Positions 1 to 64,000 of a DNA stretch of 64,000 nt are shown piece after piece (positions within the stretch are counted from its first letter, which is position 1; each line of letters starts with the position of its first letter). The stretch is taken from positions 34,339 to 98,338 of the forward strand of contig CAZQSY010000002.1 of the NCBI GenBank assembly GCA_964596395.1. Direction: 5' to 3'. A program made the position numbers and the translations under genes. The DNA is from an uncultured Candidatus Saccharibacteria bacterium. Lineage in GTDB: Bacteria; Patescibacteriota; Minisyncoccia; Phycocordibacterales; UBA9973. The notes beneath the pieces are model-generated. The model ran no database searches. It had not been told where the DNA came from and was given only the letters and a program-made list of their open reading frames with translations.

Positions 1-28
1 AAATGAGTACAGCATGTTAATCCGCTTT

Positions 29-268
29 TTATAAAGACGCAAAAAATGCCCTCACTTCGCTTTTGTTTTTTAGTTTTTTCGTTTTGCCGGAGACGGTTTG
101 ATTCTCTATTTTAGTTAAACGGCTTTTATACGTTGGGTTCACTTCATCCTGCGCTATCTGAAAAATGAATTTTTCCAAACGAGCCAAACCGTGCTCAAGA
201 TTCTCTTGGGTCTCCAAAATCTTCATATATTCGCTTTTCGGCAAAGTTACCGTATTCATACGTTTCAT
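29..268 (-). CDS. hypothetical small protein (79 aa), downstream of fusA
   Basis: ORF track only; no recognisable motif; could be spurious. Confidence 0.2.
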   Translation of the reverse strand: MKRMNTVTLPKSEYMKILETQENLEHGLARLEKFIFQIAQDEVNPTYKSRLTKIENQTVSGKTKKLKNKSEVRAFFASL

Positions 269-334
269 ATTACCAAATACAGACGGAATTGCAACACAAA
301 AATTTCGCGGCTTTCCCGTATATTCTGCGGTTAA

Positions 335-2506
335 TTACTTCCTCGACGCAATGATTGTCTCGGCGACGTTTTGCGGCACGATGTCGTAACGCAGGAATTC
401 CATGTTAAAAGATGCGCGGCCTTCGGTCATACTACGCAACCCGGTCATGTAGCCGAACATTTCAGAGAGCGGCACTACTGCCTTGAGTACTTTGTTCATT
501 CCCCGATCTTCCATGCCTTCTATAAGCCCGCGCTTCGAAGAAAGGTTTCCGGTCACGTCGCCCATGAATTTCTCGGGCGTTACTACTTCTACCTTCATCA
601 TCGGCTCAAGAATTACCGGCCGGGCAGATTTGCAAGCGTCCTGAATAGCCATTGAGGCCGCGATTTTGAAAGCCATTTCGTTAGAGTCAACTTCATGGTA
701 CGAGCCGTCCCAAAGGTCCACAGACACATTGACCATCTTGAAGCCCGCCAAAACACCGCGGTCCAGACCTTCGCGAAAGCCCTTCTCGCAGGCCGGAATA
801 TATTCCTGCGGAATCACGCCTCCTTTGATGCTGTTTATGAATTCAAAACCGTTCGCGCGCTTCGTATTTTTCGGCAGGTCTTCAATTTCTTCTTTGGTAA
901 GCTCTTCCATCGGTTTAATTTTTATTCTCACGTGGCCGTAGTTGCCGCGCCCGCCCGACTGCTTGATGTATTTGCCTTCGGCTTCACCCGGCGCCGTGAT
1001 TGTCTCTCTATACGCTACCTGGGGCTTCCCCACATTCGCTTCAACCGAAAATTCCCGCTTCATGCGGTCAACGATGATTTCCAAGTGCAGTTCGCCCATG
1101 CCGGCGATAATTGTCTCACCGGTTTCCTGGTCGGTTGATACCTTGAAGGTCGGGTCTTCCTGGGCCAGGCGGTTTAGAGCCATGCCCATTTTTTCCTGGT
1201 CGGCTTTGGTCTTGGGCTCAATGCGAAGCGATATAACCGGCTCGGGGAAAATAATGCGGTCAAGTTCAATCGGCGAATTTTCGTCGCAGAGAGTATCCGA
1301 GGTAATCGTATCTTTCAGCCCCACCGCAGCGGCGATTTCTCCGGCGAAAACTTTTTTAACTTCTTCACGGTCGTTGGCATGCATGCGAAGTATTCGCCCG
1401 ATGCGTTCTTTGTTCCTGGTACGCGGGTTGTAAATGTACGAACCGGCGGCCAGCGTGCCAGAATAAACACGGAAGAAAATAAGCTGGCCGACAAAGGGGT
1501 CAGCCGCAACTTTAAAAGCAAGCGCCGAAAACGGTTCGGTGTCAGAAGCGTGCCTGAAAATTATTTCATCATTATTATTCGGGTCTGTGCCTTCCACTGG
1601 AGGGATATCAAGAGGAGAAGGCAGGTAGTCAACCACTGCGTCAAGCACCAGCTGTACGCCTTTATTCTTCAAAGCGCTTCCGGCGTATACCGGGAAAATT
1701 TCATTCGCGATAACCCCTTTTCTCAAAATTTTCTTGAGTGTTTCAATATCCGGAATTTTGCCTTCCAGATATTCGTTCATCGCCTTGTCGTCAAGCTCCA
1801 CTATTTTTTCAATCAATTCATGATGGTATTTTTCGGCTTCGGCCTTCAGGTCTTCTGGGATTTCTTTTTCTATGACTTTGTTCCCCATTTCGCCCTCGAA
1901 CGAGTACGCTTTCATCTTAAGCAAGTCTATGACTCCCTCGTGAGTATCTTCGAGGCCGATGGGAATCTGCATGCGCACAGCTTTTTTAGTCAAACGCTCC
2001 AGAATCGTCTTGTAAGAATGTTCAAAAGAAGCGCCGGTGCGATCGAGTTTGTTGACAAAACATATCCTCGGCACTTTCGCTTCATCGGCATAGCGCCAGT
2101 TTGTCTCTGATTGCGGCTCCACTCCGGCCACGCCGTCAAATACCACCACCGCGCCGTCGAGAACGCGAAGCGAACGCTTCACCTCTACAGTAAAGTCGAT
2201 GTGCCCCGGGGTATCGATAATATTGAAACGATGTTTTTTGCTTTTGTCTCCCCCGGCATAAGTCGGCGTCCAGAAACAAGTTACCGCGGCGGCGGTAATG
2301 GTGATGCCGCGTTCTCTCTCTTGCTCCATCCAGTCGGTCACCGTCTCGCCGTCGTGCACTTCGCCGATTTTGTGCGACACGCCGGTATAAAAAAGCACGC
2401 GCTCTGTCGTGGTCGTCTTGCCCGCATCAATGTGGGCGATAATTCCAATATTTCTAACTTTCTCTAAAGGATAATCCCTGTCCATATCTATAGGGTTACC
2501 ACGCAA
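335..2506 (-). CDS. fusA: translation elongation factor G
   Basis: 723 aa with the N-terminal GTPase motifs AHIDAGKTT and DTPGHIDF plus the full EF-G domain order; follows rpsG as in the str operon. Confidence 0.95.
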
Positions 2507-2966
2507 AATGCGCGAAGGCCTTGTTGGCCTCGGCCATTCGGTGCGTGTCCTCTTTCTTTTTTATAGCCGACCCTTCGTTCTTTGATGCAGAAATAAGTTC
2601 CTCCGCGAGCTTCAGGTGCATCGCCTTGCCCTTTCCTTTTCTGGCGGCGTCGCGAATCCAGCGCATGGCAAGCGCCAAACGGCGTTCCGGCCGCACTTCT
2701 CTCGGCACCTGATAGTTCGCCCCGCCGATGCGCTTTGAGCGCACTTCTACCATTGGGCCGGCGTTCTTCATGGCTAGGTCAAAAACCTCTAGCGGGTTCG
2801 GGTTGCCGATTTTTTCCTTAATCACGTCGAGGGCGCCGTAAACAATTTTTCGGGCCGTCTCTTTCTTGCCCGACCACATGACGTAATTTATAAATTTCTC
2901 CAGTTTTTGGGAGTTGTAAACAAAATCCGGCTGTACTATATTTTTGGCTTTTATTTTCCTGCGCAT
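2496..2966 (-). CDS. rpsG: 30S ribosomal protein S7
   Basis: 156 aa; typical S7 N-terminus (MRRKIKAK...) and C-terminal [13 protein letters not shown]. Confidence 0.95.
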
Positions 2967-2968
2967 TT

Positions 2969-3391
2969 TTATTTCTTTGCCTCTTTCGGCTTCTTGTTGC
3001 CGTATAGCGACCTTCCTTGGCGGCGCTTCTCAACTCCCTGAGTATCCAAGACCCCGCGCACGACGTGATAGCGAACCCCAATCAGGTCTTTCACGCGCCC
3101 TCCGCGAAGCACTACTACCGAGTGTTCCTGTAAATTGTGCCCTTCGCCGGGTATGTAAGCGGTAACCTCCATGCCGTTGGTAAGGCGCACTCTGGCGATT
3201 TTGCGGAGCGCCGAGTTCGGCTTTTTCGGAGTGGTAGTCGTGACTTTCGTGCACACTCCTCTCTTGAACGGAGAATAGTAGTAAACAGGTTTGTTTTTCA
3301 AGACGTTAAATCCGCGAGTAAGAGCCACCGTCTTGTCTTTGCGGTATGTTTTCTTCCTGCTTTTTTTGACTAGTTGGTTGATTGTCGGCAT
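2969..3391 (-). CDS. rpsL: 30S ribosomal protein S12
   Basis: 140 aa; [10 protein letters not shown]... [15 protein letters not shown] motifs. Confidence 0.95.
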
Positions 3392-3446
3392 TTATAAATA
3401 AAATAGTCCTCCTCGGACTTCGGGAGACAATATACTATTTAAGCGT

Positions 3447-4070
3447 CTAAATTGCAAGCCCCGTAACCAGATGGTAAGCCAGGGCAAGCACCGGATACAG
3501 ATAATCGGTGAAAAAAAACACAAAGACAAGCAGAAGCATGAGTGAGTAATTTTCCAAGAAAGAGACGAGCCCGTACATTGAATCAGGCAGGAGTGAGAAA
3601 AGTATTTTCGAGCCGTCCAGGGGCGGTATCGGCACCAGATTAAAAATCGCCAGACCCAGATTCACCAGAATAATGTAAGAAACGATGGAAAAGAAATCCG
3701 GCGATATGTTTTGCGCGCCAAGGGTGAAACGCAGTAAAATTCCGAACAGAACGGCAATAAGTATGTTCGCCAGCACTCCGGCCGCGGCCACGGCCAGGGT
3801 CCCCCATTTCTTGTTCGAAAGATTGTCGGGATTGTAAGGCACAGGGCGCGCCCAGCCGAAAAGAACCGGCGAATGCGTAATAACCAGAATGGCCGGCAAA
3901 ATAACCGAACCGAAAATATCCAGATGCTTCAGGGGATTTAAGGTAAGCCGCCCGGCATAAAGCGCTGTTTTGTCGCCAAAACGCAAAGCCACGAAACCGT
4001 GCGAGACCTCGTGGATGACCACCGACATTATGAGCACTGCTATGAAAAATATCGTATCGATACCCTGCAT
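3447..4070 (-). CDS. M50-family (site-2 protease-like) membrane metallopeptidase
   Basis: HEVSHG (HExxH) in a polytopic membrane protein, 207 aa. Confidence 0.65.
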   Translation of the reverse strand: MQGIDTIFFIAVLIMSVVIHEVSHGFVALRFGDKTALYAGRLTLNPLKHLDIFGSVILPAILVITHSPVLFGWARPVPYNPDNLSNKKWGTLAVAAAGVLANILIAVLFGILLRFTLGAQNISPDFFSIVSYIILVNLGLAIFNLVPIPPLDGSKILFSLLPDSMYGLVSFLENYSLMLLLVFVFFFTDYLYPVLALAYHLVTGLAI

Positions 4071-4138
4071 GTTGTCTTGTGATTAAAAAAACGCCTTACT
4101 TGATAAACTTCAACTTCCATGATAGCATGCAGAACACT

Positions 4139-4390
4139 ATGGCGAAAATGTGTGATATTACGAAAAAGGGCTCGTTTGTCGGGGGCGGATATTCCAACCG
4201 CACCCGCGCGACCAAATTCAACCCGACCGGCAAAGCGCGGAAGTATCCGAACCTGCAAAAAAAGAAAATTTTCGTCCCTGAGCTCGGCAAAAGCATGTCT
4301 TTGCAGATTTCAACCAAAGGTCTGCGCACGATGAAAAAGAACGGCGCCTACTCGACGCTCCTCAAAGCGGGGCTGGTGAAAGCGAAATAA
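4139..4390 (+). CDS. rpmB: 50S ribosomal protein L28
   Basis: MAKMCDITKKG...TK...PNL...KG pattern matches L28; start refined to an internal ATG of ORF 4079..4390. Confidence 0.75.
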   Translation: MAKMCDITKKGSFVGGGYSNRTRATKFNPTGKARKYPNLQKKKIFVPELGKSMSLQISTKGLRTMKKNGAYSTLLKAGLVKAK

Positions 4391-4397
4391 TATCTTC

Positions 4398-4769
4398 TTA
4401 AGTCTTAAAACTTATTATTTTACTTGTATCAACTTCTACGAAATCATGAGCGAGCTCTTCGGGAGTTTCTTTGCTTCGAGAAAATAATAAAACTTTTTCA
4501 GCCTTCCCATAAAAAACATCCGGGGATTTTCCCTCAAACAAATCATTGTTTCCATTGGCAACTTCCTTGTTCTCGTTTAAGGAAAAACCTTTAATGAATT
4601 TCCGAAAACCGCCCTTTGAAATTAATTCTATTTCTGCTACTTCAATTACGCACTTAATTTCCAACATTTTACGGAACATATCAGCGAGTTCCAGACATTT
4701 AAATGGATTGGGTCTTAGTTTTTCATGTTTACTTTCGGGGGTAATGCCCCCTCGTGGCTGTTCTCTCAT
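4398..4769 (-). CDS. hypothetical protein
   Basis: ORF only, AT-rich, no motif recognised. Confidence 0.3.
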   Translation of the reverse strand: MREQPRGGITPESKHEKLRPNPFKCLELADMFRKMLEIKCVIEVAEIELISKGGFRKFIKGFSLNENKEVANGNNDLFEGKSPDVFYGKAEKVLLFSRSKETPEELAHDFVEVDTSKIISFKT

Positions 4770-4805
4770 GCTTTAATTTTACAACGAATTACTTCAAAGA
4801 CAATA

Positions 4806-6020
4806 TTACACAAACGTCAGCGCGATGCCTTTTTTGCCCGCCCGGCCGGTGCGGCCGATGCGGTGCACATAAGTATCGTAGGTTTGCGGAATATCGTAGT
4901 TAATAACATGCGTAACATTCGGTATATCCAATCCCCTGGCGGCTACATCCGTCGCGATTAGTATGCTAATCTGGTCTTTCTTAAACAAATCCAGAGTGCG
5001 TATGCGTTCGCGGCTTCTCTTGTTCCCATGAATACACCCGACCTTAAACCCCAAACGGGTCAAATCTTCGGTGAGAGAATCGACGCTGTGTTTCATTTCC
5101 CGAAAAATCAGAACTTTACCTGATTCTTCCCTTTTCAAAACCTCGCGCAATTTTAAGAGTTTTTCTTCTTTGGTGCTGGTACGGATAACATCCTGGTCTA
5201 TATTCTTCGCTGTCAGACCCGAAACCACGGATATAAAAACCGGGTCTTTTAGAAATTCAGTCGCCAGCTTTTTGACTTCCGGCGAAAGCGTTGCCGAAAA
5301 GAAAAGGGTCTGCCTTTCGGCGGACGTCTTTGAAAGTATGAAAACCATCTCCTTGCGAAAGCCCATGTCGAGCATCCTATCTGCTTCGTCCAAAACCACG
5401 CTTCGGCATGAAGATAAATCCAAAACCTTTTTCTCCATCAAATCGCGCAATCTTCCCGGAGTGCCGATGACGAAAGATACCCCCATCTGTATCTCTCTTA
5501 TTTGCTTGTTTATCGGAAGTCCCCCCACGCAAGCCGCCGAGAACATGCCGAAACCGAAAGCAAGTTTCCTGAAATCGCTCTCTATCTGAAGCGCGAGCTC
5601 GCGGGTCGGAGCCATTATCAAGACCGTCTCTCTTTTGGCCTGCCCTTTGGTCTTGGAAATTTTTTCAATCAGCGGCAAGAGAAACGCGGCGGTCTTCCCT
5701 GTACCGGTGTTGGCCATGCCAAAAACATCCTTGCCTTCCATGATTGGAATGATTGCCTGGTCTTGAATAGGCCTAGGGCTCGCGAAGCCGGCTCTCTCTA
5801 TATTTTTATGAAGTCCCGCATGAAAAGAAAAATCCGCGAATGTATGTTTTGATATGTAGGGTTTTTCCTCTGCGTGCTCCGCCTTTTTTACGAAACGAGA
5901 AAAATCTATCCGCTCGCCGCGGAGCTTTCTTATATTGTTTTTTCTAAAATTTGGCTTTCTTCGAAAAGAAGAACCCCGATTCCCGAGCTTTGTCGGGAAC
6001 CCCGAACGATGACTGTACAT
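4806..6020 (-). CDS. DEAD-box ATP-dependent RNA helicase with basic N-terminal extension
   Basis: Q-motif PRPIQ, Walker A ANTGTGKT, DEAD (VLDEADRML), SAT, HRIGRTGR motifs. Confidence 0.9.
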   Translation of the reverse strand: MYSHRSGFPTKLGNRGSSFRRKPNFRKNNIRKLRGERIDFSRFVKKAEHAEEKPYISKHTFADFSFHAGLHKNIERAGFASPRPIQDQAIIPIMEGKDVFGMANTGTGKTAAFLLPLIEKISKTKGQAKRETVLIMAPTRELALQIESDFRKLAFGFGMFSAACVGGLPINKQIREIQMGVSFVIGTPGRLRDLMEKKVLDLSSCRSVVLDEADRMLDMGFRKEMVFILSKTSAERQTLFFSATLSPEVKKLATEFLKDPVFISVVSGLTAKNIDQDVIRTSTKEEKLLKLREVLKREESGKVLIFREMKHSVDSLTEDLTRLGFKVGCIHGNKRSRERIRTLDLFKKDQISILIATDVAARGLDIPNVTHVINYDIPQTYDTYVHRIGRTGRAGKKGIALTFV

Positions 6021-6117
6021 AATGGGTCACTCCCAATATGTAGTAGAGAGAATGATATATCAAGTATATCACGCTAGCGCCTAAAAGTCAATCTTTTTGT
6101 GCTTTCGAAGAAATTAT

Positions 6118-6639
6118 CTAGAACTGTCGCCCTAATATATTTTTCGAGTTTCTGGGATTAAACAAAATTTCGCTATCTTTTAGCAAGTAAACCTTCTTAA
6201 TATCCAACTTCAGCATGTTCCCCCAACACACATCACAACACCACCAATGTCCCCACAAATATAAATCAACGTTTTTTTCCGAAAACCCATCCTTGATTAA
6301 CTTCTCGGTTGCGCGGTATTCGGCGTGACTTTTCTTATTGGCGCATCCGGGACACATCCAATATTTTTCACCCGTAGGTATGTGTAATAAGTGTCTTATG
6401 CAGTATTTTTTATGTATATTGATAAAAAGTTTGTTAGATAAAGGGTTTCTGTTTGAGGCAGTAACCAAAATCTGACCGTCGTGCACTAACGCAACTCCAG
6501 TAGGCTGTTGCTGGTCGTTAGAAAATTTAGCCTCTTCTCTGGCTCGAGCCATGAAATTATTTTCAATGTCAACACAAGAAACGCTACACCCTTCCGGTAG
6601 ATAAGGATATTTTATATTTCTGGCCTGCGTGTTTCCCAT
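6118..6639 (-). CDS. CMP/dCMP deaminase-family zinc-binding protein (atypical)
   Basis: VALVHDGQILVTASNRNP ... HAE ... CCDVC resembles the dCMP deaminase core; extra Cys pairs (CPGC, CSVSC); true start may be the internal MARAREEA. Confidence 0.5.
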   Translation of the reverse strand: MGNTQARNIKYPYLPEGCSVSCVDIENNFMARAREEAKFSNDQQQPTGVALVHDGQILVTASNRNPLSNKLFINIHKKYCIRHLLHIPTGEKYWMCPGCANKKSHAEYRATEKLIKDGFSEKNVDLYLWGHWWCCDVCWGNMLKLDIKKVYLLKDSEILFNPRNSKNILGRQF

Positions 6640-6656
6640 GCGATATAATATACGCT

Positions 6657-7505
6657 ATGACCACCTTTGACACAATCTATCAGAACATTATTGGGAAAAT
6701 AATGAGAGAAGGCGTGGAGGAGCTTAACGAGCGTACGGGGCACAAGATAAAAATTCTGCCGGGCGTAAATTTTCAAATCGATGTCGAGAAGGATGGCTTC
6801 CCTATCCTAACCTTGCGTAAAAATCCGATAAAATCTCCCATCGCTGAGCAAGTTTGGTTTTTGACTGGAGAAAAAAATACTAATTTTTTAAGAAAATATA
6901 CAAAAATGTGGGACGAGTTTACCGAGGCAGATGGAACTATAACTTCAGCTTACGGATACCGTTGGAGACATCATTTCGGCAGAGACCAAATTGACCAACT
7001 TATAAAACACCTTACCGAAGAACCTCATTCCAGACAGGGAGTAGTGATAACCTGGGACGCATCAGATGACGGATTATATGGCAAAGGATTGAAAGCAACT
7101 TACAAAAAAAACGCGCCGTGTCCTTTTGCTTTTACCGCAAACATAATCGGCGGCCGTCTTTGTTTACACAACATAGTGCGGTCTAACGATATGATGCTGG
7201 GCTGCCCTTTTGATACATTTGGTTTCTGCTTGCTCATGTATGCTCTGGCACAAAAGCTTGAAGTGCGCCCCGGAATATACACGCACACGATTTCTAACGC
7301 GCACATTTATGATACACACTATGAAGGAGCAAGGGAACTGTTACGCAGAACAAACTCACATGAAAATATTTTCCCGGTACTTCCAAAAAATATTTACGAT
7401 AGAGCTTTTCATAAAGATGAAACATTGGTAGAGGAAATTTATCAATCGTTTGCGCCTTATTTCAAGCCAAACGAACCTATTACCGGTCTTGATATAATAA
7501 AATAA
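6657..7505 (+). CDS. thymidylate synthase (ThyA)-family protein with an atypical active site (possibly dCMP-specific)
   Basis: 282 aa; aligns by eye to ThyA over its length (WFL.G..N, WDE, RSxD, catalytic Cys in APCP); PCH is replaced by PCP and the conserved PFNIASYALL by PFDTFGFCLL. Confidence 0.85.
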   Translation: MTTFDTIYQNIIGKIMREGVEELNERTGHKIKILPGVNFQIDVEKDGFPILTLRKNPIKSPIAEQVWFLTGEKNTNFLRKYTKMWDEFTEADGTITSAYGYRWRHHFGRDQIDQLIKHLTEEPHSRQGVVITWDASDDGLYGKGLKATYKKNAPCPFAFTANIIGGRLCLHNIVRSNDMMLGCPFDTFGFCLLMYALAQKLEVRPGIYTHTISNAHIYDTHYEGARELLRRTNSHENIFPVLPKNIYDRAFHKDETLVEEIYQSFAPYFKPNEPITGLDIIK

Positions 7506-8002
7506 TGATTTCTATCATTGCCGCTATCGGGAAAAATAACGAACTTGGGAAAGATAACACTCTGCCTTGGCGCCTGCCGGCGGATATGAAACACTTCAAA
7601 GAAATCACCTCAGGACACGCGGTAGTAATGGGACAGAAGACCTTTGAATCCATCGGTTCGCCGCTCGCCGGCAGGCGCAATATTGTGATGTCAAAAGACC
7701 CTTCATACGATACTCCCGGGACAGAGGTAGCGCATTCGCTAGAAGAACTTGAAAAAATTTTGAAAAACACTGTGCCGCTTGAAGAAGAAGTTTTTATCAT
7801 TGGTGGTGGGCAGATATACAAGCTCATACTAGAGAAAGCAGACCGGCTTTACATCACGCATGTGCTTGAATCTTTCCCCGAAGCGGACACTTTTTTCCCA
7901 GAGATAAATTCGGCTATCTGGAAAGAGTCCTCCCGTGAAGAACACGAGCCGGACGACAAAAATCCGCATCGTTATGCTTTTTCGGTGTACGAGAGAATTT
8001 AA
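7505..8002 (+). CDS. folA: dihydrofolate reductase
   Basis: MISIIAAIGKNNELGKDNTLPWRLPADMKHFK is the classic DHFR N-terminus; start overlaps the upstream stop (ATAATGA). Confidence 0.9.
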   Translation: MISIIAAIGKNNELGKDNTLPWRLPADMKHFKEITSGHAVVMGQKTFESIGSPLAGRRNIVMSKDPSYDTPGTEVAHSLEELEKILKNTVPLEEEVFIIGGGQIYKLILEKADRLYITHVLESFPEADTFFPEINSAIWKESSREEHEPDDKNPHRYAFSVYERI

Positions 8003-8328
8003 GGGTCTTCGGGTGTTCTGACTCTTACAAAAATATCTTTCCCTTCGGGTGTCTTTTCTTTCCTGTATTTTCTTTTTTTATTAATCTCGATTTTCCTAGT
8101 TACTTCTTTCTCTAGGTCAAATCCAAAAATCTCGCATATGCCGAGCAGAAAAATGGCGACATCTGCAAGCTCCTCCGCCACACCATCTTCTCCGCGATTA
8201 TGTTTCTTGAACGCTTCAGAAAGTTCTTCGTGAGCGCGGCAAAATTCTTGGGCGATATCGGTCGTGTTAAAACCTTTTTCTATTTTATTCCGCATTACCT
8301 CCTTTTGCAGTTGCTTCAGGTTTACCAT
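7999..8328 (-). CDS. MazG-like nucleoside triphosphate pyrophosphohydrolase
   Basis: 109 aa; EELSEA...EELADVAIFLL is the MazG/NTP-PPase EExxE/D core. Confidence 0.65.
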   Translation of the reverse strand: MVNLKQLQKEVMRNKIEKGFNTTDIAQEFCRAHEELSEAFKKHNRGEDGVAEELADVAIFLLGICEIFGFDLEKEVTRKIEINKKRKYRKEKTPEGKDIFVRVRTPEDP

Positions 8329-8329
8329 T

Positions 8330-8716
8330 TTATTTTTTGCAAATAATTTTTTTAATTCCTAAGCTATTGGCCATCTTTGCGCACGCTTCGCAAGGCGCAA
8401 CTTCACAATACATTGTGGCACCATTCAAAGAAATATCAGAATTTAATGCTTGCTTCATAGCATTATGTTCGGAATGAATTGTCCTAGCGCAATAACTACC
8501 AACCTTTCCATCATGCCCGACATCACTGCAGTGCGGTAATCCAGAAGCTGAACCCAGATATCCAGTAGAGAGAATTCTGTTGTCTCGGGTTATAACACAA
8601 CCCCTACCGCCTCGGTCGCAAGTAGCGCGCAAACTCACCGCATCAACTATATCCAAAAAATATTCATCCCAGGACGGTCTCTTGTATTTTTCAGATTTTC
8701 CGGCGAGTTTCTTCAT
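8330..8716 (-). CDS. deoxycytidylate (dCMP) deaminase, ComEB-like
   Basis: WDEYFL...HSEHNAM...APCEACAKM zinc-binding motifs of the cytidine/dCMP deaminase fold. Confidence 0.8.
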   Translation of the reverse strand: MKKLAGKSEKYKRPSWDEYFLDIVDAVSLRATCDRGGRGCVITRDNRILSTGYLGSASGLPHCSDVGHDGKVGSYCARTIHSEHNAMKQALNSDISLNGATMYCEVAPCEACAKMANSLGIKKIICKK

Positions 8717-8754
8717 TCCTCTAAATATACTCTGGGGATGAAAAAATTACAACA

Positions 8755-8790
8755 AATCAAAAAGCGCCCGAGAGGGCGCTTTCATTATTT
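8755..8790 (-). terminator. intrinsic terminator downstream of rplK
   Basis: hairpin GCGCCCgagaGGGCGC followed by a T-run on the minus strand. Confidence 0.6.
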
Positions 8791-9214
8791 AGTCCTTCAC
8801 TTCGATACCCATGCTTCGGGCCGAACCGGCGATAATCCTTATCGCGCCTTCATCGTCTTTGGCATTCAGGTCTTTCTTTTTCTTTCCGGCAATTTCTAAG
8901 GCCTGGGCCTTGGTGATTTTTCCGGCCTTGCTTAAGACATTCTTGCCCGAACCCTTCTCTATCCCGGCGGCTTTCAAAATTAGGTTGGTGGCCGGAGGCG
9001 TCTTGACTATGAAATCATAACTTCGGTCTTCATACACCGTGATGTGCACAGTGACTTTGTTGCCCGCCAGTTCTTTTGACGCCGCATTGAATTTGGTCAC
9101 GAAGTCGCCGATATTTATGCCGGCCTGTCCCAAGGCGGGGCCGAGTGGCGGGGCCGGAGTGGCCTTGGCGGCCTCCGTTATTATTTTCACTCTTTTGATT
9201 ACTTTCTTTGCCAT
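8789..9214 (-). CDS. rplK: 50S ribosomal protein L11
   Basis: 141 aa; PPLGPALGQAGINI motif. Confidence 0.95.
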   Translation of the reverse strand: MAKKVIKRVKIITEAAKATPAPPLGPALGQAGINIGDFVTKFNAASKELAGNKVTVHITVYEDRSYDFIVKTPPATNLILKAAGIEKGSGKNVLSKAGKITKAQALEIAGKKKKDLNAKDDEGAIRIIAGSARSMGIEVKD

Positions 9215-9232
9215 ATATTTTTTGAGATTACC

Positions 9233-9778
9233 TTATGTCTTCTTAACTTGCAAGAAATCCAGTTCTACCGGGGTTTCTCTGCCGAACATTGATACCAGCA
9301 CCTTGACCTTGCCCCTCTCCTGGTCTACCGAGCTCACTTTGCCTTCTAGGTCTTTGAACGGCCCGTCGGCAATTAGCACCGTCTCGTCTATCGCCAGGTC
9401 TATATTGTGCTTGGCCACGCCGGTATCCATTTTCTTGAAAAGGTATTCAACTTCCTCTTTGCGAAGGGGTACCGGATTCACTCCCGCGCCTACGAAACCG
9501 GTAACCCGCGGAGTATTCCGCACCACGTACCAGGAATCGTCGGTCACAATCATGTCTACCAGCACATACCCGGGGTAAATTTTTTCTTCCACTTCGACCC
9601 GCTTGCCTCCTTTTATTTTTATTTTTTTCTCCGTCGGCACAACCACGCTAAAAATCTTGTCGTTCATGCCGAGCGACTCTATACGCTGTTTCAAGTTTCG
9701 CAGGACCACATTCTCGTAGCCGGCGTAAGTGTGAATGGCGTACCAGTTTCTAGCGCCTTGTGCTTCTTGTTTGGACAT
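9233..9778 (-). CDS. nusG: transcription termination/antitermination factor NusG
   Basis: NWYAIHTYAGYE NGN domain plus C-terminal KOW; conserved secE-nusG-rplK order. Confidence 0.95.
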   Translation of the reverse strand: MSKQEAQGARNWYAIHTYAGYENVVLRNLKQRIESLGMNDKIFSVVVPTEKKIKIKGGKRVEVEEKIYPGYVLVDMIVTDDSWYVVRNTPRVTGFVGAGVNPVPLRKEEVEYLFKKMDTGVAKHNIDLAIDETVLIADGPFKDLEGKVSSVDQERGKVKVLVSMFGRETPVELDFLQVKKT

Positions 9779-9781
9779 AGT

Positions 9782-9967
9782 TTAAAAAGACAGGAAATTC
9801 TTCAACCCTTGCAGGAAAGCATAGTCAAAAAGGCCGAGCAGGTAGGCCACCGATACCGAGAGCAATACTACTATCAGCGTATAATAAATGGTCTGGCGCT
9901 TGCTTGGCCATACCACATGTTTGAGCTCCAACTTCGTTTCTTGTATGTATTCGTTGAATTTTGACAT
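9782..9967 (-). CDS. secE: preprotein translocase subunit SecE
   Basis: 61 aa single-TM protein immediately upstream of nusG. Confidence 0.8.
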   Translation of the reverse strand: MSKFNEYIQETKLELKHVVWPSKRQTIYYTLIVVLLSVSVAYLLGLFDYAFLQGLKNFLSF

Positions 9968-9984
9968 TTAATTTCTCTGCCTTA

Positions 9985-10014
9985 TTTTAAAAAAGCCCCT
10001 GCCAGGGCTTTTTT
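9985..10014. terminator. bidirectional intrinsic terminator
   Basis: AAAAAAGCCCCTGccaGGGCTTTTTT. Confidence 0.6.
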
Positions 10015-10036
10015 AAATATACTCTTTTAGGGAAAC

Positions 10037-10846
10037 TTAGTCAATCTCGTAGGTTATGGTCACGTCTGACGATATCGTATTTTCCCCTTTGGGTAACTGG
10101 GCCGGAGCGGGCGTGGCGGCGCTATCTTCTGACGCCCCCATCATCATCTTGCCGTAGTAAGGCATATAATTGCCGCTCTCGCTGAAACTCACAATGTCTC
10201 CCAAGCCGACCCCCAGGTCTTTAGCTAGGGATTTTGCTTTGGTTTTGGCATCGGCAATCGCTTTGCGTCTGGCTTCGGCCTTCAGTTCGTCTTCTTTATC
10301 TATGGCAAAATTCGGGCCAGAGAGGTTCGTCACCCCGAGCGCGCCTAGGCCTTCAATAATTTTCCCAGCATCATCAGTATTCCTGATTTTTACCGTTATG
10401 CTTTCGGAAGCGGTGTAGCCGACAATCACGCTCTTGCCCGGCTGCGGCGGACAGTTGTAAGGGGTGCAGGGCATCATCGTCCTCACTGAATCGTACTTAT
10501 ATTCATACTTCGGAGAAAAAGACGCATCAGTCGCCTTTATGTCTTTTTCTTCTACTCCGCTCTGCTTTATGAAGTCTAAAGTTTTCTTTTCAACCTCGGC
10601 CACCAGTTGCTGGGCTTCTTTCACCGTTTTCGCATCCTTGTTTATGGTAAAGTAAACAGTCGCGATGTCCGGCACGGCATTCACTTCTCCGTGGCCGGTA
10701 AAACTTATCGTGTGCTCTGGTTCACTGTCTCTGTCTCCAGAATCGCCGTCCGAAAAACCGCTGACAACGAAAGCGATTAGAAAGGCTACTAAGGCCACCT
10801 TTAGCCAATAATTCAACCTGCCCCTGTTTTCTGTTAAAATATCCAT
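10037..10846 (-). CDS. SIMPL-domain (DUF541) secreted protein
   Basis: N-terminal TM/signal segment, SIMPL-like TISFTGHGEV...PDIA core. Confidence 0.65.
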   Translation of the reverse strand: MDILTENRGRLNYWLKVALVAFLIAFVVSGFSDGDSGDRDSEPEHTISFTGHGEVNAVPDIATVYFTINKDAKTVKEAQQLVAEVEKKTLDFIKQSGVEEKDIKATDASFSPKYEYKYDSVRTMMPCTPYNCPPQPGKSVIVGYTASESITVKIRNTDDAGKIIEGLGALGVTNLSGPNFAIDKEDELKAEARRKAIADAKTKAKSLAKDLGVGLGDIVSFSESGNYMPYYGKMMMGASEDSAATPAPAQLPKGENTISSDVTITYEID

Positions 10847-10853
10847 CTTTTTT

Positions 10854-11309
10854 TTATTTTATTATTTCTAATAATTGCACTTCAAAACTAATAGTTGCGT
10901 TGGGCGGTATCACTCCACCCGCGCCCGTTTCTCCATACGCCATTTCGGGTGAAATTACGAGCATTCTTTTCTCGCCCGTCTTCATCCCAGCCACGCCTTG
11001 TTCCCACCCCTGTATCACCTGCCCGGCGCCGATGGTGAAAGTAAACGGCTCCACGTGTCCGAATTCAGGCAGAATATTAGAATCGAAAACCGTCCCGTCC
11101 GAAAGCTTGCCCGTGTAATTGACCGATACGCTGTCTCCCGCCTTGGCCTCCTCGCCCGTTCCCTGTTCCAAAATAGAAATCCCCACACCCTTTACTTCTG
11201 TTCCGCTACCCATGTTTTCTTTTTTATTAATAGTAATAAAAACCAAAAAAGCGACTACTGCTAAGAATACGACAGTCAAAATAACCTTGGTAATTTTTTT
11301 GTTTTGCAT
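10854..11309 (-). CDS. FKBP-type peptidyl-prolyl cis-trans isomerase (membrane anchored)
   Basis: GDSVSVNYTGKLSDGTVFDS...FTIGAGQVIQGWEQG FKBP motifs. Confidence 0.85.
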   Translation of the reverse strand: MQNKKITKVILTVVFLAVVAFLVFITINKKENMGSGTEVKGVGISILEQGTGEEAKAGDSVSVNYTGKLSDGTVFDSNILPEFGHVEPFTFTIGAGQVIQGWEQGVAGMKTGEKRMLVISPEMAYGETGAGGVIPPNATISFEVQLLEIIK

Positions 11310-11323
11310 GAACTTATTTTAAC

Positions 11324-12592
11324 CTATTTCCATCCGAAAGAAAACAGGGTGAAAACACTGACCGCGGCAAGCAGGCAAAATACCAGCCAGCCAAAGATAT
11401 TCGAGGTTTTTTTATTTTTGAAATCTCCCATCGCCTTTTGGCTCGCGCTTATGCGAAGAATCAGCAGAAAAATCACCGGGGCTATTATGCCGTTCAGCGC
11501 CGCTGAGTATATCAGGCCTTTGACCGGGTCGAGCCCGACGAAATTCAGCATTATCCCGAGTGCCAATGCAACCACGATTACGCCGTAAAAAGCCGAGGCC
11601 TGCTTCCACTTTCTGTACAGCCCTTCCTTCCAGTTGAAGGTCTCGGATATAGCGTAGGCGGCCGAGCTAGCCAAGACCGGCATGGCGAGCAAGCCAGTAC
11701 CCAGTATGGCGATCGCGAAAAGAGCGAAAGAAAAATCGCCCGCCACCGGACGAAGCGCCTCGGCGGCATCGGCCACCGTTTCGATTTCGGTGATTCCCGT
11801 CTTGAAAAGAGTAGCCGCGCTTCCGGCGATTATGAAAAACATAACCAAGTTCGAGAAAAACATGCCCGACCACACGTCTATCCGCATTTTTTTTATGTCT
11901 TCTCGGCTGGCGAGCGTCCGCCTCTCTTTTTCTGTCTTCTCCCCTTTCAAAATTTCTTCTTCAACCTCCTGCGCGGTCTGCCAGAAAAAAAGATACGGTG
12001 AAATAGTCGTGCCGACGGCAGCGCAAATGAGAAAGATTTCTTCTTTGGCAAAACGTAATGACGGCAAAACCAGATTCTGTATCACGCTTCCCCAGTCGGT
12101 AATAACGAAAAAGGCCGAAAATATGTAAGCGAAAAGAGCCAGCGCCAGATATTTCAAATATTTTGAATATTCTTTGTATGGAACAAAAATCTGCAGAAGC
12201 ACGGAAAGGCCGGCGAAACCGAAAACCCAGAAAACGAAACCGACTTCCGGAAAAATCAGCTGGGCCGATTTGGCCATCGCCCCCAAATCCGCCCCGATGT
12301 TGAACACATTCGCGAAAAGCAAAAGGAACGCGCAAAAATAAAGAATTTTTCTGCCGAAATGCCTCTTGATGTTAGAAGCCAGACCCGCGCCGGTGGCGAG
12401 CCCGATACGCGCGCACATTTCCTGCACTATACCCATCAGCGGAAAAGTAAAAATTGAAAGCCAGAGCAGGCCGAACCCGCGCGAGGCCCCCATCTCTGAA
12501 TATGTGGCTATGCCCGAAGGGTCGTCATCTGCCGCACCAGTAGTCAGCCCCGGCCCCAAAATTTTCCAGTATTCCCTGACCTTCTTTTCCAT
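11324..12592 (-). CDS. mntH: NRAMP-family divalent metal cation transporter
   Basis: GPGLTTGAADDDPSGIATYS signature; 422 aa polytopic. Confidence 0.9.
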   Translation of the reverse strand: MEKKVREYWKILGPGLTTGAADDDPSGIATYSEMGASRGFGLLWLSIFTFPLMGIVQEMCARIGLATGAGLASNIKRHFGRKILYFCAFLLLFANVFNIGADLGAMAKSAQLIFPEVGFVFWVFGFAGLSVLLQIFVPYKEYSKYLKYLALALFAYIFSAFFVITDWGSVIQNLVLPSLRFAKEEIFLICAAVGTTISPYLFFWQTAQEVEEEILKGEKTEKERRTLASREDIKKMRIDVWSGMFFSNLVMFFIIAGSAATLFKTGITEIETVADAAEALRPVAGDFSFALFAIAILGTGLLAMPVLASSAAYAISETFNWKEGLYRKWKQASAFYGVIVVALALGIMLNFVGLDPVKGLIYSAALNGIIAPVIFLLILRISASQKAMGDFKNKKTSNIFGWLVFCLLAAVSVFTLFSFGWK

Positions 12593-12699
12593 TAATAATT
12601 ATTATGGCACATTTCGGCGGTAAAAATATCTAAGCAAACAAAAAAACTGCGCGAATAGGCGCCACGAGAAACATTAGTAGAACCAAAATACAGAAATAG

Positions 12700-13671
12700 C
12701 TACAGCACCCAGTTAAAGAAATACCCCGACAAAATTATCGCGAAAGTGACGGTTCCGAAAAACGCCGCCAACAACCGCCATTTCATAACTTTCTTTAAAA
12801 GCAGAGCTTCAGGGACCGAAAGCCCCACCGTGGCCATCATAAAAGCCAGCACCGTTCCCAGGGAAATGCCTTTCCCCACCAGCGCCTGCGCCATGGGTAA
12901 AACCCCGGCTGCGCTCGCGTAAAGAGGAACACCAATAATCGTGGCAAGAGGCACAGACCAAACACTGTCAACGCCCGCGTATTTTTCAAAAAAATCCGCC
13001 GGCACGTAACCGTGAATAAAAGAGGCCGCGGCAACGCCGAGCACGACATATGGGGAAACTTTTTTAAATACGCCGAGCGCTTCAGCCCATACGGTTTTCA
13101 AAAATGAATTTTCCCCCGCGGCGATGGTTTCTTTCGCCAAACTATTTTGCTCTAAATTTACCACCCAATCCGCCAAATACTTTTCAAGTTTCATCTTTCC
13201 TAGGGCATACCCGGCAATCACGCTAATTGTTATCCCGGTGAGAACATAGATGAGGGTTGTCTTGATTCCGAACAGAGCGACGAGCATAGCCACCACTACC
13301 GAATCAACGAGAGGCGAACTTATCAGAAACGCAAGGGTAACCCCGAGCGGTATTCCTCCTTTGACAAACCCTATAAAAAGCGGAACAGAGGAGCAGGAGC
13401 AGAACGGCGTAACCGCGCCGAAAAGAGAAGCAAAAATATACTCAAGGCCACACAGTTTGTTTTTAGTAAGATGGTCCCGCACTTTTTCTACAGGGAAAAG
13501 AGCGTTTAGGGCGCCCATTATGCAAGTGATAACGACAAGAAGAATCAGAATTTTCAGAGTATCGTAGATGAAATAATTTACCGCTTCGCCCAGCAATGTT
13601 CCGGGGGTAATGGGAAAAACAGAGTAAGCGAGCCACTCGGCTAGTATTTCTAAAGGGTAAAATACGTTCAT
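12700..13671 (-). CDS. predicted permease (two-domain membrane protein)
   Basis: 323 aa, hydrophobic with internal duplication; forms a gene pair with the adjacent thioredoxin-like protein. Confidence 0.55.
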   Translation of the reverse strand: MNVFYPLEILAEWLAYSVFPITPGTLLGEAVNYFIYDTLKILILLVVITCIMGALNALFPVEKVRDHLTKNKLCGLEYIFASLFGAVTPFCSCSSVPLFIGFVKGGIPLGVTLAFLISSPLVDSVVVAMLVALFGIKTTLIYVLTGITISVIAGYALGKMKLEKYLADWVVNLEQNSLAKETIAAGENSFLKTVWAEALGVFKKVSPYVVLGVAAASFIHGYVPADFFEKYAGVDSVWSVPLATIIGVPLYASAAGVLPMAQALVGKGISLGTVLAFMMATVGLSVPEALLLKKVMKWRLLAAFFGTVTFAIILSGYFFNWVL

Positions 13672-13913
13672 ACTGAAATCACTTCTCTTATGAGCGTTTT
13701 AATTTTTTCTATATCCGGCGTGAAACCGACCAAAACCGGCCTTCCGCCGACCACTAAGACCGGGCTTCGCATAATTCCCATAGCGATTATCTGCTGGACG
13801 TCGGTGATATATTCAACTTCAACTTTTAAATTGAGCTCTTTGACCGCTTTTTGGGTAAGTTCAAAGAGTTTTTTGCAAGTCGCGCAACCCGAACCCAAAA
13901 CTTGGATTTTCAT
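13668..13913 (-). CDS. thioredoxin-like redox-active disulfide protein (CxxC)
   Basis: 81 aa; GSGCATCKK motif typical of redox-active disulfide protein 2. Confidence 0.7.
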   Translation of the reverse strand: MKIQVLGSGCATCKKLFELTQKAVKELNLKVEVEYITDVQQIIAMGIMRSPVLVVGGRPVLVGFTPDIEKIKTLIREVISV

Positions 13914-13920
13914 ATGAGGG

Positions 13921-13992
13921 GGTGCCTATCCGGATTCGAACCGGAGATAAAAGCTCCACAAGCTTCTGTGTTACCGCTACACCATAGGCACC
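13921..13992 (-). tRNA. tRNA-His (GTG) with encoded G-1
   Basis: cloverleaf folds by eye; anticodon loop TTGTGGA; extra 5' G typical of tRNA-His. Confidence 0.8.
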
Positions 13993-14047
13993 ATGTTACT
14001 AACCCTTTAGTTATAGCAGAAAAATTAGAAAAAGTAAGTGCGAGAAT

Positions 14048-16654
14048 TTATCTGGGTTTCTTGAGGCGGAAGAAGTATTTCGCGCCTTCAACTAAAAGAA
14101 CATTTATGGCAAGCCACAGCGCCACGAAAGGGACCCAAGAGAGCGGCATCGGAGCGATTTCAAAAATATTTCTCATGAACGGCGTGCTCAAGGTCAGCAC
14201 CAAAAGAGCGAAGGCCAGGATGATGCTCCAATTCAGTTTCCGGTTTGAGAAAACGTCGTAAGAAAAAACACTTTTATGTAAACTGCGGAAACAAAAAGAG
14301 ATTACCAGTATATAAGAAGAAAAGCAGACGAAGAAAACAGAGCGGGCGAGCTGCGGCTCCATTCCGGTTTTCACCAGAAAGTAATAAAGCAAGAAAAGCA
14401 GAACCGAGCTCAAAACCCCCACACCGAGCGCGAGCACTTTCACTTCTTTTGAAAAAATAAGCTTCAAATCTTTTCCCCTGTATTTCACTCCGTCCGTGCC
14501 TTCGTCAAAAGCGAAAGCCAAAGCCGGCAAACTGCCGGTAAAAAGATTTACCCAGATAATCTGTAGCGCGGTGATGGGCAAAGGAAGACCCGCCAGCAAA
14601 CTGCCGCCAATCACAAAAATTTCATCCAGAGAGTTTGAAAGCAGGTATACGATGGCCTTCCTCACGTTCGATAAAATCTTTCTCCCCTCGTCTATTGCCA
14701 AACTGATGGTTTTAAAATTGTCGTCAAGGAGGACTATGTCGGCCGCGCTTTTGGCCACATCGGTGGCGCTACCGAGCGATATGCCGACATCCATCGCTTT
14801 TAAAGCCGGCGCGTCGTTTACTCCATCGCCGGTCATGGCTACTACCTCTCCGAGCTTCTGATACATACGGCCGATGCGCAGCTTGTCTTCAGGCGTAACT
14901 CTGGAGAAAATTTTTATTTTCGGCAAAATTGCCAGCAGTTCTTCATCGGGCAAATCGTTCAGGTCGCCTCCGGTCATTACTTCCCCTTCTGCAACTTTCC
15001 ACCCCAAGCTTTCGGCCACAGAAACGGCCGTGCCCTTCAAATCCCCGGTGACCAGCACGACTTTCGCTCCGTGCGACTCTATGTTTCTAATCGCCTGCGG
15101 AATTTCGGGGCGAAGCGGGTCGTGAAACACAAAAAGTCCCAGAAAGTTTATGCCGTTTACTTTCTCGGGTAAAATATTTTTCTTAGTGTGTTTTTTCCTG
15201 CCGATGCTGCCGACGGCTATCAACCTTTTTCCCGCTTTGCTGGTCGTTTCTATCCATGATTCCAGGCGCAGATATTCTTCTTTTGAGACATTTGCTCTTT
15301 TTAGCAGTATGTCCGGCGCGCCCATGACGGTATATGTTTCGCCGTGCAAAGACACCGAAAATTTGTTCGTGGAATTAAAAGGAAGGACGATGTGCGGGTT
15401 CTGCGAGCCGAGCGAGCCGAGAGGCACGCCGTGCAAGGCGCACGCCTTGGCTATATTCACTTCAAACGGCTTGCCCTTGAAGCTCCTTTTCTTTCCTTCT
15501 TCATCTTTATTTTCAACAACAACGTCAAGATTATAGAGAGCCGTCTGTAAAAGATTTTTCTGGCTTTGGCTGAAAAATTTTTGGTCTTCTTTGTGAAATT
15601 CTTCCTTCAAAAGTTCTTCTTTTCCGTAAATACCGACCAGGCGCATGTCTGCCAGCGTCAAAGTACCCGTCTTGTCGGTCATGATAACGGTGGTTGAGCC
15701 CAAGGTTTCGGCCGCGGTGAGTTTCCTCACGATTCCTTTCTTGTTCGCGATGCGCGTAGCGCCGATAGCCAAAATTATCGTAAGCGCAATGGGCAGCGCC
15801 TCGGGTACCGCTCCCACACCGACGGCCGCCGAAAGCACAAGCATGGGAAAAATCCCTTCCCCTTTTGACACGCCCAAGATAAAAATCCCGGCCACGATGA
15901 AAATCGCCAAAGAAAAAATAAGCCAGGCCAGGTGGCTCATTCCCTTCCTTAGGGGTGTCTCGGTTCTGTCTGTCCTCCTGACGATGCCGGCGATTTTTCC
16001 GACTTCCGTAAAATCGCCGGTCGCGAAAACAACCGCCGTGGCGTACCCTTCCACCACTAATGTACCCGAGTGAACGATGTTTCCTCGCTCGGCTACCGGC
16101 GTGGTAATCGCGAACACGCTTTCTCCCTTTTCCACCGGGGTTGATTCGCCGGTGAGTATCGCCTCGTCTACGTTCAAACTGTTCGAAGATATTATCCGCG
16201 CGTCCGCCGGCACCCTGAAACCATAGGAAAGTTTTATCAGGTCACCCGGAACGATGAGCGAAGAGTCAATTTCTTCTTCCCTGCCCTCGCGCGACACCCG
16301 CGCCCTTTCTTTTATGTAACTCTTCAGCTTATCCAGTGTGTTTTCGGCGTGATATTCGTGGAAAAAAGCCAGGCCGACATTCAAAAACAAAGAAAAAAGT
16401 ATAACCGCGGTGTTCACCCATTCGCGCAAGACGGCCGTAACCGCGGCGGCCGCCAACAGGAGAAAAATCAGAGGGCTCAAAAACTGCTGCAGAAATAACA
16501 AGAAAAGATTTTTTCTTTCCTTCCCGTGGAAAACATTTGCGCCATTTTCTTTTAGCCGTCTTTCAGCTTCTTCTTCAGTCAAACCTTCTTCCGAAGTTTT
16601 CAGCGTTGAGAGCGTTTCTTCTATTGTAAACGACCAGGGTTCGATTTTATTCAT
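14048..16654 (-). CDS. P-type cation-transporting ATPase (P2-type, Ca2+/Mg2+-like)
   Basis: DKTGTLT phosphorylation motif, GDGVNDAPAL, TGES; 868 aa. Confidence 0.95.
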   Translation of the reverse strand: MNKIEPWSFTIEETLSTLKTSEEGLTEEEAERRLKENGANVFHGKERKNLFLLFLQQFLSPLIFLLLAAAAVTAVLREWVNTAVILFSLFLNVGLAFFHEYHAENTLDKLKSYIKERARVSREGREEEIDSSLIVPGDLIKLSYGFRVPADARIISSNSLNVDEAILTGESTPVEKGESVFAITTPVAERGNIVHSGTLVVEGYATAVVFATGDFTEVGKIAGIVRRTDRTETPLRKGMSHLAWLIFSLAIFIVAGIFILGVSKGEGIFPMLVLSAAVGVGAVPEALPIALTIILAIGATRIANKKGIVRKLTAAETLGSTTVIMTDKTGTLTLADMRLVGIYGKEELLKEEFHKEDQKFFSQSQKNLLQTALYNLDVVVENKDEEGKKRSFKGKPFEVNIAKACALHGVPLGSLGSQNPHIVLPFNSTNKFSVSLHGETYTVMGAPDILLKRANVSKEEYLRLESWIETTSKAGKRLIAVGSIGRKKHTKKNILPEKVNGINFLGLFVFHDPLRPEIPQAIRNIESHGAKVVLVTGDLKGTAVSVAESLGWKVAEGEVMTGGDLNDLPDEELLAILPKIKIFSRVTPEDKLRIGRMYQKLGEVVAMTGDGVNDAPALKAMDVGISLGSATDVAKSAADIVLLDDNFKTISLAIDEGRKILSNVRKAIVYLLSNSLDEIFVIGGSLLAGLPLPITALQIIWVNLFTGSLPALAFAFDEGTDGVKYRGKDLKLIFSKEVKVLALGVGVLSSVLLFLLYYFLVKTGMEPQLARSVFFVCFSSYILVISFCFRSLHKSVFSYDVFSNRKLNWSIILAFALLVLTLSTPFMRNIFEIAPMPLSWVPFVALWLAINVLLVEGAKYFFRLKKPR

Positions 16655-16663
16655 TCCAAAAAT

Positions 16664-17218
16664 TTATTTATAATCCGGGCTTTCTTCTGGAATTCCGGCG
16701 CTGTGATTAGCAAAGCGAGCCAAAGCATACAACGCGCTCGAAAGGCGGTTTAAGTATGCGAGCGTATGCGGGCCTACTGTGTTTTTACCCTCCTCGTTCG
16801 CCACCACTACCCTTCTCTCGGCCCGGCGGGCGATGGTGCGCGCAATATCAAAAAGCGAAGCCAGTTCCGTTCCCCCGGAAATAAAAAAACTTTTAATCGG
16901 CGGAAGCTCTTTCTCTATTGAATCAGTGATGCTTTCAAGCTCTTTGACTTTTTCTTCGGTCACAGACATCTTTGAACCGGCCACTTCGGCTTGAACGATG
17001 AAAAGGTTTTTCTGGATATTGCAAATCTGTTCTTTGGCGTTCACGCCTCCGGGCAAAAGAAAATTTTTCTCTCCTGCTTTCACTTTGCATAAACCGAGGA
17101 AAGAATTTATTTCATCCAACGAACCCAGCGCTTCGGCTACCGCCGAGCTTTTTGAAATTCGCTGGTCGCATCCGAAGGTCTTCATTGTTCCCCCGTCTCC
17201 TTTTCTGGTGTAAAGCAT
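16664..17218 (-). CDS. ATP:cob(I)alamin adenosyltransferase, PduO-type
   Basis: YTRKGDGGTM N-terminal signature of the PduO/MMAB family. Confidence 0.8.
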   Translation of the reverse strand: MLYTRKGDGGTMKTFGCDQRISKSSAVAEALGSLDEINSFLGLCKVKAGEKNFLLPGGVNAKEQICNIQKNLFIVQAEVAGSKMSVTEEKVKELESITDSIEKELPPIKSFFISGGTELASLFDIARTIARRAERRVVVANEEGKNTVGPHTLAYLNRLSSALYALARFANHSAGIPEESPDYK

Positions 17219-17220
17219 AA

Positions 17221-18061
17221 CTAAAGCTTCATAATCTCTTTTAAAATATTTTTTGCCGGAAAGTTTTCAAAAACCACCCTGTAAAGCAGATTGGCGAGCG
17301 GCGCGGGAAGATTTTTTTCTTCAATCAATACTTTCGCGTCTTTCAGCGCATGCACTCCTCCCGGAACATAATTCATTTCTTTGGTTGCCTCGTCTAATTT
17401 CCGCCCTTTGCCGATTTCTATACCGAGCGTCCTGTTCCTAGAAGCAGAAAGATGCATGTCGCCGATACAGGCCAAGGACAAAAAAGTTTCCGGTCTGGCG
17501 CCCAGGGCAAGGCCGATATTTTTCATCTCTTCTACCGCTTTGGCAAAGACAAGTGCGATGGCGTTCTCTCCTAACCCCACTCCTTCCGCGACGCCCACCA
17601 GCATGGTCATGACATTCTTCAGCGTTGCGCAAATTTCCGCGCCTATCACATCGTTTGAAAGTTCTATGTACAAATTTTCCGACTCCATCGCCCTCTTTAT
17701 TTCTTCCTTCCCTTCTCCTCCAGCGAGCACCATACCAAAAGGCAATTCTCTTGTAATTTCTTCGGCCAGCGCCGGTCCGTATAGAAAGAATATTTTATTT
17801 AATTTTTTAAATTCCTCCGCTAGAGCTTCTGAAATTAGTTTACCCGGTGAAGCAAAACCTTTCGAGCAGATTACAATCTTCTGGTCTTTTATCTCGTTTT
17901 GAAGCCCAAGGAGCGAAGGTAAAACAACGTTTGATGCCGTGCAGACGAATACCATATCAGAATCTCGAGTTGTATCAAACGCGACGCTATGCCCGATTCG
18001 CGACAAGTATTCTCCCATTGCCTGGCCGAACACCCCTTTTCCCAAGATAGCAGTTCTCATG
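17221..18061 (-). CDS. gpsA: NAD(P)H-dependent glycerol-3-phosphate dehydrogenase (short form)
   Basis: AILGKGVFGQAMG Rossmann N-terminus plus a GpsA-like C-terminal region (GENAIALV...LGARPETF...GDMHLSAS...SRNRTLG); start refined to the internal ATG at 18061 so it does not overlap mpg. Confidence 0.75.
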
Positions 18062-18084
18062 CGGTTTATAATATCATAAAGCTT

Positions 18085-18645
18085 ATGAAAAACAGGATCT
18101 TGAAAAAAGACTTCTTCGGCCGAAAAACCCTTACCGTGGCCAAAGAGCTCCTCGGCTGTTTTTTGTGCCGAAAAATAAGAGGCAAAACAAAAAAATATAA
18201 AATCACCGAAGTCGAGGCCTACGTCGGCCCGCGCGACCTGGCTTCGCACGCCTCCAGAGGAAAGACCGAGCGCAATTCGGTAATGTTCGGAGAGGCCGGA
18301 AACTTTTACATTTATTTCACCTACGGTATGCATTGGATGCTAAACATTGTTACCGAGGAAAAAGATTATCCGGCGGCAATTCTAATTCGCGGGGTAGAGG
18401 GGATAGCGGGCCCCGGCCGTCTGACGAAGAAATTAAAAATTGATAAAAAACTAAACGGAAAACCCGCCGTACCCGCGAACGGCCTATGGTTTGAAGAGCT
18501 CGGCAATCACAGAGGTTTAACCTCTGTAAAAATTAAAAGAAGCGCGCGCATCGGCGTCGCCTACGCCGGCCCCGTCTGGGTGAATAAAAAATACAGGTTT
18601 ATTCTTGAAGACCAGAGACTTCCATCGCGTCCCAAATCAAATTAA
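18085..18645 (+). CDS. mpg: DNA-3-methyladenine glycosylase (Mpg/AAG family)
   Basis: FFGRKTLTVAKELLGCFL...EVEAYVGPRDLASHASRGKTERNSVMFGEAGNFYIYFTYGMHWMLN matches AAG family; start refined to an internal ATG. Confidence 0.85.
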   Translation: MKNRILKKDFFGRKTLTVAKELLGCFLCRKIRGKTKKYKITEVEAYVGPRDLASHASRGKTERNSVMFGEAGNFYIYFTYGMHWMLNIVTEEKDYPAAILIRGVEGIAGPGRLTKKLKIDKKLNGKPAVPANGLWFEELGNHRGLTSVKIKRSARIGVAYAGPVWVNKKYRFILEDQRLPSRPKSN

Positions 18646-19237
18646 AAACCCTGTCCTGATACCAAAATTTCTTTTCTTTAGGAACTTTTCTCCATTCATT
18701 TTTTGAAAACAATTTGTATTCTAGAGACTCTTGACTTCTTTCTTTTTGATTCAAAAAGGCTTCCAGCCATTCTTCCCCCGCCAATGAGAAAAAACACACT
18801 TGCATGGTCATGATGCCTGTCTTTGGGCACTGTGTTATGTAAGTGCCTATATAATGCAGCTTTGTATTTTCATCGGCCTGAACTTTTGTTTCTTTCTCTA
18901 TTTTTTCTTTTAAAAAACTTTCAACAGAATCAATGCTGCTCACCATGTTACCTCCTACCATCGCGTAAGTGTCAGGGTAGCTTTCATTTCCTCCGCGCAG
19001 GGAGGCAGCTATCACAAATTCCCCCTTTCGCCATCCACCCACTACCACATCCGCGCAGGCCAGCGCTTTTTTTCTACGAATATCCTGCCACAAATTTTCT
19101 TCTAAAAATGTTTCCTTCACCTCAAATTCGCTTTCCAGTTCATAGATAGGTATCTCCGCCTTGCTCTCCTTTATTTTTTTCGCCAGTTCTCCCGCGCCAA
19201 GTTCATGCAAAACGCAGTTTGTAAAAATTTTAGTCAT
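18599..19237 (-). CDS. hypothetical protein
   Basis: 212-aa ORF, no confident motif. Confidence 0.35.
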   Translation of the reverse strand: MTKIFTNCVLHELGAGELAKKIKESKAEIPIYELESEFEVKETFLEENLWQDIRRKKALACADVVVGGWRKGEFVIAASLRGGNESYPDTYAMVGGNMVSSIDSVESFLKEKIEKETKVQADENTKLHYIGTYITQCPKTGIMTMQVCFFSLAGEEWLEAFLNQKERSQESLEYKLFSKNEWRKVPKEKKFWYQDRVFNLIWDAMEVSGLQE

Positions 19238-19384
19238 AATTATAAAGGCGCATTATAGATTTTTTTTGCTTTTCGTGCAACACTGGGTGAAGCAGAAAGT
19301 TACTTTTTCGAGCTGGTCTGGTTGAGCCCTGGAGGGGCGACCCGAGGACCCGAGAAAAAGCAACTTTCTGTGAAACCATATATA

Positions 19385-20317
19385 ATGTCAGAAAAAATCA
19401 TAATTGGCCTTGATATCGGCGGTACAAAAACGGCGGTGGTGCTCGGTACTCCGGACGGCGAAATAATTTCCAGAGAACAATTCCCAACACTCGCCGAACG
19501 CGGATTCCAACCGGTTTTTGACGACCTCGTGTCGCATACAAGGCAAGCAATCACGAAAGCCGGCGGAAAAGCGGCAGTTATCAGTATCTCAGTGGGCGGG
19601 CCGCTAGACGCGGAAAAAGGAATAATAAAAAACCCGCCAAACCTTCCCTGCTTCCACAACATCCCCTTGAAAGATTTACTCTCTAAAGAATTCAATCTGC
19701 CGGTGTACATAGAACACGACGCAAAAGCGGGTGCCTTGGCCGAGTTTTATTTCGGCGCCGGGCGAGGATTTAGGAATATTATTTTTGTCACTATGGGTAC
19801 CGGCATGGGCGCCGGGTTTATTTTCGACGGAAAGTTATACAGAGGAACGACAGACACTGCCGGCGAAATATGGCACGTGCGAATCGCTCCGGACGGCCCC
19901 GAAGTCGGCGGAAAACGCGGCGCGTTTGAAGGGTACGCAAGCGGTACTGGCATAAGCAAGCTGGCAAAAATTATGCACCCCGACAAATGGGGCGAAGGGA
20001 TAACAACGCTAGAACTTTACACGGAATTTAAAAACGGCTCGCGGGAAGCCAAAGATGTTTTTGACAAAGCAGCTGAACATATCGGTCTCGGCTTCGCGAA
20101 CCTGATAGACACCTTAAACCCCGAGCGAATCATCATGGGGGGCCTCGGTATGCGCGTCGGCGACGCGATAATGCCACGCATAAAAGAAATCATCGAGCGC
20201 GAAGCTTTGCCTGTGGCAAACAGCGCTTGTGAAATCGTCCCCGCCGAACTCGGCGAGCAAATAGGCGACGTGGCATCCCTCTCTGCGGCGATAGAACAGG
20301 GAAAACTTGGACAATAA
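19385..20317 (+). CDS. ROK-family sugar kinase (glucokinase-like)
   Basis: IIGLDIGGTKTAVVLG N-terminal ATPase motif, GxGxGxG, ROK-like core; start refined. Confidence 0.75.
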   Translation: MSEKIIIGLDIGGTKTAVVLGTPDGEIISREQFPTLAERGFQPVFDDLVSHTRQAITKAGGKAAVISISVGGPLDAEKGIIKNPPNLPCFHNIPLKDLLSKEFNLPVYIEHDAKAGALAEFYFGAGRGFRNIIFVTMGTGMGAGFIFDGKLYRGTTDTAGEIWHVRIAPDGPEVGGKRGAFEGYASGTGISKLAKIMHPDKWGEGITTLELYTEFKNGSREAKDVFDKAAEHIGLGFANLIDTLNPERIIMGGLGMRVGDAIMPRIKEIIEREALPVANSACEIVPAELGEQIGDVASLSAAIEQGKLGQ

Positions 20318-20318
20318 T

Positions 20319-21086
20319 CTAACCTTGGGGTTTAAACTCCAACTCTTTAACTGAATCAAATACTATAAAATTATCAGTAAATTTATATTTAATCTCAATA
20401 GACGGTTTATCGGGGCAACAGCGCGCTGTGTCTTTGGAGTATCCAGGTTGTGTCTCTACTATATAGCTTCCAACTAATTTAACACCGTTATACCCCCAAT
20501 CTTGGTATCCGCGTTCAGTAAGAATACTCTGTTTGATGGAAGATGGGTCTAATTTTGAAATTTCACTATTACCGAATGCCTCGCCAAATGCTATAAGGTG
20601 CCAACGTGTTGCCGTGCCCGCTCCGGCTTCCGTGAGAACCACCAAAATCGCTTCCTTGTTGTTTAGACCAGAAACCTTTTCTATATTAAATGCACTTTTC
20701 GCGCCACCACCGTTAGAAACTCTGTCAGTATCTTCAAAAACAACTTTCCAACCATCTGAATCAGAGTATTTTAAAATCATTACTCCTGTGCTGAAATAAT
20801 TATTTTCTTGATTCAACGCAGTAGCATACGCAAAAGCGACTTCATTAATGCCGTCACCTTCAAGATCTAACTTAAGTTCTTTGTTCAAAATTGCCTTCAA
20901 AGGAAGAAAATCTTTTACGTCGGGATAATTTAATTGCAATTTTGGTATAGCTGTATTTTTTGTAGTTTGCTGAGGTGTAGAATCAACCTCAGGCGACTTT
21001 TTAACCAAAGTCACATACCCGAGTACGCCAGCTAAAATTATAACCAAGACAACTAAAACCACGTTTGCAAATCCTTTCTGGTTCAT
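20319..21086 (-). CDS. hypothetical membrane-anchored secreted protein
   Basis: N-terminal TM helix, no other motif. Confidence 0.45.
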   Translation of the reverse strand: MNQKGFANVVLVVLVIILAGVLGYVTLVKKSPEVDSTPQQTTKNTAIPKLQLNYPDVKDFLPLKAILNKELKLDLEGDGINEVAFAYATALNQENNYFSTGVMILKYSDSDGWKVVFEDTDRVSNGGGAKSAFNIEKVSGLNNKEAILVVLTEAGAGTATRWHLIAFGEAFGNSEISKLDPSSIKQSILTERGYQDWGYNGVKLVGSYIVETQPGYSKDTARCCPDKPSIEIKYKFTDNFIVFDSVKELEFKPQG

Positions 21087-21135
21087 ATATTTTTTATAAA
21101 ACTAGTTTTCGACTTTTATAATTAAAGTTCCCTAC

Positions 21136-21223
21136 TGGTGCCCAGGAGAGGACTTGAACCTCCACAGCCTTACGGCCATATCCACCTCAAGGATACGTGT
21201 ATACCAAATTTCACCACCTGGGC
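21136..21223 (-). tRNA. tRNA-Leu (GAG), long variable arm
   Basis: 88-nt cloverleaf, anticodon loop TTGAGGT, encoded CCA. Confidence 0.8.
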
Positions 21224-21254
21224 ATTGCGCCCATACTAACACATTTTTAAAATT

Positions 21255-21285
21255 TAAAAACCCCGTTTGATCCGGGGTTTTTAAT
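21255..21285. terminator. bidirectional intrinsic terminator
   Basis: AAAAACCCCGtttgatCCGGGGTTTTT. Confidence 0.6.
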
Positions 21286-21289
21286 CTTC

Positions 21290-21685
21290 TTATTCCACTT
21301 TCTCGGCCACTTCTTCTTTTCCCTCTTCCACAATCGCCGAACGAAGCTTGCGGCGTACATCCTTCAGAGCTTTCTTACGTACGTAGTAGAGTTTTGCCTT
21401 GCGCGCGCGGGATTTCTTGGTTATTTCAATTTTTTCTATGGATGGCGAATACAATGGGAAAATTCTTTCTACCCCAACACCCGAAGCTATTCGGCGTACT
21501 GTGAAAGTCGCGCCGATTTCAGCGCCGTGTTTTCTAGCCAACACCAAACCTTCAAACGCCTGCAGACGTATTTTACCTTTTTCGTCCGGAACTTTTGACC
21601 AAACTTTTACGGTATCGCCCGAATTAAAATTAAGTTTCTGGCGCTCCTCCACATTTACCGATGTCAGTTTTGATTTATCTACCAT
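21290..21685 (-). CDS. rplS: 50S ribosomal protein L19
   Basis: 131 aa, GDTVKV...[16 protein letters not shown]19 motifs. Confidence 0.95.
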
Positions 21686-21731
21686 GGCAAAAATCTAACA
21701 CACGAACCGAATTTTTGCAATTTTCGCAAAA

Positions 21732-23435
21732 TTACAAAAACTCCCCTTGATAACATTTTTCGCAGTAAACAATCTCCGGTCTGTCGGGTGAAAAAGCGGT
21801 ATTTATTTCCGCCTGGCACTTGGCGCATCTTCTCCTCCACAATTTTGGCGGATTCAAGCGGGCAAACCGGGCGTTCTCCCGGCATTTCGGACATTCGCGA
21901 GGCGCGGGAAGCCCTAGTTTCCGCAATAGGTCAAGCTCGCCTTTGGTAACCTTGTACCCCCTCTTGCAGTTGGCGCACTCTATAACCTCGTTCAAAATAC
22001 CATCCTTCGTTTGTTCAATCGTGTTAGGCAACGAACCGGCCCCCATTGTTGTCTTGTAAACCGGCTCTGGCCGGTCATCCCAAGCGTACCCTCCGGCAAG
22101 CGCTTCTTCTTTAGTTTTTGGTAAAAAACGCATGGCGTTTGATTTGTTGTAGGCGAACCTGGAAAATTCCAGCGGGAAAAATTCTCCGTAATAAAATTCC
22201 CGGCCAAGCTTATCTGTATACGGATTTTTCTTCATATCTTCAATAATTTGCGCTTTCAATTTTTCATATTCTTCTTTCGAATATTGCTTGTTTAAAATGC
22301 AGTATGATTTTCTCTTTAAATTCACACAGCCGAAATTATTTTTCCCGGCGATGTTCCAAATGCAATACTGCAAATTTAAGCAGTCCGGAAAACAATAAGA
22401 GGAAAACATGACATTATTAACATTTTCCCCAACATGCACGCTCTCGTAAACTAGCGTCGCATTATTGCCCCAAACAGAATAATCAAAACAATCTTTCGCT
22501 GGCGGCACAGTCACAAATTGCGTCCATTTGCAATTTTCTACACTGTCGCATAAATAAACATTTTTTGAATTCTTAGAGGTAAACACGTATTCGCCGGTAA
22601 CATCCAGGTTAAGGGTATGCCCTGTATATACCCGGTACGGCTTGGTAAGCCATAAATCAAAGGCCTGTTTTTTAAATTTCTCAAGTCCTGCAAAAGATTT
22701 TAAATTCAATTCCTCCAACTTTTGGAAATACTCTTCTTTGGTGTATTTGATATTAAAAATACAGTAGGATTCTCCGCGAAGATTCACACAACCGACACAG
22801 TTTCTACAATTGAAACAACTTCTTGAAAACCAAACATCCACGCATGATTCGCATCTCTCCGAAAAAAACGTGCGATAACACTTATACAAACCGAATGACC
22901 CGTAACATAGTTCCGAATCCCGTACACTTAAACAATCCATACTGTACTTAACTCCATTCAACATGGAAGAGTAAAAAACGTTTTCGCAAAAATCTGCCCC
23001 AATAACCATATAACAATCTTTGCACCATGCAACGCCGCTTGTGTAAGTTGAATTTTTGAGGCTTGTGTACAAACTTTCCACCCCGACGTATGGAGTTTTT
23101 AAAGAAAGCTCCTTTACCTGATCAAAAAAAGGCCTCGAAGGGTCGTACTCGGTAGCATACTCGGTGCCATCCCACGAATCACCCCACCAACATTTCGGAC
23201 AGTAAACCGCTACTTTATCTTCGGGGGAATACATGGATAAAGTTTTTTCTCCGCACAAGTTACATGTACGCCAAAAGAGATAATACATATTCGCGAAAGA
23301 AAATCGTCGATACATCCGGCACTCTGGGCACCACGTCGGCGGCGGGACATTCATTTTTTGGTAGAAAGAAAAATCCTCAGATTCAATTACGAATTCTTTT
23401 TTACAGTTCTGGCAAATCTTAGTTTCGTTTTCCAT
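21732..23435 (-). CDS. cysteine-rich protein, paralog A (567 aa) with N- and C-terminal CxxC...CPxCR zinc-ribbon domains and a Cys-ladder core
   Basis: about 50 Cys; N-terminus KICQNCKK..FYQKMNVPPPTWCPECR..RTCNLCG..YCPKCWW; C-terminus CANCKR..PAPRECPKCR..RRCAKCQ..YCEKCY; internal CxxCxxCxxCVNL...YCI.N..Y.KEEY repeats. Confidence 0.8.
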   Translation of the reverse strand: MENETKICQNCKKEFVIESEDFSFYQKMNVPPPTWCPECRMYRRFSFANMYYLFWRTCNLCGEKTLSMYSPEDKVAVYCPKCWWGDSWDGTEYATEYDPSRPFFDQVKELSLKTPYVGVESLYTSLKNSTYTSGVAWCKDCYMVIGADFCENVFYSSMLNGVKYSMDCLSVRDSELCYGSFGLYKCYRTFFSERCESCVDVWFSRSCFNCRNCVGCVNLRGESYCIFNIKYTKEEYFQKLEELNLKSFAGLEKFKKQAFDLWLTKPYRVYTGHTLNLDVTGEYVFTSKNSKNVYLCDSVENCKWTQFVTVPPAKDCFDYSVWGNNATLVYESVHVGENVNNVMFSSYCFPDCLNLQYCIWNIAGKNNFGCVNLKRKSYCILNKQYSKEEYEKLKAQIIEDMKKNPYTDKLGREFYYGEFFPLEFSRFAYNKSNAMRFLPKTKEEALAGGYAWDDRPEPVYKTTMGAGSLPNTIEQTKDGILNEVIECANCKRGYKVTKGELDLLRKLGLPAPRECPKCRENARFARLNPPKLWRRRCAKCQAEINTAFSPDRPEIVYCEKCYQGEFL

Positions 23436-23436
23436 T

Positions 23437-25107
23437 TTAATAAATTTCCTGCTGGTAGCACCTCTCGCAATAGATTATATCAGGCAAATCTGGAGAATAC
23501 GCCGTTTCAAATTCATTCTGACACCCCTCTTTCATGCATTTTCGATGCCAAAGTTTGTTTGGCCCGCGATTTTTCATTCTTCTTTCATTTCTGCAATCAG
23601 GGCACAGCCTGGGCAACGGAATGCTTAATTTTTTATAAAAAAGAAACTCATTCTGAATGATGCGGTAATTTTTTGAACAGGCGATACAAACAAAAACTTC
23701 CTTAGACGCGTCAAAACCAATATCTTCAATTCTCTCTGGGATTTCCTCCCACTTTTTTATTTCCTTGCCATAAGTGCCGCGGGCGGTGTCTTCCCATTTA
23801 AAACCTTGTGACAAAGCTTCCTCTTTCGTAAGCGGGAATTCCTCCATCGCGGTAGTTTCGTTGTAGCCGAAAAGCATCGCCTCTTTCGGGAAAAATTCGC
23901 CGTATATTCCTTCATTTTTTAGGCCGGTAATAATTTCCTCCCTAATTTTTTCATATTCATCTTTGCTATATTGCTTGTTCAAAATACAATAATTCCCCTT
24001 CTTCAGAGCCATACAGCCGAAAAGATTTTGTCCATTCGGGCAGTTAAAGGAATATTCCGCAAAATTTGAACCCCAGCAATTGTGGCAGCAAATGCAATTA
24101 GACGCCTGAATGCCGGTATTGGTTGAATTGTAAATTCTCTCGGCGGTGCGCCCGGCCGTGTGGCAATCCACGCAGTCCCGCGCTTCGCGCCATACATGAG
24201 ACGAGTAAGCGCAATCCTCGGCATCGTAGGAATGGAAGCAGGAGCGATTATTTTTTACATTCACTTCATAATTACCCGTCGAGTTCGTAGACATGTAAAT
24301 CTCGGCATATTTTCTGGGAAATTTTTGAGCGAACTTTTTAAATTCTTTTCTGAAATTTTCCACTCCTTCGTAAGTATCCAGCTTGTAGTTTTTCAGCTTT
24401 TCTGCGTATTCTTCTTTATTGTATTCAACATTCCAAATGCAGTTGGATTTATTGCGCAAATTGACGCAACCCAGACAATTCACACACCCGCGGCAATTTA
24501 AAAGAAAGGAACTGTCGGTACAGCTATAACAGCTTTTGCAATATTTTAGACCGTAGGAATCATGGCAATCATCCGCCTCGTAAGAAAGCTCTACCTGGTG
24601 GGTGTAAGAGACGTCCACACAATCCTTGGTCTTCTGAATCCAATAACAGTGAACGCAATTCTCGTTGTTGGAAGACTCCACTATCATGTAGCAATTCCGG
24701 CAGTCGGCCACGTAATTCACGTACTGGCAGTCAACATTCCGCATGCCGACCAGCGCCGGCTTTGGAACTTTTTTGTAAAGTTCTCCAACTTGTTCAAAGA
24801 AGGGCTTGCTTTTGTCGTAAGAAAATCCGAATGACATCGGGTCCCACTGGTCGCTCCACCAGCACGGCACGCAATACACTGGCGTTTCTTTATTCGGCGA
24901 CCATATGGTAATCATGCTCTCTCCGCACAGGTCGCAATTCCGCTTGTAAAAATTCCTCTCGTTGCGGAAGATATGCCTTAACTGCGCCCGGCAATCCGGG
25001 CACAAGCGGGGTGCCTGCACGCCCATTTTTTCGTAATACTTAAAATCCTCCAAACCAATCGAAAAATCATTCTGGCAATTTTTACATTTTCTCGTTTCGT
25101 ATGTCAT
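23437..25107 (-). CDS. cysteine-rich protein, paralog B (556 aa)
   Basis: same architecture as paralog A; 1-bp gap from A. Confidence 0.8.
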   Translation of the reverse strand: MTYETRKCKNCQNDFSIGLEDFKYYEKMGVQAPRLCPDCRAQLRHIFRNERNFYKRNCDLCGESMITIWSPNKETPVYCVPCWWSDQWDPMSFGFSYDKSKPFFEQVGELYKKVPKPALVGMRNVDCQYVNYVADCRNCYMIVESSNNENCVHCYWIQKTKDCVDVSYTHQVELSYEADDCHDSYGLKYCKSCYSCTDSSFLLNCRGCVNCLGCVNLRNKSNCIWNVEYNKEEYAEKLKNYKLDTYEGVENFRKEFKKFAQKFPRKYAEIYMSTNSTGNYEVNVKNNRSCFHSYDAEDCAYSSHVWREARDCVDCHTAGRTAERIYNSTNTGIQASNCICCHNCWGSNFAEYSFNCPNGQNLFGCMALKKGNYCILNKQYSKDEYEKIREEIITGLKNEGIYGEFFPKEAMLFGYNETTAMEEFPLTKEEALSQGFKWEDTARGTYGKEIKKWEEIPERIEDIGFDASKEVFVCIACSKNYRIIQNEFLFYKKLSIPLPRLCPDCRNERRMKNRGPNKLWHRKCMKEGCQNEFETAYSPDLPDIIYCERCYQQEIY

Positions 25108-25160
25108 TTTTCATTTGTCAATAAACCTTGCGATAGCAGAAAATATTGACATTTGTATCT

Positions 25161-26906
25161 TTAATAAACTTCTTTCTGATAACATTCCTTACAGAAAATT
25201 TTCTCTGGTCTCTCGGGAGCATACATCGTTTCAAATTTATTTTGACACTTGTCTGCGTGGCCGTGATTTTTTAAATCGCACATGCATTCTCTTTGGTAAA
25301 AAGAAAACGGATTGGTCCATCTCAGCCTGTCGTAGTATCGGCAATTCGGGCATTTTCTCGGGAGAGGCAGGTTCATTTGCCGATAAAAAGAGAGCTCATC
25401 GGGCAGAATCCTAAAGGCGGAAACGCACAACGTTTTCGTATTCCCGTCGCCTGGACATTTTATGGTCTCTTCACAAATGTTATCCGATATATCTTCTATA
25501 CTATCAGGGATTTCTTCCGCACTTAATGTCGGCTCGTAATACTTCCTGTCTATATCTTTCCATTTGCTTCCAAAGGCCTTAATTTCTTCTTCAGAGATTC
25601 GCAATTCTTCATACGCTAAAGATTCATTGTACGCAAATGGAGAAAAAGCAGGTGGAAAATATTCTCCAAATCCGTATTTTTTCCCAGTAACATCAATATA
25701 AGGCGTCTCTTCCATGTGTCTTTTTATCTTCGCTACCAGCGCTTCATAATCCTCTTTCGTGTACTGCTTGTTCAAAACACAATATTGCTTTTTATCCAAG
25801 CCGACGCAGCCAAAACAATCCGCGCACCCTTTGCAATTGTCGCAATAAAACAAGTTCCGGCTTCCCCGGCCGCAGCTAAAACAAAAAATAACCCTGTTTC
25901 CTCCCCGACCGCTAATGACAGTTTCGTAGCATTCCTCAAGTTTACCCGGGAAAACAAGGTCTCGCGAATCTTTCACTACGTTTCCGCCGAGAAATATATC
26001 TTGGACGTTCTCCGAGTTAACCACAAAGTAGCACCGGCGCGCGGATTTGGAATTCTCTACAAAATCGCCGGAGGAATCTATGGAATTTTTTATGTTTGCA
26101 CAGCGGTGAACGGCCGACTTGTATACTTCAGCAAAAATTTCTTTGGCTTCGGTTTGTCCTGAAAAAATATTCAGCCTGAGCGCGGCCAGAGCATCCTTAT
26201 ACCCTTCTCGCGTAAGCTGTCTATTTTTAAAGACATAGCTTTTATTGCGAAGATTTGACGAGAGACAGCAATTTACGCAATTTGAACAATCAAACAAAAA
26301 ATGTGATTCAACGCATTGGTCAGAAGCAATCAAGAAAGAAGAATTATAGTTCTGGCTTGCCTTTACTAACTCGTATCCCCGATCATTATTTCTAAGTATT
26401 AAAGAATCAAGGCAGTTCTTGCTGTCAAAAACGAAACGCGAATATTTAACATTCTCAGACCGAAGAACACTGAAAGACAAGTAAACCTCTTTGCTGGTAT
26501 AACAATAATTTGCATATTCGCAACCGGCGCCGTTCCTTTCGTTCTGGTCCATGGCTCGATGCGGAACTTTTTCCTTAAGTTCGCGGAATTGCAAGAAAAA
26601 ATTTTTTGAGAAATCGTATTCTCTGCCGTAATCTCTGCCGTCCCAATCGTCGCCGAGGTGGCATTTCACGCACCATATGGCAAACGGGGATTCTGGCGCG
26701 TACATTGAAACTACGGGTTTGCCGCACTTTCCGCAGTTTCTCTTGTAAAGCGAACGCTCATTTACAAAACACATCTTGCGCAAGAATCGGCAGCGCGGGC
26801 ACCAGGTCGGCGGTGGGACGCCCATTTTTTGGTAAAAAGAAAAATCTTCCGGCTCAATCGTGAAGTCTTTTTTACAGTTTACGCAGATTTTTGTTTCGGC
26901 CTGCAC
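25161..26906 (-). CDS. cysteine-rich protein, paralog C (581 aa)
   Basis: same architecture; first CxxC of the C-terminal ribbon is degenerate. Confidence 0.8.
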   Translation of the reverse strand: MQAETKICVNCKKDFTIEPEDFSFYQKMGVPPPTWCPRCRFLRKMCFVNERSLYKRNCGKCGKPVVSMYAPESPFAIWCVKCHLGDDWDGRDYGREYDFSKNFFLQFRELKEKVPHRAMDQNERNGAGCEYANYCYTSKEVYLSFSVLRSENVKYSRFVFDSKNCLDSLILRNNDRGYELVKASQNYNSSFLIASDQCVESHFLFDCSNCVNCCLSSNLRNKSYVFKNRQLTREGYKDALAALRLNIFSGQTEAKEIFAEVYKSAVHRCANIKNSIDSSGDFVENSKSARRCYFVVNSENVQDIFLGGNVVKDSRDLVFPGKLEECYETVISGRGGNRVIFCFSCGRGSRNLFYCDNCKGCADCFGCVGLDKKQYCVLNKQYTKEDYEALVAKIKRHMEETPYIDVTGKKYGFGEYFPPAFSPFAYNESLAYEELRISEEEIKAFGSKWKDIDRKYYEPTLSAEEIPDSIEDISDNICEETIKCPGDGNTKTLCVSAFRILPDELSFYRQMNLPLPRKCPNCRYYDRLRWTNPFSFYQRECMCDLKNHGHADKCQNKFETMYAPERPEKIFCKECYQKEVY

Positions 26907-26910
26907 CTAT

Positions 26911-27744
26911 TTATTTTAACACCCTTTCGAATTCTTCCGGCAACGGCGATTTAACTTTTACCGTTTCGCCTTTTAAGTTTTTAAATTCAATGGAAAGCGC
27001 GTGGAGCATCATGCGGCCCTCTTCCCCGCGGGGATTATACAATTTATCCCCGACAATCGGATGATTGATGAATTTCATGTGCGCGCGAATCTGGTGCGTC
27101 CGGCCGGTCTTAGGGGAAATTTCTAGATAAGTAAAAACGCCCTCACCCCCTTTACTCCCCCCTCTCCAAAAAATTTTTTTGGAGAGGGGGCTAGGAGGTG
27201 AGGATTCCCCCGCCCTAACAAGGGAGGGGGTAAGGGGGAGGGTTACTCTTTTCAAGACCTTGTACTCGGTAACTGCCTCGCGCATTTCCCCGCGCGCGCC
27301 GCGCCCCGCCAGGCGCCGGCGGAAATCCCGCGGGCTCCGGCCGATCGGTTTATCTATTATGTCGTGGTCTTTCTTTATCAAGCCTTCAACTATTGCTACA
27401 TAAATCTTTTTTACCCTGTTTTGCTTGTCCGCCAACCCGCGCTTAGCAATTTCGAGCGCGGAGGCGGAAAACTGACTCTTCAAAAACTCGTGTGCCTTTT
27501 TATTTTTCGCCAAAAGTAAGACGCCCGAGGTTTCTCTATCTAACCGGTGCACCACCCCCGGTCTTTTTATTTCTTTCCCTTCCACAAAAATCGGCTCGCC
27601 GACATCTTTCGCTTCCGGATATTTTTTCAAAAACCAGTCGGAAATTGTCTCTTCCCCGCTTTTCCCATCAGGATGAACAGCCACACCCGAGGGTTTATCA
27701 ATCGCTAGAATATCCGAGTCTTCATAGAGGATTTTTATCTTCAT
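26911..27744 (-). CDS. rluD: RluA-family 23S rRNA pseudouridine synthase (RluD-like) carrying an in-frame insertion
   Basis: AIDKPSGVAVHP, HRLDRETSGVLLLAK, TGRTHQIRAH motifs; a Pro/Gly/Ser-rich loop of about 35 aa is encoded by a palindromic GC-rich segment. Confidence 0.9.
   Translation of the reverse strand: MKIKILYEDSDILAIDKPSGVAVHPDGKSGEETISDWFLKKYPEAKDVGEPIFVEGKEIKRPGVVHRLDRETSGVLLLAKNKKAHEFLKSQFSASALEIAKRGLADKQNRVKKIYVAIVEGLIKKDHDIIDKPIGRSPRDFRRRLAGRGARGEMREAVTEYKVLKRVTLPLTPSLVRAGESSPPSPLSKKIFWRGGSKGGEGVFTYLEISPKTGRTHQIRAHMKFINHPIVGDKLYNPRGEEGRMMLHALSIEFKNLKGETVKVKSPLPEEFERVLK
27136..27245. repeat. GC-rich palindromic (hairpin-forming) element inserted in-frame in rluD
   Basis: CCTCACCCCCTTTACTCCCCCCTCTCCAAAAAATTTTTTGGAGAGGGGGCTAGGAGGTGAGG is an imperfect palindrome, followed by CCCCCGCCCTAACAAGGGAGGGGGTAAGGGGGAGGG. 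Confidence 0.7.
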
Positions 27745-27745
27745 G

Positions 27746-27817
27746 TGCTCCCGGAGGGAATCGAACCCCCATCAAGGCCTTAGAAGAGCCCTGTTCTATC
27801 CATTGAACTACGGGAGC
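27746..27817 (-). tRNA. tRNA-Arg (TCT)
   Basis: cloverleaf by eye; anticodon loop CTTCTAA. Confidence 0.75.
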
Positions 27818-27828
27818 AAAAAGAGCTT

Positions 27829-27903
27829 GGTGCGCGGTGAGGGACTTGAACCCCCGACCTTCTCAGTGTAAATGAGTTGCTCTACCAACTGAGCTAACCG
27901 CGC
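27829..27903 (-). tRNA. tRNA-Val (TAC)
   Basis: GCGCGGTTAGCTCAGTTGGTAGAGC..., anticodon loop TTTACAC, encoded CCA. Confidence 0.8.
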
Positions 27904-27979
27904 ATTGTTTTTTCTATATACCAACTGGGCCCTGCCTGCCGGCAGGCAGGTAACCGCGTGTACTTTCAAGCTATCATTT

Positions 27980-28345
27980 CTACAACGACGGGTCAATTAC
28001 GGGCGAGGGGGAATTTAAAATCTCCTTTGACTTTTCTTTGCGTGCTTCGAAATAATCAAGAACTCCGCGTATCTTTTTCTCGTCCAGGTTTTCCGGGAAA
28101 GAAACATTTTCAACCGAGGCGCTCTGTTCCATACTCGTTTCCCTGAAAAAATACCACCCGAATGCCATAAACACGGCGACTAAAAATAGGACAACCAAGA
28201 CAACCAACCGAAAATAGAGGTCGGGCTTTATCCAGGAATCCCCCTTCCTGAATTTTTTCTCTCTTTTTAAAAATTTAATCTTTGGAATTTCCATTTTTAT
28301 TCGTTGATAAAACTCAGAAGCTTGACCTCTAGCGTCGCCGACCAT
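27980..28345 (-). CDS. hypothetical membrane protein (last gene of the pilMNO-like cluster)
   Basis: single TM, overlaps the upstream gene; position suggests a pilus assembly component. Confidence 0.35.
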   Translation of the reverse strand: MVGDARGQASEFYQRIKMEIPKIKFLKREKKFRKGDSWIKPDLYFRLVVLVVLFLVAVFMAFGWYFFRETSMEQSASVENVSFPENLDEKKIRGVLDYFEARKEKSKEILNSPSPVIDPSL

Positions 28346-28842
28346 TCCGGGTCTTTCTTGTCTTTGCTTGAGACACTTTCGCCGACGGTGTCTTTACTCA
28401 AGTTTATCGAATTAAACGACAATATATAGGGAGAATTTTCCAGCAGGTTTATAAATTTGTAAATGGCGCTAAAGGTGCCTGATGTTTTCAGCGCGACGGT
28501 CATGTAAGCGCCGCTTTTTTCCGTGTTTACCGAAGCGATTTCCAGCGAGACATCCGACTTTCGGGCAAGATTTTCTATCCCGTCCAGAAAAGCCGACGCC
28601 TCCGAACTTCGCACAAAATGACTCTCTATCTCGGCTCTTTCGATTTCGGTATCTTTCATCAGACGAGCCAAAATTTTCAGGTTGTTTTTCTTTACCTCTT
28701 CGGCCTGCCAGTTCGCTTCTTTTTCTAGAGAAGATTCATTCCTAAATTCGACCACGCGGTAAATAAAAAGGAAAGCGAGACAGGAGAAAAGAAAGAAGAC
28801 GGCCGAGACAATGAGCGCTTTTTTTTGAAAAATTGAATTCAT
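28297..28842 (-). CDS. PilO-like pilus assembly protein (putative)
   Basis: N-terminal TM plus coiled coil, gene order after the PilM/PilN-like genes. Confidence 0.45.
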   Translation of the reverse strand: MNSIFQKKALIVSAVFFLFSCLAFLFIYRVVEFRNESSLEKEANWQAEEVKKNNLKILARLMKDTEIERAEIESHFVRSSEASAFLDGIENLARKSDVSLEIASVNTEKSGAYMTVALKTSGTFSAIYKFINLLENSPYILSFNSINLSKDTVGESVSSKDKKDPEWSATLEVKLLSFINE

Positions 28843-28848
28843 TTAAAT

Positions 28849-29478
28849 TTAAATCGGCGGAAGCTGTGACCGGCGCGGGGTCAAAGTCAGGGTAAAAGTT
28901 ATATTTGACGCCCGAACCAGATTGGATATCGGAAGTTCGACCTTGCTAAAAGCCGCGCCGGCCTCCAGCGACTCGCGAAAACGAATCAGCGCTTCGCGGT
29001 CCGCGGCCGTTCCGGCTACGTTTACGATCTCGCCCCTACCGTCCTTTCCCGCGGGCGTGCTTGCCTCGTTTTTATAATATACTCCGATAATTTTTATCCC
29101 GCCCGTTCTTCTTGAAAGAATTTCGTCGAGAACCGTCCGAGAAAAAATATTTTTATTTTTCTCCGCTTCCTCAACCACGGCGATTTTTTTTCTCAAGGTT
29201 TCTACCGTCTGCAGTGTATTCATGTCCGACTCCGAAAAAGCATTCTCTGCCTCCTGTAATTTTATCTTATCTGCCACAGAGCTTGCCTGTATCGAAGAAA
29301 GAACGTAAGACGGAAGCAAGAGGAACAAGCCGACTAGGACCGAAGAGCCGAGCATGAGCAGAGAAAAAGCGGCCAGCCGGCAGAGAAAATCTTTCTCCAT
29401 TTTTTTCTTCTCTTCGTTTGGAATAAGGTTAATCATGTTCAAAATCCCCGAGGGCAAGCCCCAGCGCCGCGGCGGCAC
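28849..29478 (-). CDS. PilN-like pilus assembly protein (putative)
   Basis: N-terminal TM, follows pilM with overlap. Confidence 0.45.
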   Translation of the reverse strand: MPPRRWGLPSGILNMINLIPNEEKKKMEKDFLCRLAAFSLLMLGSSVLVGLFLLLPSYVLSSIQASSVADKIKLQEAENAFSESDMNTLQTVETLRKKIAVVEEAEKNKNIFSRTVLDEILSRRTGGIKIIGVYYKNEASTPAGKDGRGEIVNVAGTAADREALIRFRESLEAGAAFSKVELPISNLVRASNITFTLTLTPRRSQLPPI

Positions 29479-30511
29479 CGAGCGATTCCCTCAAGGTAAT
29501 TTCCGGCACATTTTCCTCCACGCCTCCGATGTTCACCCACACATTGGCCAGTTCCACCGGTGTTTTCAAACTCACCGAAAGATATTCAGTAAGACCGATA
29601 AGATTCGAGTCCCCTCCGCACAAAAGAACTTTTTTAATCGGAGGCCTGTCTTTTCCTTCTTCATCTTTATGCGTGTGCCAATATAAAAAATGCTTGACCA
29701 CTTCATCCCGCAAAACAGACACAGCGTTCAAGAGAACCGAAAAGGTCTCGGTATTTTCCGAGCCACGCCGAAGGCCGAATTCTTTTTTCTTTTTTTCCGC
29801 CTCTTCAAAACTTACTTTAAAGTTCTTTTCAATCATCTCTGAGAGCATCGCTCCCCCCAAATCCAAAGTCGAAGTAAACACAGCCGCTCCGCCGGAAATG
29901 ACAAAAATTCCGGTGCGCTTCTTGCCAAAATCGACAATCATGTACGTGCCCGGGTCGCCTTTTTTCACGACGCATCGGGCAATCGCCTGCGCTTCAAGCT
30001 CGAAAGAATTGGCCGACATCTTTGAGCTTCTAAAAACAGACAGGTATTCTTCGATTACATTTTTGGATATGGCGGCCACCTGTAATTTCAGATCCTTTTC
30101 GTCTTCACCTAATTTTTCGTAGTCGAAAATGGCTTCCTCGGGAGGAATGGGTATGTATTCTTCGAGCGAAAGTTCGATTCCCTCGCGCAAGTTCTCCAAA
30201 CCGTCTTTGCCAAGTTTTAAATTAAAAAGATAAACCTGTTCCTCGGGCAAGGAAACACGCACCGATTTTATTCCCTCTTCTTGCCGCAAAGAGTCCAAGA
30301 TTCTCCCCATTTTATCTATATCCCTTATCTTCCCGCTCTCAATAATCCCGGAGGGAATTTTCCTCTCTCCGTACCGGCGCACCCGGATACCGTCTTTTTC
30401 TTTTGCCAGTTCTGCAAATTTTATTGATTCGTCCGAAATATCTAATCCGAAAGACGGCGTGGCCAGGAAACTAGGTGTCGGAAAAAACCTGCTGAAAGTT
30501 TCGGCTAACAT
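29429..30511 (-). CDS. pilM: type IV pilus assembly ATPase-fold protein PilM
   Basis: actin-like fold protein; FGLDISDESIKFAEL N-terminus typical of PilM. Confidence 0.8.
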   Translation of the reverse strand: MLAETFSRFFPTPSFLATPSFGLDISDESIKFAELAKEKDGIRVRRYGERKIPSGIIESGKIRDIDKMGRILDSLRQEEGIKSVRVSLPEEQVYLFNLKLGKDGLENLREGIELSLEEYIPIPPEEAIFDYEKLGEDEKDLKLQVAAISKNVIEEYLSVFRSSKMSANSFELEAQAIARCVVKKGDPGTYMIVDFGKKRTGIFVISGGAAVFTSTLDLGGAMLSEMIEKNFKVSFEEAEKKKKEFGLRRGSENTETFSVLLNAVSVLRDEVVKHFLYWHTHKDEEGKDRPPIKKVLLCGGDSNLIGLTEYLSVSLKTPVELANVWVNIGGVEENVPEITLRESLGAAAALGLALGDFEHD

Positions 30512-30529
30512 GAGAATATTATAACACTT

Positions 30530-30868
30530 TTATTTTGCCCTGGTGCCAGCCGGAATTTTATCGTCGGGTTCCAGTAGAGAAAAATTTCCGTTGTCGTCCG
30601 AAAGGGCGAAAAGCATTCCGTTCGATTCAAGCCCGCGGATTACCCGCGGTTCGAGATTTGCCACAAACATGCATTTTTTTCCCGCCAGCACCGAGCAGTC
30701 GGGAAAATATTCAGAAATGCCCGAGACAATCTGCCGCGGCTCCGGCTCGCCCAGGTCAACCGAGAGCTTCAAGAGCTTCTCGGTGTCGGGAACTTTTTCG
30801 GCTGAAAGAATTTTCCCGACCGCAATTTCAACTTTTTTAAAATCTTCTAGAGTAATCATGTTTACCAA
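30530..30868 (-). CDS. tRNA-binding domain protein (CsaA/Trbp111-like)
   Basis: VGKILSAEKVPDTEKLLKLSVDLGE...QIVSG matches the OB-fold tRNA-binding domain. Confidence 0.75.
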   Translation of the reverse strand: MVNMITLEDFKKVEIAVGKILSAEKVPDTEKLLKLSVDLGEPEPRQIVSGISEYFPDCSVLAGKKCMFVANLEPRVIRGLESNGMLFALSDDNGNFSLLEPDDKIPAGTRAK

Positions 30869-30912
30869 GATTTTTGAAATATACTTTCTCGCAAGTGATA
30901 TTTCAAAAATCT

Positions 30913-31299
30913 TTACGTGTTTATTTTATCCAGATATCGCTGAAGTATCAAGGCCGCCGCGGAAGCATCTACCGGCTCGCCGTTATCCTGATAACGGCGA
31001 GCCTCTACCGAAGTCATAAATTCTTTTTGAAAATGAACCGGCAGAGAAAAATTCTTCCGCAGCTTTTCTGAAAACTCGCTGATTTCGCCCATTATTTCGT
31101 TGGCTCCTCCCGAGTAATCAAGCGATTCGCCTATCACAATCTGCGAAATACCCTCCTCGCTGATTATCTCCCCTGCGCGCTTCAGCGCATCCTTGCCGTT
31201 TCGCAAGACCTCTTTTGGGAATGCGAATTTCCCGCCCTCATCCGATAGGGCCAGGCCTATTTTCTTTTTCCCGTAATCAACGCCCAGGAACTTTCCCAT
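30913..31299 (-). CDS. ruvX: putative pre-16S rRNA nuclease / Holliday junction resolvase-like YqgF
   Basis: GVDYGKKKIGLALSD N-terminus, 128 aa. Confidence 0.85.
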   Translation of the reverse strand: MGKFLGVDYGKKKIGLALSDEGGKFAFPKEVLRNGKDALKRAGEIISEEGISQIVIGESLDYSGGANEIMGEISEFSEKLRKNFSLPVHFQKEFMTSVEARRYQDNGEPVDASAAALILQRYLDKINT

Positions 31300-31347
31300 G
31301 GTTAATTCATGTTAACACGGAAACCTCTTGGTGGTATAATATCTGCC

Positions 31348-31593
31348 ATGAACGACTTAAATTTTTTCTTAGCAGGCAGGTGGGAACTTATCCCTATTTT
31401 AGTATGGACGCTGTTTTGGAAGGGATATTCGCTATGGGTGGCCGCCAAGGCGAACCAGAATAAATGGTTTATCGCCCTTTTGGTGTTAAACACTTTCGGC
31501 ATCTTAGACATCATTTACATATTCTTCGTCGCCAAAAAGCGCTGGGAAGATATCAAGGCGATTTTCACGCGAACAAGCTCGCCGAACTTGTAA
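31348..31593 (+). CDS. small membrane protein (hypothetical)
   Basis: two predicted TM helices. Confidence 0.35.
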   Translation: MNDLNFFLAGRWELIPILVWTLFWKGYSLWVAAKANQNKWFIALLVLNTFGILDIIYIFFVAKKRWEDIKAIFTRTSSPNL

Positions 31594-31627
31594 AAGATGA
31601 GAGCAGAAAATTATTCTTTTTTGCTTT

Positions 31628-32155
31628 TTGTGGTATACTGGATTAGTGCCTGAGGACTACAGAAGAAACCCAAATACTAGCTGTATAGTTTGCAAAAAGG
31701 CAATTTACAGAAGACCTAGTGAGATAGAAACCAATGAAGGACGGGTTTTTTGTAGTGTACTTTGTTACGGGATTGGTTGTAGAAAGGAAAAACCATGTTC
31801 AGTTTGCGGAAAACTAATCTTAGCAAGATTTAATAAAAAAACTTGCAGTAGAGGCTGCGCCAATAAACACAGGGAGGGTATTAAATACAAAATCGGCAGA
31901 CCTAAAGATAAAGCCGTAATGTTCAGAGCGTTGAAGTTGAGGTTGATGAGAGAAAGGGGTAAAAAATGCGAGCGTTGCGGCTACAGTAAGTATGAAATTT
32001 TGCAAGTGCATCATAAAAATAGAAATAGGTTGGACAATCGGACCGAAAACCTAGAGATAATTTGTCCTAATTGTCATTACGAGGAACATCTATTGAAGAA
32101 GAGCTGGCTTAACGATATTGTTGAAAAAGAGACAGAAAATAATATACTGGGCTAG
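31628..32155 (+). CDS. HNH endonuclease with N-terminal Cys-rich zinc-finger region
   Basis: CERCGY...LQVHHKNRNRLDNRTENLEIICPNCH HNH motif; AT-rich relative to neighbours. Confidence 0.8.
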   Translation: MWYTGLVPEDYRRNPNTSCIVCKKAIYRRPSEIETNEGRVFCSVLCYGIGCRKEKPCSVCGKLILARFNKKTCSRGCANKHREGIKYKIGRPKDKAVMFRALKLRLMRERGKKCERCGYSKYEILQVHHKNRNRLDNRTENLEIICPNCHYEEHLLKKSWLNDIVEKETENNILG

Positions 32156-32167
32156 AATTAATTAAAA

Positions 32168-32253
32168 GGAGGGTTGCGCCGAATGGTAAGGCACTTGTCT
32201 TGAAAACAAGCGGGCGAAAGCCCTTAGAGGTTCGAGTCCTCTACCCTCCGCCA
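32168..32253 (+). tRNA. tRNA-Ser (TGA), long variable arm
   Basis: GGAGGGT acceptor stem, anticodon loop CTTGAAA, encoded CCA. Confidence 0.8.
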
Positions 32254-32271
32254 ATCCACTTAATATAACCC

Positions 32272-32799
32272 ATGATTTTCTGTCAAAATGTTTTAAGGTT
32301 CAATCCAGAATGGATTTCCGCGATAGCAACCTCTGTGGCAGTCCTTTTTGGTTTTTATGAATATTACTTTCGTCGTAGACCTTATCTAAAGATGGAAGTC
32401 GACATACAAGAACGAAAAGGAGTTTTCTTTTTTATTGGAAGGATAGTCAATTTTGGTAATACGCCTGCTTACTTTTGGTTAGATAAAGAAAAAATAGAAA
32501 TAAAAATAGGCGACGAGATATATTTTTCCGAAAAAGACACAAATGGATATGCTTTTCCCAACGAGCAGCAACCTCCATTTATTGAATTAGGAAAAGTATA
32601 TGAGCTTGGTAAAAATAAGTTAATCAAGGGTGAATACAAAGATAATACAGCTCATTTAGACGTTTTACTGAATTACCAATCTTATCGTTTAAAGTGGAAA
32701 ACATATAAGTTTCATTTGAAGTATGGTATAAAATTTTCGGATGGAAGTAACGGTGAACCTAGGGCACTTGTATTTATCTTGAGTCAAGAATTTATATAA
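32272..32799 (+). CDS. hypothetical protein (AT-rich, possibly horizontally acquired)
   Basis: ORF only; AT-rich composition; immediately 3' of tRNA-Ser. Confidence 0.4.
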   Translation: MIFCQNVLRFNPEWISAIATSVAVLFGFYEYYFRRRPYLKMEVDIQERKGVFFFIGRIVNFGNTPAYFWLDKEKIEIKIGDEIYFSEKDTNGYAFPNEQQPPFIELGKVYELGKNKLIKGEYKDNTAHLDVLLNYQSYRLKWKTYKFHLKYGIKFSDGSNGEPRALVFILSQEFI

Positions 32800-32819
32800 T
32801 AACGAACGTAATTTGTGTA

Positions 32820-33428
32820 ATGGCCCAAATAAAAATTCTTTTCGAGGGTTACGCCAAGAAGACCGAAGATGGCTGGGTGGCGAATTCGACCTGTTGTTTG
32901 ATTGAATCCGGCGGCCCGCCTGCGGAACGGGCAGGAAAAAAAATAATCACCGACCCGGGCTGTAACCGGGATTTGCTTCTGCGCGCTCTGGAAAAAGAAA
33001 AATTAAAAACAAGCGATGTTGATTTTGTTTTCCTCTCCCACCAGCACCCCGACCATATTCTGCTTGCCGGAATTTTTGAAAACGCAAAATACGTGACTTT
33101 CGACTCAAATCTGGCATACGATAGAGATAAACTTTTTGAGTTTGAAAAAAATATTCTGGGCGAAGATATAGAAATCATAGAAACCCCCGGCCACGTGCTC
33201 GAGCACCTTTCGCTTCTAGTAGACACCCCCGAAGGCAAAGTCGCCGTCGCGGGCGATGTTTTCTTCTGGCTCGACGGCGAAGAGCAGGTGGTAGATGTAA
33301 ACCGCATGGACCCGGCCGGGGCCAAAGGCATGGATATGAAAGCCCTGATTCAAAGCCGCAAGAAACTTTTGTCGCTCTCAGACCACATCATCCCCGGCCA
33401 CGGAAAAATGTTCAAAGTGGAAAAGTAG
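32820..33428 (+). CDS. MBL-fold metallo-hydrolase
   Basis: HQHPDH zinc-binding motif. Confidence 0.8.
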   Translation: MAQIKILFEGYAKKTEDGWVANSTCCLIESGGPPAERAGKKIITDPGCNRDLLLRALEKEKLKTSDVDFVFLSHQHPDHILLAGIFENAKYVTFDSNLAYDRDKLFEFEKNILGEDIEIIETPGHVLEHLSLLVDTPEGKVAVAGDVFFWLDGEEQVVDVNRMDPAGAKGMDMKALIQSRKKLLSLSDHIIPGHGKMFKVEK

Positions 33429-33446
33429 CGAAACTCGTTGAGGCGT

Positions 33447-33535
33447 AGCTTAAAAAGGGGGTTTGCCGAGTGGCGGCGAGGTAACTTCAGGAATTTTTAA
33501 GCTTCAAAAATTCCGTACCCTTTTTAAGCTACGCC
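33447..33535. repeat. structured repeat: 18-bp perfect inverted repeat enclosing a conserved 63-nt core (copy 1)
   Basis: GGCGTAGCTTAAAAAGGG ... core GGGGTTTGCCGAGTGGCGGCGAGGTAACTTCAGGAATTTTTAAGCTTCAAAAATTCCGTACCC ... CCCTTTTTAAGCTACGCC. Confidence 0.7.
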
Positions 33536-33568
33536 GATGAAGAGTTTCGTGATTCAAAGTAAAATATA

Positions 33569-34051
33569 TTGTATAATATTGTCATGGATAAAGACAAAAA
33601 ATTAGAATGGACGGCCCTCGAATACGAAGAGAAAGACCGAGGCAAGGATTGGTTCTGGGCGCTCGGCATTATCATCGCGGCAAGTTCGGCCGCCGCCTTT
33701 ATTTACGGCAATTATTTTTTCGGCCTCTTCCTCATCTTAAGCGGCGCGCTCACGTGGCTTTTCGCCTTAAAAAAACCGGATTTGGTTTTTTACGAGATGA
33801 ACGAAAAAGGCCTCATGATACGAAACCGCTTGTACCCTTACGAAGACATAAAAGCTTTTTGGATAGAGACAGAGAAGCACGAGCCGACGCTTTTTATCAA
33901 GACAGACCGGGGCTTCATGCCGATTATTCCGGTACCGATGCGCGAAGACCTGGCCGGCGAAGCGAGAGAGGCAATGTTAAAACACAAAGTGCCCGAAGAA
34001 GAAATGAAAATGCATTTCTCGGAGAAGATAATGGAGTACTTGGGGTTTTAG
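33569..34051 (+). CDS. hypothetical membrane protein
   Basis: two TM helices; no motif. Confidence 0.45.
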   Translation: MYNIVMDKDKKLEWTALEYEEKDRGKDWFWALGIIIAASSAAAFIYGNYFFGLFLILSGALTWLFALKKPDLVFYEMNEKGLMIRNRLYPYEDIKAFWIETEKHEPTLFIKTDRGFMPIIPVPMREDLAGEAREAMLKHKVPEEEMKMHFSEKIMEYLGF

Positions 34052-34118
34052 CAATATATTAAAGCCTCCTTGCTTGTTGATTTGAACTGTAGTACACTGG
34101 TACTAGTACACAAATACT

Positions 34119-34898
34119 ATGGTTCGTAAAACCTATAAAATTGACCTGAAGAACAAGGCGGAGGAACTAAGGAGAAATGGTTGTAGCTACAAGCAAATAT
34201 ACAACAGGTTAAAAATACCGAAGAGTACTTTATCCACTTGGTTCGGCTCTAAATATCCAGGTGTGTTTGACCGGAAAAAGCAGCTGGAGCACCTGGCTCG
34301 AGTAAGACTAATATCACTTAAAAGAAGAAAGGAGAAGAAAAATTTAGAACAATCAGAACTGGAAAGAAAAGTAGCCAGCGAAATAAGATATTACCCAACA
34401 CGAAATATAGGATTTTTAAAATCGGTGCTGTCTGCCTTGTACTGGGCAGAAGGAGGCAAGTATCGCGGAAGCCCGGTTGTTTTCACCAATACTGATCCAA
34501 AACTCGCAAAATTATTTATAACCTTACTAAGAAAATGCTATAGCGTAGACGAGAAAAAACTCAGAATACGCTTGCACTTGCATCATTATCATTCTGAGGA
34601 AAAAAGTAAAAGGTTCTGGTCAAGGTTACTTGATGTGCCCTTAAGTCAGTTTGGCAAAATTTACATAAAGAAAAGAAGTAACTCAAGAAAATTTAGAGAA
34701 AATTTTATGGGAATATGTTTTATAAAATATTATGATAATATGCTTCAGAAAGAAATAATGGTCCTGGCAAACCAATTATCTGAGAAAATAACATGCCCCC
34801 GTAGTTCAATGGATAGAACACGACTTTGCGGAAGTCGTGATGCAGGTTCGATTCCTGCCGGGAGCACCACAATAAAGCTAGAAACAGCAGAGTTTTAG
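34119..34898 (+). CDS. HTH-containing homing-endonuclease-like protein (possible LAGLIDADG-type); the ORF reads through the downstream tRNA-Arg
   Basis: N-terminal HTH (CSYKQIYNRLKIPKSTLSTW); LSALYWAEGGKY...VVFTNTD resembles a single LAGLIDADG motif; no in-frame stop before the tRNA gene. Confidence 0.35.
   Translation: MVRKTYKIDLKNKAEELRRNGCSYKQIYNRLKIPKSTLSTWFGSKYPGVFDRKKQLEHLARVRLISLKRRKEKKNLEQSELERKVASEIRYYPTRNIGFLKSVLSALYWAEGGKYRGSPVVFTNTDPKLAKLFITLLRKCYSVDEKKLRIRLHLHHYHSEEKSKRFWSRLLDVPLSQFGKIYIKKRSNSRKFRENFMGICFIKYYDNMLQKEIMVLANQLSEKITCPRSSMDRTRLCGSRDAGSIPAGSTTIKLETAEF
34794..34868 (+). tRNA. tRNA-Arg (GCG), one acceptor-stem mismatch
   Basis: GCCCCCGTAGTTCAATGGATAGAAC..., anticodon loop TTGCGGA, encoded CCA. 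Confidence 0.65.
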
Positions 34899-34996
34899 CC
34901 GGAAAAAGCAAAAACCTTTCCTACCCTTGTAATTTAAGGATATTTTCATAGTATATATACCCGGGTGATTCCAAGGTATTGAACCATAACGACCCC

Positions 34997-35025
34997 TTGA
35001 CTTTTGGGGTGAAAGGTGCTATACT
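34997..35025 (+). promoter_or_regulatory. near-consensus sigma70 promoter (TTGACT-17-TATACT)
   Basis: exact 17-nt spacer; about 105 nt upstream of the ATG at 35133, which has a strong AAGGAG RBS. Confidence 0.55.
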
Positions 35026-35132
35026 ATATGCAGACAAATCAAAGAAGCCAGGTGCTAGTTTAGGCTTGGCTTCAAGCACGTTGTTAATATAGGCCCTGGC
35101 GCAAGCCGAGGCCAAAATTAAGGAGTTTTACG

Positions 35133-35807
35133 ATGAAAAAGCTGATGCTCGCCGCTCTCGCGGCCATGACGGTCACCTGTGCGACCGCGAATGCGCAGGA
35201 CTTAACGAAAGCAAAAATCGACTCCTTGGTCTGTTTTTTCGACCTCGGGTCGTCGGTGGTGACCGGCTCGCATCAATTGCCGGCCAACACCGAAGTCCTC
35301 GGCATCTATGCCGGGGCAGACGAGGCCGAATGGGTAAACTTCGGCACGTCGGTTTCGAAGGCCCTTGACGGGGGCCTGATCGTTGACCGAGCCAGAAACT
35401 TTGGCCAGGCCGTCGGTCTGAAGAAATTTTTTGTCGGCACGCTTGTCGAAAGACAGCGAGTCGCCAAAATTTTTTATCGTCACTTGCCGGTCAGGCCGAC
35501 AGCCGCGGACACGGCGAACGCAATCGCGGTGGCAACGGAGGCGGGTCGGCAGGTTGCGCAAGCAATCGCCGAAAACCCCTTCGGGCAAGGCGGGAAGTTG
35601 ACCTTCAACCCCCGCCCCGGAAAAGGTTTCATTCTTTTCCGGCCGTTCGTGGCGGCGTACCGTTGGGTGCAACGGCACCCCACGGAAGCAATAATTGGGA
35701 CCGCGGTAGTTGCGACGACCGCCCTGTTCCTCCCGGAACAGGGGAAGGATACCGTCACGACGACGGTAATCCTCCCTCAACCGAGGGATCACGGCACAGA
35801 TAGGTAA
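35133..35807 (+). CDS. secreted hypothetical protein encoded in a GC-rich (about 60%) island
   Basis: signal peptide MKKLMLAALAAMTVTCATANAQ; strong RBS; GC content much higher than flanks; an overlapping antisense ORF is also open because of the high GC. Confidence 0.5.
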   Translation: MKKLMLAALAAMTVTCATANAQDLTKAKIDSLVCFFDLGSSVVTGSHQLPANTEVLGIYAGADEAEWVNFGTSVSKALDGGLIVDRARNFGQAVGLKKFFVGTLVERQRVAKIFYRHLPVRPTAADTANAIAVATEAGRQVAQAIAENPFGQGGKLTFNPRPGKGFILFRPFVAAYRWVQRHPTEAIIGTAVVATTALFLPEQGKDTVTTTVILPQPRDHGTDR

Positions 35808-35991
35808 ACAATCGACGAGGACAACTAAATGGCCCCGTCGGGAGAGTGGGACGCAAATCAATGCAAACTTCTCTCCCACTCTCTAGAGACATGGACAGCC
35901 ACGATAATGTCCATATCTGTAGAGAGTGAAAACGACAGTTTTTACTTTTCCGCCCTTTCGGCGGATCGCCGATGAGGCAATTATATTCTAT

Positions 35992-36020
35992 TTGACACAT
36001 GTTGATAAATATGTTATAAT
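35992..36020 (+). promoter_or_regulatory. consensus sigma70 promoter with extended -10 (TTGACA-17-TGTTATAAT)
   Basis: perfect -35 and -10 hexamers, 17-nt spacer, about 28 nt upstream of the ATG of the 813-aa surface protein. Confidence 0.65.
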
Positions 36021-36047
36021 AGAATTGTATATTAGATTTATTAAAAT

Positions 36048-38489
36048 ATGAACAAATTTATGAATAAAACAAAAAAATCGTTAGTGAGTTTGATGTTAGG
36101 CGTTTTGGTCGTTACCGGCCTTTTCGGCGTTTCAAACGCTGGAACTGCTGAAGCAGCGACAAGCTCAGTAAATTCTACCGGCATGAGTTCCCTCACCTGC
36201 GACAGCGTAAAGTTTTGGGGCTATATCAACACCGGCTCGGCTTCAAGCACATACCCGGTAAAGGCTTGGTTTGAATATGGCACGAACGAAAATGAAGTGC
36301 TTTATGGTTCAGCGAACAATATTAAAACTCCTCAACCGCCTTTCGGACCTTACACTTCGGCTTTTCAAAATATAAGAGTGGAACAGCCAGTAACCGGCCT
36401 TACTCCGCAAACCACTTACCACATGAACCTAGTGGCAAGTATGCGCATTAACGGTACTTGGTACGACGTCAGAGGAAATTATGTAGATACCTTCACCACC
36501 CCCGCCTGCCCGGTTACTGCTAAATACACCGTCACTTCTTCGGCGACCGTGGGCGGATTTATTAGCCCGAACGGAGCGCAGACGGTAAACGAAGGAAAAA
36601 TTTTGAGCTTTTACGCTTCTCCGAATAAGGGATACTCCGGCCCGGTTTTTGGCGGAACCTGCGGAGGAAATTCGAGCGGAAACAATTACACCACCAAACC
36701 GATAACTAAGGATTGTTCGGTAACGGCCACCTTCACCAAGGCGCCGGCCGTAACTTATACCCTTTCGGTAAATAAAATCGGCAAAGGATTCGTCAACGGA
36801 AGCGGAATCAATTGCGGCGGCGCTTGCCAAATCACCAAGAATGCGGGCGAGACCGTAAGTTTGTCAGCTTCTCCAGATAACGGATACACTTTCTCGGGCT
36901 GGTCGGGCGCGTGCTCTGGCACCGGCTCTTGCTCTGTCACCATGAACAGCAACAAATCGGTAACGGCGACCTTTAATGTTTTAAAACCTAATGCCACCTT
37001 GACCGTTTACCCTGAGAATGTTTCTTACAACGGCAATGCGGCACTCACTTGGAATTCAAAGAACGCGACCTCCTGCCAAGGCATCGGCTTTGATACAGCC
37101 GGCGCTGTCTCTGGAAAGAAAGTTCTCGCCAATCTTACGGCTACTAAGACATATAAAGTAACCTGCACGGGTGAGGGTGGCAGCGCTTCGGCTGAAGCGA
37201 TGGTAACCGTGGGAAACCCGGCCAACCCGAGCGTTGATTTCTACGCTACCCCGAACCCGGTTGATTACGGAAAGAGCGCGACCCTAAGCTGGTCTTCAAA
37301 GAATGCCACCGTCTGCACCGCTTTCGGCGCATGGTCTGGCAAGAAAGGAATTTCAGGCACGGCTTCTACCGGCGCGCTGACCTACACTAAAACCTACACT
37401 ATAAAGTGCGAAGGAAATTACGGAACCAACCCGGCTGTGAAAACGGTAAGGGTAGAAGTAAATCCTGAAATTATAATCCTGAAGCCGACGGTCTCTTTGA
37501 CTGCTTTCCCTGAAAGCATTCAGTATGGCGGATACTCTGCGCTTAAGTGGACTTCAAAGAACGCCGATTCTTGCACGAGCAACGATTTCGCCACCGGCGG
37601 AGCCGTGAACGGCTCTAAGGTAGTTTCCCCTTCTTCGACCGAGACCTACACCATCACCTGCACGGGCGAGGGCGGCAGCGCAGAAGACAGCGCCACCATT
37701 ACTGTGGGCGCCCCGTCTCATCCGGCGGTCTCTTTCTCGGCCAATCCTTATAAAATTTACTCCGGCGAATCCTCTACGCTGGCCTGGTCTTCAAGTAAGG
37801 CAAAATACTGCGTAGCAGGAGGCGCGTGGGCTGGTAAGAAAGGAATTTCTGGCTCGGCTTCTACTGGAGAGCTCTACAAAGACAGCACTTATTCAATAGT
37901 TTGCTACGGCGCAGACGGCACTACACCGGCCCGGGCAGAACTTACAGTTCGCGTGATAGAAAAACCGGAACCGCCGAAAGCTCTCCCGAAAGTAGACCTT
38001 AGGGTAAACGGCGTAAACGGACCGGTGAGCATCCCGCATATAAACGAGGGTGCTACTCTGACCTGGACTTCTGAGAACGCCGACCGATGCGAGACATTAA
38101 ACGGAGCCAACGGTTGGCAGAACCAGAGGAATTGGAAGACAGAAGGAGAATTCCAGACCGGCTCATTGCAGAGCGGAAAGACCTTCAGGATAATCTGCCA
38201 CAACAGCGCCGGCTCGGCTACCGACACGGTAAGAATCATAGTTGAAGATAAAATCTGCGCCCCGACTGCCACCTTAAACGCCACCAAGAGAAGCGAGCAG
38301 GACGGCGGAGGATACATATTGAGATGGTCTTCGACTTACGCTGACTCTTGCAAAGCGGATTGGACCAACAGCACCGCTCCAGAAGGCAAGAAATCCGTGC
38401 ACCCCGACAAGACAACTACTTACAAAATAACTTGCACCGGCCCGGGAGGCACCGTCACTGCCTACACCACGGTGAATCCGGCGAATTAA
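36048..38489 (+). CDS. large secreted repeat protein (813 aa) with InlB-B-repeat-like and Ig-like Cys-pair domains
   Basis: signal peptide; repeated modules of about 100 aa L.W.S.NA..C...G.W.G.K...G...TG.L..TKTY.I.C.G; YTLSV..GKGFV.GSGINCGG.C...GETVSL.A.P..GYTFSGWSGAC...C.V.M...KSVTATF matches the Listeria/Bacteroides (InlB B) repeat. Confidence 0.85.
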   Translation: MNKFMNKTKKSLVSLMLGVLVVTGLFGVSNAGTAEAATSSVNSTGMSSLTCDSVKFWGYINTGSASSTYPVKAWFEYGTNENEVLYGSANNIKTPQPPFGPYTSAFQNIRVEQPVTGLTPQTTYHMNLVASMRINGTWYDVRGNYVDTFTTPACPVTAKYTVTSSATVGGFISPNGAQTVNEGKILSFYASPNKGYSGPVFGGTCGGNSSGNNYTTKPITKDCSVTATFTKAPAVTYTLSVNKIGKGFVNGSGINCGGACQITKNAGETVSLSASPDNGYTFSGWSGACSGTGSCSVTMNSNKSVTATFNVLKPNATLTVYPENVSYNGNAALTWNSKNATSCQGIGFDTAGAVSGKKVLANLTATKTYKVTCTGEGGSASAEAMVTVGNPANPSVDFYATPNPVDYGKSATLSWSSKNATVCTAFGAWSGKKGISGTASTGALTYTKTYTIKCEGNYGTNPAVKTVRVEVNPEIIILKPTVSLTAFPESIQYGGYSALKWTSKNADSCTSNDFATGGAVNGSKVVSPSSTETYTITCTGEGGSAEDSATITVGAPSHPAVSFSANPYKIYSGESSTLAWSSSKAKYCVAGGAWAGKKGISGSASTGELYKDSTYSIVCYGADGTTPARAELTVRVIEKPEPPKALPKVDLRVNGVNGPVSIPHINEGATLTWTSENADRCETLNGANGWQNQRNWKTEGEFQTGSLQSGKTFRIICHNSAGSATDTVRIIVEDKICAPTATLNATKRSEQDGGGYILRWSSTYADSCKADWTNSTAPEGKKSVHPDKTTTYKITCTGPGGTVTAYTTVNPAN

Positions 38490-38521
38490 CATCACCCGAT
38501 TATTAATTATTAATTAAAATT

Positions 38522-41500
38522 ATGAAAATCAGCGCAACAATAAAAGTAGGGGTCATCGGTCTGGCTATCGTCGCGGGTGTCTCGTTCGCCAAAACGGCAG
38601 ACGCTACCACCAACTGCTACTCGAACTGCCTGCCGAGCCCGACGGTTTCTATATCGGCCAAGCCGGTATACATAAAGTACAAAGAGTCCTCGGTCATAAC
38701 CTGGTCTTCGCGAAACGCCACCCGCTGTACCGCCATCGGCGGAATCAACGGATGGGCGAAAGAAAGACCGACCTCGGGAACCTTTAATACCGGAAGTTTG
38801 ACCAGCTCAAAGTCATACACTATCACCTGCTACAACGGGTCAAGGTCTGCGACCAAATCAGTGAGAGTGTTTGTCTCGGGCAACACTAACGATGACGATG
38901 ATGACAATGACGACAATGATGATGACGATGATATCTGTCTTCCGACGGTAAACCTAACCGCCGACAGAACTACAATAAACGCGGGAGAAAGCGTGGTCTT
39001 GAAGTGGACTTCAAAAGACGCGAAATCCTGCAGCGCCACCTGGACGGAAAGCAAAGCGACTTCGGGAACCAAAACGGTGTCTCCGAACAAAACGGTCACC
39101 TACTCTATATCCTGCACCGGTGAAGGCGGCAAAGAAAACGACAGTGTAAAAATAATCGTGAAGAACACGGAACCACCGGTTGAGAATCCTTCGGTAGAAC
39201 TTTCTGCCGATGATTCAAGCGTGCCTTACAACGGTTCTACTACACTAAGATGGGAATCAGAAAACGCCACTTCTTGTACTGCGAGCGGCGGAGCGAACGG
39301 ATGGCTGGGGTCTAAGGCCTTAGACGGTTCTTTCGCAACCGGAGATTTAAAGAGCACAAAGACATACACCATCACTTGCTACGGTAATGGAAAGTCAGCC
39401 AGTGATTCGGTGACGGTGTCGGTGGGAGATAAACCCATTGAATTGCCTACGGTCAACATAACAGCCGACGAAACCGAAATTTCTTACAACACAGGAACTA
39501 TTCTGCGCTGGACTTCGGAAAACGCGACTTCGTGCTACGCGAGCGGTGGATGGAGCGGTTCTAAAAATACAAATGGCTCCGCTTCTACCGGCAATTTAAT
39601 TTCTACTAAAACATACAAAATTACCTGCACCAATGAAGACGGCGACGCCACTGATTCAGTAACGGTATCGGTGGGCAATCAGCCGCCTATACCTTCTCCG
39701 AGCGTAGAAATCAGCGCTGAAGATGATAGCGTGCCTTACGACGGTTCTACCACAATCACCTGGGAATCAGAGGACGCGACCTCGTGCTACGCGAGCGGCG
39801 CTTGGTCGGGGTCAAAGGGCCTTAATGGTTCTTTCCCAACTGGCAGCTTAAAGAGCACTAAAACATACAAGATAACCTGTCATAACGGCAACAAGTCAGC
39901 CGAGGATTCGGTAACGGTATACGTCGGCAATAAACCCCCCGTTGAACTTCCTTCGGTAGAACTTTCTGCCGATGATTCAAGCGTGCCTTACAACGGTTCT
40001 ACTACACTAAGATGGGAATCAGAAAACGCCACTTCTTGTACTGCGAGCGGCGGAGCGAACGGATGGCTGGGGTCTAAGGCCTTAGACGGTTCTTTCGCAA
40101 CCGGAGATTTAAAGAGCACAAAGACATACACCATCACTTGCTACGGTAATGGAAAGTCAGCCAGTGATTCGGTGACGGTGTCGGTGGGAGATAAACCCGA
40201 AACACCCACGAGACCAACCGCGCGGCTTTCTATAACTCCGACCACAGTAAAAAGGGGCGGACACGCGGTGCTTACCTGGTATTCGACAAACACTACTTCC
40301 TGCGAGGCATCTTGGCTCCCGAACTCTTCAACTTCGGGTTCCAAAACTGTTTTCCCTGAAGAAAACACTACCTACACTATTATCTGCACCGGTCCGGGCG
40401 GAGATGTGACTGAATCGGCAGAGGTAAGCGTAAAGGACTCTACTACCCCGCCCCAGGAAGAAATCTACGTTGAAATCGACGCAGATGAAAGCGAAATATC
40501 TGAAGGCGAATCAACCTACATAAATTGGTATTCGGAAAACGCGACTTCCTGCGCTGCAAGCGGCGGAACGAGCGGATGGGCAGGATACAGAGATACTTCC
40601 GGCAGTTTCTACACCGGCGACCTGTCAAGCACGAAGACATATTCAATCAGATGCTCAAACGGAAGCAGACAGTCAAGCGCTTCGGTGACCGTATACGTCG
40701 ATGAAGACAGTAACAACGGAGGCGACGAAGAACCGAGCGTCAGTACCAGGTCAGCCACGGATATAGAAGACGACCGAGCAACCCTAAACGGCTTCGTTGA
40801 TTCAAACGACGGTGGAGACGTTGAGGCATGGTTTGAGTGGGGCGAAGACGAAGATATGGAAGATACTACTTCGCGCGTGAGTTACGGAAATACTTCGGGT
40901 ACGGATTTTGATTACGAATTGGACGGCCTAGATGAAGACACTACCTATTACTTCCGCGCGGTTGCCGAGAATGAAGACGGCGACAAGGTGTACGGCAGTA
41001 TGAAATCGTTCACCACCGATGAAAACGGGGGCGGCGGAAGCGGTGATGAGCCAAACGTCACCACTTACTCGGCTGAAGATGTCGACGATGAATCAGCCAT
41101 GCTTTCAGGGTATGTAGATACCAACGGCGAGAAGACCAGGGTATGGTTCGAATGGGGCGAGAGAAGCGGCGACCTCTACGAGGAAACCGACAAATCAAGC
41201 TACAGCTCGAGTTCGCGTAACTTTGACGAAACGATTTACGACCTTGAACCCGACACCACCTATTACTTCCGCGCCATGGCGGAAAACCAGGACGGAGACA
41301 TAGACCGCGGGAATGTGCGTTCTTTTAGAACCGATGAAAACGGCAACCGTTTCCGCGACAACGAATGCGATTACGGAGAATGCGCACCGACAGCTGTAAC
41401 CACTCTGGTTACCAATGTGGGCCAGTCGAGCGCCCGCTTGAACGGACTCGGGTTGTCTAGCGACTACTCTTCAATGAGCGGACACTTTGAATGGGGAACC

Positions 41501-42319
41501 ACGCCTGCTCTCGGCTTCACTACAGTGCACAAAGGAATCGGAAGTGGCGGGTCAAACACGTTCTACGAAAGCTTGTTTAATCTGGTGCCGAACAGAATCT
41601 ATTACTATCGCGCGGTGGTTGAAAACGAATACGGCGAATCCGAAGGAGATATTCTCTCGTTCAAAACATTGTCGCCGCAGGTAGTAATTGACACCCCGGT
41701 AATTTATCGGAACACTACGGTAGTGACCACCTCTAGCCGAACTGGCACAGGCAGGCCTTCGCTGGTGTTCCTTTCCGTATCTGGAAATGATGAAATAATC
41801 CGCCGGGGCGAATATGTAGAGTACGCAATAGAATACAAGAATGTCTCTTCTGAAGACCTGAGAGATGTGGTATTGAGGGTTTCAATTCCCAAAGAACTTG
41901 AGTTCGTAGAGGCAAGCCGAGGATACTTCTCTGAAGAAAACAGCATGCTCGTCGTAAATATCGGAGACCTCTTCCCGCAGGAAGAAGGAAGCATTCTGAT
42001 AACGGTACGAGTGGATGAAAGCGCTGAAATCGGCAAAATAGTGGTGGTAACGGCAAACCTCGCTTACACCATTGACGACACCGATGTGCAAGAAGAAGTG
42101 TTCGCCTACTCAAAGAACACAGTAGAACTGGCAAGGAGGGTAAACATGGGCGGTTTGGCCTTTCTCTTCGGAGACGGCTTCCTGCCGGGTTCTCTCTTGG
42201 GTTGGCTCTTGCTTCTGCTTCTCATTGTCCTCATAATCCTTGCTTTGAGAAAAGCATTCAAGAGGGACGGCGAGAATAGAACCGTCATAAATACCGCGGA
42301 CCACACCGAGCATCATTAA
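38522..42319 (+). CDS. giant cell-surface protein (1265 aa): Ig-like repeats, poly-Asp tract, FN3-like repeats, DUF11/CARDB-like domain, C-terminal TM anchor
   Basis: signal peptide; at least 8 Ig-like Cys-pair repeats; WFEWG...TTYYFRA.AEN..G repeats; C-terminal LLGWLLLLLLIVLIILAL anchor. Confidence 0.85.
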   Translation: MKISATIKVGVIGLAIVAGVSFAKTADATTNCYSNCLPSPTVSISAKPVYIKYKESSVITWSSRNATRCTAIGGINGWAKERPTSGTFNTGSLTSSKSYTITCYNGSRSATKSVRVFVSGNTNDDDDDNDDNDDDDDICLPTVNLTADRTTINAGESVVLKWTSKDAKSCSATWTESKATSGTKTVSPNKTVTYSISCTGEGGKENDSVKIIVKNTEPPVENPSVELSADDSSVPYNGSTTLRWESENATSCTASGGANGWLGSKALDGSFATGDLKSTKTYTITCYGNGKSASDSVTVSVGDKPIELPTVNITADETEISYNTGTILRWTSENATSCYASGGWSGSKNTNGSASTGNLISTKTYKITCTNEDGDATDSVTVSVGNQPPIPSPSVEISAEDDSVPYDGSTTITWESEDATSCYASGAWSGSKGLNGSFPTGSLKSTKTYKITCHNGNKSAEDSVTVYVGNKPPVELPSVELSADDSSVPYNGSTTLRWESENATSCTASGGANGWLGSKALDGSFATGDLKSTKTYTITCYGNGKSASDSVTVSVGDKPETPTRPTARLSITPTTVKRGGHAVLTWYSTNTTSCEASWLPNSSTSGSKTVFPEENTTYTIICTGPGGDVTESAEVSVKDSTTPPQEEIYVEIDADESEISEGESTYINWYSENATSCAASGGTSGWAGYRDTSGSFYTGDLSSTKTYSIRCSNGSRQSSASVTVYVDEDSNNGGDEEPSVSTRSATDIEDDRATLNGFVDSNDGGDVEAWFEWGEDEDMEDTTSRVSYGNTSGTDFDYELDGLDEDTTYYFRAVAENEDGDKVYGSMKSFTTDENGGGGSGDEPNVTTYSAEDVDDESAMLSGYVDTNGEKTRVWFEWGERSGDLYEETDKSSYSSSSRNFDETIYDLEPDTTYYFRAMAENQDGDIDRGNVRSFRTDENGNRFRDNECDYGECAPTAVTTLVTNVGQSSARLNGLGLSSDYSSMSGHFEWGTTPALGFTTVHKGIGSGGSNTFYESLFNLVPNRIYYYRAVVENEYGESEGDILSFKTLSPQVVIDTPVIYRNTTVVTTSSRTGTGRPSLVFLSVSGNDEIIRRGEYVEYAIEYKNVSSEDLRDVVLRVSIPKELEFVEASRGYFSEENSMLVVNIGDLFPQEEGSILITVRVDESAEIGKIVVVTANLAYTIDDTDVQEEVFAYSKNTVELARRVNMGGLAFLFGDGFLPGSLLGWLLLLLLIVLIILALRKAFKRDGENRTVINTADHTEHH
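38891..38934 (+). repeat. imperfect (GAT/GAC)n codon repeat encoding a poly-Asp/Asn tract
   Basis: GATGACGATGATGACAATGACGACAATGATGATGACGATGAT. Confidence 0.8.
39178..39432 (+). repeat. intragenic direct repeat copy 1 (about 250 bp, identical to copy 2)
   Basis: CCTTCGGTAGAACTTTCTGCCGATGATTCAAGC...GGTGGGAGATAAACCC recurs without visible mismatches. Confidence 0.85.
39947..40201 (+). repeat. intragenic direct repeat copy 2
   Basis: identical by eye to 39178-39432; encodes one whole Ig-like module. Confidence 0.85.
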
Positions 42320-42333
42320 TTTAACAGATAAAA

Positions 42334-42378
42334 ATAAAAACCCTCCCTGTTTCGGGGAGGGTTTTTTATTTTTTAATA
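42334..42378. terminator. bidirectional intrinsic terminator
   Basis: AAAAACCCTCCCtgtttcGGGGAGGGTTTTTTATTTTTT. Confidence 0.8.
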
Positions 42379-42541
42379 TACATCGTCGTAGATACTGAAG
42401 GGGTAGCCGATTACTTTAAGAACCGTCGCGGGAAGGCGCCAGCCGCGACGAGTAAGAAATTTTTTGCACATGTGCAAAGTCCTGCCTATGGCTACATAAG
42501 GTAGAAACACAGCGGCCACAAACAAAATCTCTAGCATGGTA

Positions 42542-42793
42542 TTACTTTAGAATTCTAGCCAACCGCGATTTTTTACGGGAAGCGTTATTTTTTTTAATAA
42601 CACCTTTCTTGGCCGCTTTGTCTATCAGAGCATAGGCAGAAGACAGGGTCGCCTTGGCCTTTTCTTTGTCGGTTTTGGAAAGCTTTTGGATTTGCTTTAC
42701 AATTTCTTTCATCATGCGCTTCGTGTGTTCGTTCAAAATTTTTCTTCGCGCCGAAACACGCACTGCTTTCTTGGCTGATTTGGTTATTGGCAT
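42542..42793 (-). CDS. rpsT: 30S ribosomal protein S20
   Basis: 83 aa; MPITKSAKKAVRVSARR... Confidence 0.9.
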   Translation of the reverse strand: MPITKSAKKAVRVSARRKILNEHTKRMMKEIVKQIQKLSKTDKEKAKATLSSAYALIDKAAKKGVIKKNNASRKKSRLARILK

Positions 42794-42834
42794 GGGAATA
42801 ATCTAGCAGAAAAACGGCCGGAAAGCAAACTCTG

Positions 42835-43425
42835 GTGTATAATACCGGCATGATAGGAAGCATCAGGGGCAAAATCACCTGGAAAGACGAAAAATCGGCT
42901 GTAGTAGAAGCCGGGGGAGTCGGCTACAACGTAAACCTGCCCGAGAGCACCGCCGGCGGACTTGAAAAAGACGGGGAGGTGTTCCTTTGGGTGCATACTC
43001 ATGTGCGCGAAGATATGCTTGATTTGTATGGTTTCGCTGAGAGAGAAGAATTGGCATTTTTTGAAATGCTCCTCGGTGTGCCCGGGGTCGGGCCAAAAGG
43101 GGCACTGAATGTATTGAATATCGCGCCGGTAAAGACCCTGAAGAGAGCGGTGAGTTCGGGAGACCTCGCGTACTTGACCAAGATATCGGGGATAGGAAAG
43201 AAAACGGCGGAAAAAATAATCTTGGAACTGCGCGACAAAGTCGCGGACGGCGAAGACAAAAAAGAAACCAGCGCGGGAATGCGCGAGGAAATCGACGCGC
43301 TGGAAGCGCTCAAATCGCTCGGCTATTCGCAGCAGGAAGCGAGAGACGCGCTGAAAAAGACAAACAGCCCGGATACAAACGCGAAAGTGCGCGAGGCACT
43401 GAAAGTTTTAAATAATCATGCCTGA
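42835..43425 (+). CDS. ruvA: Holliday junction DNA helicase RuvA
   Basis: MIGSIRGKI...VGY.V N-terminus, HhH region, C-terminal domain. Confidence 0.9.
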   Translation: MYNTGMIGSIRGKITWKDEKSAVVEAGGVGYNVNLPESTAGGLEKDGEVFLWVHTHVREDMLDLYGFAEREELAFFEMLLGVPGVGPKGALNVLNIAPVKTLKRAVSSGDLAYLTKISGIGKKTAEKIILELRDKVADGEDKKETSAGMREEIDALEALKSLGYSQQEARDALKKTNSPDTNAKVREALKVLNNHA

Positions 43426-44362
43426 ACTCCCGGAAGTTGAAACTACAGTCAGAGGTTTGCAAGAAACCATCGCGGGGTTCCGCATCAAAGACGTTTGGAC
43501 GGACCTCAAAACCAAAGATAAAAGAAAAAAAGACACCGTCGCCGACCCGAAGTATTTCAAACTGTTCAGAAAAGAAATCATGGGCAAGAAGATTCTCTCG
43601 GCGGAAAGGCGAGCTAAAAATGTCCTGATAAATCTGTCGGCAAACAAAACCATCCTCGTACATATGAAGATGACGGGGCACCTGCTGTACGGAAAATACA
43701 AACTCAACCCCTCCCCGACCCTCCCCTTATCAAGGAGAGGGAGGAGGGTGGGGTCTTGGGCACCTGTAGGAAAAGATAGCCCTCTCAGCGACCCGTTCAA
43801 TCGTTTCGTGCATGTTGTGTTCACGCTCTCAAACGGCAAACATTTGGCCTTTTCTGACGCCAGGAAATTCGGAAAAATAACCCTGCTCGATACCAAAACC
43901 GCGCATGATACAAAACACCTGTACGGCATCGGCCCGGAACCATTGGACAAAAATTTTAAGCTGGAGGATTTTACACAGAGGTTAAGCGCATGCAAAAACA
44001 AAAAAATAAAAACCTCGCTGACCGACCAAAGCGTAATTGCCGGCATCGGAAATATTTATTCTGACGAAATTCTCTGGCGCGCTAACGTGCATCCAGAAAG
44101 AAAAGCGGGCTCGCTAAAAAATAAAGAGTTGTCGCTCATATTCAAAGCGATGAAAAAGACCCTCGCCAAAGGAATTAATTTCGGCGGGGATTCTATGTCT
44201 GATTATCGAAACATCCACGGCCTGCCGGGCAAATTTCAGCTGCACCACGAGGCCTATCGGCGCAAGGGAGAAAGATGCAGAAAGGAGAGTTGTAAAGGAA
44301 TAATTTTAAGAAAAGTAATAAACGGCCGTAGCGCGCACTTCTGCTCGGTACACCAGAAGTGA
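43418..44362 (+). CDS. mutM: formamidopyrimidine-DNA glycosylase (Fpg/MutM) with an in-frame insertion
   Basis: MPELPEVE N-terminus, C-terminal zinc finger; about 25 extra aa (NPSPTLPLSRRGRRVGSWAPVGKD) encoded by a GC-rich palindromic segment. Confidence 0.9.
   Translation: MPELPEVETTVRGLQETIAGFRIKDVWTDLKTKDKRKKDTVADPKYFKLFRKEIMGKKILSAERRAKNVLINLSANKTILVHMKMTGHLLYGKYKLNPSPTLPLSRRGRRVGSWAPVGKDSPLSDPFNRFVHVVFTLSNGKHLAFSDARKFGKITLLDTKTAHDTKHLYGIGPEPLDKNFKLEDFTQRLSACKNKKIKTSLTDQSVIAGIGNIYSDEILWRANVHPERKAGSLKNKELSLIFKAMKKTLAKGINFGGDSMSDYRNIHGLPGKFQLHHEAYRRKGERCRKESCKGIILRKVINGRSAHFCSVHQK
43700..43760. repeat. GC-rich palindromic element inserted in-frame in fpg
   Basis: CCCCTCCCCGACCCTCCCCTTATCAAGGAGAGGGAGGAGGGTGGGGTC. 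Confidence 0.7.
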
Positions 44363-44465
44363 AAAACAAATTTTGGAGGGGTTTGCCGAGCGGCGGCGAG
44401 GCAACTTCAGGAATTTTTAAGTTTCAAAAATTCCGTACCGGAAAAATTTTGTTTTTCACTTCTGG
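44351..44465. repeat. structured repeat: 24-bp perfect inverted repeat enclosing the conserved 63-nt core (copy 2); the arms are the last codons of the convergent genes fpg and trmH-like
   Basis: ACCAGAAGTGAAAAACAAATTTT ... core GGGGTTTGCCGAGCGGCGGCGAGGCAACTTCAGGAATTTTTAAGTTTCAAAAATTCCGTACC ... AAAATTTTGTTTTTCACTTCTGGT. Confidence 0.7.
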
Positions 44466-44941
44466 TATAAAACCCTAAACAAAACGACTCCAAGAGCCAC
44501 AGAAACATTCAGGGATTCCTTTCGCCCGCGCATCGGGATTTCGGCGATTATGTCGCATTTTTTTAAAATATTTTTCGGTATGCCTGTCACTTCGGCGCCA
44601 ACAACAAAAACGTTCCGGTCTCTTATTTTTACTTTTTTATAATCTATGGACTGTTTGTGTTGCTCAACACCAATAATCAAACTTCCCTCTTTTTTAAGCT
44701 TAGTTAACAGAGAAGTGATATTCTTCTTTTGTTCCCAAGGCACAAACTCTTCGGCCCCCAACGCGGATTTGGCTAGGTCCTTTCTCTTCCGGCCAAAACG
44801 GTCAGTGGGCGCGGGCGTGTATCCTGTGAGGTAAATTTTATTTATTCCCGCCGCGTCGGCCGTGCGAAACATCGCGCCGACGTTAAGAACGCTGCGCACA
44901 TTGTGTATTATTAAAACATTAGAAAAGTTTTCCTTGGACAT
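44456..44941 (-). CDS. SpoU/TrmH-family RNA 2'-O-methyltransferase
   Basis: 161 aa; SPOUT-fold glycine-rich motifs (NVGAMFRTADAAG, IIGVEQ). Confidence 0.75.
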   Translation of the reverse strand: MSKENFSNVLIIHNVRSVLNVGAMFRTADAAGINKIYLTGYTPAPTDRFGRKRKDLAKSALGAEEFVPWEQKKNITSLLTKLKKEGSLIIGVEQHKQSIDYKKVKIRDRNVFVVGAEVTGIPKNILKKCDIIAEIPMRGRKESLNVSVALGVVLFRVLYQK

Positions 44942-45551
44942 CTTCTATTCTCGGCTTCAGCCGGCTCTCGGGCGGGGCTTCTTTGTTTTCGAAATTTCCC
45001 TCTTTTACTTTTTTCAGCGCGGCCGGAAGTTTTTTAAATGTTCCTTCAAACATTTCCATGGCCCCGGTTCCCCGCAGAGCCGCCGCCGGATGCAGCATCG
45101 GCAAAATGCGATACTTGCCGGCGCTGAAAAGTTTCCCCTGGTCGCGCGTTATCTTGGCCGCCGGCAGAAAATAATTCATAGAGAAACGGCCGAGCGGCAC
45201 AATAAGCTTCGGGTCTATTATTTCTATCTGGCGCGACAGGTATGGCTTGTACTTAGCAATTTCTTCTTCGTTTGGGTCGCGGTTCTCGGGCGGACGGCGC
45301 TTCACGATGTTGGTGATATACACATCTTCCTCCTTCCAGCCCAAGTCGCGTATGTTTTTGCGCAAAAGCTGGCCGGCCCGGCCGACAAAAGGCCTCTTCT
45401 GTTGGTCTTCGTTTAAGCCCGGCGCCTCACCAATAAAAAGCACTTCGCACTCTGGATTTCCTTCGCCAAAAACCAAATTAGTTTTAAGTGGAAGATTTTT
45501 GTCGGCGGCCATTTCAGCTTCAAGTTTCTTAAGTTCAGCGGTTTTATCCAT
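44919..45551 (-). CDS. uracil-DNA glycosylase, family 4
   Basis: GEGNPECEVLFIGEAPG...FVGRAGQLL family-4 UDG motifs. Confidence 0.85.
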   Translation of the reverse strand: MDKTAELKKLEAEMAADKNLPLKTNLVFGEGNPECEVLFIGEAPGLNEDQQKRPFVGRAGQLLRKNIRDLGWKEEDVYITNIVKRRPPENRDPNEEEIAKYKPYLSRQIEIIDPKLIVPLGRFSMNYFLPAAKITRDQGKLFSAGKYRILPMLHPAAALRGTGAMEMFEGTFKKLPAALKKVKEGNFENKEAPPESRLKPRIEDVQGKLF

Positions 45552-45564
45552 GGCTAGAATTATA

Positions 45565-46845
45565 CTATTTTATGAAGTTTTTGCCCCGTGCCTTTTTGTG
45601 GTAGGCGATCGCGAAGCGATGCGCCTCGCTGTTAGCCAATAAAATCTCTTTTTTATACTTCTCTGCCAATTTCCTGTCGCCTAAAATTTCTTTTGGCTGA
45701 TGTCTCTCGTCTTTCAGAACCGAAACTACATCAATATCCAGGTTGAATTTTGATATTACTCCACGCGCGGCATTTAACTGGGCGGTCCCGCCGTCCGTAA
45801 CCATCAAGTCAGGAAATTTCCACTCTGCGTGCGCAAAACGGCGCGAAAGAACTTCCGCGAGCGCGCCGGTGTCGTTAGAATTTTCTTGCGTTCTTATCTT
45901 GAATTTCCTGTATTCATTTTTCGCAACTTCCCCTTCTTCTACGACAACCATAACCCCGACCATGCTTTTACCGTTCATGTGAGCGATATCGTAGGCCTCT
46001 ATCCTCTTAATTCCGGCTCGAGTGCTTCCGGACTCACCACGAAAATTTTCTGCTAAAAATTTTCTCTGTCCGTCGCCGTCGCTCCTACCAAGGGTTCGCT
46101 CGTAAGCACCCGAGCCTCTATTATTAAGTAGAGCCACATCGTTTATGTGCCTCAAAGAGAATATCTGTTTTTTTATTTCCCCTGCCCGCTCGAAATCTTG
46201 GGCCTTGGCTGATTTTTTCATTTGCTTCTCAAGGTTCTCGAGAACTTTTTTCTTTTTGCCTTCAAAAAACAAAACCAAGTTTTTTAAATTTTCTTTGTAT
46301 ACTTTTATGCCGTCAGGAAAAGAAACATCGGGCACCAGACCTATTTGTCTGTAAAACGTGTAAACATTCAGAGATTTTGCGTCAAGGAAAGGAAATACCG
46401 GCCGAATAATTTTAAGCGCCAGTCTAAGGTCTCCCCCGCTGGGATACGGCCCGAAAACTTTTTTGAATGCGTGGTGCCTGATGTCTTTTCCCCGTACAAC
46501 TAAAACTTGGGGAATTTTTTCCGAGGTTATGCCGACATGATTAAAGCTGGTGTCTGATTTTTCTTTTGTATTGTATTTGGGCTGGTGTTTTTTTATGAGT
46601 TCCGCTTCAAGAATTAGCGCTTCGAGCACGCTGTCGGTCTTCTGCCAAGAAATCTTGTCTGCCTTTGAAATTAAATCAACTAAAATCGGTCCGCGGGTTT
46701 CTATCAAATCTTTGCCGAAATAACTTTTAATTCTGTCTTTGAGAGATGTGGCCTTGCCTACGTATAAAATTTCTTTTCCCTTCTTGAAAAAGTACACGCC
46801 CGGCGTGTCTGGAATTTTCAATTTCTTGAATTCCTCTGATTTCAT
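45565..46845 (-). CDS. uvrC: excinuclease ABC subunit C (short form, 426 aa)
   Basis: N-terminal GIY-YIG (GVYFFKKGKEILYVGKA...E) plus RNase-H-like endonuclease domain; no C-terminal HhH. Confidence 0.8.
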   Translation of the reverse strand: MKSEEFKKLKIPDTPGVYFFKKGKEILYVGKATSLKDRIKSYFGKDLIETRGPILVDLISKADKISWQKTDSVLEALILEAELIKKHQPKYNTKEKSDTSFNHVGITSEKIPQVLVVRGKDIRHHAFKKVFGPYPSGGDLRLALKIIRPVFPFLDAKSLNVYTFYRQIGLVPDVSFPDGIKVYKENLKNLVLFFEGKKKKVLENLEKQMKKSAKAQDFERAGEIKKQIFSLRHINDVALLNNRGSGAYERTLGRSDGDGQRKFLAENFRGESGSTRAGIKRIEAYDIAHMNGKSMVGVMVVVEEGEVAKNEYRKFKIRTQENSNDTGALAEVLSRRFAHAEWKFPDLMVTDGGTAQLNAARGVISKFNLDIDVVSVLKDERHQPKEILGDRKLAEKYKKEILLANSEAHRFAIAYHKKARGKNFIK

Positions 46846-49490
46846 TTTTTCAAGACCCTTTTTAGGTATTTCCCAGTATAACTCTTCGCGTTGCTCGCCA
46901 CATTTTCCGGCGTACCTTTTGCTACCAAGTTGCCGCCGGCTACTCCCCCCTCCGGCCCAAAATCAATTACGCTGTCGGCGTTTTTTACGACGTCCAGATT
47001 GTGTTCTATCAGCACCACTGTATTCCCTTTTGAAACAAGCTGATTCAAAACCTCAAGCAGTTTGGCAACATCGTCGTAATGAAGCCCCACGGTGGGCTCG
47101 TCTAAGAGATAAATTGTTTTTTCGTAATGCGGCCGGAAGAGTTCACTCGAGATTTTTACCCGCTGCGCTTCGCCGCCCGAGAGTGTGGTGGCTGGCTGGC
47201 CGAGCTCTAGATACCCGAGCCCCACCCCCATTAGAGTAGAAAGCCGGTCGTAAATGGCTGGAATATCTTTAAAGAAAACAAGCCCTTCTTCGACGGTCAT
47301 TTTTAAAACCTCGTAAATGTTTTTCTTTTTATATTTTACGGTCAAGGTCTCTTTGTCAAAGCGCTTACCTAAACACACGTCGCAGGTTACGTACACCGTG
47401 GGCAAGAAATGCATTTCTACCGCGATTTCGCCGTTGCCCTCGCAAGCCTCGCAGCGCCCGCCTTTTACGTTAAAAGAAAAGCGGTTTGCCTTCCATCCGC
47501 GCACGCGAGCGTCTTCGGTCGTTGCGAATAAATCCCTGATATGTGTAAAGGCGCCGGTATAGGTCGCCAAATTCGAGCGCGGCGTGCGACCGATGGGCGA
47601 CTGGTCGATTAAGACCACACGGGATAAATATTCGGCGCCGGAAAAAGATGAGCAGTTAAAAACTTCATTCGAACGATACCTTCTCTCGTAGCGGGCTTGC
47701 AAATTTTTGTACAGAATCTCGTACATGAAAGAACTCTTACCCGAGCCGGATACACCCGTAATCACGTTCATTACCCCCAGAGGCACTTCGACATTCAGAT
47801 TTTTGATATTGAAAACCTTCCCGCCGGCAATGCGCAGCGCGCCTTTGCCCTCGCGCCGTTTTTTGGGAACTGGGATTTTTGTTTCTCCGCGCAGGTACGA
47901 AAGAGTCCTAGAGCCACTTTGGTTCTTTTTGGCTGTTAATAATTCATCCAACCAGCCAGATGCGACGATTTTTCCCCCATGTACTCCGGCTTGGGGGCCA
48001 ATATCCACAATATAATCAGAGGCGTAAATAGTATCTTCGTCGTGCTCTACCACCAAAATAGTGTTGCCCAAATCGCGGAGGTCTTTCAGTGTTTTTATCA
48101 GCCGGTCGTTATCTCGCTGGTGAAGCCCAATAGTCGGTTCATCAAGTACGTACAAAGCGCCCACTAAGCGCGAACCGAGCTGCGAAGCCAGCCGTATGCG
48201 CTGGGCCTCGCCACCGGATAAGGTGTTGGCCTTGCGGGAAAGCTGCAGATAATCCAAGCCGACATCGAGCATGAATTTGAGCCGGGCTTCTATCTCGCGC
48301 GTGACCGGCAGAGAAATTTCCTTTTCTTGTTCAGAAAGTTTCAAAGTCCTGAAAAACTCTGCCGCATCTTTTATGGAAAGCGAAGAAAGCTCCAAAATAT
48401 TTTTTCTTTCTTCGCCGGAGTTTACAAAAACATGCAGGGCCTCTCGGCGAAGCCGAGCACCAAGGCATACCTCGCACGGCTCTTCGCCCATGTAATGTTT
48501 CGTGCCCAGACCGTTGCATTCGGGGCACGCGCCGTACGGGGAATTGAAAGAAAAAAGCCGCGGCTCGACTTCGGGAAAAGAAAAACCGTCGTTCTTGCAG
48601 GCGAATTTTGCAGAAAGCAGAAATTCAGAATCCACACCCCCTCCTTTTTCCTCCCCCTTATTAAGGGGGAGGCCGGGTGGGGGTTCTATTTTAACCGTTA
48701 CCAAACCGTCAGACTCCAAAAGCGCTCTCTCCAGCGCTTCGGCCAACCTCGCCCGGCTTTCTTCCTTGTTATCAAAAAATTCATGCGCGGAAAATTTATC
48801 TATCAATATATCTATGTCGTGCGCCTTGTTTTTGGAAAGAACAATCTGCTCCCGCAGTTTTTTAATATTCCCGTCTACGCGAACTTCCGAAAAACCTTTG
48901 CCGAGCAAGTCATACAAAAGCTGGTAATACTCCCCTTTTCGCCCACGCACTACCGGAGAAAAAATCAGAACTTTGGTTGTGTCAAAGGGCACCTTTGACA
49001 CTTTCCCACTCTTTGCTTTATTTAGATTTTTTATCTTCTCCAGAACAAAATTCAAAATCTCTTCATTAGAGAGTTTCTTGATTTCCTCGCCACACAGAGG
49101 ACAGTGCGGGTGGCCGATGCGCGCGTACATCACGCGCAGATAGTCGTAAATCTCGGTAATAGTGGCTACCGTGGAACGAGGATTGTTCGAGCGCGATTTT
49201 TGGTCAATTGAAATAGCCGGCGAAAGCCCGGAAATCTCATCAACGTCGGGCTTGGGCATTTGGTTTAAAAACTGCCGCGCGTACGAAGAAAGCGATTCAA
49301 CGTACCGCCTCTGCCCTTCGGCAAAAATCGTGTCAAAAGCAAGCGACGACTTACCACTCCCCGAAACGCCGGTAATCACCACCATACTATTGCGCGGCAT
49401 TTCGACGTTTATATTCTTAAGGTTATGTGTCCTCGCGCCTTTAATCACTATCTTGCTTTCTTCTTTTGATTTTTCGTTTCCTTTTATCAT
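46842..49490 (-). CDS. uvrA: excinuclease ABC subunit A, with an in-frame insertion
   Basis: two ABC ATPase modules (GVSGSGKSS twice) and zinc fingers; inserted loop [17 protein letters not shown]. Confidence 0.95.
48635..48695. repeat. GC-rich palindromic element inserted in-frame in uvrA
   Basis: ACACCCCCTCCTTTTTCCTCCCCCTTATTAAGGGGGAGGCCGGGTGGGGGT; shares a CCCCTTAT(C/T)AAGG.G.GGGAGG core with the fpg and rluD elements. Confidence 0.7.
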
Positions 49491-49563
49491 AAACGAGAAC
49501 TACCCCGCCATTACTCGTAGGGGGTATATACGAATACTACAATAGATGAATTAAAATTCAAAA

Positions 49564-51876
49564 CTAAATTTTTGCTTTATTTTTCAGTACAATTATCTCA
49601 TCTCTCAGTATAGCGGCAGTCTCAAAATCCAGCTCTTTCACCGCGCGGTTCATTTCACGCTCTTTTATTTTAATTATTTTCTCGTAAACTACTTTATTGC
49701 GCTCTTCATCAGAGAGCATCATGTTCTTTATCGTGTCTGATTCATTCTTCCCCTTCCCTTTTTTATCTTTAGCAAAGGCCTTTTTGAAAAGTTCTAGGTC
49801 GAGTGTGAGCTCGACGCTGACGGCCTTCCTGTGCTCGCTCTCTAGCTCTTCGGTAATGTCTTTGATGTTCTTGGAAATTGTCTTCGGCGTGATGCCGTGC
49901 TTTTTATTGTACGCAAGCTGGATGTTCCGGCGGCGGGTGGTTTCTTTTATGGCGTTCTCGAGCGAGCCGGTAGGATGGTCGGCGTAAAGAATCACTCTGC
50001 CTTCGGCATTCCTGGCCGCCCGGCCGATAATTTGAATGAGCGATGTTTCGGAACGAAGAAATCCTTCTTTATCGGCGTCTAACACGCCAATAAGCGCGAC
50101 TTCGGGCAAATCCAAACCCTCGCGCAAAAGATTCACGCCCACCAGAATATCAAAATCCCCTCGGCGAAACTTGGTAAGGATTTTTATGCGGTCTATGGTT
50201 TTGATATCGCTATGCAAATATTCGGCTTTGATGTTTTTTTCTTTCAAATACGCGGAAAGGTCTTCGGCCATGCGCTTGGTGAGCGTAGTGGCTAGCACAC
50301 GGAAACCTTTTTTAACCGTCTTTTCAGCTTCGGCTATGAAATCCTGAACCTGCCCGCCATAGCCTTCGGCATCAGGCGATGGCGGGCGGGCCTGGCCATG
50401 GTAACTTTTGCCAGCTCGCGAGAATTCTTCTTTTCCGTGAGCTGTAACCGGCCTTACAAAAATTTCAGGGTCTACCAGGCCGGTGGGGCGAATGATTTGC
50501 TCGACAATTTGTTCGCTTTGTTCTCTCTCTTCCCGTCCTGGCGTGGCGCTGGTATAAATCACCGGGCCAATTCTATTTTCAAATTCTTCGTATTTGAGCG
50601 GGCGGTTGTCTTTGGCGCTGGGCAGGCGAAAACCGTATTCAACCAAAGTTTTTTTGCGCGAAGCGTCGCCCGCGTACATACCCTGAAGCTGTGGCAAGGT
50701 CACATGTGATTCGTCGATTATGGTAAGGAAATCAGGAAAGTGCTTCTTCAAACGGTCTGGTTGAGACTGCCCTTTTAGAAACTTCTGCGCAGGCGACCCG
50801 AGGACCTGAGAAAGAGTACGTTCCTGATTTCCTATTTTTGGAAAATACGAAAGCAAGGTTTCAGGCGGTTCACCTTCTTTCTTGCCAGAGAGATGCCTAG
50901 AATAGTTTTCAATGCCGCTGCAATACCCGACTTCTTTGAGCATCGCTAGGTCATAAGTCGTCCTTCTTTTAATTCTCTCGGCTTCAAGAAGTTTTCCCTC
51001 TTTCTTAAACTTTTTAAGCTGTTCATTCATTTCCCGCCGTATACTTGTAACCGCCCGCTTTAGTTTGTCTTCTTCGGTGATGAAATGCTTCGCCGGAAAA
51101 ATGAAAATTTGTTTTTCATCCCTCATGACCTTCGAGGAAACGGGGTCGATGGCCTGGATTTTTTGAATCGCTCCGCCTGAAATTTCAACTTGATACATAA
51201 ATGTCTCGGAAATCGGCATAATCTCGACGTTCGAACTGACCGAGCGAAAAGTCCCGGGCTCTAAATCGGCATTCGTGCGCTCAAAATATATTTCAACAAG
51301 CTTGCGCATCAAGGCAGACCTGTCTATTTTGTCGCCCACGGCCAGCTTTAAATTTACTTTTTCGTATTCTTCGGGCGAACCCAAGCCGTAAATGCAGGAT
51401 ACCGAAGCTACGATAATCACGTCGCGCCTGGAAAGAAGCGCCTGGGTCGATGCGTGTCGCAAGCGGTCAATTTCTTTGTTAATCTGCGCGTCTTTTTCTA
51501 TGTAGGTGTCGGTTACGGGCATGTACGCCTCGGGCTGGTAGTAGTCGTAGTAAGACACAAAGTAATGCACCGCCGCGTCGGGAAAAAAACCGCGGAACTC
51601 CGTTGCGAGCTGGGCGGCCAGCGTCTTGTTGTGGGCGATGACCAGCGCGGGCTTGTCATACTCGGCAATCACGTTCGCCATGGTAAAGGTCTTGCCTGTG
51701 GCCGTCGCGCCCAAGAGCGTTTGCTTCTGCATCCCTTTGCGCAGTCCCTTTAAGAGCTCGAAAATCGCCTTGGGCTGGTCGCCGGCCGGTTCAAAAGAGC
51801 TTTTTAAAATAAACGTTTTTGGTTCTTTCATGCGAAACGGGCTTTTCATAAAAAGCCGTTTGATACTATAATACAC
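49564..51876 (-). CDS. uvrB: excinuclease ABC subunit B, with a possible in-frame hairpin insertion
   Basis: helicase motifs, C-terminal UvrC-interaction motif DFETAAILRDEI; extra loop about 30 aa longer than typical UvrB. Confidence 0.95.
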   Translation of the reverse strand: MYYSIKRLFMKSPFRMKEPKTFILKSSFEPAGDQPKAIFELLKGLRKGMQKQTLLGATATGKTFTMANVIAEYDKPALVIAHNKTLAAQLATEFRGFFPDAAVHYFVSYYDYYQPEAYMPVTDTYIEKDAQINKEIDRLRHASTQALLSRRDVIIVASVSCIYGLGSPEEYEKVNLKLAVGDKIDRSALMRKLVEIYFERTNADLEPGTFRSVSSNVEIMPISETFMYQVEISGGAIQKIQAIDPVSSKVMRDEKQIFIFPAKHFITEEDKLKRAVTSIRREMNEQLKKFKKEGKLLEAERIKRRTTYDLAMLKEVGYCSGIENYSRHLSGKKEGEPPETLLSYFPKIGNQERTLSQVLGSPAQKFLKGQSQPDRLKKHFPDFLTIIDESHVTLPQLQGMYAGDASRKKTLVEYGFRLPSAKDNRPLKYEEFENRIGPVIYTSATPGREEREQSEQIVEQIIRPTGLVDPEIFVRPVTAHGKEEFSRAGKSYHGQARPPSPDAEGYGGQVQDFIAEAEKTVKKGFRVLATTLTKRMAEDLSAYLKEKNIKAEYLHSDIKTIDRIKILTKFRRGDFDILVGVNLLREGLDLPEVALIGVLDADKEGFLRSETSLIQIIGRAARNAEGRVILYADHPTGSLENAIKETTRRRNIQLAYNKKHGITPKTISKNIKDITEELESEHRKAVSVELTLDLELFKKAFAKDKKGKGKNESDTIKNMMLSDEERNKVVYEKIIKIKEREMNRAVKELDFETAAILRDEIIVLKNKAKI
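50349..50381. repeat. perfect 9-bp inverted repeat (GCCCGCCAT...ATGGCGGGC) inside uvrB, in-frame
   Basis: GCCCGCCATagccttcggcatcaggcgATGGCGGGC encoding part of the extra loop. Confidence 0.55.
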
Positions 51877-51880
51877 AAGT

Positions 51881-52417
51881 ATGGATAATTTGAAATCAAT
51901 TTTAATCTTGTTAATCCTTCTTGCCTTCGCGGCCGGAGTGGGTTACTGGGCGATTGTCTCACTGGAGCCGGGCAATATCGGGGCGGAAAGGCAAAAAAGA
52001 GAAGCGTTGGAATCGGAAAACGAAAAGCTTCGCGAAGAAATGGAAGAATTAAAAAAAGAGTTCGTTTCCCTTAAATCTGCCGAAGAAAAAGTGAAAGAAG
52101 AAGCGGCCGCAAGCGAAACTAGAATCGAAAGCGAACCGGCGGCCGCGGTAAGCAAATATCAGAACTTAATCAACCGTCTGCAGGAAATCACCGACAGTAA
52201 TATAACAATGAAAGAAAAATCAAAAGGCACCAGGGTGGGCACGGTGCAGGAGTTTTTAAATCTGTACAATGGAACCTCGAGCAGGATAGACAACGATTAC
52301 GGCAAAAGCACCAAGGCGGCCATAGCTGAGTTTCAGAAAAAAGAAGGGTTGACGGCCGACGGCGAAGCCGGGCCAGCCACCTTTAAGGCAATGATTGAAT
52401 GGTTGAAAGAACAGTAA
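51881..52417 (+). CDS. membrane-anchored coiled-coil protein with C-terminal peptidoglycan-binding domain
   Basis: N-terminal TM, Glu/Lys-rich coiled coil, C-terminal YGKSTKAAIAEFQKKEGLTADGEAGPATFKAM (PG_binding_1-like). Confidence 0.6.
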   Translation: MDNLKSILILLILLAFAAGVGYWAIVSLEPGNIGAERQKREALESENEKLREEMEELKKEFVSLKSAEEKVKEEAAASETRIESEPAAAVSKYQNLINRLQEITDSNITMKEKSKGTRVGTVQEFLNLYNGTSSRIDNDYGKSTKAAIAEFQKKEGLTADGEAGPATFKAMIEWLKEQ

Positions 52418-52497
52418 AACCTTGATTTTTGGCTCTTTTTCTTATATTATCTCAATCGTTCGCTTGAACATCCGCCCGTACCCAAAAACAAAATATC

Positions 52498-52570
52498 CGC
52501 CCGTAGCTCAGCTGGTAGAGCAGCTCCCTTTTAAGGAGAAGGTCCTCAGTTCGATCCTGAGCGGGCGGAC
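52498..52570 (+). tRNA. tRNA-Lys (TTT)
   Basis: CCGCCCGTAGCTCAGCTGGTAGAGC..., anticodon loop CTTTTAA, perfect acceptor stem. Confidence 0.85.
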
Positions 52571-52571
52571 A

Positions 52572-52745
52572 TGGAATCTAAGAATCCCTTTCTTTATGTT
52601 AAAGAAAAAAGCAAAAAAGTGCTTGAAAAAGGCAAGGCAGATAATTACCCTGAAGGAATAAAAGAACCTATTATTTGTAAAAATTGCGGCAAAAAAATTC
52701 GTACAACTCAACTAATTCACGATGTTTTTTGTACAGAAAATTAAA
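52572..52745 (+). CDS. possible small zinc-ribbon protein (57 aa)
   Basis: below the ORF-track cutoff; MESKNPF...ICKNCGKK...FCTEN contains a CxxC pair. Confidence 0.2.
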
Positions 52746-52868
52746 TGCAAGTGTGTATAATCCTCACGTTAGGTCTCGCCTAACACAAGAGGTAAAACCA
52801 GAACTAAAAATTCTATACCACTTCCAACAAAAACCTCTCAAGCTCACATTCGGTAATAAACCTCTCTT

Positions 52869-53852
52869 CTACTTTATTTTAAAATTCATTGGCTCTCCTA
52901 GATCCTCACATGCCTTCTCGGCACTAAGGCGTACGGCTCTTTTTATTAATTTCGCATCCCGAGTAAAGGCTACTATACCACAATCTGGCGGGTACATTAT
53001 TCCTATATTTACTTTCTTTTGTTTTTTTATATATTTTAAACCCTTCAAGAATCCTTCTCGGCCTTTTGTGAATTTTTCTACCAGGATGTTCAGCAGAGTT
53101 TCATTATACTTCTCAGAACCATGTTCGTTTTTGTAGGGAGTTTGAGGTAAAACTAAAATATCCGTCGGTTTAAATTTTTTAACAACCTCTTTTATCGGAA
53201 AAGGCGTCGCAAAAGTGCCGTCTTTATACTCTTTGCTTCCTAAAAGGACTTTTTTGCCATAGAAAAATGGGACGGCCATGGAAGCATGAATTGAAGTAAG
53301 TATTAAATTACGTTCTTGTTTTGCGTTGACTAATATATTTTCCCCGGTTTGAGTATCTACAACTTGTACATAAAAATCAGTAGGGTTTTTAATTATGGCT
53401 TTCGTATCTAATTTCTTTTTTCCAAAAGTGAAGGTTTTTACCAAATAGTCTATATCCATAATTTTCCTTGGGTGAGACAAGCTTAAAAATTTTTCCTTCG
53501 TGCATTCTTCATAGAAAATTGAGGTTCCAATTAATACCTGTCTTTTGCCGGCAAGAAAATAGGCCACGTCGCAGGCACCCGCCGACACACCAACGGCTGT
53601 CTGAAAAACTTTCAAATAACCAGAGTGGCAAAGAGAACATACCTGTCCCGCGCCATAACACCCAGCCATACCTCCCCCTAAAACAAGCAGTAACGGTCTT
53701 ATATTCTTTCCTTTCCCGTTTGGGTCATCTCTCTTTTTTCTTAAATTTAGTAAAACTTTATGTAAAATCTTTTGAGCTTTTAAGAAGCCCAAGTCTGATT
53801 CTGGTTTTTTTGTTGTGTCTGGTTTCAATCTCTCCATTATAATTAGTACCAC
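52869..53852 (-). CDS. patatin-like phospholipase
   Basis: GGGMAG oxyanion motif and GVSAG (GxSxG) nucleophile. Confidence 0.8.
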   Translation of the reverse strand: MVLIIMERLKPDTTKKPESDLGFLKAQKILHKVLLNLRKKRDDPNGKGKNIRPLLLVLGGGMAGCYGAGQVCSLCHSGYLKVFQTAVGVSAGACDVAYFLAGKRQVLIGTSIFYEECTKEKFLSLSHPRKIMDIDYLVKTFTFGKKKLDTKAIIKNPTDFYVQVVDTQTGENILVNAKQERNLILTSIHASMAVPFFYGKKVLLGSKEYKDGTFATPFPIKEVVKKFKPTDILVLPQTPYKNEHGSEKYNETLLNILVEKFTKGREGFLKGLKYIKKQKKVNIGIMYPPDCGIVAFTRDAKLIKRAVRLSAEKACEDLGEPMNFKIK

Positions 53853-53863
53853 CTGTAAAAATC

Positions 53864-54532
53864 TTAGACAGCTTCAAGCAAAAACCTTTCAAGCTCACAC
53901 TCAGCATCTAAGCCTTCTTTACGAGCTTTAGGGAGAAGATATGAAAGATGGGCGGCGAAGGTTTTGAGTTCCGGCTCGGAAAACTTGCCATAATTATTTT
54001 TCAAGAGCATGTCTTTGGCTTTCCAGAATAAAACACCCACTAATTCCTCAAGCCCCACACCCAAATCTACCGCTTTGCGGTAATGCATCCAAAGGCCGAG
54101 CTTGTCACGCTTGGCGAAGGCCCAAGCCAGAAGAAAGTTGTCGTATTTTTCGTGTTTTTCTTTCGGCAGGTCGAAATTTTGTATGTCGGCTCCGGCTTTT
54201 TTGAATTCTTCCAGCACCGACTTTGGGAGCTTCGTTTCTAAGAAAACAAAAAGGTTTTGGGATTCGGCTAATAGCGAAAGCTTTTCTAAGACAAAATCTA
54301 GTATGTCTTCCCTTTCAAAGACGTTTGTTAAAACCACTACGCACTTTTCAAAAAAAAGGCCGGAGCCGGAGTAGAAACTTTCAATCTGCGCCGCGCTGAA
54401 ATCATTTTTCCCGACAAAAAACCGCTCCCTGCCTGCCGGCGAGGCAGGGGTTTTAACTGGCACCGATTTCATGAATTTTCCATAAGCTAAATGCTTACTC
54501 TTAGCATCGTCTCCAGAGAAAAGGTAAATCAT
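53864..54532 (-). CDS. holA: DNA polymerase III delta subunit-like (short, 222 aa)
   Basis: MIYLFSGDD N-terminus and overall pattern resemble HolA; much shorter than canonical. Confidence 0.4.
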   Translation of the reverse strand: MIYLFSGDDAKSKHLAYGKFMKSVPVKTPASPAGRERFFVGKNDFSAAQIESFYSGSGLFFEKCVVVLTNVFEREDILDFVLEKLSLLAESQNLFVFLETKLPKSVLEEFKKAGADIQNFDLPKEKHEKYDNFLLAWAFAKRDKLGLWMHYRKAVDLGVGLEELVGVLFWKAKDMLLKNNYGKFSEPELKTFAAHLSYLLPKARKEGLDAECELERFLLEAV

Positions 54533-54671
54533 GATATTTTGGCTTTGCGAAATTTGTCGCAGGCGTACTTTTTAGAAGGCCTTGGGAGGAGCGACGGCGA
54601 CGGACAGAGAAAATTTTTAGCAAAAAATTTTCGTGCCTGATAAAAAGTATGCCAAGAAAGAATTTCGCAAG

Positions 54672-55175
54672 TCATAGTTTGACTGATTTTTTGTATTCCA
54701 GGTACGGCTCGCCGTATTTTTCGGCCAGGATTTTCTCTTCTTTACGTATAAAGGTAAACCGGGTAATCAGAAACGATATTATAGAGACAACGAAAATGAA
54801 GGCAGAATTAATCATTATTCCAAAGCCGAGAAGAGCGGCGAAAATCCCGAAATTGGTCGGCCCGCGGGTATACCGGTATGGCCCCTGGAAAAATGCTTCT
54901 TTGGTTATGCCGTCCTTCTTTAATTTATGCGAAGTAACCTGTGCCCAAGCTATGAGCAACGTGCCGGCAAATATCAATGCTGTCCCCAGCACGGGATACG
55001 CTTTGCCAAAAATTTTGAGCGGAAAGGCAAAGTCGAGCAGGAACGCGAACAGAAAAGCGAAAAAATAAAAAAGGTAAGAATGCGCCAGAACTTTGTGCAC
55101 CCTGTTCTTATGGGGGCTGGTTTCTTCTATACGCGCCGCAATATTATCTTCCGGCATCCTTGAATTGTAGCACAC
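54672..55175 (-). CDS. isoprenylcysteine carboxyl methyltransferase (ICMT)-family membrane methyltransferase
   Basis: GPYRYTRGPTNFG motif in a polytopic membrane protein. Confidence 0.7.
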   Translation of the reverse strand: MCYNSRMPEDNIAARIEETSPHKNRVHKVLAHSYLFYFFAFLFAFLLDFAFPLKIFGKAYPVLGTALIFAGTLLIAWAQVTSHKLKKDGITKEAFFQGPYRYTRGPTNFGIFAALLGFGIMINSAFIFVVSIISFLITRFTFIRKEEKILAEKYGEPYLEYKKSVKL

Positions 55176-55181
55176 AAACGG

Positions 55182-57617
55182 CTACTTCACTTCCCCTAAA
55201 TTATCCCCCCGGCCGGAATGCACCACTAGGGGCACTTCGTTTTTTAAATGAAGGTATGAGCGGCCAAGAACGCCCTCCATCGCGTTTTTTATAATCTTCT
55301 CGGCCTCGGGCAAAATTTCTTCCCTGACTTCATAAACGAGCTCGTCGTGCACCTGCAGTATCAAGCGAGTTTCTGAAAGAAGTCCCGCTTTTTCAAGGTC
55401 CTCGTTCGCGAAACGAATCGCGAGTTTTATGATATCGGCCGTAGCCGTGCCCTGAATCGGCGCATTCACGGCTGTGCGCAAAACTTGCGCCTTGATGTAC
55501 GGAATTTTTGAATTTATGTTCGGAAAATATCGGCGACGGCCAAAGAGGGTTTCTGTATAGCGGTTCCGGGCAGCAAAAACCTCCACGCTTTTTAGATACT
55601 CGCTCAAGCCGGAAAATTGTCTGAAGTAATTGTCGTAAAATTTCTGCGCTTCTTCCCGGGTACCCCCTAAACTTTTGCGCAAAGAAGAAACGCCCATGCC
55701 ATAGATTATGCCGAAATTGATTACCTTGGCCTTGCGGCGCATTTCGGCATCGACTTTTTCTATCGGCACCCCGAAGACGAACGCCGCCACGCCCGCGTGC
55801 GCGTCTTTTCCCTCTTTGAAAATCTGCGTGAGTTTTTTGTCTTTGGAAAGCATGGCCGCCGCCCGAAGTTCAATCTGGCTGTAATCGAAAGCGAGCAGTT
55901 TGTATCCTTTTTCCGCCACGAAACCGCGCCTGATTCTTCTGCCCAGTTCGCTTTTTATCGGCAAATTCTGCAGATTTGGCTCCTGCGAAGAAAACCGACC
56001 AGTGGCCGCGCCGGCCTGCAAAAACTTGGCGTGCAGGCGGCCGTCCGGCCCCACCATCTTCGGTATCACGTCTATGTAAGTCGAAAGAAGTTTGGAGAGT
56101 TCCCGGTGCGAAAGAATCTCTTTGGCAATCGGATTTTCTTCGGCCAGTTCCTCTAAAACAGAAAAGCGGGTGGACAAGTTGCCGCTCGCGTTTTTTCTGC
56201 CCGATTTCAGGCCGAGCTTTTTGAAAAGCACTTCGGAAAGCTGTTTCGGCGAATTTATATTAAAAGGAGCGCCGGCCAGCTTGTATATCTTCCCGGTAAT
56301 TTTTTCGAGCTCAGTGTGATATTCGGCCGACAGCTCTCTGAAATATTTTTTGTCTATCAGGACCCCCGCTTCTTCCATCTTCGCCACGGCGGAAATTATC
56401 GGTTTTTCTATTTCCTCAAAAACTTTTTCCAGCTTTTTTTCCTTTAATTCTCTGAAAATTTTGTCGCGGGCTTCCTGAAAGGATTTGGTTTTGGCAAAAA
56501 ACAAAATATCCTGAAGGGAAGGATTTGATAAATCCGAATCGAGAAGCCAGAGGGCAATTGAGGTTTCACGCAATTCTCTGTCATCGGTCGCCGAGGTTGA
56601 ACCTCGGGACTCCCGAGGTTTAACCTCGGCAGCGTCGAAAAGACCTCCTTGGGCGGCCGTTTCTTCTTTCACCTCGTGTCCGTTCTTTTTAAAGAAGTCC
56701 TTCAGGCGGGAAACCAAGCTCCTAAATTCAAGTTCGGAAAAAACATTTTCTACTTTGCCGAAATCAGCCGTTTCCCAAAATGTTTTTTCAGGCAACTTAA
56801 AATCAACTGGCGCGTCGGTTCTAATTTTTGCCAATGTTTTTGAAAACACGGCTTCTTCTTTGTTGTCCTTTAAAAGTTTGATAATTCTTTCGGACAAACC
56901 GAGTTTTTCAAATTTTTCCTCAGAGTTTTTTGTGTTTAACTGCTTGTATATTTCCTCAATTGTACCGAATTCTTTGATAAGCCCGGACGCGGTCTTCTCG
57001 CCAATGCCTTTTATGCCGGGTATGTTGTCGGATGCATCCCCGCGCAGACCCTTGAAATCCGGAATTTGCGCCGGCTTAAAGCCGAACCTTTCTATAATCG
57101 CCCTCTCGTCGTAAAGCACGGTATCGGTAATTCCCTTCCGTAAGGTGTAAACCCGCACTCGCTCATCATCGACCAGCTGCATGGTATCCATGTCGCCGGA
57201 AGCGATTATTACATCAATATCTTTTTTGTTTTTACTATTTTTGATTTTCTCGGTGATGGTACCGAGCACGTCATCGGCTTCGAAGCCCGGCGCGTCGTAA
57301 ATCGGAATGCCGAATGCTTGGAATATTTGACGCGAATTTTTAAGCTGCGCCACCAGTTCGTCGTCGGCTTTTTTGCGGCCGGCTTTGTATGCTTCGTAGG
57401 CCTCGTGGCGAAAGGTTTTGCCGGGCAAGTCGTAGCAGGCAGCCATGTAGTCGGGCTTGAGCTCGGTAATTATTTTCATGAGCATCGTAGAAAGGCCGTA
57501 CAGCGCACCGGTCGGCTCACCTTTTGAAGAAGAGAAATCGGGCAGGGCGTGATAGGCGCGGTGGATTACCGCGTGGGCATCAAACAAAACCAATCTTTTT
57601 TTTCTCGCGCCGGGCAT
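55182..57617 (-). CDS. polA: DNA polymerase I (5'-3' exonuclease plus polymerase; no obvious proofreading domain)
   Basis: 811 aa; FEN-like N-terminus; motif A DYSQIELR, motif B RRKAKVINFGIIYG, motif C QVHDELV. Confidence 0.95.
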   Translation of the reverse strand: MPGARKKRLVLFDAHAVIHRAYHALPDFSSSKGEPTGALYGLSTMLMKIITELKPDYMAACYDLPGKTFRHEAYEAYKAGRKKADDELVAQLKNSRQIFQAFGIPIYDAPGFEADDVLGTITEKIKNSKNKKDIDVIIASGDMDTMQLVDDERVRVYTLRKGITDTVLYDERAIIERFGFKPAQIPDFKGLRGDASDNIPGIKGIGEKTASGLIKEFGTIEEIYKQLNTKNSEEKFEKLGLSERIIKLLKDNKEEAVFSKTLAKIRTDAPVDFKLPEKTFWETADFGKVENVFSELEFRSLVSRLKDFFKKNGHEVKEETAAQGGLFDAAEVKPRESRGSTSATDDRELRETSIALWLLDSDLSNPSLQDILFFAKTKSFQEARDKIFRELKEKKLEKVFEEIEKPIISAVAKMEEAGVLIDKKYFRELSAEYHTELEKITGKIYKLAGAPFNINSPKQLSEVLFKKLGLKSGRKNASGNLSTRFSVLEELAEENPIAKEILSHRELSKLLSTYIDVIPKMVGPDGRLHAKFLQAGAATGRFSSQEPNLQNLPIKSELGRRIRRGFVAEKGYKLLAFDYSQIELRAAAMLSKDKKLTQIFKEGKDAHAGVAAFVFGVPIEKVDAEMRRKAKVINFGIIYGMGVSSLRKSLGGTREEAQKFYDNYFRQFSGLSEYLKSVEVFAARNRYTETLFGRRRYFPNINSKIPYIKAQVLRTAVNAPIQGTATADIIKLAIRFANEDLEKAGLLSETRLILQVHDELVYEVREEILPEAEKIIKNAMEGVLGRSYLHLKNEVPLVVHSGRGDNLGEVK
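56591..56638. repeat. two tandem 17-bp perfect palindromes inside the polA linker, in-frame
   Basis: CCGAGGTTGAACCTCGG gactc CCGAGGTTTAACCTCGG encoding KPRESRGSTSA. Confidence 0.75.
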
Positions 57618-57655
57618 TGTGTAAATTATATCATTCAGGATATAATTTGATATTA

Positions 57656-59353
57656 ATGGCTACTTTTGACGAAGAAAAACAACAGAAACAGCTGGCTGAC
57701 CTGCGCAAAGAAGAAGAGGAGGAGCTTGTGTCGGTGCTCGCCCAGTCGAAGTATAAACTGCCTTATATCAACCTGGCCCGCGTGGTTATAGACAATGAAG
57801 CGCTGCGCATAATACCCGAGAAAGAAGTCCGGCAAATGAACATCGCCCCGTTCAAGCTTTTCGGCAAAAATATTTTTATCGCAGTGCATTCCCCTTCTCC
57901 TGAGCTTCTCGCCAAACTGAAAGACATAACAGACAGAGAAGGACTCGCACCCACTTTCTATATGGCCTCGATGGCATCTTTGGAAAAGGTTTGGGGCAGA
58001 TACCAGGAAATATCCCTGGCTGAAAGCTCCAGAATCGGCGGAATAGAAATCTCGGCGGATATTCTGCGGGACGTGGGAAAAGACATAAAGACCATCAAGG
58101 ACATGGAAAAGATGATTCAGGGCGCCATGCGGGGAAACATCATACATAAAATTTCCCACCTGCTTGAAATAATCCTTGCCGGCGCAATTTCAATCGAGGC
58201 CTCGGATGTGCACATAGAGCCCGAAGAAGAACGCGCCCGATTGCGCGTGCGCCTGGACGGCGTACTACACGACATCGTGTTTTTTGAAAAAAGCATCTAC
58301 CACCTTTTGAACTCTCGCATCAAGCTCTTGTCGGGCATGAAACTCACTTCGACGATTGCGCAAGACGGGCGCTTCAGCATCGAGGAGGGCGCAGAAGAAA
58401 TCAGCATCCGTTCGTCAATGATACCGGGCGCTTACGGCGAATCAATCGTGATGCGCATACTCGACCCGAAGTCGATACAGATTAAGCTTGAAGAAATAGG
58501 CATCGAGCCCTATCTTTTCTCGGTGATTGAGCAAGAGATTGCCAAGCCAAACGGCCTGATACTGGTAACCGGGCCGACTGGTTCGGGAAAGACCACAACC
58601 CTGTACGCGTTTCTGCGAAAAATTTATTCGCCGGAGATAAAAATAATTACGATTGAAGACCCGGTCGAATACCACTTAAAGGGCATCACTCAGACCCAAG
58701 TAAACGACGAAAAAGGATACACCTTCCTCGAAGGGTTGCGCTCGGCCCTGCGCCAAGACCCGGACGTGGTGATGGTGGGCGAAATCCGCGACGCGGAAAC
58801 GGCCAAAACGGCCATTGAGTCGGCGCTTACCGGCCACATGGTTTTCTCGACCCTCCACACCAACAACGCCGCCGGCGTTATTCCGCGCTTAATCGACCTC
58901 GACGCAAACCCGAAAATCATGGTTTCGGCCCTGTCGCTTTCGATTGCCCAGCGTCTGGTGCGCAAACTGTGCCCGGATTGCAAAAAAGAAAAAGAACCGA
59001 ACGAGAGAGAGCAGAAGACGATGAAAACAATTATGGATGGAATCGCGGCAGGAGGCAAAAGTTTGAAAAATTACAATCTAGACCCCGATGCGCCGATAAA
59101 ACTTTTCAGCCCGACCGGGTGCGAAAAATGCAACATGACCGGCTACCGCGGACGCATCGGAATTTTTGAAGCAATCAAAACAGACGAAGCGATAGAAAAA
59201 ATAATTCCCCAAAACCCGAGCGAACGGGAAATAAAAAGAACCGCCCGGGCGCAGGGCATACTTACCATGCGGGAAGACGGCTTGGTTAAAATCCTAAACG
59301 GCGTTACTTCTTTCGAAGAAGTGCAAAGCGTGGTGGACTTGCTGGAAGAGTAA
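57656..59353 (+). CDS. pilB: type IV pilus assembly ATPase PilB/GspE family
   Basis: Walker A LVTGPTGSGKTTTL, Asp/His boxes, C-terminal CxxC...CxxC tetracysteine. Confidence 0.9.
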   Translation: MATFDEEKQQKQLADLRKEEEEELVSVLAQSKYKLPYINLARVVIDNEALRIIPEKEVRQMNIAPFKLFGKNIFIAVHSPSPELLAKLKDITDREGLAPTFYMASMASLEKVWGRYQEISLAESSRIGGIEISADILRDVGKDIKTIKDMEKMIQGAMRGNIIHKISHLLEIILAGAISIEASDVHIEPEEERARLRVRLDGVLHDIVFFEKSIYHLLNSRIKLLSGMKLTSTIAQDGRFSIEEGAEEISIRSSMIPGAYGESIVMRILDPKSIQIKLEEIGIEPYLFSVIEQEIAKPNGLILVTGPTGSGKTTTLYAFLRKIYSPEIKIITIEDPVEYHLKGITQTQVNDEKGYTFLEGLRSALRQDPDVVMVGEIRDAETAKTAIESALTGHMVFSTLHTNNAAGVIPRLIDLDANPKIMVSALSLSIAQRLVRKLCPDCKKEKEPNEREQKTMKTIMDGIAAGGKSLKNYNLDPDAPIKLFSPTGCEKCNMTGYRGRIGIFEAIKTDEAIEKIIPQNPSEREIKRTARAQGILTMREDGLVKILNGVTSFEEVQSVVDLLEE

Positions 59354-59650
59354 AAAACAAAAAAACACTAATCTCTAAACAATCCTTTCAGGGCTAAGCC
59401 CCGGAAGTAACAAGCGCTTGGAGGATAGCCCCAGCAAATTAAAAAATCGCCAAGACGTCCTACGCACACCTGTATAACCTGTGGCTGATTGCTTAGAGAT
59501 CAGTGTCTTCTTACCCCGCCCCAAGGCGGCGACCTGCTCTCGATGAATTATACTATCATCCTAAAACGAACAAGTGTTATAATGTTTATAGCTATGTTGA
59601 TAGCCTGTTGATAAATCATTACTCTAGTAGTATAGCATATTTGAGGATAG

Positions 59651-60721
59651 ATGTCAACCCCATTAGGAGAGACAACAGGACTAAAAAAGATGAAAAAAAC
59701 GAAGCCGAAAAACACGGAAATGCGGGAAAAGCCCCTGCCAGAGGAGTCCTTTTTAGACCAAACCCTGCGCCCTACCCGCTGGGATGAATACGTCGGCCAA
59801 AAACATATAAAGGATAATGTAAAAATTCTGCTCCGGGCGGCCGAAGAGAGGGGCCACATACCCGAGCACATACTTTTTTACGGCCCGCCGGGCCTCGGCA
59901 AGACCACCCTCGCCCACCTGATTGCCAAAGAGACCGGCAAGCAGATGAAAATAACTTCCGGCCCGGCAATCGAAAAAGTCGGCGACCTGGCCTCGATTCT
60001 CACCAACCTTTCGGCTGGCGACATACTTTTCATCGACGAAATCCACCGGCTGAATAAAATGGTCGAGGAAATAATGTATCCGGCTATGGAATCCGGCGTA
60101 CTGGATATCATTATCGGCAAAGGGCCTTCGGCTCGAACGATTCAGCTCGACTTGCAGCCCTTTACTTTGATTGCCGCCACCACCCGGGTCGCGCTTGTAT
60201 CCTCCCCTCTCCGCTCGCGTTTTTCCGGCGGGGTCTTTAGAATGGAATTCTATTCAGATGAAGAAATAGCCGAAATAGTGCGAAGGTCAAGCAAACTGCT
60301 CTCGGCCGACATTGATAGTGAGGCAATAATGGAAATTGCTAAACGCAGCCGTTTCACCCCCCGCACCGCCAATTATTTTCTGAAAAGAGCCCGGGATTAC
60401 GCGCAGGTACACAAAAAGACGCTTGATAAAAAAACGGCGCGCGAGGCGCTCGCCATGCTGGCCGTTGATGAACTGGGACTCAACTCTTCGGACCGGAAAT
60501 TTTTGGAAATATTGATTGAAAAATTCGGCGGCGGGCCGGTCGGGCTGAAAACCATCTGCGCCGCCATGTCAGAAGAAGAAACCACCGCCGAAGAAGTGAT
60601 CGAGCCGTACCTGATACAGCTCGGCCTCCTAGAGCGCACCCCGCGCGGCCGGGTAGCCACCAAGAAAGCATATGAACATTTGGGGTTTGAATTTGATAAA
60701 AAACAAAACAAACTTTTGTAA
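59651..60721 (+). CDS. ruvB: Holliday junction DNA helicase RuvB
   Basis: LRPTRWDEYVGQ, Walker A GPPGLGKTTLA, Walker B DEIHRL. Confidence 0.9.
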   Translation: MSTPLGETTGLKKMKKTKPKNTEMREKPLPEESFLDQTLRPTRWDEYVGQKHIKDNVKILLRAAEERGHIPEHILFYGPPGLGKTTLAHLIAKETGKQMKITSGPAIEKVGDLASILTNLSAGDILFIDEIHRLNKMVEEIMYPAMESGVLDIIIGKGPSARTIQLDLQPFTLIAATTRVALVSSPLRSRFSGGVFRMEFYSDEEIAEIVRRSSKLLSADIDSEAIMEIAKRSRFTPRTANYFLKRARDYAQVHKKTLDKKTAREALAMLAVDELGLNSSDRKFLEILIEKFGGGPVGLKTICAAMSEEETTAEEVIEPYLIQLGLLERTPRGRVATKKAYEHLGFEFDKKQNKLL

Positions 60722-60723
60722 TC

Positions 60724-61263
60724 ATGTCTGGTCATAATAAATGGTCTCAGTTGAAACATAAAAAGGCAATTACCGATGCCAAGAAAAGCAAAATCTTTTC
60801 TAAACTGGCGCGTTTTATCGCGACCGAGGCCAGGATTGCTAAGAGTGATGTAAACGCGCCAGGACTCCGCGCGGCCATCGAGAAAGCGAGGAAGGTGAAT
60901 ATGCCGAGGGATGTCATTGAGCGGGCCATAAAAAAAGCGTCCGAGCCCTCGGCGCAAATGGAATCAGCAACCTACGAAGCATACGGCCCAGGCGGAGCGG
61001 GAATTATAATTGAGGCGCTGACGGACAACAAAAACCGTACCGCGCAGGAAATTAAGCACGTGCTCTCTGAAAACGGTTTTGCTTTGGGTAGTATCGGGTC
61101 TGTCGCCTGGGCCTTCGCAAAAGAAAGGGGTGAGGAAGGAATGGTCTGGAAGCCGGTCAGCACCATCCCTCTCTCGGACGCTGACTTGGAACTTTTGGAA
61201 AAACTTGTTGACGGGCTAGAAGAGCTCGACGATGTGCAGGAAATTTTCACCAACGCAGAATAA
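60724..61263 (+). CDS. yebC: YebC/PmpR-family regulator (short, 179 aa)
   Basis: MSGHNKWSQLKHKKAITDAKK signature N-terminus. Confidence 0.8.
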   Translation: MSGHNKWSQLKHKKAITDAKKSKIFSKLARFIATEARIAKSDVNAPGLRAAIEKARKVNMPRDVIERAIKKASEPSAQMESATYEAYGPGGAGIIIEALTDNKNRTAQEIKHVLSENGFALGSIGSVAWAFAKERGEEGMVWKPVSTIPLSDADLELLEKLVDGLEELDDVQEIFTNAE

Positions 61264-61267
61264 TCAT

Positions 61268-61744
61268 ATGATAATTTTAGGCATAGACCCGGGGTTCGAG
61301 AGATTAGGCATAGCCATACTGGAAAAAAACAAAGATGGAAAAAAAGAGAACGTTCTGTTTTCTGAATGTTTTAAAACCTCGGCTAAACTTGATTTTGCGG
61401 AGCGGCTTTTTTTAATAGGAAAAAAAATCCGGCACGTCATAAAGAGTTGGAAGCCGGAAGTAATGTCTATTGAAACGCTTTTTTTGAACACCAACCAGAA
61501 AACAGCTATGCGCGTGGCCGAAGTCCGCGGGGTGCTGATTTATGAGGCCCGGAACGCGAAACTCGCGATATTCGAGGCCTCTCCGCCGCAGATAAAAATG
61601 GCCGTCGCCGGGCACGGAGGCGCAGATAAAGAACAGGTGATGAAGATGGTGAGGATATTAACTAATATTGAAAAGGGTAAAAAGTCAGACGACGAACTCG
61701 ACGCAGTAGCTGTGGCGATTACCGCTTCCGCCCACCTGCGGTAA
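61268..61744 (+). CDS. ruvC: crossover junction endodeoxyribonuclease RuvC
   Basis: MIILGIDPG...E...D catalytic residues; gene order ruvB-yebC-ruvC. Confidence 0.9.
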   Translation: MIILGIDPGFERLGIAILEKNKDGKKENVLFSECFKTSAKLDFAERLFLIGKKIRHVIKSWKPEVMSIETLFLNTNQKTAMRVAEVRGVLIYEARNAKLAIFEASPPQIKMAVAGHGGADKEQVMKMVRILTNIEKGKKSDDELDAVAVAITASAHLR

Positions 61745-61869
61745 GTTATCCACACCCAAGCCGTCGGAATCTTGCCAAGGAAAAAAGTTTTTGCAAAAAT
61801 GGTAAAACAATTTTATGGCAATGGTTTTTGTTTGGTCGAGGGTATTTTAAAAGAAATTAAGAAATTTTT

Positions 61870-62007
61870 ATGAATTACGACGACGATGAATTAAAAGACA
61901 CAGAAGAAGGCATCGGCGAACCGCCGGAAGGCGAAGAATTCGACCCGGGAGAGGAAGTAGCGGGATACGAAGACGAAGAAGGAATCGGGGAAGATAAGGA
62001 TATGTAA
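61870..62007 (+). CDS. possible small highly acidic protein (45 aa)
   Basis: MNYDDDELKDTEEGIGEPPEGEEFDPGEEVAGYEDEEGIGEDKDM, followed directly by a terminator; below the ORF-track cutoff. Confidence 0.2.
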   Translation: MNYDDDELKDTEEGIGEPPEGEEFDPGEEVAGYEDEEGIGEDKDM

Positions 62008-62044
62008 CTAAAAACCCTCCGCCATAAGCGGAGGGTTTTTAGTT
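62008..62044. terminator. bidirectional intrinsic terminator
   Basis: AAAAACCCTCCGCcataaGCGGAGGGTTTTTAGTTTT. Confidence 0.8.
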
Positions 62045-63238
62045 TTAAACTATTTTTACAAATCTTTTCTTGCCAACGCGAAACCTTGTACCGGCTTCAA
62101 CCGCCACATTTGGGTCGCTTATTTTTTCTCCCGTTTCTAGGTTCGTTATCGCCCCTTCTTTGATAAGCCGACGGTATTCGCTCTTGGAGGGCAGAAATTT
62201 CGACTCGGTCAGAATGTTTACCAGATATTTTTCCCCGCCGGTTTTTAATTCGGGCATATCTTCGGGGATTTCGCCTTTTTGAAAGGTGCTGGAAAAATTT
62301 TTCTCTGCTAGCAGAGATTTTTTTTCTCCGTGATAAAAAGAAACAATTTCCCGTGCAAGCCTTTTTTTGAATTCTATGGGATTTTCCCCTTCCAGAATTT
62401 TCTTTTTCATCTCTTCTATCTCATTCATGGGCACACGGGTAACCAACTCAAAGTAGTCAAAAATTACTTCATCCACGACAGACATAACTTTTCCATACAT
62501 GTCGTTTGGGTTGTCTGTAATTGGTATAAAATTCTTCAGACTTTTGCCCATCGGCCTTCCATCTGAGCCGATAAGAAGTTTCATGGTAAGAGCCGACTGG
62601 GGTTTCAGGCCAAAGACTTGCATTAGATGTCTGCCCGCAAGCAGATTGAAGGTCTGGTCTGTACCTCCAAACTCAACATCAGAATTTATGGCAACCGAAT
62701 CATAACCTTGCATCAGCGGGTACATGAATTCATCCAAACCTATCGGTTTGCCGTTTTTGTAGCGAAGCATAAATGTTTCCCGGTCGAGCATTTGAGAAAT
62801 CGTGAACTGCCTAGCCAGGTTTATGACGTCATTGAAGTTTAACGGGCGAAGCCATTCTGAATTATGTCTCACCTCGGTTCCTCCTTTCAGGACGGTTTTG
62901 AAAAACTGTTCCTGGTATGTTTTTTCCATTTTCTTTATATCTTTAAAAGTCGTTTCAGTTCGCATATCAACCTTATCCGAGTGGTCTCCTACTAGTGTCG
63001 TAAAATCACCTATTATAAGGGTCACCTTGTGTCCCAATTCCTGAAAATCCCTAATTTTTCTGTGCACCACAGCGTGCCCAAGATGTAAAAAAGAACCGGT
63101 AACATCCGTACCGAGTTTTAGACGAAGCTGTTTTCCACTCAGAAGTTTGGCGCGAAGTTCCTCTTTGGTGAACACATCATGTACCCCCCGGGTCAGTAGT
63201 TCGTCAATCTTTTTCTCGTCTGTTATAATTTTTTTCAT
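62045..63238 (-). CDS. tyrS: tyrosine--tRNA ligase
   Basis: HLGH (HIGH-type) and PMGKS (KMSKS-type) motifs, C-terminal S4-like domain; start refined to the internal MKKIITDEKK. Confidence 0.9.
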   Translation of the reverse strand: MKKIITDEKKIDELLTRGVHDVFTKEELRAKLLSGKQLRLKLGTDVTGSFLHLGHAVVHRKIRDFQELGHKVTLIIGDFTTLVGDHSDKVDMRTETTFKDIKKMEKTYQEQFFKTVLKGGTEVRHNSEWLRPLNFNDVINLARQFTISQMLDRETFMLRYKNGKPIGLDEFMYPLMQGYDSVAINSDVEFGGTDQTFNLLAGRHLMQVFGLKPQSALTMKLLIGSDGRPMGKSLKNFIPITDNPNDMYGKVMSVVDEVIFDYFELVTRVPMNEIEEMKKKILEGENPIEFKKRLAREIVSFYHGEKKSLLAEKNFSSTFQKGEIPEDMPELKTGGEKYLVNILTESKFLPSKSEYRRLIKEGAITNLETGEKISDPNVAVEAGTRFRVGKKRFVKIV

Positions 63239-63278
63239 CGTTCGGATTATAGCACGTTTTCTGCTATCATTAATGGGT

Positions 63279-64000
63279 ATGCGAAAAATACTCAGGAGGT
63301 TCAAAACCCACAAAAACCACAAAAATCTGCTGTTTCTGGCCGGGGGCGTGTGCGCTTTTTTGGCCGGAATGATAATTTTGTGGTTTTCTTCTCTGCAGAT
63401 TCCGGATTTTCATTCTTTTGAAAACCGCAAGACCATAAATTCCACGAAAATATACGACCGTACGGGAAAAATTCTGCTGTACGACATACACCAGGATGTA
63501 AAAAAGACCGAAATACCTTTCGAGGAAATGGGTACAAATATTAAAAACGCGACTGTGGCTATAGAGGACTCGGAATTTTACGACCATCGCGGAATAAGAA
63601 TAACCTCAATCATCAGAGCGGTTTTGGCAAATCTATTTTCAAGCGACGGTCGCACGCAGGGCGGCTCGACCATAACCCAACAACTGGTAAAAAACACATT
63701 GCTAACCCAGAAAAAAACAATTGCCAGAAAAATAAAAGAGTGGGTGTTGGCGATTAAAATCGACCGCTCCATGCCGAAAGAAAAAATACTTGAATATTAT
63801 TTGAACGAAAACCCGTATGGGGGAAATATCTATGGTATAGAAGAAGCGGCTAAATCATATTTTTCTAAAAGCACCCTTGATTTGACGCTCGCTGAAGCGG
63901 CCTACTTGGCATCTATCCCGCAATCGCCTACTTTGCTTTCTCCTTATGGAAAAAACAAAAATAAGCTGGAAGCGAGAAAAAATTTGGTGCTGCAAAGGAT
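63279..64000 (+). CDS. penicillin-binding protein 1A-type (GT51 transglycosylase domain), 5' partial at window end
   Basis: N-terminal TM then EDSEFYDHRGI, RTQGGSTITQQLVKN, YYLNENPYGGNIYGIEEAAKSYF transglycosylase motifs; runs off the window. Confidence 0.8.
   Translation, partial: MRKILRRFKTHKNHKNLLFLAGGVCAFLAGMIILWFSSLQIPDFHSFENRKTINSTKIYDRTGKILLYDIHQDVKKTEIPFEEMGTNIKNATVAIEDSEFYDHRGIRITSIIRAVLANLFSSDGRTQGGSTITQQLVKNTLLTQKKTIARKIKEWVLAIKIDRSMPKEKILEYYLNENPYGGNIYGIEEAAKSYFSKSTLDLTLAEAAYLASIPQSPTLLSPYGKNKNKLEARKNLVLQR

Follow-up and report, generated by a model that had tools for sequence, protein, structure and literature searches.

Short G/C-rich repeats known as BoxC, PIT elements or triplex motifs (TMs) have been on record since the 1990s. 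Holder et al. (2015, PMC4666352) describe the BoxC/PIT/TMECO class as intrastrand triplex motifs, give BoxC and PIT elements (Hoyne, Maher and colleagues) as earlier names, and report the E. coli copies (TMECO) as always intergenic; the class is known from E. coli, Enterobacter and cyanobacteria. The same authors observed the TMECO triplex, by CD and NMR, in single-stranded oligonucleotides only and neither in duplex DNA nor in vivo; they connect TMs with slippage, error-prone repair and DNA that is locally unstable, and speculate on a role in adaptive plasticity. The palindromic elements of Rickettsia (RPE), described by Ogata et al. (2000) and summarized in PMC10969869, are about 150 bp long, fall into ten families and encode a conserved peptide. 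REPs and REPINs, the repeats of RAYT (Y1) transposases, appear in PMC3116915 and the abstract of PMC3733652 as short imperfect palindromes, often in inverted pairs, that are non-autonomous and recognized as folded single strands; in the latter source REPs lie outside genes and are tagged at one end with GTAG or CGTC.

The window analyzed here is a 64 kb stretch from the metagenome-assembled genome of a tiny uncultured bacterium (Patescibacteria). Judging from its sequence, the window probably contains three copies of a G/C-rich repeat of the BoxC/PIT/intrastrand TM class, of a kind that is gained and lost inside Patescibacteria genes. Scanning the window for C-rich and G-rich 20-mers, we found paired C-run then G-run blocks at 27140-27245, 43702-43760 and 48637-48690 only: exactly three C-run/G-run palindromes, one each in genes for an RluA-family synthase, Fpg and UvrA. 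An earlier note on this DNA had reported GC-rich segments in these genes, and all three are confirmed in sequence and position. Its proposal of one repeat family with a recognizable core is also borne out, and further copies occur in other genomes. The core pattern matches six times in the window at ≤3 mismatches (0.44 expected from shuffles), and five of these matches fall within the three loci. The sixth match, at 42343-42360, lies in a terminator-like hairpin. The inserts measure 108 (RluA), 48 (fpg) and 54 nt (uvrA), each divisible by 3, in frame and stop-free, and each lies inside a long Pfam-supported ORF. The reading frame is kept, as had been claimed, and the loop location likewise holds, with inserts at beta-hairpin tips and, in RluA, in a segment of low predicted confidence. 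PDB alignments gap exactly at the inserts and empty orthologous forms exist for RluA, Fpg and UvrA, supporting the view that these are insertions relative to most orthologues.

The RluA-family pseudouridine synthase gene (26911..27744, minus strand; 277 aa; Pfam PF00849, E = 1.3e-26) carries the largest insert. It had been named rluD; a pseudouridine synthase it is, but we prefer the broader name because the protein has no S4 domain such as that of E. coli RluD. The insert is a composite of 108 nt / 36 aa, TLPLTPSLVRAGESSPPSPLSKKIFWRGGSKGGEGV (27136..27243, minus strand), with two hairpins and three mirror arms. PDB homologues align on either side of it, leaving about 34 extra residues relative to PDB 11wx, and in the AlphaFold model the insert has pLDDT <50 (protein residues 173-198), flanked by strands at 158-170 and 201-211. 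That orthologues lack a loop here is true of some: the loop is ≤8 aa long in 36/120 orthologues, whereas 77/120 have some insert at this position, drawn from several unrelated palindromic families. Three triplex motifs were called within the insert by our TM finder. The first, GCCCCCTCTCC / loop / GGAGAGGGGGG / AGTAA / AGGGGGTGAGG (27141..27191, minus strand), has its hairpin in common with a motif on the opposite strand, CCCCCTCTCC / A6T7 / GGAGAGGGGG / CTA / GGAGGTGAGG (27158..27203, plus strand), which is underlain by a perfect 16-nt inverted repeat (I14). The second unit, CCCCCGCCCT / AACA / AGGGAGGGGG / TAA / GGGGGAGGGT (27207..27243, plus strand), has a perfect mirror arm. Three RluA inserts from three different contigs are identical over their first 27 nt, and identity in conserved columns is about 74% among host proteins with inserts of this family, indicating that the element is more conserved than its host. 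A neighbour-joining tree of the 120 RluA orthologues is star-like, a shape on which one and many insertions are not separable, and the better-resolved UvrA identities were used in its place. One further RluA protein (P0062) carries a uvrA-type peptide at a different site.

In the fpg/mutM gene (43418..44362, plus strand; 314 aa; Pfam PF01149 and PF06831, with PDB MutM alignments), orthologue alignment places a 48-nt in-frame insert, NPSPTLPLSRRGRRVG (43706..43753, plus strand), at the tip of a beta-hairpin extension. Fpg orthologues of 300 aa read KYKFNKNK-WTPDE here, with no insert, and 286-aa forms are without the entire hairpin; the nearest Fpg relatives (70-76% identity) have the same loop. 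The two motifs of this locus are CCCTCTCCTT / GAT / AAGGGGAGGG / TCG / GGGAGGGGTT (43706..43741, minus strand) and CCCTCCCCT / TATCA / AGGAGAGGG / AGGA / GGGTGGGGT (43719..43754, plus strand), the latter with one Watson-Crick mismatch and one third-strand mismatch.

The third host, uvrA (46842..49490, minus strand; 882 aa; PDB UvrA, E = 4e-298; Pfam UvrA_inter and ABC_tran), has a 54-nt in-frame insert (48634..48687, minus strand) encoding a peptide of about 17 residues where the UvrB-interaction domain makes a hairpin turn. The insert corresponds to a 14-residue gap against PDB 9gxk, and 93/120 orthologues, including the nearest (86% identity), have only 5-9 residues in this stretch. Its motifs are CCTCCCCCTT / AAT / AAGGGGGAGG / AAAAA / GGAGGGGGTG (48635..48672, minus strand) and, with zero mismatches, CCTCCCCCTT / ATT / AAGGGGGAGG / CCG / GGTGGGGGTT (48650..48685, plus strand). 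The second loop of the latter, CCG, is also that of TMECO type B of E. coli as given in PMC4666352.

In every window element a C-rich arm is followed by a loop and a G-rich arm and then, beyond a short loop, by a further G-rich arm that is the mirror of the preceding one. The TM finder called seven motifs in the window, 7/7 in the three loci, and none in 20 shuffles. Under the ITxF definition (Holder et al. 2015: three blocks, stems of 6-15 nt, ≤1 mismatch, loops of 1-6 nt), at least one motif per locus (27207-27243, 43706-43741 and 48650-48685) stays within the loop and mismatch limits, while the two motifs that have the A6T7 loop in common exceed the 6-nt loop limit. The predicted reading of this architecture is that the pyrimidine and purine arms would pair as a Watson-Crick hairpin and that, after a loop of 2-5 nt, the second purine arm, as the mirror of the first, could lie along it as a third strand in the style of a purine-motif triplex, with G over G-C and A or T over A-T. 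When hairpins were collected on the core alone, 149/200 had a perfect mirror arm of 7 nt at a distance of 0-8 nt; mirror-arm instances number 156, where permutations average 55 and never exceed 79, and for asymmetric stems the arm is the mirror 106 times and a direct copy 11 times. Part of this covariation could stem from shared ancestry in a few subfamilies and not from selection for triplex formation.

The description of the segments as imperfect palindromes fits in part. As single-stranded DNA the RluA and uvrA elements fold strongly (z = -4.8 and -4.0; 0/200 shuffles fold equally well) and the fpg copy more weakly (z = -0.8), in ViennaRNA folds that cover hairpins and not triplexes, but with a mirror arm present the elements are not simply palindromes. 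Every window locus has a motif on both strands, making it a 'palindromic TM'. Either strand therefore reads C-rich then G-rich, which accounts for the similar peptides irrespective of host-gene strand. The elements start with ACC and finish with GGT. The peptide labels had been swapped: PLSRRGRRVG belongs to fpg, the 12-residue peptide to uvrA and PLSKKIFWRGGSKGGEGV to the RluA-family gene. Mimicry of Shine-Dalgarno or anti-Shine-Dalgarno sequence (CCTCCTTA is like the 16S rRNA 3' end) was considered and set aside, the mirror arm being better accounted for by the triplex architecture.

The likeness to the BoxC/PIT/TMECO class extends to the order of parts (C-arm, loop, G-arm, a loop of 2-5 nt, mirror G-arm), to G/C-rich arms broken by one or two A/T positions, to inverted 'palindromic' pairs with TTA-like and CCG second loops, and to local indels between close relatives with no transposase or mobile-element link. 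Some Patescibacteria copies are near-identical to TMECO (GGAGAGGG-TTG-GGGTGAGGT), and an insert of another Patescibacteria locus (L002), CCCTCTCCTTTATAAGGAGAGGGTTGGGGTGAGGT, resembles E. coli TMECO no. 2, CCCTCTCCCTTGAGGGAGAGGGTTAGGGTGAGGGT, with a shortened arm and a longer loop. The window arm variants CCTCCCCC and CCCTCCCC differ from TMECO, the first loop here is usually TTAYNAA, and the strict TMECO pattern CCCTCNCCC N3-6 GGGNGAGGG N3 GGGNGAGGG has 0 matches in the window and one (L038) across all loci. Location differs as well: TMECO is intergenic, whereas 3/3 window copies are intragenic and lie in frame in housekeeping genes. Patescibacteria appear to be outside the survey of Holder et al. 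(PMC4666352). The class itself is already known; for its presence in frame in housekeeping genes of Patescibacteria the literature searched yielded no earlier description, in line with the earlier note.

That note had likened the segments to the palindromic elements of Rickettsia. In-frame survival in conserved genes does parallel RPE as summarized in PMC10969869: both are hairpin repeats in frame in unrelated conserved genes of a small genome, adding a peptide compatible with the fold, and here frames are intact in the three window genes and in nine Pfam-supported ORFs elsewhere, with translation predicted. The elements differ in being 48-108 nt long, built of TM units of 35-40 nt, homopurine-homopyrimidine and G/C-rich, with a core found in many phyla. 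Going by these descriptions of length and architecture, the analogy appears to hold for behaviour and not for membership. The REP/REPIN comparison rests on short imperfect palindromes, often in inverted pairs; the elements here have no GTAG or CGTC tag, are intragenic and carry a mirror arm instead. At five filled-versus-empty sites described below we saw no terminal inverted repeats with target-site duplication of the kind that marks a MITE. Elhai and colleagues reportedly described in 2008 cyanobacterial small dispersed repeats (SDR) and MITEs, very small elements of Nostoc-type genomes. Many core-pattern matches do fall in Nostoc, Rivularia and Microcoleus, a possible likeness to SDR. An intron, an intein or another spliced element was rejected, the segments being far too small, always in frame, stop-free and without an RNA family match; Rfam returned only tRNAs in the window and no match at the elements of five other loci.

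The elements are not lineage-specific. The hairpin core, together with its mirror arm, crosses phyla: the core occurs in at least 120 genome stretches of many phyla and in 51 viral-contig stretches. Among core matches in other Patescibacteria, 7/14 lie inside long ORFs, and these seven ORFs, together with the ORFs of two more motifs (L003 and L180), are all Pfam-supported. The in-frame copies are in MgsA, a beta-CASP RNase, TsaE (twice), FemAB, a prepilin peptidase, UvrC (twice) and a class-I aminoacyl-tRNA synthetase. L176 has intergenic copies as well, and a sequence nearly identical to the shared 27-nt RluA start lies at an unrelated site in L121. A palindrome that is not a TM was seen in frame within polA.

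Gain and loss can be followed between two Patescibacteria loci, L180 and L181, which are about 80% identical in uvrA DNA and differ by five in-frame inserts. Three TM inserts in uvrA and two in uvrB are present in L180 and absent from L181; overall, L180 has six TMs in 8.7 kb, each inside uvrA, uvrB or uvrC. At the DNA level the L180 uvrA insert is 54 nt long and has the same 28-nt start as that of the window, with a degenerate right half; the window insert was itself aligned at nucleotide level against the empty site in L181. The inserts are unlike their flanking sequence, and the whole element is a single hairpin plus mirror arm. Empty sites are A-rich or purine-rich, a set of five that is too few for a target-motif test. 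Among UvrA proteins, P0252 is filled while its closest relatives P0263 and P0284 (93% amino acid identity) are empty, and the same TM family recurs at this UvrA position in several lineages even though the nearest relatives of each lack it. An old insertion lost many times over could also account for such recurrence. Searches of a metagenome contig collection for the window's own uvrA site gave 0 hits for the empty allele and, as a control, 0 for the filled one; the species is absent from that collection and this negative carries no weight. There is no target-site duplication at the five sites, and the inserts show no sign of a transposase, a terminal inverted repeat or a protein encoded by the element, so we infer mobility from presence and absence alone. 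It also counts against the mobile reading that the window has only three loci in its 64 kb and that these are about 70% alike.

Together these observations suggest a model in which TM repeats are gained and lost inside Patescibacteria protein-coding genes and selection would retain only copies that are a multiple of 3 in length, stop-free and located where the protein surface tolerates them, for instance at the tips of beta-hairpins. Retained copies would be translated into disordered loops of the form Pro/Leu/Ser ... Lys/Arg-Gly-Glu, presumably largely neutral to the host proteins. We infer that the inserts are selfish mobile elements, non-autonomous DNA that may spread through a structure-dependent process involving single strands or replication and repair. 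A broader proposal, which we advance tentatively as a possibility, is that TM repeats are structure-defined mobile DNA spanning phyla without a transposase of their own, and that in Patescibacteria they insert repeatedly at the same codon positions, in beta-hairpin tips that A- or purine-rich tracts encode. If so, a targeting mechanism would be implied, such as integration at stalled forks guided by a third strand or a hairpin, and TM repeats would provide a steady supply of new surface loops on essential proteins.

Several other origins were weighed. The palindromes might arise in place, at fragile A/T- or purine-rich codons of hairpin tips, by template switching or templated insertion at breaks or stalled forks, so that their likeness would be convergence rather than copying. 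The unrelated palindromic families that share loop positions in RluA, Fpg and UvrA are what such a process could leave, as are the polA palindrome, the lack of both target-site duplication and transposase, and the link of TMs to instability, slippage and error-prone repair in Holder et al. (PMC4666352). Template switching, however, gives inverted repeats where a mirror arm is seen, the inserts differ from their flanks in sequence, and copying is favoured by the 27 identical nt in RluA inserts of three contigs, their near-identical counterpart in L121 and the 28-nt start common to the window and L180 uvrA; we regard an in-place origin as unlikely. Retention by the host for a DNA or RNA function, whether a pause in replication or transcription, a recombination hot spot as a source of variation or a hairpin in the mRNA to slow the ribosome between folding units, strikes us as quite improbable. 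Such a function would fit an element that is more conserved than flanking synonymous sites and recurs between beta-strands, and it has a precedent in the adaptive plasticity raised by Holder et al. (PMC4666352). Against it, close relatives lack the inserts, families of differing sequence and length replace one another at the same site, copies such as the weakly folding fpg hairpin and the right half of the L180 insert are decaying, and in earlier in vivo work the repeats neither acted as promoter or terminator nor blocked polymerase.

The surface position of the inserts and the loop common to the closest Fpg relatives would also be expected of ancestral protein loops under protein-level selection, for instance flexible Pro/Gly linkers with incidental DNA symmetry. 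This idea is largely refuted and very improbable: hairpin and mirror symmetry reside in the DNA and not in the protein, the same DNA motif is found in intergenic DNA and other phyla, presence varies among 93%-identical proteins, and the insert is predicted with low confidence. Chimeric joins at low-complexity G/C runs, produced in assembly or binning, are conceivable for a metagenome-assembled source with error-prone homopolymer-like tracts. The chance of such an artefact is vanishingly small, given intact reading frames, an identical RluA protein with identical motifs on a separate Logan contig (L001), and homologous in-frame inserts in dozens of independent assemblies (JGI, ENA, NCBI, Logan).

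Patescibacteria genomes are almost wholly coding. Surviving copies are pinned to conserved protein alignments, which lets gains, losses, exact boundaries and recurrence at a site be followed at single-base resolution. With five inserts over two genes, the L180 and L181 pair makes the origin of these repeats directly testable. If the inserts are TM-class repeats, as we think probable, selfish DNA inside protein-coding genes is not unique to Rickettsia, and repeat-derived loops may account for many of the differences in length among Patescibacteria orthologues, which matters for annotation, alignment-based phylogeny of the Patescibacteria radiation and structure prediction. The TM units are themselves open in 3-5 of six frames, compared with 2.3-3.6 for random windows, a modest effect.

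The host organism is a member of Patescibacteria/Paceibacterota, and three of its conserved genes contain the GC-rich palindromic segments that the earlier note had placed there; all three (27136-27243, 43706-43753 and 48634-48687) were recovered from the window sequence, with 58-65% G+C compared with 46% for the window. A screen of 20-mers containing 13 or more C, or 13 or more G, in which a C-run was paired with a G-run following within ~40 nt, returned pairs solely at 27140-27245, 43702-43760 and 48637-48690. The core pattern proposed for the segments had six matches in the window at up to three mismatches versus 0.44 expected from shuffles, five of the six falling within the element loci. 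Each element sits inside a long open reading frame (ORF), and Pfam and strong solved-structure matches identify the host genes as an RluA-family pseudouridine synthase, termed rluD (26911-27744, minus strand), fpg/mutM (43418-44362, plus strand) and uvrA (46842-49490, minus strand). The three peptides reported previously have the right sequences, attached to the wrong genes. As single-stranded DNA, the folds of the rluD and uvrA elements were far more stable than those of shuffles (z = -4.8 and -4.0); that of the fpg element was not (z = -0.8), because its stem has mismatches.

Gaps against solved structures and shorter loops in many orthologues bear out the proposal that the segments are insertions at loop positions. 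In structure alignments, the window RluA has 37 residues where PDB 11wx has 3, Fpg has 36 where MutM has 7, and UvrA has a 14-residue gap facing a two-residue turn of 9gxk in the UvrB-interaction domain. Among the best 120 RluA orthologues, the loop between KVLKRF and FTYLE spans 8 residues or fewer in 36 and 15 or more in 77. Residues 173-198 of the RluA AlphaFold model (pLDDT <50, model mean 81.5) are flanked by strands 158-170 and 201-211, and the insert is therefore predicted to lie at a beta-hairpin tip. Aligned Fpg orthologues of 286 aa lack the whole hairpin, those of 300 aa have KYKFNKNK-WTPDE there, and the window's NPSPTLPLSRGGRRVGS stands at the turn in some nine, the closest relatives (70-76% identity) among them. 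The UvrA stretch is only 5-9 residues long in 93 of 120 orthologues, including the nearest (86% identity). Separately, residues 330-331 of the window UvrA align opposite residues 304-420 of the Thermotoga UvrA chain (9gxk), so the window protein is without ~115 residues, apparently the insertion domain; the 120 closest UvrA orthologues are similar in length (859-925 aa).

We searched public collections with the hairpin core CCYCYCCTTAYNAAGGRGRGG alone, leaving the flanks out of the query, and retrieved at least 120 matching stretches in species-representative genomes and 51 in viral contigs. The genome matches listed include Nostoc, Rivularia, Microcoleus, Nitrospirales, Thiomargarita, Acidobacteriota, Bacteroidota, Ignavibacteria, Planctomycetota, Chlamydiota and Omnitrophica, and 14 stretches from Patescibacteria. 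Flanks of the listed matches share a conserved, oriented extension, ACCTCACCCC 5' of the hairpin or its reverse complement GGGGTGAGGT 3', and this extension changes with the stem: CCTCTCC occurs with ACCTCACCC, CCCCTCC with ACCTCCCC or ACCACCCC, CCTCCCC with ACCCCACC and CCCCCCC with ACCCCCCC. The G-rich flank is therefore the mirror image of the adjoining G-rich arm, with A or T opposite A, which, as read from sequence, is the rule of a purine-motif triple helix. All four stem classes follow the mirror rule, though four classes alone make weak statistics. Among 200 listed hairpins retrieved by the core pattern, with flanks not a selection criterion, 149 are accompanied on one side, at a distance of 0-8 nt, by a perfect 7-nt mirror arm. 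Mirror-arm instances numbered 156, against sets with permuted flanks that averaged 55 and never exceeded 79, and the two asymmetric stems gave 106 instances of a mirror arm and 11 of a direct one; all these counts are inflated by kinship of subfamilies.

This three-block arrangement (C-rich arm, loop, G-rich arm, short loop, second G-rich arm mirroring the first) was sought in the window with 7-11-nt arms, no more than one mismatch in each interaction, a first loop of 3-14 nt and a second of 1-8 nt. The finder located seven triplex motifs in the 64 kb, three in the rluD insert and two each in fpg and uvrA, where one lies on each strand; it found none elsewhere in the window and none in 20 shuffled windows. 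At each window locus the motif occurs on both strands, and either strand therefore reads pyrimidine-rich and then purine-rich. Codons of C and T only encode Pro, Leu, Ser and Phe, codons of G and A only encode Gly, Glu, Lys and Arg, and the loop TTAYNAA encodes Leu, Tyr, Ile, Asn or Lys. Stop codons are impossible, whatever the frame, in arms of purines only or pyrimidines only, and could arise only in the loops. The measured effect is modest: of 6 frames, triplex-motif units leave 3-5 open, compared with 2.3-3.6 in random windows matched for length.

Holder et al. 2015 (PMC4666352) describe this very class of triplex motif, there TMECO and earlier known as BoxC and PIT elements, with the pattern CCCTCNCCC N3-6 GGGNGAGGG N3 GGGNGAGGG. 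They count 23 copies in E. coli K-12, always intergenic and some in inverted pairs, find many G/C-rich triplex motifs in Microcystis, Anabaena and Nostoc, and associate the motifs with local rearrangements seen when strains are compared; the TMECO triplex was observed in vitro on a single strand, not in duplex DNA or in vivo (PMC4666352). E. coli copy no. 2 reads CCCTCTCCCTTGAGGGAGAGGGTTAGGGTGAGGGT (PMC4666352), and the reverse complement of the RluA insert of another Patescibacteria genome (locus L002) reads CCCTCTCCTTTATAAGGAGAGGGTTGGGGTGAGGT. The window elements are closely related to these repeats by structure but differ in the strict TMECO pattern, which matches none of the window copies, and in not being intergenic. 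By their predicted fold they belong to the intrastrand triplex motif class, as relatives of BoxC and not BoxC sensu stricto. They lack the tag of REP sequences and the hallmarks of MITEs. The analogy to Rickettsia palindromic elements drawn in the earlier note applies to the way copies persist in frame within conserved, mutually unrelated genes of a small genome, and fails for size and construction; a rare phenomenon is thereby extended to a major bacterial radiation. Within our incomplete coverage of the literature, no paper turned up that connects triplex motifs or BoxC with in-frame copies or with Patescibacteria.

Copies are present or absent between close relatives and recur at the same sites. 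The UvrA site after residue 269 holds the same insert family in the window protein and in orthologues P0252, P0253 and P0333, none of these four being within the 13 closest relatives of another (859 well-aligned columns), and is empty in P0263 and P0284, the closest to P0252 (93% identical). At the DNA level, the uvrA genes encoding P0252 and P0263 (loci L180 and L181) are 80.6% identical, and L180 carries a 54-nt insert after ...AAAAT, at the position of the window insert and with its first ~28 nt in common, opposite an empty counterpart in L181. Two more triplex-motif inserts in L180 uvrA are missing in L181, and L180 uvrB alone has one triplex-motif insert and one unrelated palindrome. Both loci share one uvrB insert site, at different lengths, and a uvrC insert site, longer in L181. 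In all, L180 has six triplex motifs in its 8.7 kb, all within uvrA, uvrB or uvrC, and no target-site duplication is visible at five filled/empty sites in the L180-L181 alignments. Such pairs allow filled and empty sites to be compared base by base in a class of repeats whose origin has been an open question for three decades. Host proteins with the TSPQPSPYKGEGV insert family are ~74% identical in conserved columns, equal to background, while the first 27 nt are identical among the three inserts of this family with DNA. The same kind of insert peptide recurs at other positions, a 15-residue form at another UvrA site in P0297 and LPLTKGEEKGG at another RluA site in P0062. Other Patescibacteria have in-frame copies in MgsA, beta-CASP RNase, TsaE (two genomes), FemAB, prepilin peptidase, UvrC (two genomes) and a class-I aminoacyl-tRNA synthetase, as well as intergenic copies (e.g., locus L176). 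By a crude ORF test on the matches listed, 7/14 core matches in Patescibacteria lie inside long ORFs versus 22/135 in other phyla. At their beta-hairpin tips, conserved proteins carry inserted in-frame copies of a BoxC-like three-block repeat in palindromic form.

We infer that the repeats propagate as non-autonomous selfish DNA. Since the arm/mirror-arm relation is kept across subfamilies, propagation probably recognizes a folded single strand, hairpin plus third strand; the most plausible setting would be single-stranded DNA during replication or repair, and hairpin recognition in REP/RAYT and IS200/IS605 systems offers a candidate analogy. Selection would purge any copy disrupting a reading frame or a protein fold and, with almost no intergenic space in the genome, the visible survivors would be in-frame loops. 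The main rival is that palindromes could be made in place at fragile A-rich hairpin-tip codons, as the occupation of the same loops by several unrelated palindromic families would suggest. Against this rival, the elements are mirror-symmetric, the inserts do not resemble their flanks, and near-identical copies occur at unrelated sites as well as in different genomes. The empty sites of close relatives and the decay of copies make two further readings unlikely: a function of the elements for the host at the level of DNA or RNA, and an origin as ancestral protein loops. The same locus appears in a separate Logan record and homologous inserts recur across many independent assemblies, so an assembly artefact is unlikely as well.

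Unrelated palindromic families occupy the triplex-motif loops in many orthologues: GTGTGCACAAAATTTT...AAAATTTTGTGCACAC (peptide QNFFSCALPRVRGGTLGDKNF) in RluA (L178 6896-7684, GCA_018823255.1), PSPRPDLKNSKRSGL and GIFKDGPWGNSLKNRPF in Fpg, and PARTTDAVQSGG and long RRSHSVLE...SEDSSE inserts in UvrA. The window also has a near-perfect 41-nt palindrome, GCCGAGGTTGAACCTCGGGA C TCCCGAGGTTTAACCTCGGC (56590-56630; DNA fold z = -7.9). It keeps the reading frame of DNA polymerase I (ORF 55182-57617, minus strand), where its peptide AEVKPRESRGSTSA falls between the polymerase domain and the 5'-3' exonuclease domain. This palindrome does not have the triplex-motif architecture and seems to represent a second type of palindromic in-frame insert in the genome. 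An A/T-rich 26-nt inverted repeat (44349-44374/44444-44469; 92% complementary, 69 nt apart), also not a triplex motif, brackets the short spacer that separates the end of fpg from the convergent ORF following it. The stretch from the RluA gene to rplS (21732-26906) holds two or three large ORFs of 556-587 aa, whose order is kept in several Patescibacteria (including L002 10743-16382 and L177 6117-9665); none matches a Pfam family above the curated cut-off, and two of the three window ORFs have only weak treble-clef zinc-finger matches. A JGI Patescibacteria contig (L003) encodes, within 18 kb of its RluA gene, two pairs of bAvd and reverse-transcriptase (RVT_1) genes (1-1146 and 15071-16437), typical of diversity-generating retroelements. 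The 51 viral-classed core stretches (L005-L055, IMG/VR) exceed a uniform-composition estimate ~15-fold, and one 9.3-kb contig (L029) has three matches. Tandem arrays were seen in Thiomargarita sp. (L130 7128-7312), with triplex-motif units at a core spacing of 41 bp (one gap of 82 bp) giving CCCCTCCTTACCAAGGAGGGGTTGGGGGTGGTTAAGTTCCT, and in an uncultured cyanobacterium (L126 2679-3002), with four triplex-motif copies 101 bp apart.

Follow-up and report, generated by a model that had tools for sequence, protein, structure and literature searches.

We describe a repeated hairpin element that is, on balance, probably a high-copy family of dispersed small palindromic repeats of ~100 to 130 nt, specific to CPR bacteria (Patescibacteria), with the palindromic elements of Rickettsia as its closest apparent analogue and with MITE-like traits. 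Copies lie between genes in either orientation and in frame within housekeeping genes, and no protein gene accompanies them. The architecture is the opposite of that of a MITE, in that the center is conserved and the ends are variable and partly host derived. No matching Rfam family or published description was found.

CPR bacteria account for much of bacterial diversity, yet their noncoding and repeat content has hardly been described. After Rickettsia, this would be the second time that palindromic elements have independently colonized the genes of a reduced, host-dependent genome, which suggests that the phenomenon may be tied to that lifestyle. Annotation and binning of CPR genomes are affected by the resulting loops of 25 to 40 residues in TsaD, MnmA, IscS, a LepA-like GTPase, and UvrC, and the family also rewrites gene 3′ ends and breaks assemblies. 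Furthermore, because the core stays constant at synonymous sites while its host gene saturates, and because the flanks seem to be the source of the outer arms, the family can serve as a concrete test case for two questions, namely, whether small palindromic repeats persist as purely selfish DNA or for a function, and how palindromes grow.

Two copies of a conserved core

The window, by which we mean the whole stretch of 64,000 nt that was analyzed, carries a 62-nt core twice on its plus strand, at 33458-33519 and 44378-44439, with 59 of 62 positions identical and 3 differences; in shuffled sequence, no match is expected for such a pair. The earlier note on this DNA had recognized the repeated core and its three mismatches but placed copy 1 (33465-33527) about 7 to 8 nt and copy 2 1 to 2 nt away from these positions. 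Each core copy caps a long inverted repeat of its own, and the two elements fold far better than their shuffles (z from −6 to −8).

Copy 1 is a full-length A-type element at 33429..33549 on the plus strand (covariance-model match 33444-33533, 95.9 bits) that begins directly 3′ of the TAG stop codon (33426-33428) of a metallo-beta-lactamase-fold gene. Its stem P1 consists of 18 perfect base pairs (33442-33459 / 33518-33535), as had been reported, followed outward by a purine-rich internal loop (GUUGA / GAUGAA, 33437-33441 / 33536-33541) and a 7-bp outer stem (33430-33436 / 33542-33548). The core of this copy (33458..33519, plus strand) forms a three-way junction, in which P2 is GUUUGCC-GA-GU-[GGCG]-GC-GA-GGUAAC, the joining strands J2/3 and J3/1 are UUCA and GUA, and P3 is GGAAUUUUU-AAGCUUC-AAAAAUUCC. 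The 9-bp hairpin (GGAATTTTT/AAAAATTCC) and the GCCG/CGGC pairing that were first described are both present in the core; a longer P2 (GUU-(U)-GCC / tandem G.A / GC-[GRCG]-GC / GGYAAC) suits the family better.

Copy 2, likewise of A type, occupies 44352..44466 on the plus strand (covariance-model match 44364-44453, 97.7 bits) and fills the spacer between the convergent genes fpg and spoU. Its arms (44352-44374 / 44443-44466), previously taken for a perfect repeat of 24 bp, comprise 19 perfect base pairs, a 1-nt bulge, and 4 further pairs.

A family in CPR bacteria

A pattern drawn from the junction strands (GAGGNAACTTCAGG N18-32 CCGTACC) was scanned on one genome per species and on metagenome contigs. 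The genome scan returned 13 matches, 11 of them true copies, and all 11 lie in Saccharibacteria, Nomurabacteria, Adlerbacteria, or Paceibacterota. From metagenome contigs, 33 of 42 matches were true, with some contigs representing a repeated locus. Every true copy, whether from genomes or from metagenome contigs, is in CPR/Patescibacteria. Chance duplication, to which the earlier note would have turned had there been neither further copies anywhere nor expression, is contradicted: the element was recovered independently in dozens of assemblies from different studies, no match is expected by chance, and the probability that the pair is a coincidence or an assembly artifact is negligible.

A covariance model built from 29 distinct copies found four members in the 64-kb window, namely, copies 1 and 2 and two of B type. 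One of the latter, a divergent member at 54545..54670 on the plus strand, lies between two minus-strand genes and is antisense to both (match 54564-54651 on the plus strand, 39 bits, E value of 2.6e-9; 59 bits in another search). Its outer architecture is that of copy 1, with a GUCGCA / AAGAAA loop and a GGCGUACUUUUU arm, and its core reads UUGGGAGGAGCGACGGCGACGGACAGAGAAAAUUUUUAGCAAAAAAUUUUCGUG. The other (46015..46116, minus strand; match 46023-46108, minus strand) is in a uvrC-like open reading frame (ORF), in sense orientation. Among the fetched loci, the model revealed additional copies, so that L047 has three in a 13-kb stretch and L006 has two that are separated by 400 nt. Across the family, the hairpins measure ~100 to 137 nt.

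The best relatives of the window's Fpg and UvrC proteins come from Nomurabacteria, Minisyncoccia, and Paceibacterota MAGs, the nearest Fpg being 76% identical. The A-type core is ~90% identical across different Patescibacteria classes, a degree of identity that needs either strong constraint or horizontal spread and that counts against reading the family as a mobile repeat.

Outside the CPR genomes, no element match was found in viral contigs (three scans) or in phage and plasmid collections (BLASTN). Copies 1 and 2, searched against Rfam 15 at gathering thresholds and at E values up to 10, gave only spurious matches to microRNA precursors (long hairpins), far below threshold. ARAGORN placed no tRNA or tmRNA at the elements, and the tRNA D-arm-like string GCCGAGYGG belongs to no tRNA. 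Known ribozymes were also considered and set aside: the joining strands are unlike hammerhead, twister, and similar cores, and Rfam offered no match. Full-text literature searches turned up no description of palindromic or MITE-like elements, or of a matching RNA motif, in CPR bacteria.

A covarying, strand-specific fold

Family members share a long hairpin, P1, with a three-way junction at its tip. P2 consists of GUU-(U)-GCC, tandem G.A/A.G pairs, and a 2- to 4-bp stem closed by a GRCG loop; both joining strands, J2/3 (UUCA) and J3/1 (GUA), are conserved; and P3 is a 9- to 11-bp hairpin, A/U rich where the genome is A/T rich and with the sequence GGCGAUUUCGC... in Adlerbacteria, which are G+C rich. 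In most copies, a symmetric loop of purine-rich sequence (GGA/GGA) lies just under the junction, and in many, the 3′ arm bulges by 1 nt some 8 pairs farther out. One subfamily, to which copy 1 and the B-type copy at 54545-54670 belong, adds an outer loop (5′-GUYGA / 3′-GAxRAA) and then another stem.

Covariation across copies, which the earlier note had proposed as a check, bears this fold out. When 37 copies were aligned by fitting them to the model, the paired cells came to 93.2%, compared with 75.7% after shuffling and 38 to 57% when partners are slid, and 22 of 28 pairs vary on both sides. A MAFFT alignment, which was not fitted to the structure, gave 91.5% paired cells, compared with 78% (shuffled) and 35 to 57% (slid), with 16 of 28 pairs varying on both sides. 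Both the pairs that change on both sides and the high paired fraction support the fold. The conserved fold is that of one particular strand; in the arms of 35 copies, G.U pairs outnumber A.C by 105 to 26 and purine-purine mismatches outnumber pyrimidine-pyrimidine mismatches by 196 to 57. In two strains of one species (L030 and L045), whose genes are 99% identical at third positions, the arms differ by two substitutions, both of them exchanges between G.U and A-U.

These features would also fit a structured RNA motif that serves the host in cis or in trans, with copies kept by selection at each locus; its core would be catalytic or serve as the binding site of a conserved CPR protein, and its long stem would act as a helix for processing, stability, or termination. 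We regard this as unlikely. The strong covariation, the excess of G.U over A.C, and the pairing kept by the L030/L045 substitutions speak for it, whereas the lack of an Rfam match, the multiple copies, and their presence or absence at orthologous sites speak against it. Evidence from individual gene contexts, on both sides, is given below.

Copies within conserved genes

A-type copies interrupt the genes for TsaD (L013), MnmA (L005), an IscS-like cysteine desulfurase (L011), and a LepA-like GTPase (L057). When the first three proteins were aligned with solved homologues, each showed an insert of 25 to 41 residues exactly at the element, and the size of the insert equals the whole hairpin with its arms. 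All four copies lie antisense to their host genes and are translated in one common frame, which yields the shared peptide SGYGDFxAxKSPEVASPxLGKPPP. In the L057 contig, there is a frame change upstream of the element.

Because every in-gene copy leaves the reading frame open, we infer that these copies are retained in the mRNA and translated, as in Rickettsia. A profile of the 44-aa element peptide found a single insignificant match in a word-indexed protein database, and a HMMER search of 1.8 billion representatives with the B-type peptide brought up nothing beyond low-complexity repeat proteins and two spurious ORFs of 61 aa.

For a host-functional RNA motif, these genes are a difficulty, since the four A-type copies fold well on the strand antisense to the mRNA, where G.U also exceeds A.C. 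They also bear on the earlier proposal that the hairpins existed before the core arrived: in the three aligned enzymes, the whole hairpin, arms included, is extra relative to the solved homologues.

A uvrC copy conserved at the nucleotide level

The uvrC-like gene (45565..46845, minus strand) hosts its B-type element in frame as a 102-nt hairpin of 34 codons without a stop (GSGAYERTLGRSDGDGQRKFLAENFRGESGSTRA), in the linker between the UVR and RNase-H-like domains. We compared this linker, between the motifs HINDVA and RIEAYD, in 120 orthologues. It measures 11 to 17 aa in ~25 of them; in ~19 others, among which are the window's closest relatives, it is 42 to 50 aa long and contains the B-type peptide; the remaining orthologues have other inserts of ~20 to 40 aa. 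Three of these other inserts that were fetched (L067, L068, and L069) are also long hairpins, with different cores.

The copy is orthologous in four sequences (the window, L063, L064, and L065). Outside the element, their UvrC proteins share 63 to 75% amino acid identity and the third codon positions 40 to 51%. Within the core, nucleotide identity is 91 to 97% and third-position identity is 91 to 100%, while the arms are 44 to 83% identical yet still paired. The rare core changes are compensatory (GAGCGACGGCGAC, GAGUGACGACGAC, and GAGUGGCGACGAC). Because the core is 91 to 97% identical while synonymous sites are saturated, it is kept constant at this locus at the nucleotide level, by selection or homogenization. 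Selection on the peptide cannot explain such constancy, which amounts to purifying selection or to homogenization of the locus and is not what decaying selfish DNA would predict.

This sense copy, conserved down to its synonymous sites and altered by compensatory changes, speaks for an RNA motif. The four antisense in-gene copies and the random orientation of copies (see below) argue against a function at the mRNA level.

Gene ends and the origin of the arms

The gene for formamidopyrimidine-DNA glycosylase (fpg, 43418..44362, plus strand; native C terminus ...HFCSVHQK*) and that for a SpoU/TrmH-like methyltransferase (44456..44941, minus strand) converge on copy 2. The end of fpg supplies the outer part of the left arm, with the TGA stop (44360-44362) inside it; the right arm encodes the last residues of SpoU, YQK*, and contains its stop codon (44456-44458, minus strand). 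It was thus correctly noted that both genes (...HQK* and ...YQK*) end within the arms of copy 2, but the shared end does not amount to 8 residues' worth of DNA: the coding part is only ~11 nt per arm, corresponding to QK, the stop codon, and part of one codon.

Since 74 of 120 Fpg orthologues end in ...HQK, the coding part of the left arm is native. SpoU orthologues end instead in KI*, NL*, GL*, or DV*, and the sequence that codes for YQK* in the window is exactly the end of fpg in inverted complement. The tail of SpoU is, from the compared sequences, a new end, made as an inverted copy of the end of fpg. Of the two gene ends once suspected of being element derived, then, that of SpoU stands and that of fpg falls. 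The broader idea of a mobile element that supplies gene 3′ ends survives in this altered form, given the dispersal of its many copies and their presence or absence at orthologous sites.

Other fpg/spoU junctions illustrate the latter. In L016, an A-type relative with a different arm sequence again covers both stop codons. In L019, there are two elements, at least one of them a family member on the opposite strand (L019 3440-3527, minus strand). In L064, there is no element, and the two genes overlap by 20 nt. That the core is conserved at this orthologous site in the window and in L016 although the arms are unrelated is a further point for an RNA motif.

The flanks of the core were thought to be unrelated between copies, which is true of copies 1 and 2 but not of the family, where the core-proximal parts of the arms form conserved classes. 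The sequence GGCRTAGCTTT... is common to copy 1, L004, L024, and L029, and copy 2 is similar in its inner arm to L045 and L047; because they are shared between copies in different genomes, the inner parts of the arms are the element's own. Farthest out, the arms consist of local sequence that is unrelated between copies. In the TsaD copy, the arms end at conserved codons on both sides. In L067, a uvrC orthologue locus, the left arm codes for the conserved, native residues LLKQENF, and the right arm is its inverted copy, coding for KNFLVSGA.

An alternative account of the arms is that a short mobile core inserts into the loops or centers of existing hairpins or palindromes, such as terminators, so that all arm sequence would be host sequence. 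The earlier note had suggested such targeting of hairpin loops, and it could apply to part of the data. In L067, the core sits between 22-bp perfect arms, the left of which codes for native residues, and a palindromic center, AAAATTTT, flanks it on both sides, thus being direct and inverted repeat at once. Some uvrC orthologues, as read from the protein, seem to have the palindrome without the core; their LLKQENFPVS would be encodable by a coreless palindrome. The native fpg codons in the left arm of copy 2 and the many 16- to 20-bp perfect terminator-like palindromes of the genome are also in keeping with it. Against it, the complete hairpin is extra in TsaD, MnmA, and IscS, so that there was no target hairpin in those genes; the core-proximal arms and outer internal loop are conserved across genomes and are thus the element's own; and the arms are A/T rich, unlike the G+C-rich terminators of the same genome. 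We consider this account quite improbable.

Gene context

The orientation of copies relative to host transcription is random: copies are antisense to both neighbors in 9 cases, sense to both in 7, between divergent genes in 7, and between convergent genes in 6. The flanking ORFs in antisense cases are real genes (prfA, miaA, murA-like, pyrH, and map). A scan of copies 1 and 2 detected no sigma-70-like promoter before either, and at both the arms abut or overlap the neighboring genes and leave no room for one. Both the random orientation and the missing promoters weigh against an RNA motif. Together with the copies inside coding sequences, they also speak against the earlier suggestion of a small RNA gene in the loop of preexisting terminator hairpins.

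Intrinsic (Rho-independent) terminators have a G+C-rich stem of 5 to 20 bp, a small loop, and a U tract. A terminator scan recognized no terminator-like site at copy 1, and its matches at copy 2 were confined to one inner stem of 5 bp and a site beyond the element. We rejected intrinsic terminators as the identity of the family, given these scans, which were negative for a proper site, and the copies inside ORFs. Long hairpins between genes are nonetheless predicted to serve, probably, as 3′-end or terminator structures as well.

Among 149 ORFs within 1.5 kb of copies, Pfam searches found housekeeping genes only, with no recurrent family and no transposase, reverse transcriptase, or other mobilizing gene. 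A 259-aa ORF near one copy has only a weak helix-turn-helix match. The flanks of copies 1 and 2 are inverted rather than direct repeats, and neither copy has an evident direct target-site duplication. This, like the lack of machinery among the flanking ORFs, counts against the mobile-repeat reading. No pair of near-identical genomes differing by one copy, as a fresh insertion would give, was seen.

Comparison with known systems

Rickettsia palindromic elements (RPE-1 to RPE-10) are palindromic repeats of ~100 to 150 bp in a host-dependent bacterium with a reduced genome; they are dispersed between genes and, unusually often, in frame within unrelated housekeeping genes, have a conserved peptide per family, and have no associated transposase (PMC10969869). 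The CPR element is similar in being palindromic, dispersed, multicopy (four in the window), and of comparable length (~100 to 137 nt), in lying in frame in TsaD, MnmA, IscS, the LepA-like GTPase, and UvrC, in the peptide shared by the four in-gene A-type copies (SGYGDFxAxKSPEVAS), and in that no transposase was found among the flanking ORFs. The likeness is one of description, across different phyla, and thus an analogy rather than membership. It differs in that the CPR element is best conserved at the hairpin tip, a covarying three-way junction, with outer arms that are variable and partly host derived, and in that conservation of its core extends across entire classes and, in uvrC, to synonymous sites.

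Classical MITEs (such as Correia/NEMIS, ERIC, and Nezha) are likewise small, noncoding, multicopy, hairpin forming, and inserted in both orientations, and they may provide genes with stop codons or become fused to ORFs. They are derived from insertion sequences (IS), their terminal inverted repeats are conserved around an interior that varies, and they come with direct target-site duplications. In the CPR element, by contrast, the terminal arms are unrelated between copies and only core-proximal parts are shared, within subfamilies; no parent IS or transposase family appears among the 149 flanking ORFs.

REP/BIME repeats and REPINs, mobilized by RAYT, resemble the family as high-copy palindromes that fill spacers in both orientations and carry a strand-specific feature, which in REPs is recognized on single-stranded DNA. 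REPs are simple imperfect hairpins of 20 to 40 nt with a GTAG or CGTC tag, extragenic only, species specific, and accompanied by a RAYT gene. We rejected a REP/BIME-RAYT identity because the CPR core is a 62-nt three-way junction, copies lie in genes, and the loci contain no Y1 transposase.

Integron attC sites have conserved outer R″/R′ boxes (RYYYAAC / GTTRRRY) around a variable center and stand in cassette arrays. The CPR element is the opposite, with a conserved center and variable outer arms, and its loci hold no cassette array or integrase, so this candidate was also rejected. TIGR stem-loop arrays, which occur in CPR bacteria and their phages, encode box C/D-like guide RNAs with variable palindromic stems; they form tandem arrays, whose loops contain variable spacers, beside the gene for the Nop-domain protein Tas (PMC12045711). 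The shared traits are CPR hosts and variable palindromic stems around a loop with conserved short motifs. CPR copies are, however, single, dispersed, and spacerless, with an invariant 62-nt core and no Nop-domain or Tas neighbor, and the family is not a TIGR array.

The growth of the arms recalls template switching at quasi-palindromes, a mutagenesis mechanism known from E. coli, and arm conversion in large palindromes, through which inverted repeats are perfected in one step and flanks are copied in inverted form. This process matches the SpoU YQK* versus fpg HQK* ends and the KNFLVSGA versus LLKQENF of L067. It is known as a mutational process and not as a feature of a repeat family, and its role here is our suggestion.

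Proposed mechanism and function

We infer that the element is mobile. On the dispersed-repeat reading, which we prefer, it would spread, or would have spread, as DNA through a single-stranded intermediate obliged to take the three-way-junction fold; such a requirement would account for the conserved core and for stem covariation that does not depend on host context. Once inserted, the hairpin may nucleate further growth of the palindrome, with intrastrand template switching or arm-to-arm conversion copying one flank, inverted, onto the other side and halting on reaching constrained codons. Arm growth by inverted copying of flanks would be the simplest reading of outer arms that are near perfect yet unrelated between copies, and it would explain how fpg kept its native HQK* while SpoU gained YQK*.

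It is also conceivable, if unlikely on the whole, that the core is a functional single-stranded element, selected at each locus and common to much of the CPR, that builds its own palindromic stem from neighboring host sequence even in essential genes. This functional reading keeps a sizeable probability mainly because the conservation of the uvrC core does not suit a decaying selfish insert. If it is true, the core could be either a new class of RNA, catalytic or protein binding, or folded DNA that signals recombination, uptake, or priming.

Another reading would be a molecular-drive signal comparable to the DNA-uptake or recombination signals of naturally competent bacteria, recognized as folded single-stranded DNA in the course of transformation and kept in place and spread between CPR lineages through biased uptake and recombination. 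The resemblance to uptake sequences is at the level of pattern only and lies in high copy number in both orientations, intergenic hairpins with tolerated frames within genes, conservation at orthologous sites, the lack of a linked gene, and near identity across CPR classes. Known uptake sequences are double-stranded DNA motifs of 9 to 12 nt without intrastrand covariation. A folded core of 62 nt is far more complex than such a binding word, and we consider an uptake signal very improbable.

One Logan contig (L015) ends just before copy 1, as is typical of repeats in assemblies.

Candidate third element family

Two stretches of the window, at 19293-19370 and 50726-50833, have a common core that lies between long inverted repeats. 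This core reads GGUCUGGUUGAG ... GGCGACCCGAGGACCYGAGAAA and includes a hairpin of the GGG-GCGA-CCC type with GA flanks, and the long inverted repeats that surround it at the first site are unrelated to those at the second. Both stretches score well in folding (z about -4 to -5), and neither was detected by R1 or R2, the covariance models of the element family. An ORF starts at 19386, shortly downstream of the first of the two. The pair seems to represent a third family, built on the same plan as the A-type elements (copies 1 and 2 and their kin) and the divergent B-type elements.

Perfect palindromes of 16 to 18 bp with tiny loops and no core (arms, for example, AAAAACCCTCCC...GGGAGGGTTTTT) were found at four window sites (27158-27190, 30867-30913, 42330-42372, and 62006-62044), so this genome is rich in long perfect hairpins even where no core is present. 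These palindromes look like bidirectional terminators.

Element sites in relatives

In a relative's locus, L064, the convergent spoU and fpg genes share a 20-nt overlap (3293-3312) with no element in between, and this junction represents the copy 2 site in an unoccupied form. The fpg/spoU spacer of another locus, L019 (3424-3651; also L020 and L017), contains a pair of adjacent long-hairpin elements. In L019 the first of them belongs to the family and lies on the opposite strand (E 6e-6). The second (GCGCAGGCUGACGAGCCGAGC...), which lies on the fpg strand, was given no score by the covariance model but looks like a more distant relative.

The uvrC linker between HINDVA and RIEAYD carries inserts in L067 (uvrC at 301-1530), L068 (301-1587), and L069 (301-1554). 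At this one spot, at least four distinct hairpin elements with unrelated cores occur across different lineages, and the site appears to be an insertion hot spot for palindromes. In some orthologues the linker reads LLKQENFPVS, which a core-less perfect palindrome could encode.

Elsewhere, the element arms of L030 (681-770) and L045 (1596-1685), from two strains of one species whose flanking gene is 99% identical at third positions, differ by only two substitutions, both from a G.U wobble to A-U. A same-orientation pair of copies in L006 (1662-1752 and 2131-2222) encloses one small gene (117 aa) with a Glucodextran_B-like domain.

Neighborhood of copy 1

L015, a Logan contig from the same sample, stops roughly where copy 1 would lie, 87 nt past the metallo-beta-lactamase-fold gene; the repeat seems to interrupt assembly from short reads. 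A 259-aa ORF (34119-34898) is found about 600 nt downstream of copy 1, and its 3' end overlaps a tRNA-Arg (34795-34869). Its sole match, to a Sleeping-Beauty-type helix-turn-helix, is weak and under the Pfam cut-off. The ORF is unconvincing as a transposase. Between 36048 and 42319 lie two very large ORFs, of 813 and 1265 aa, with internal repeats of about 250 to 260 nt each, some of them 98 to 100% identical (39171-39436 versus 39933-40198); the two ORFs look like repeat-domain surface proteins. A tRNA-Ser (32168-32253) adjoins an HNH endonuclease ORF (31628-32155).
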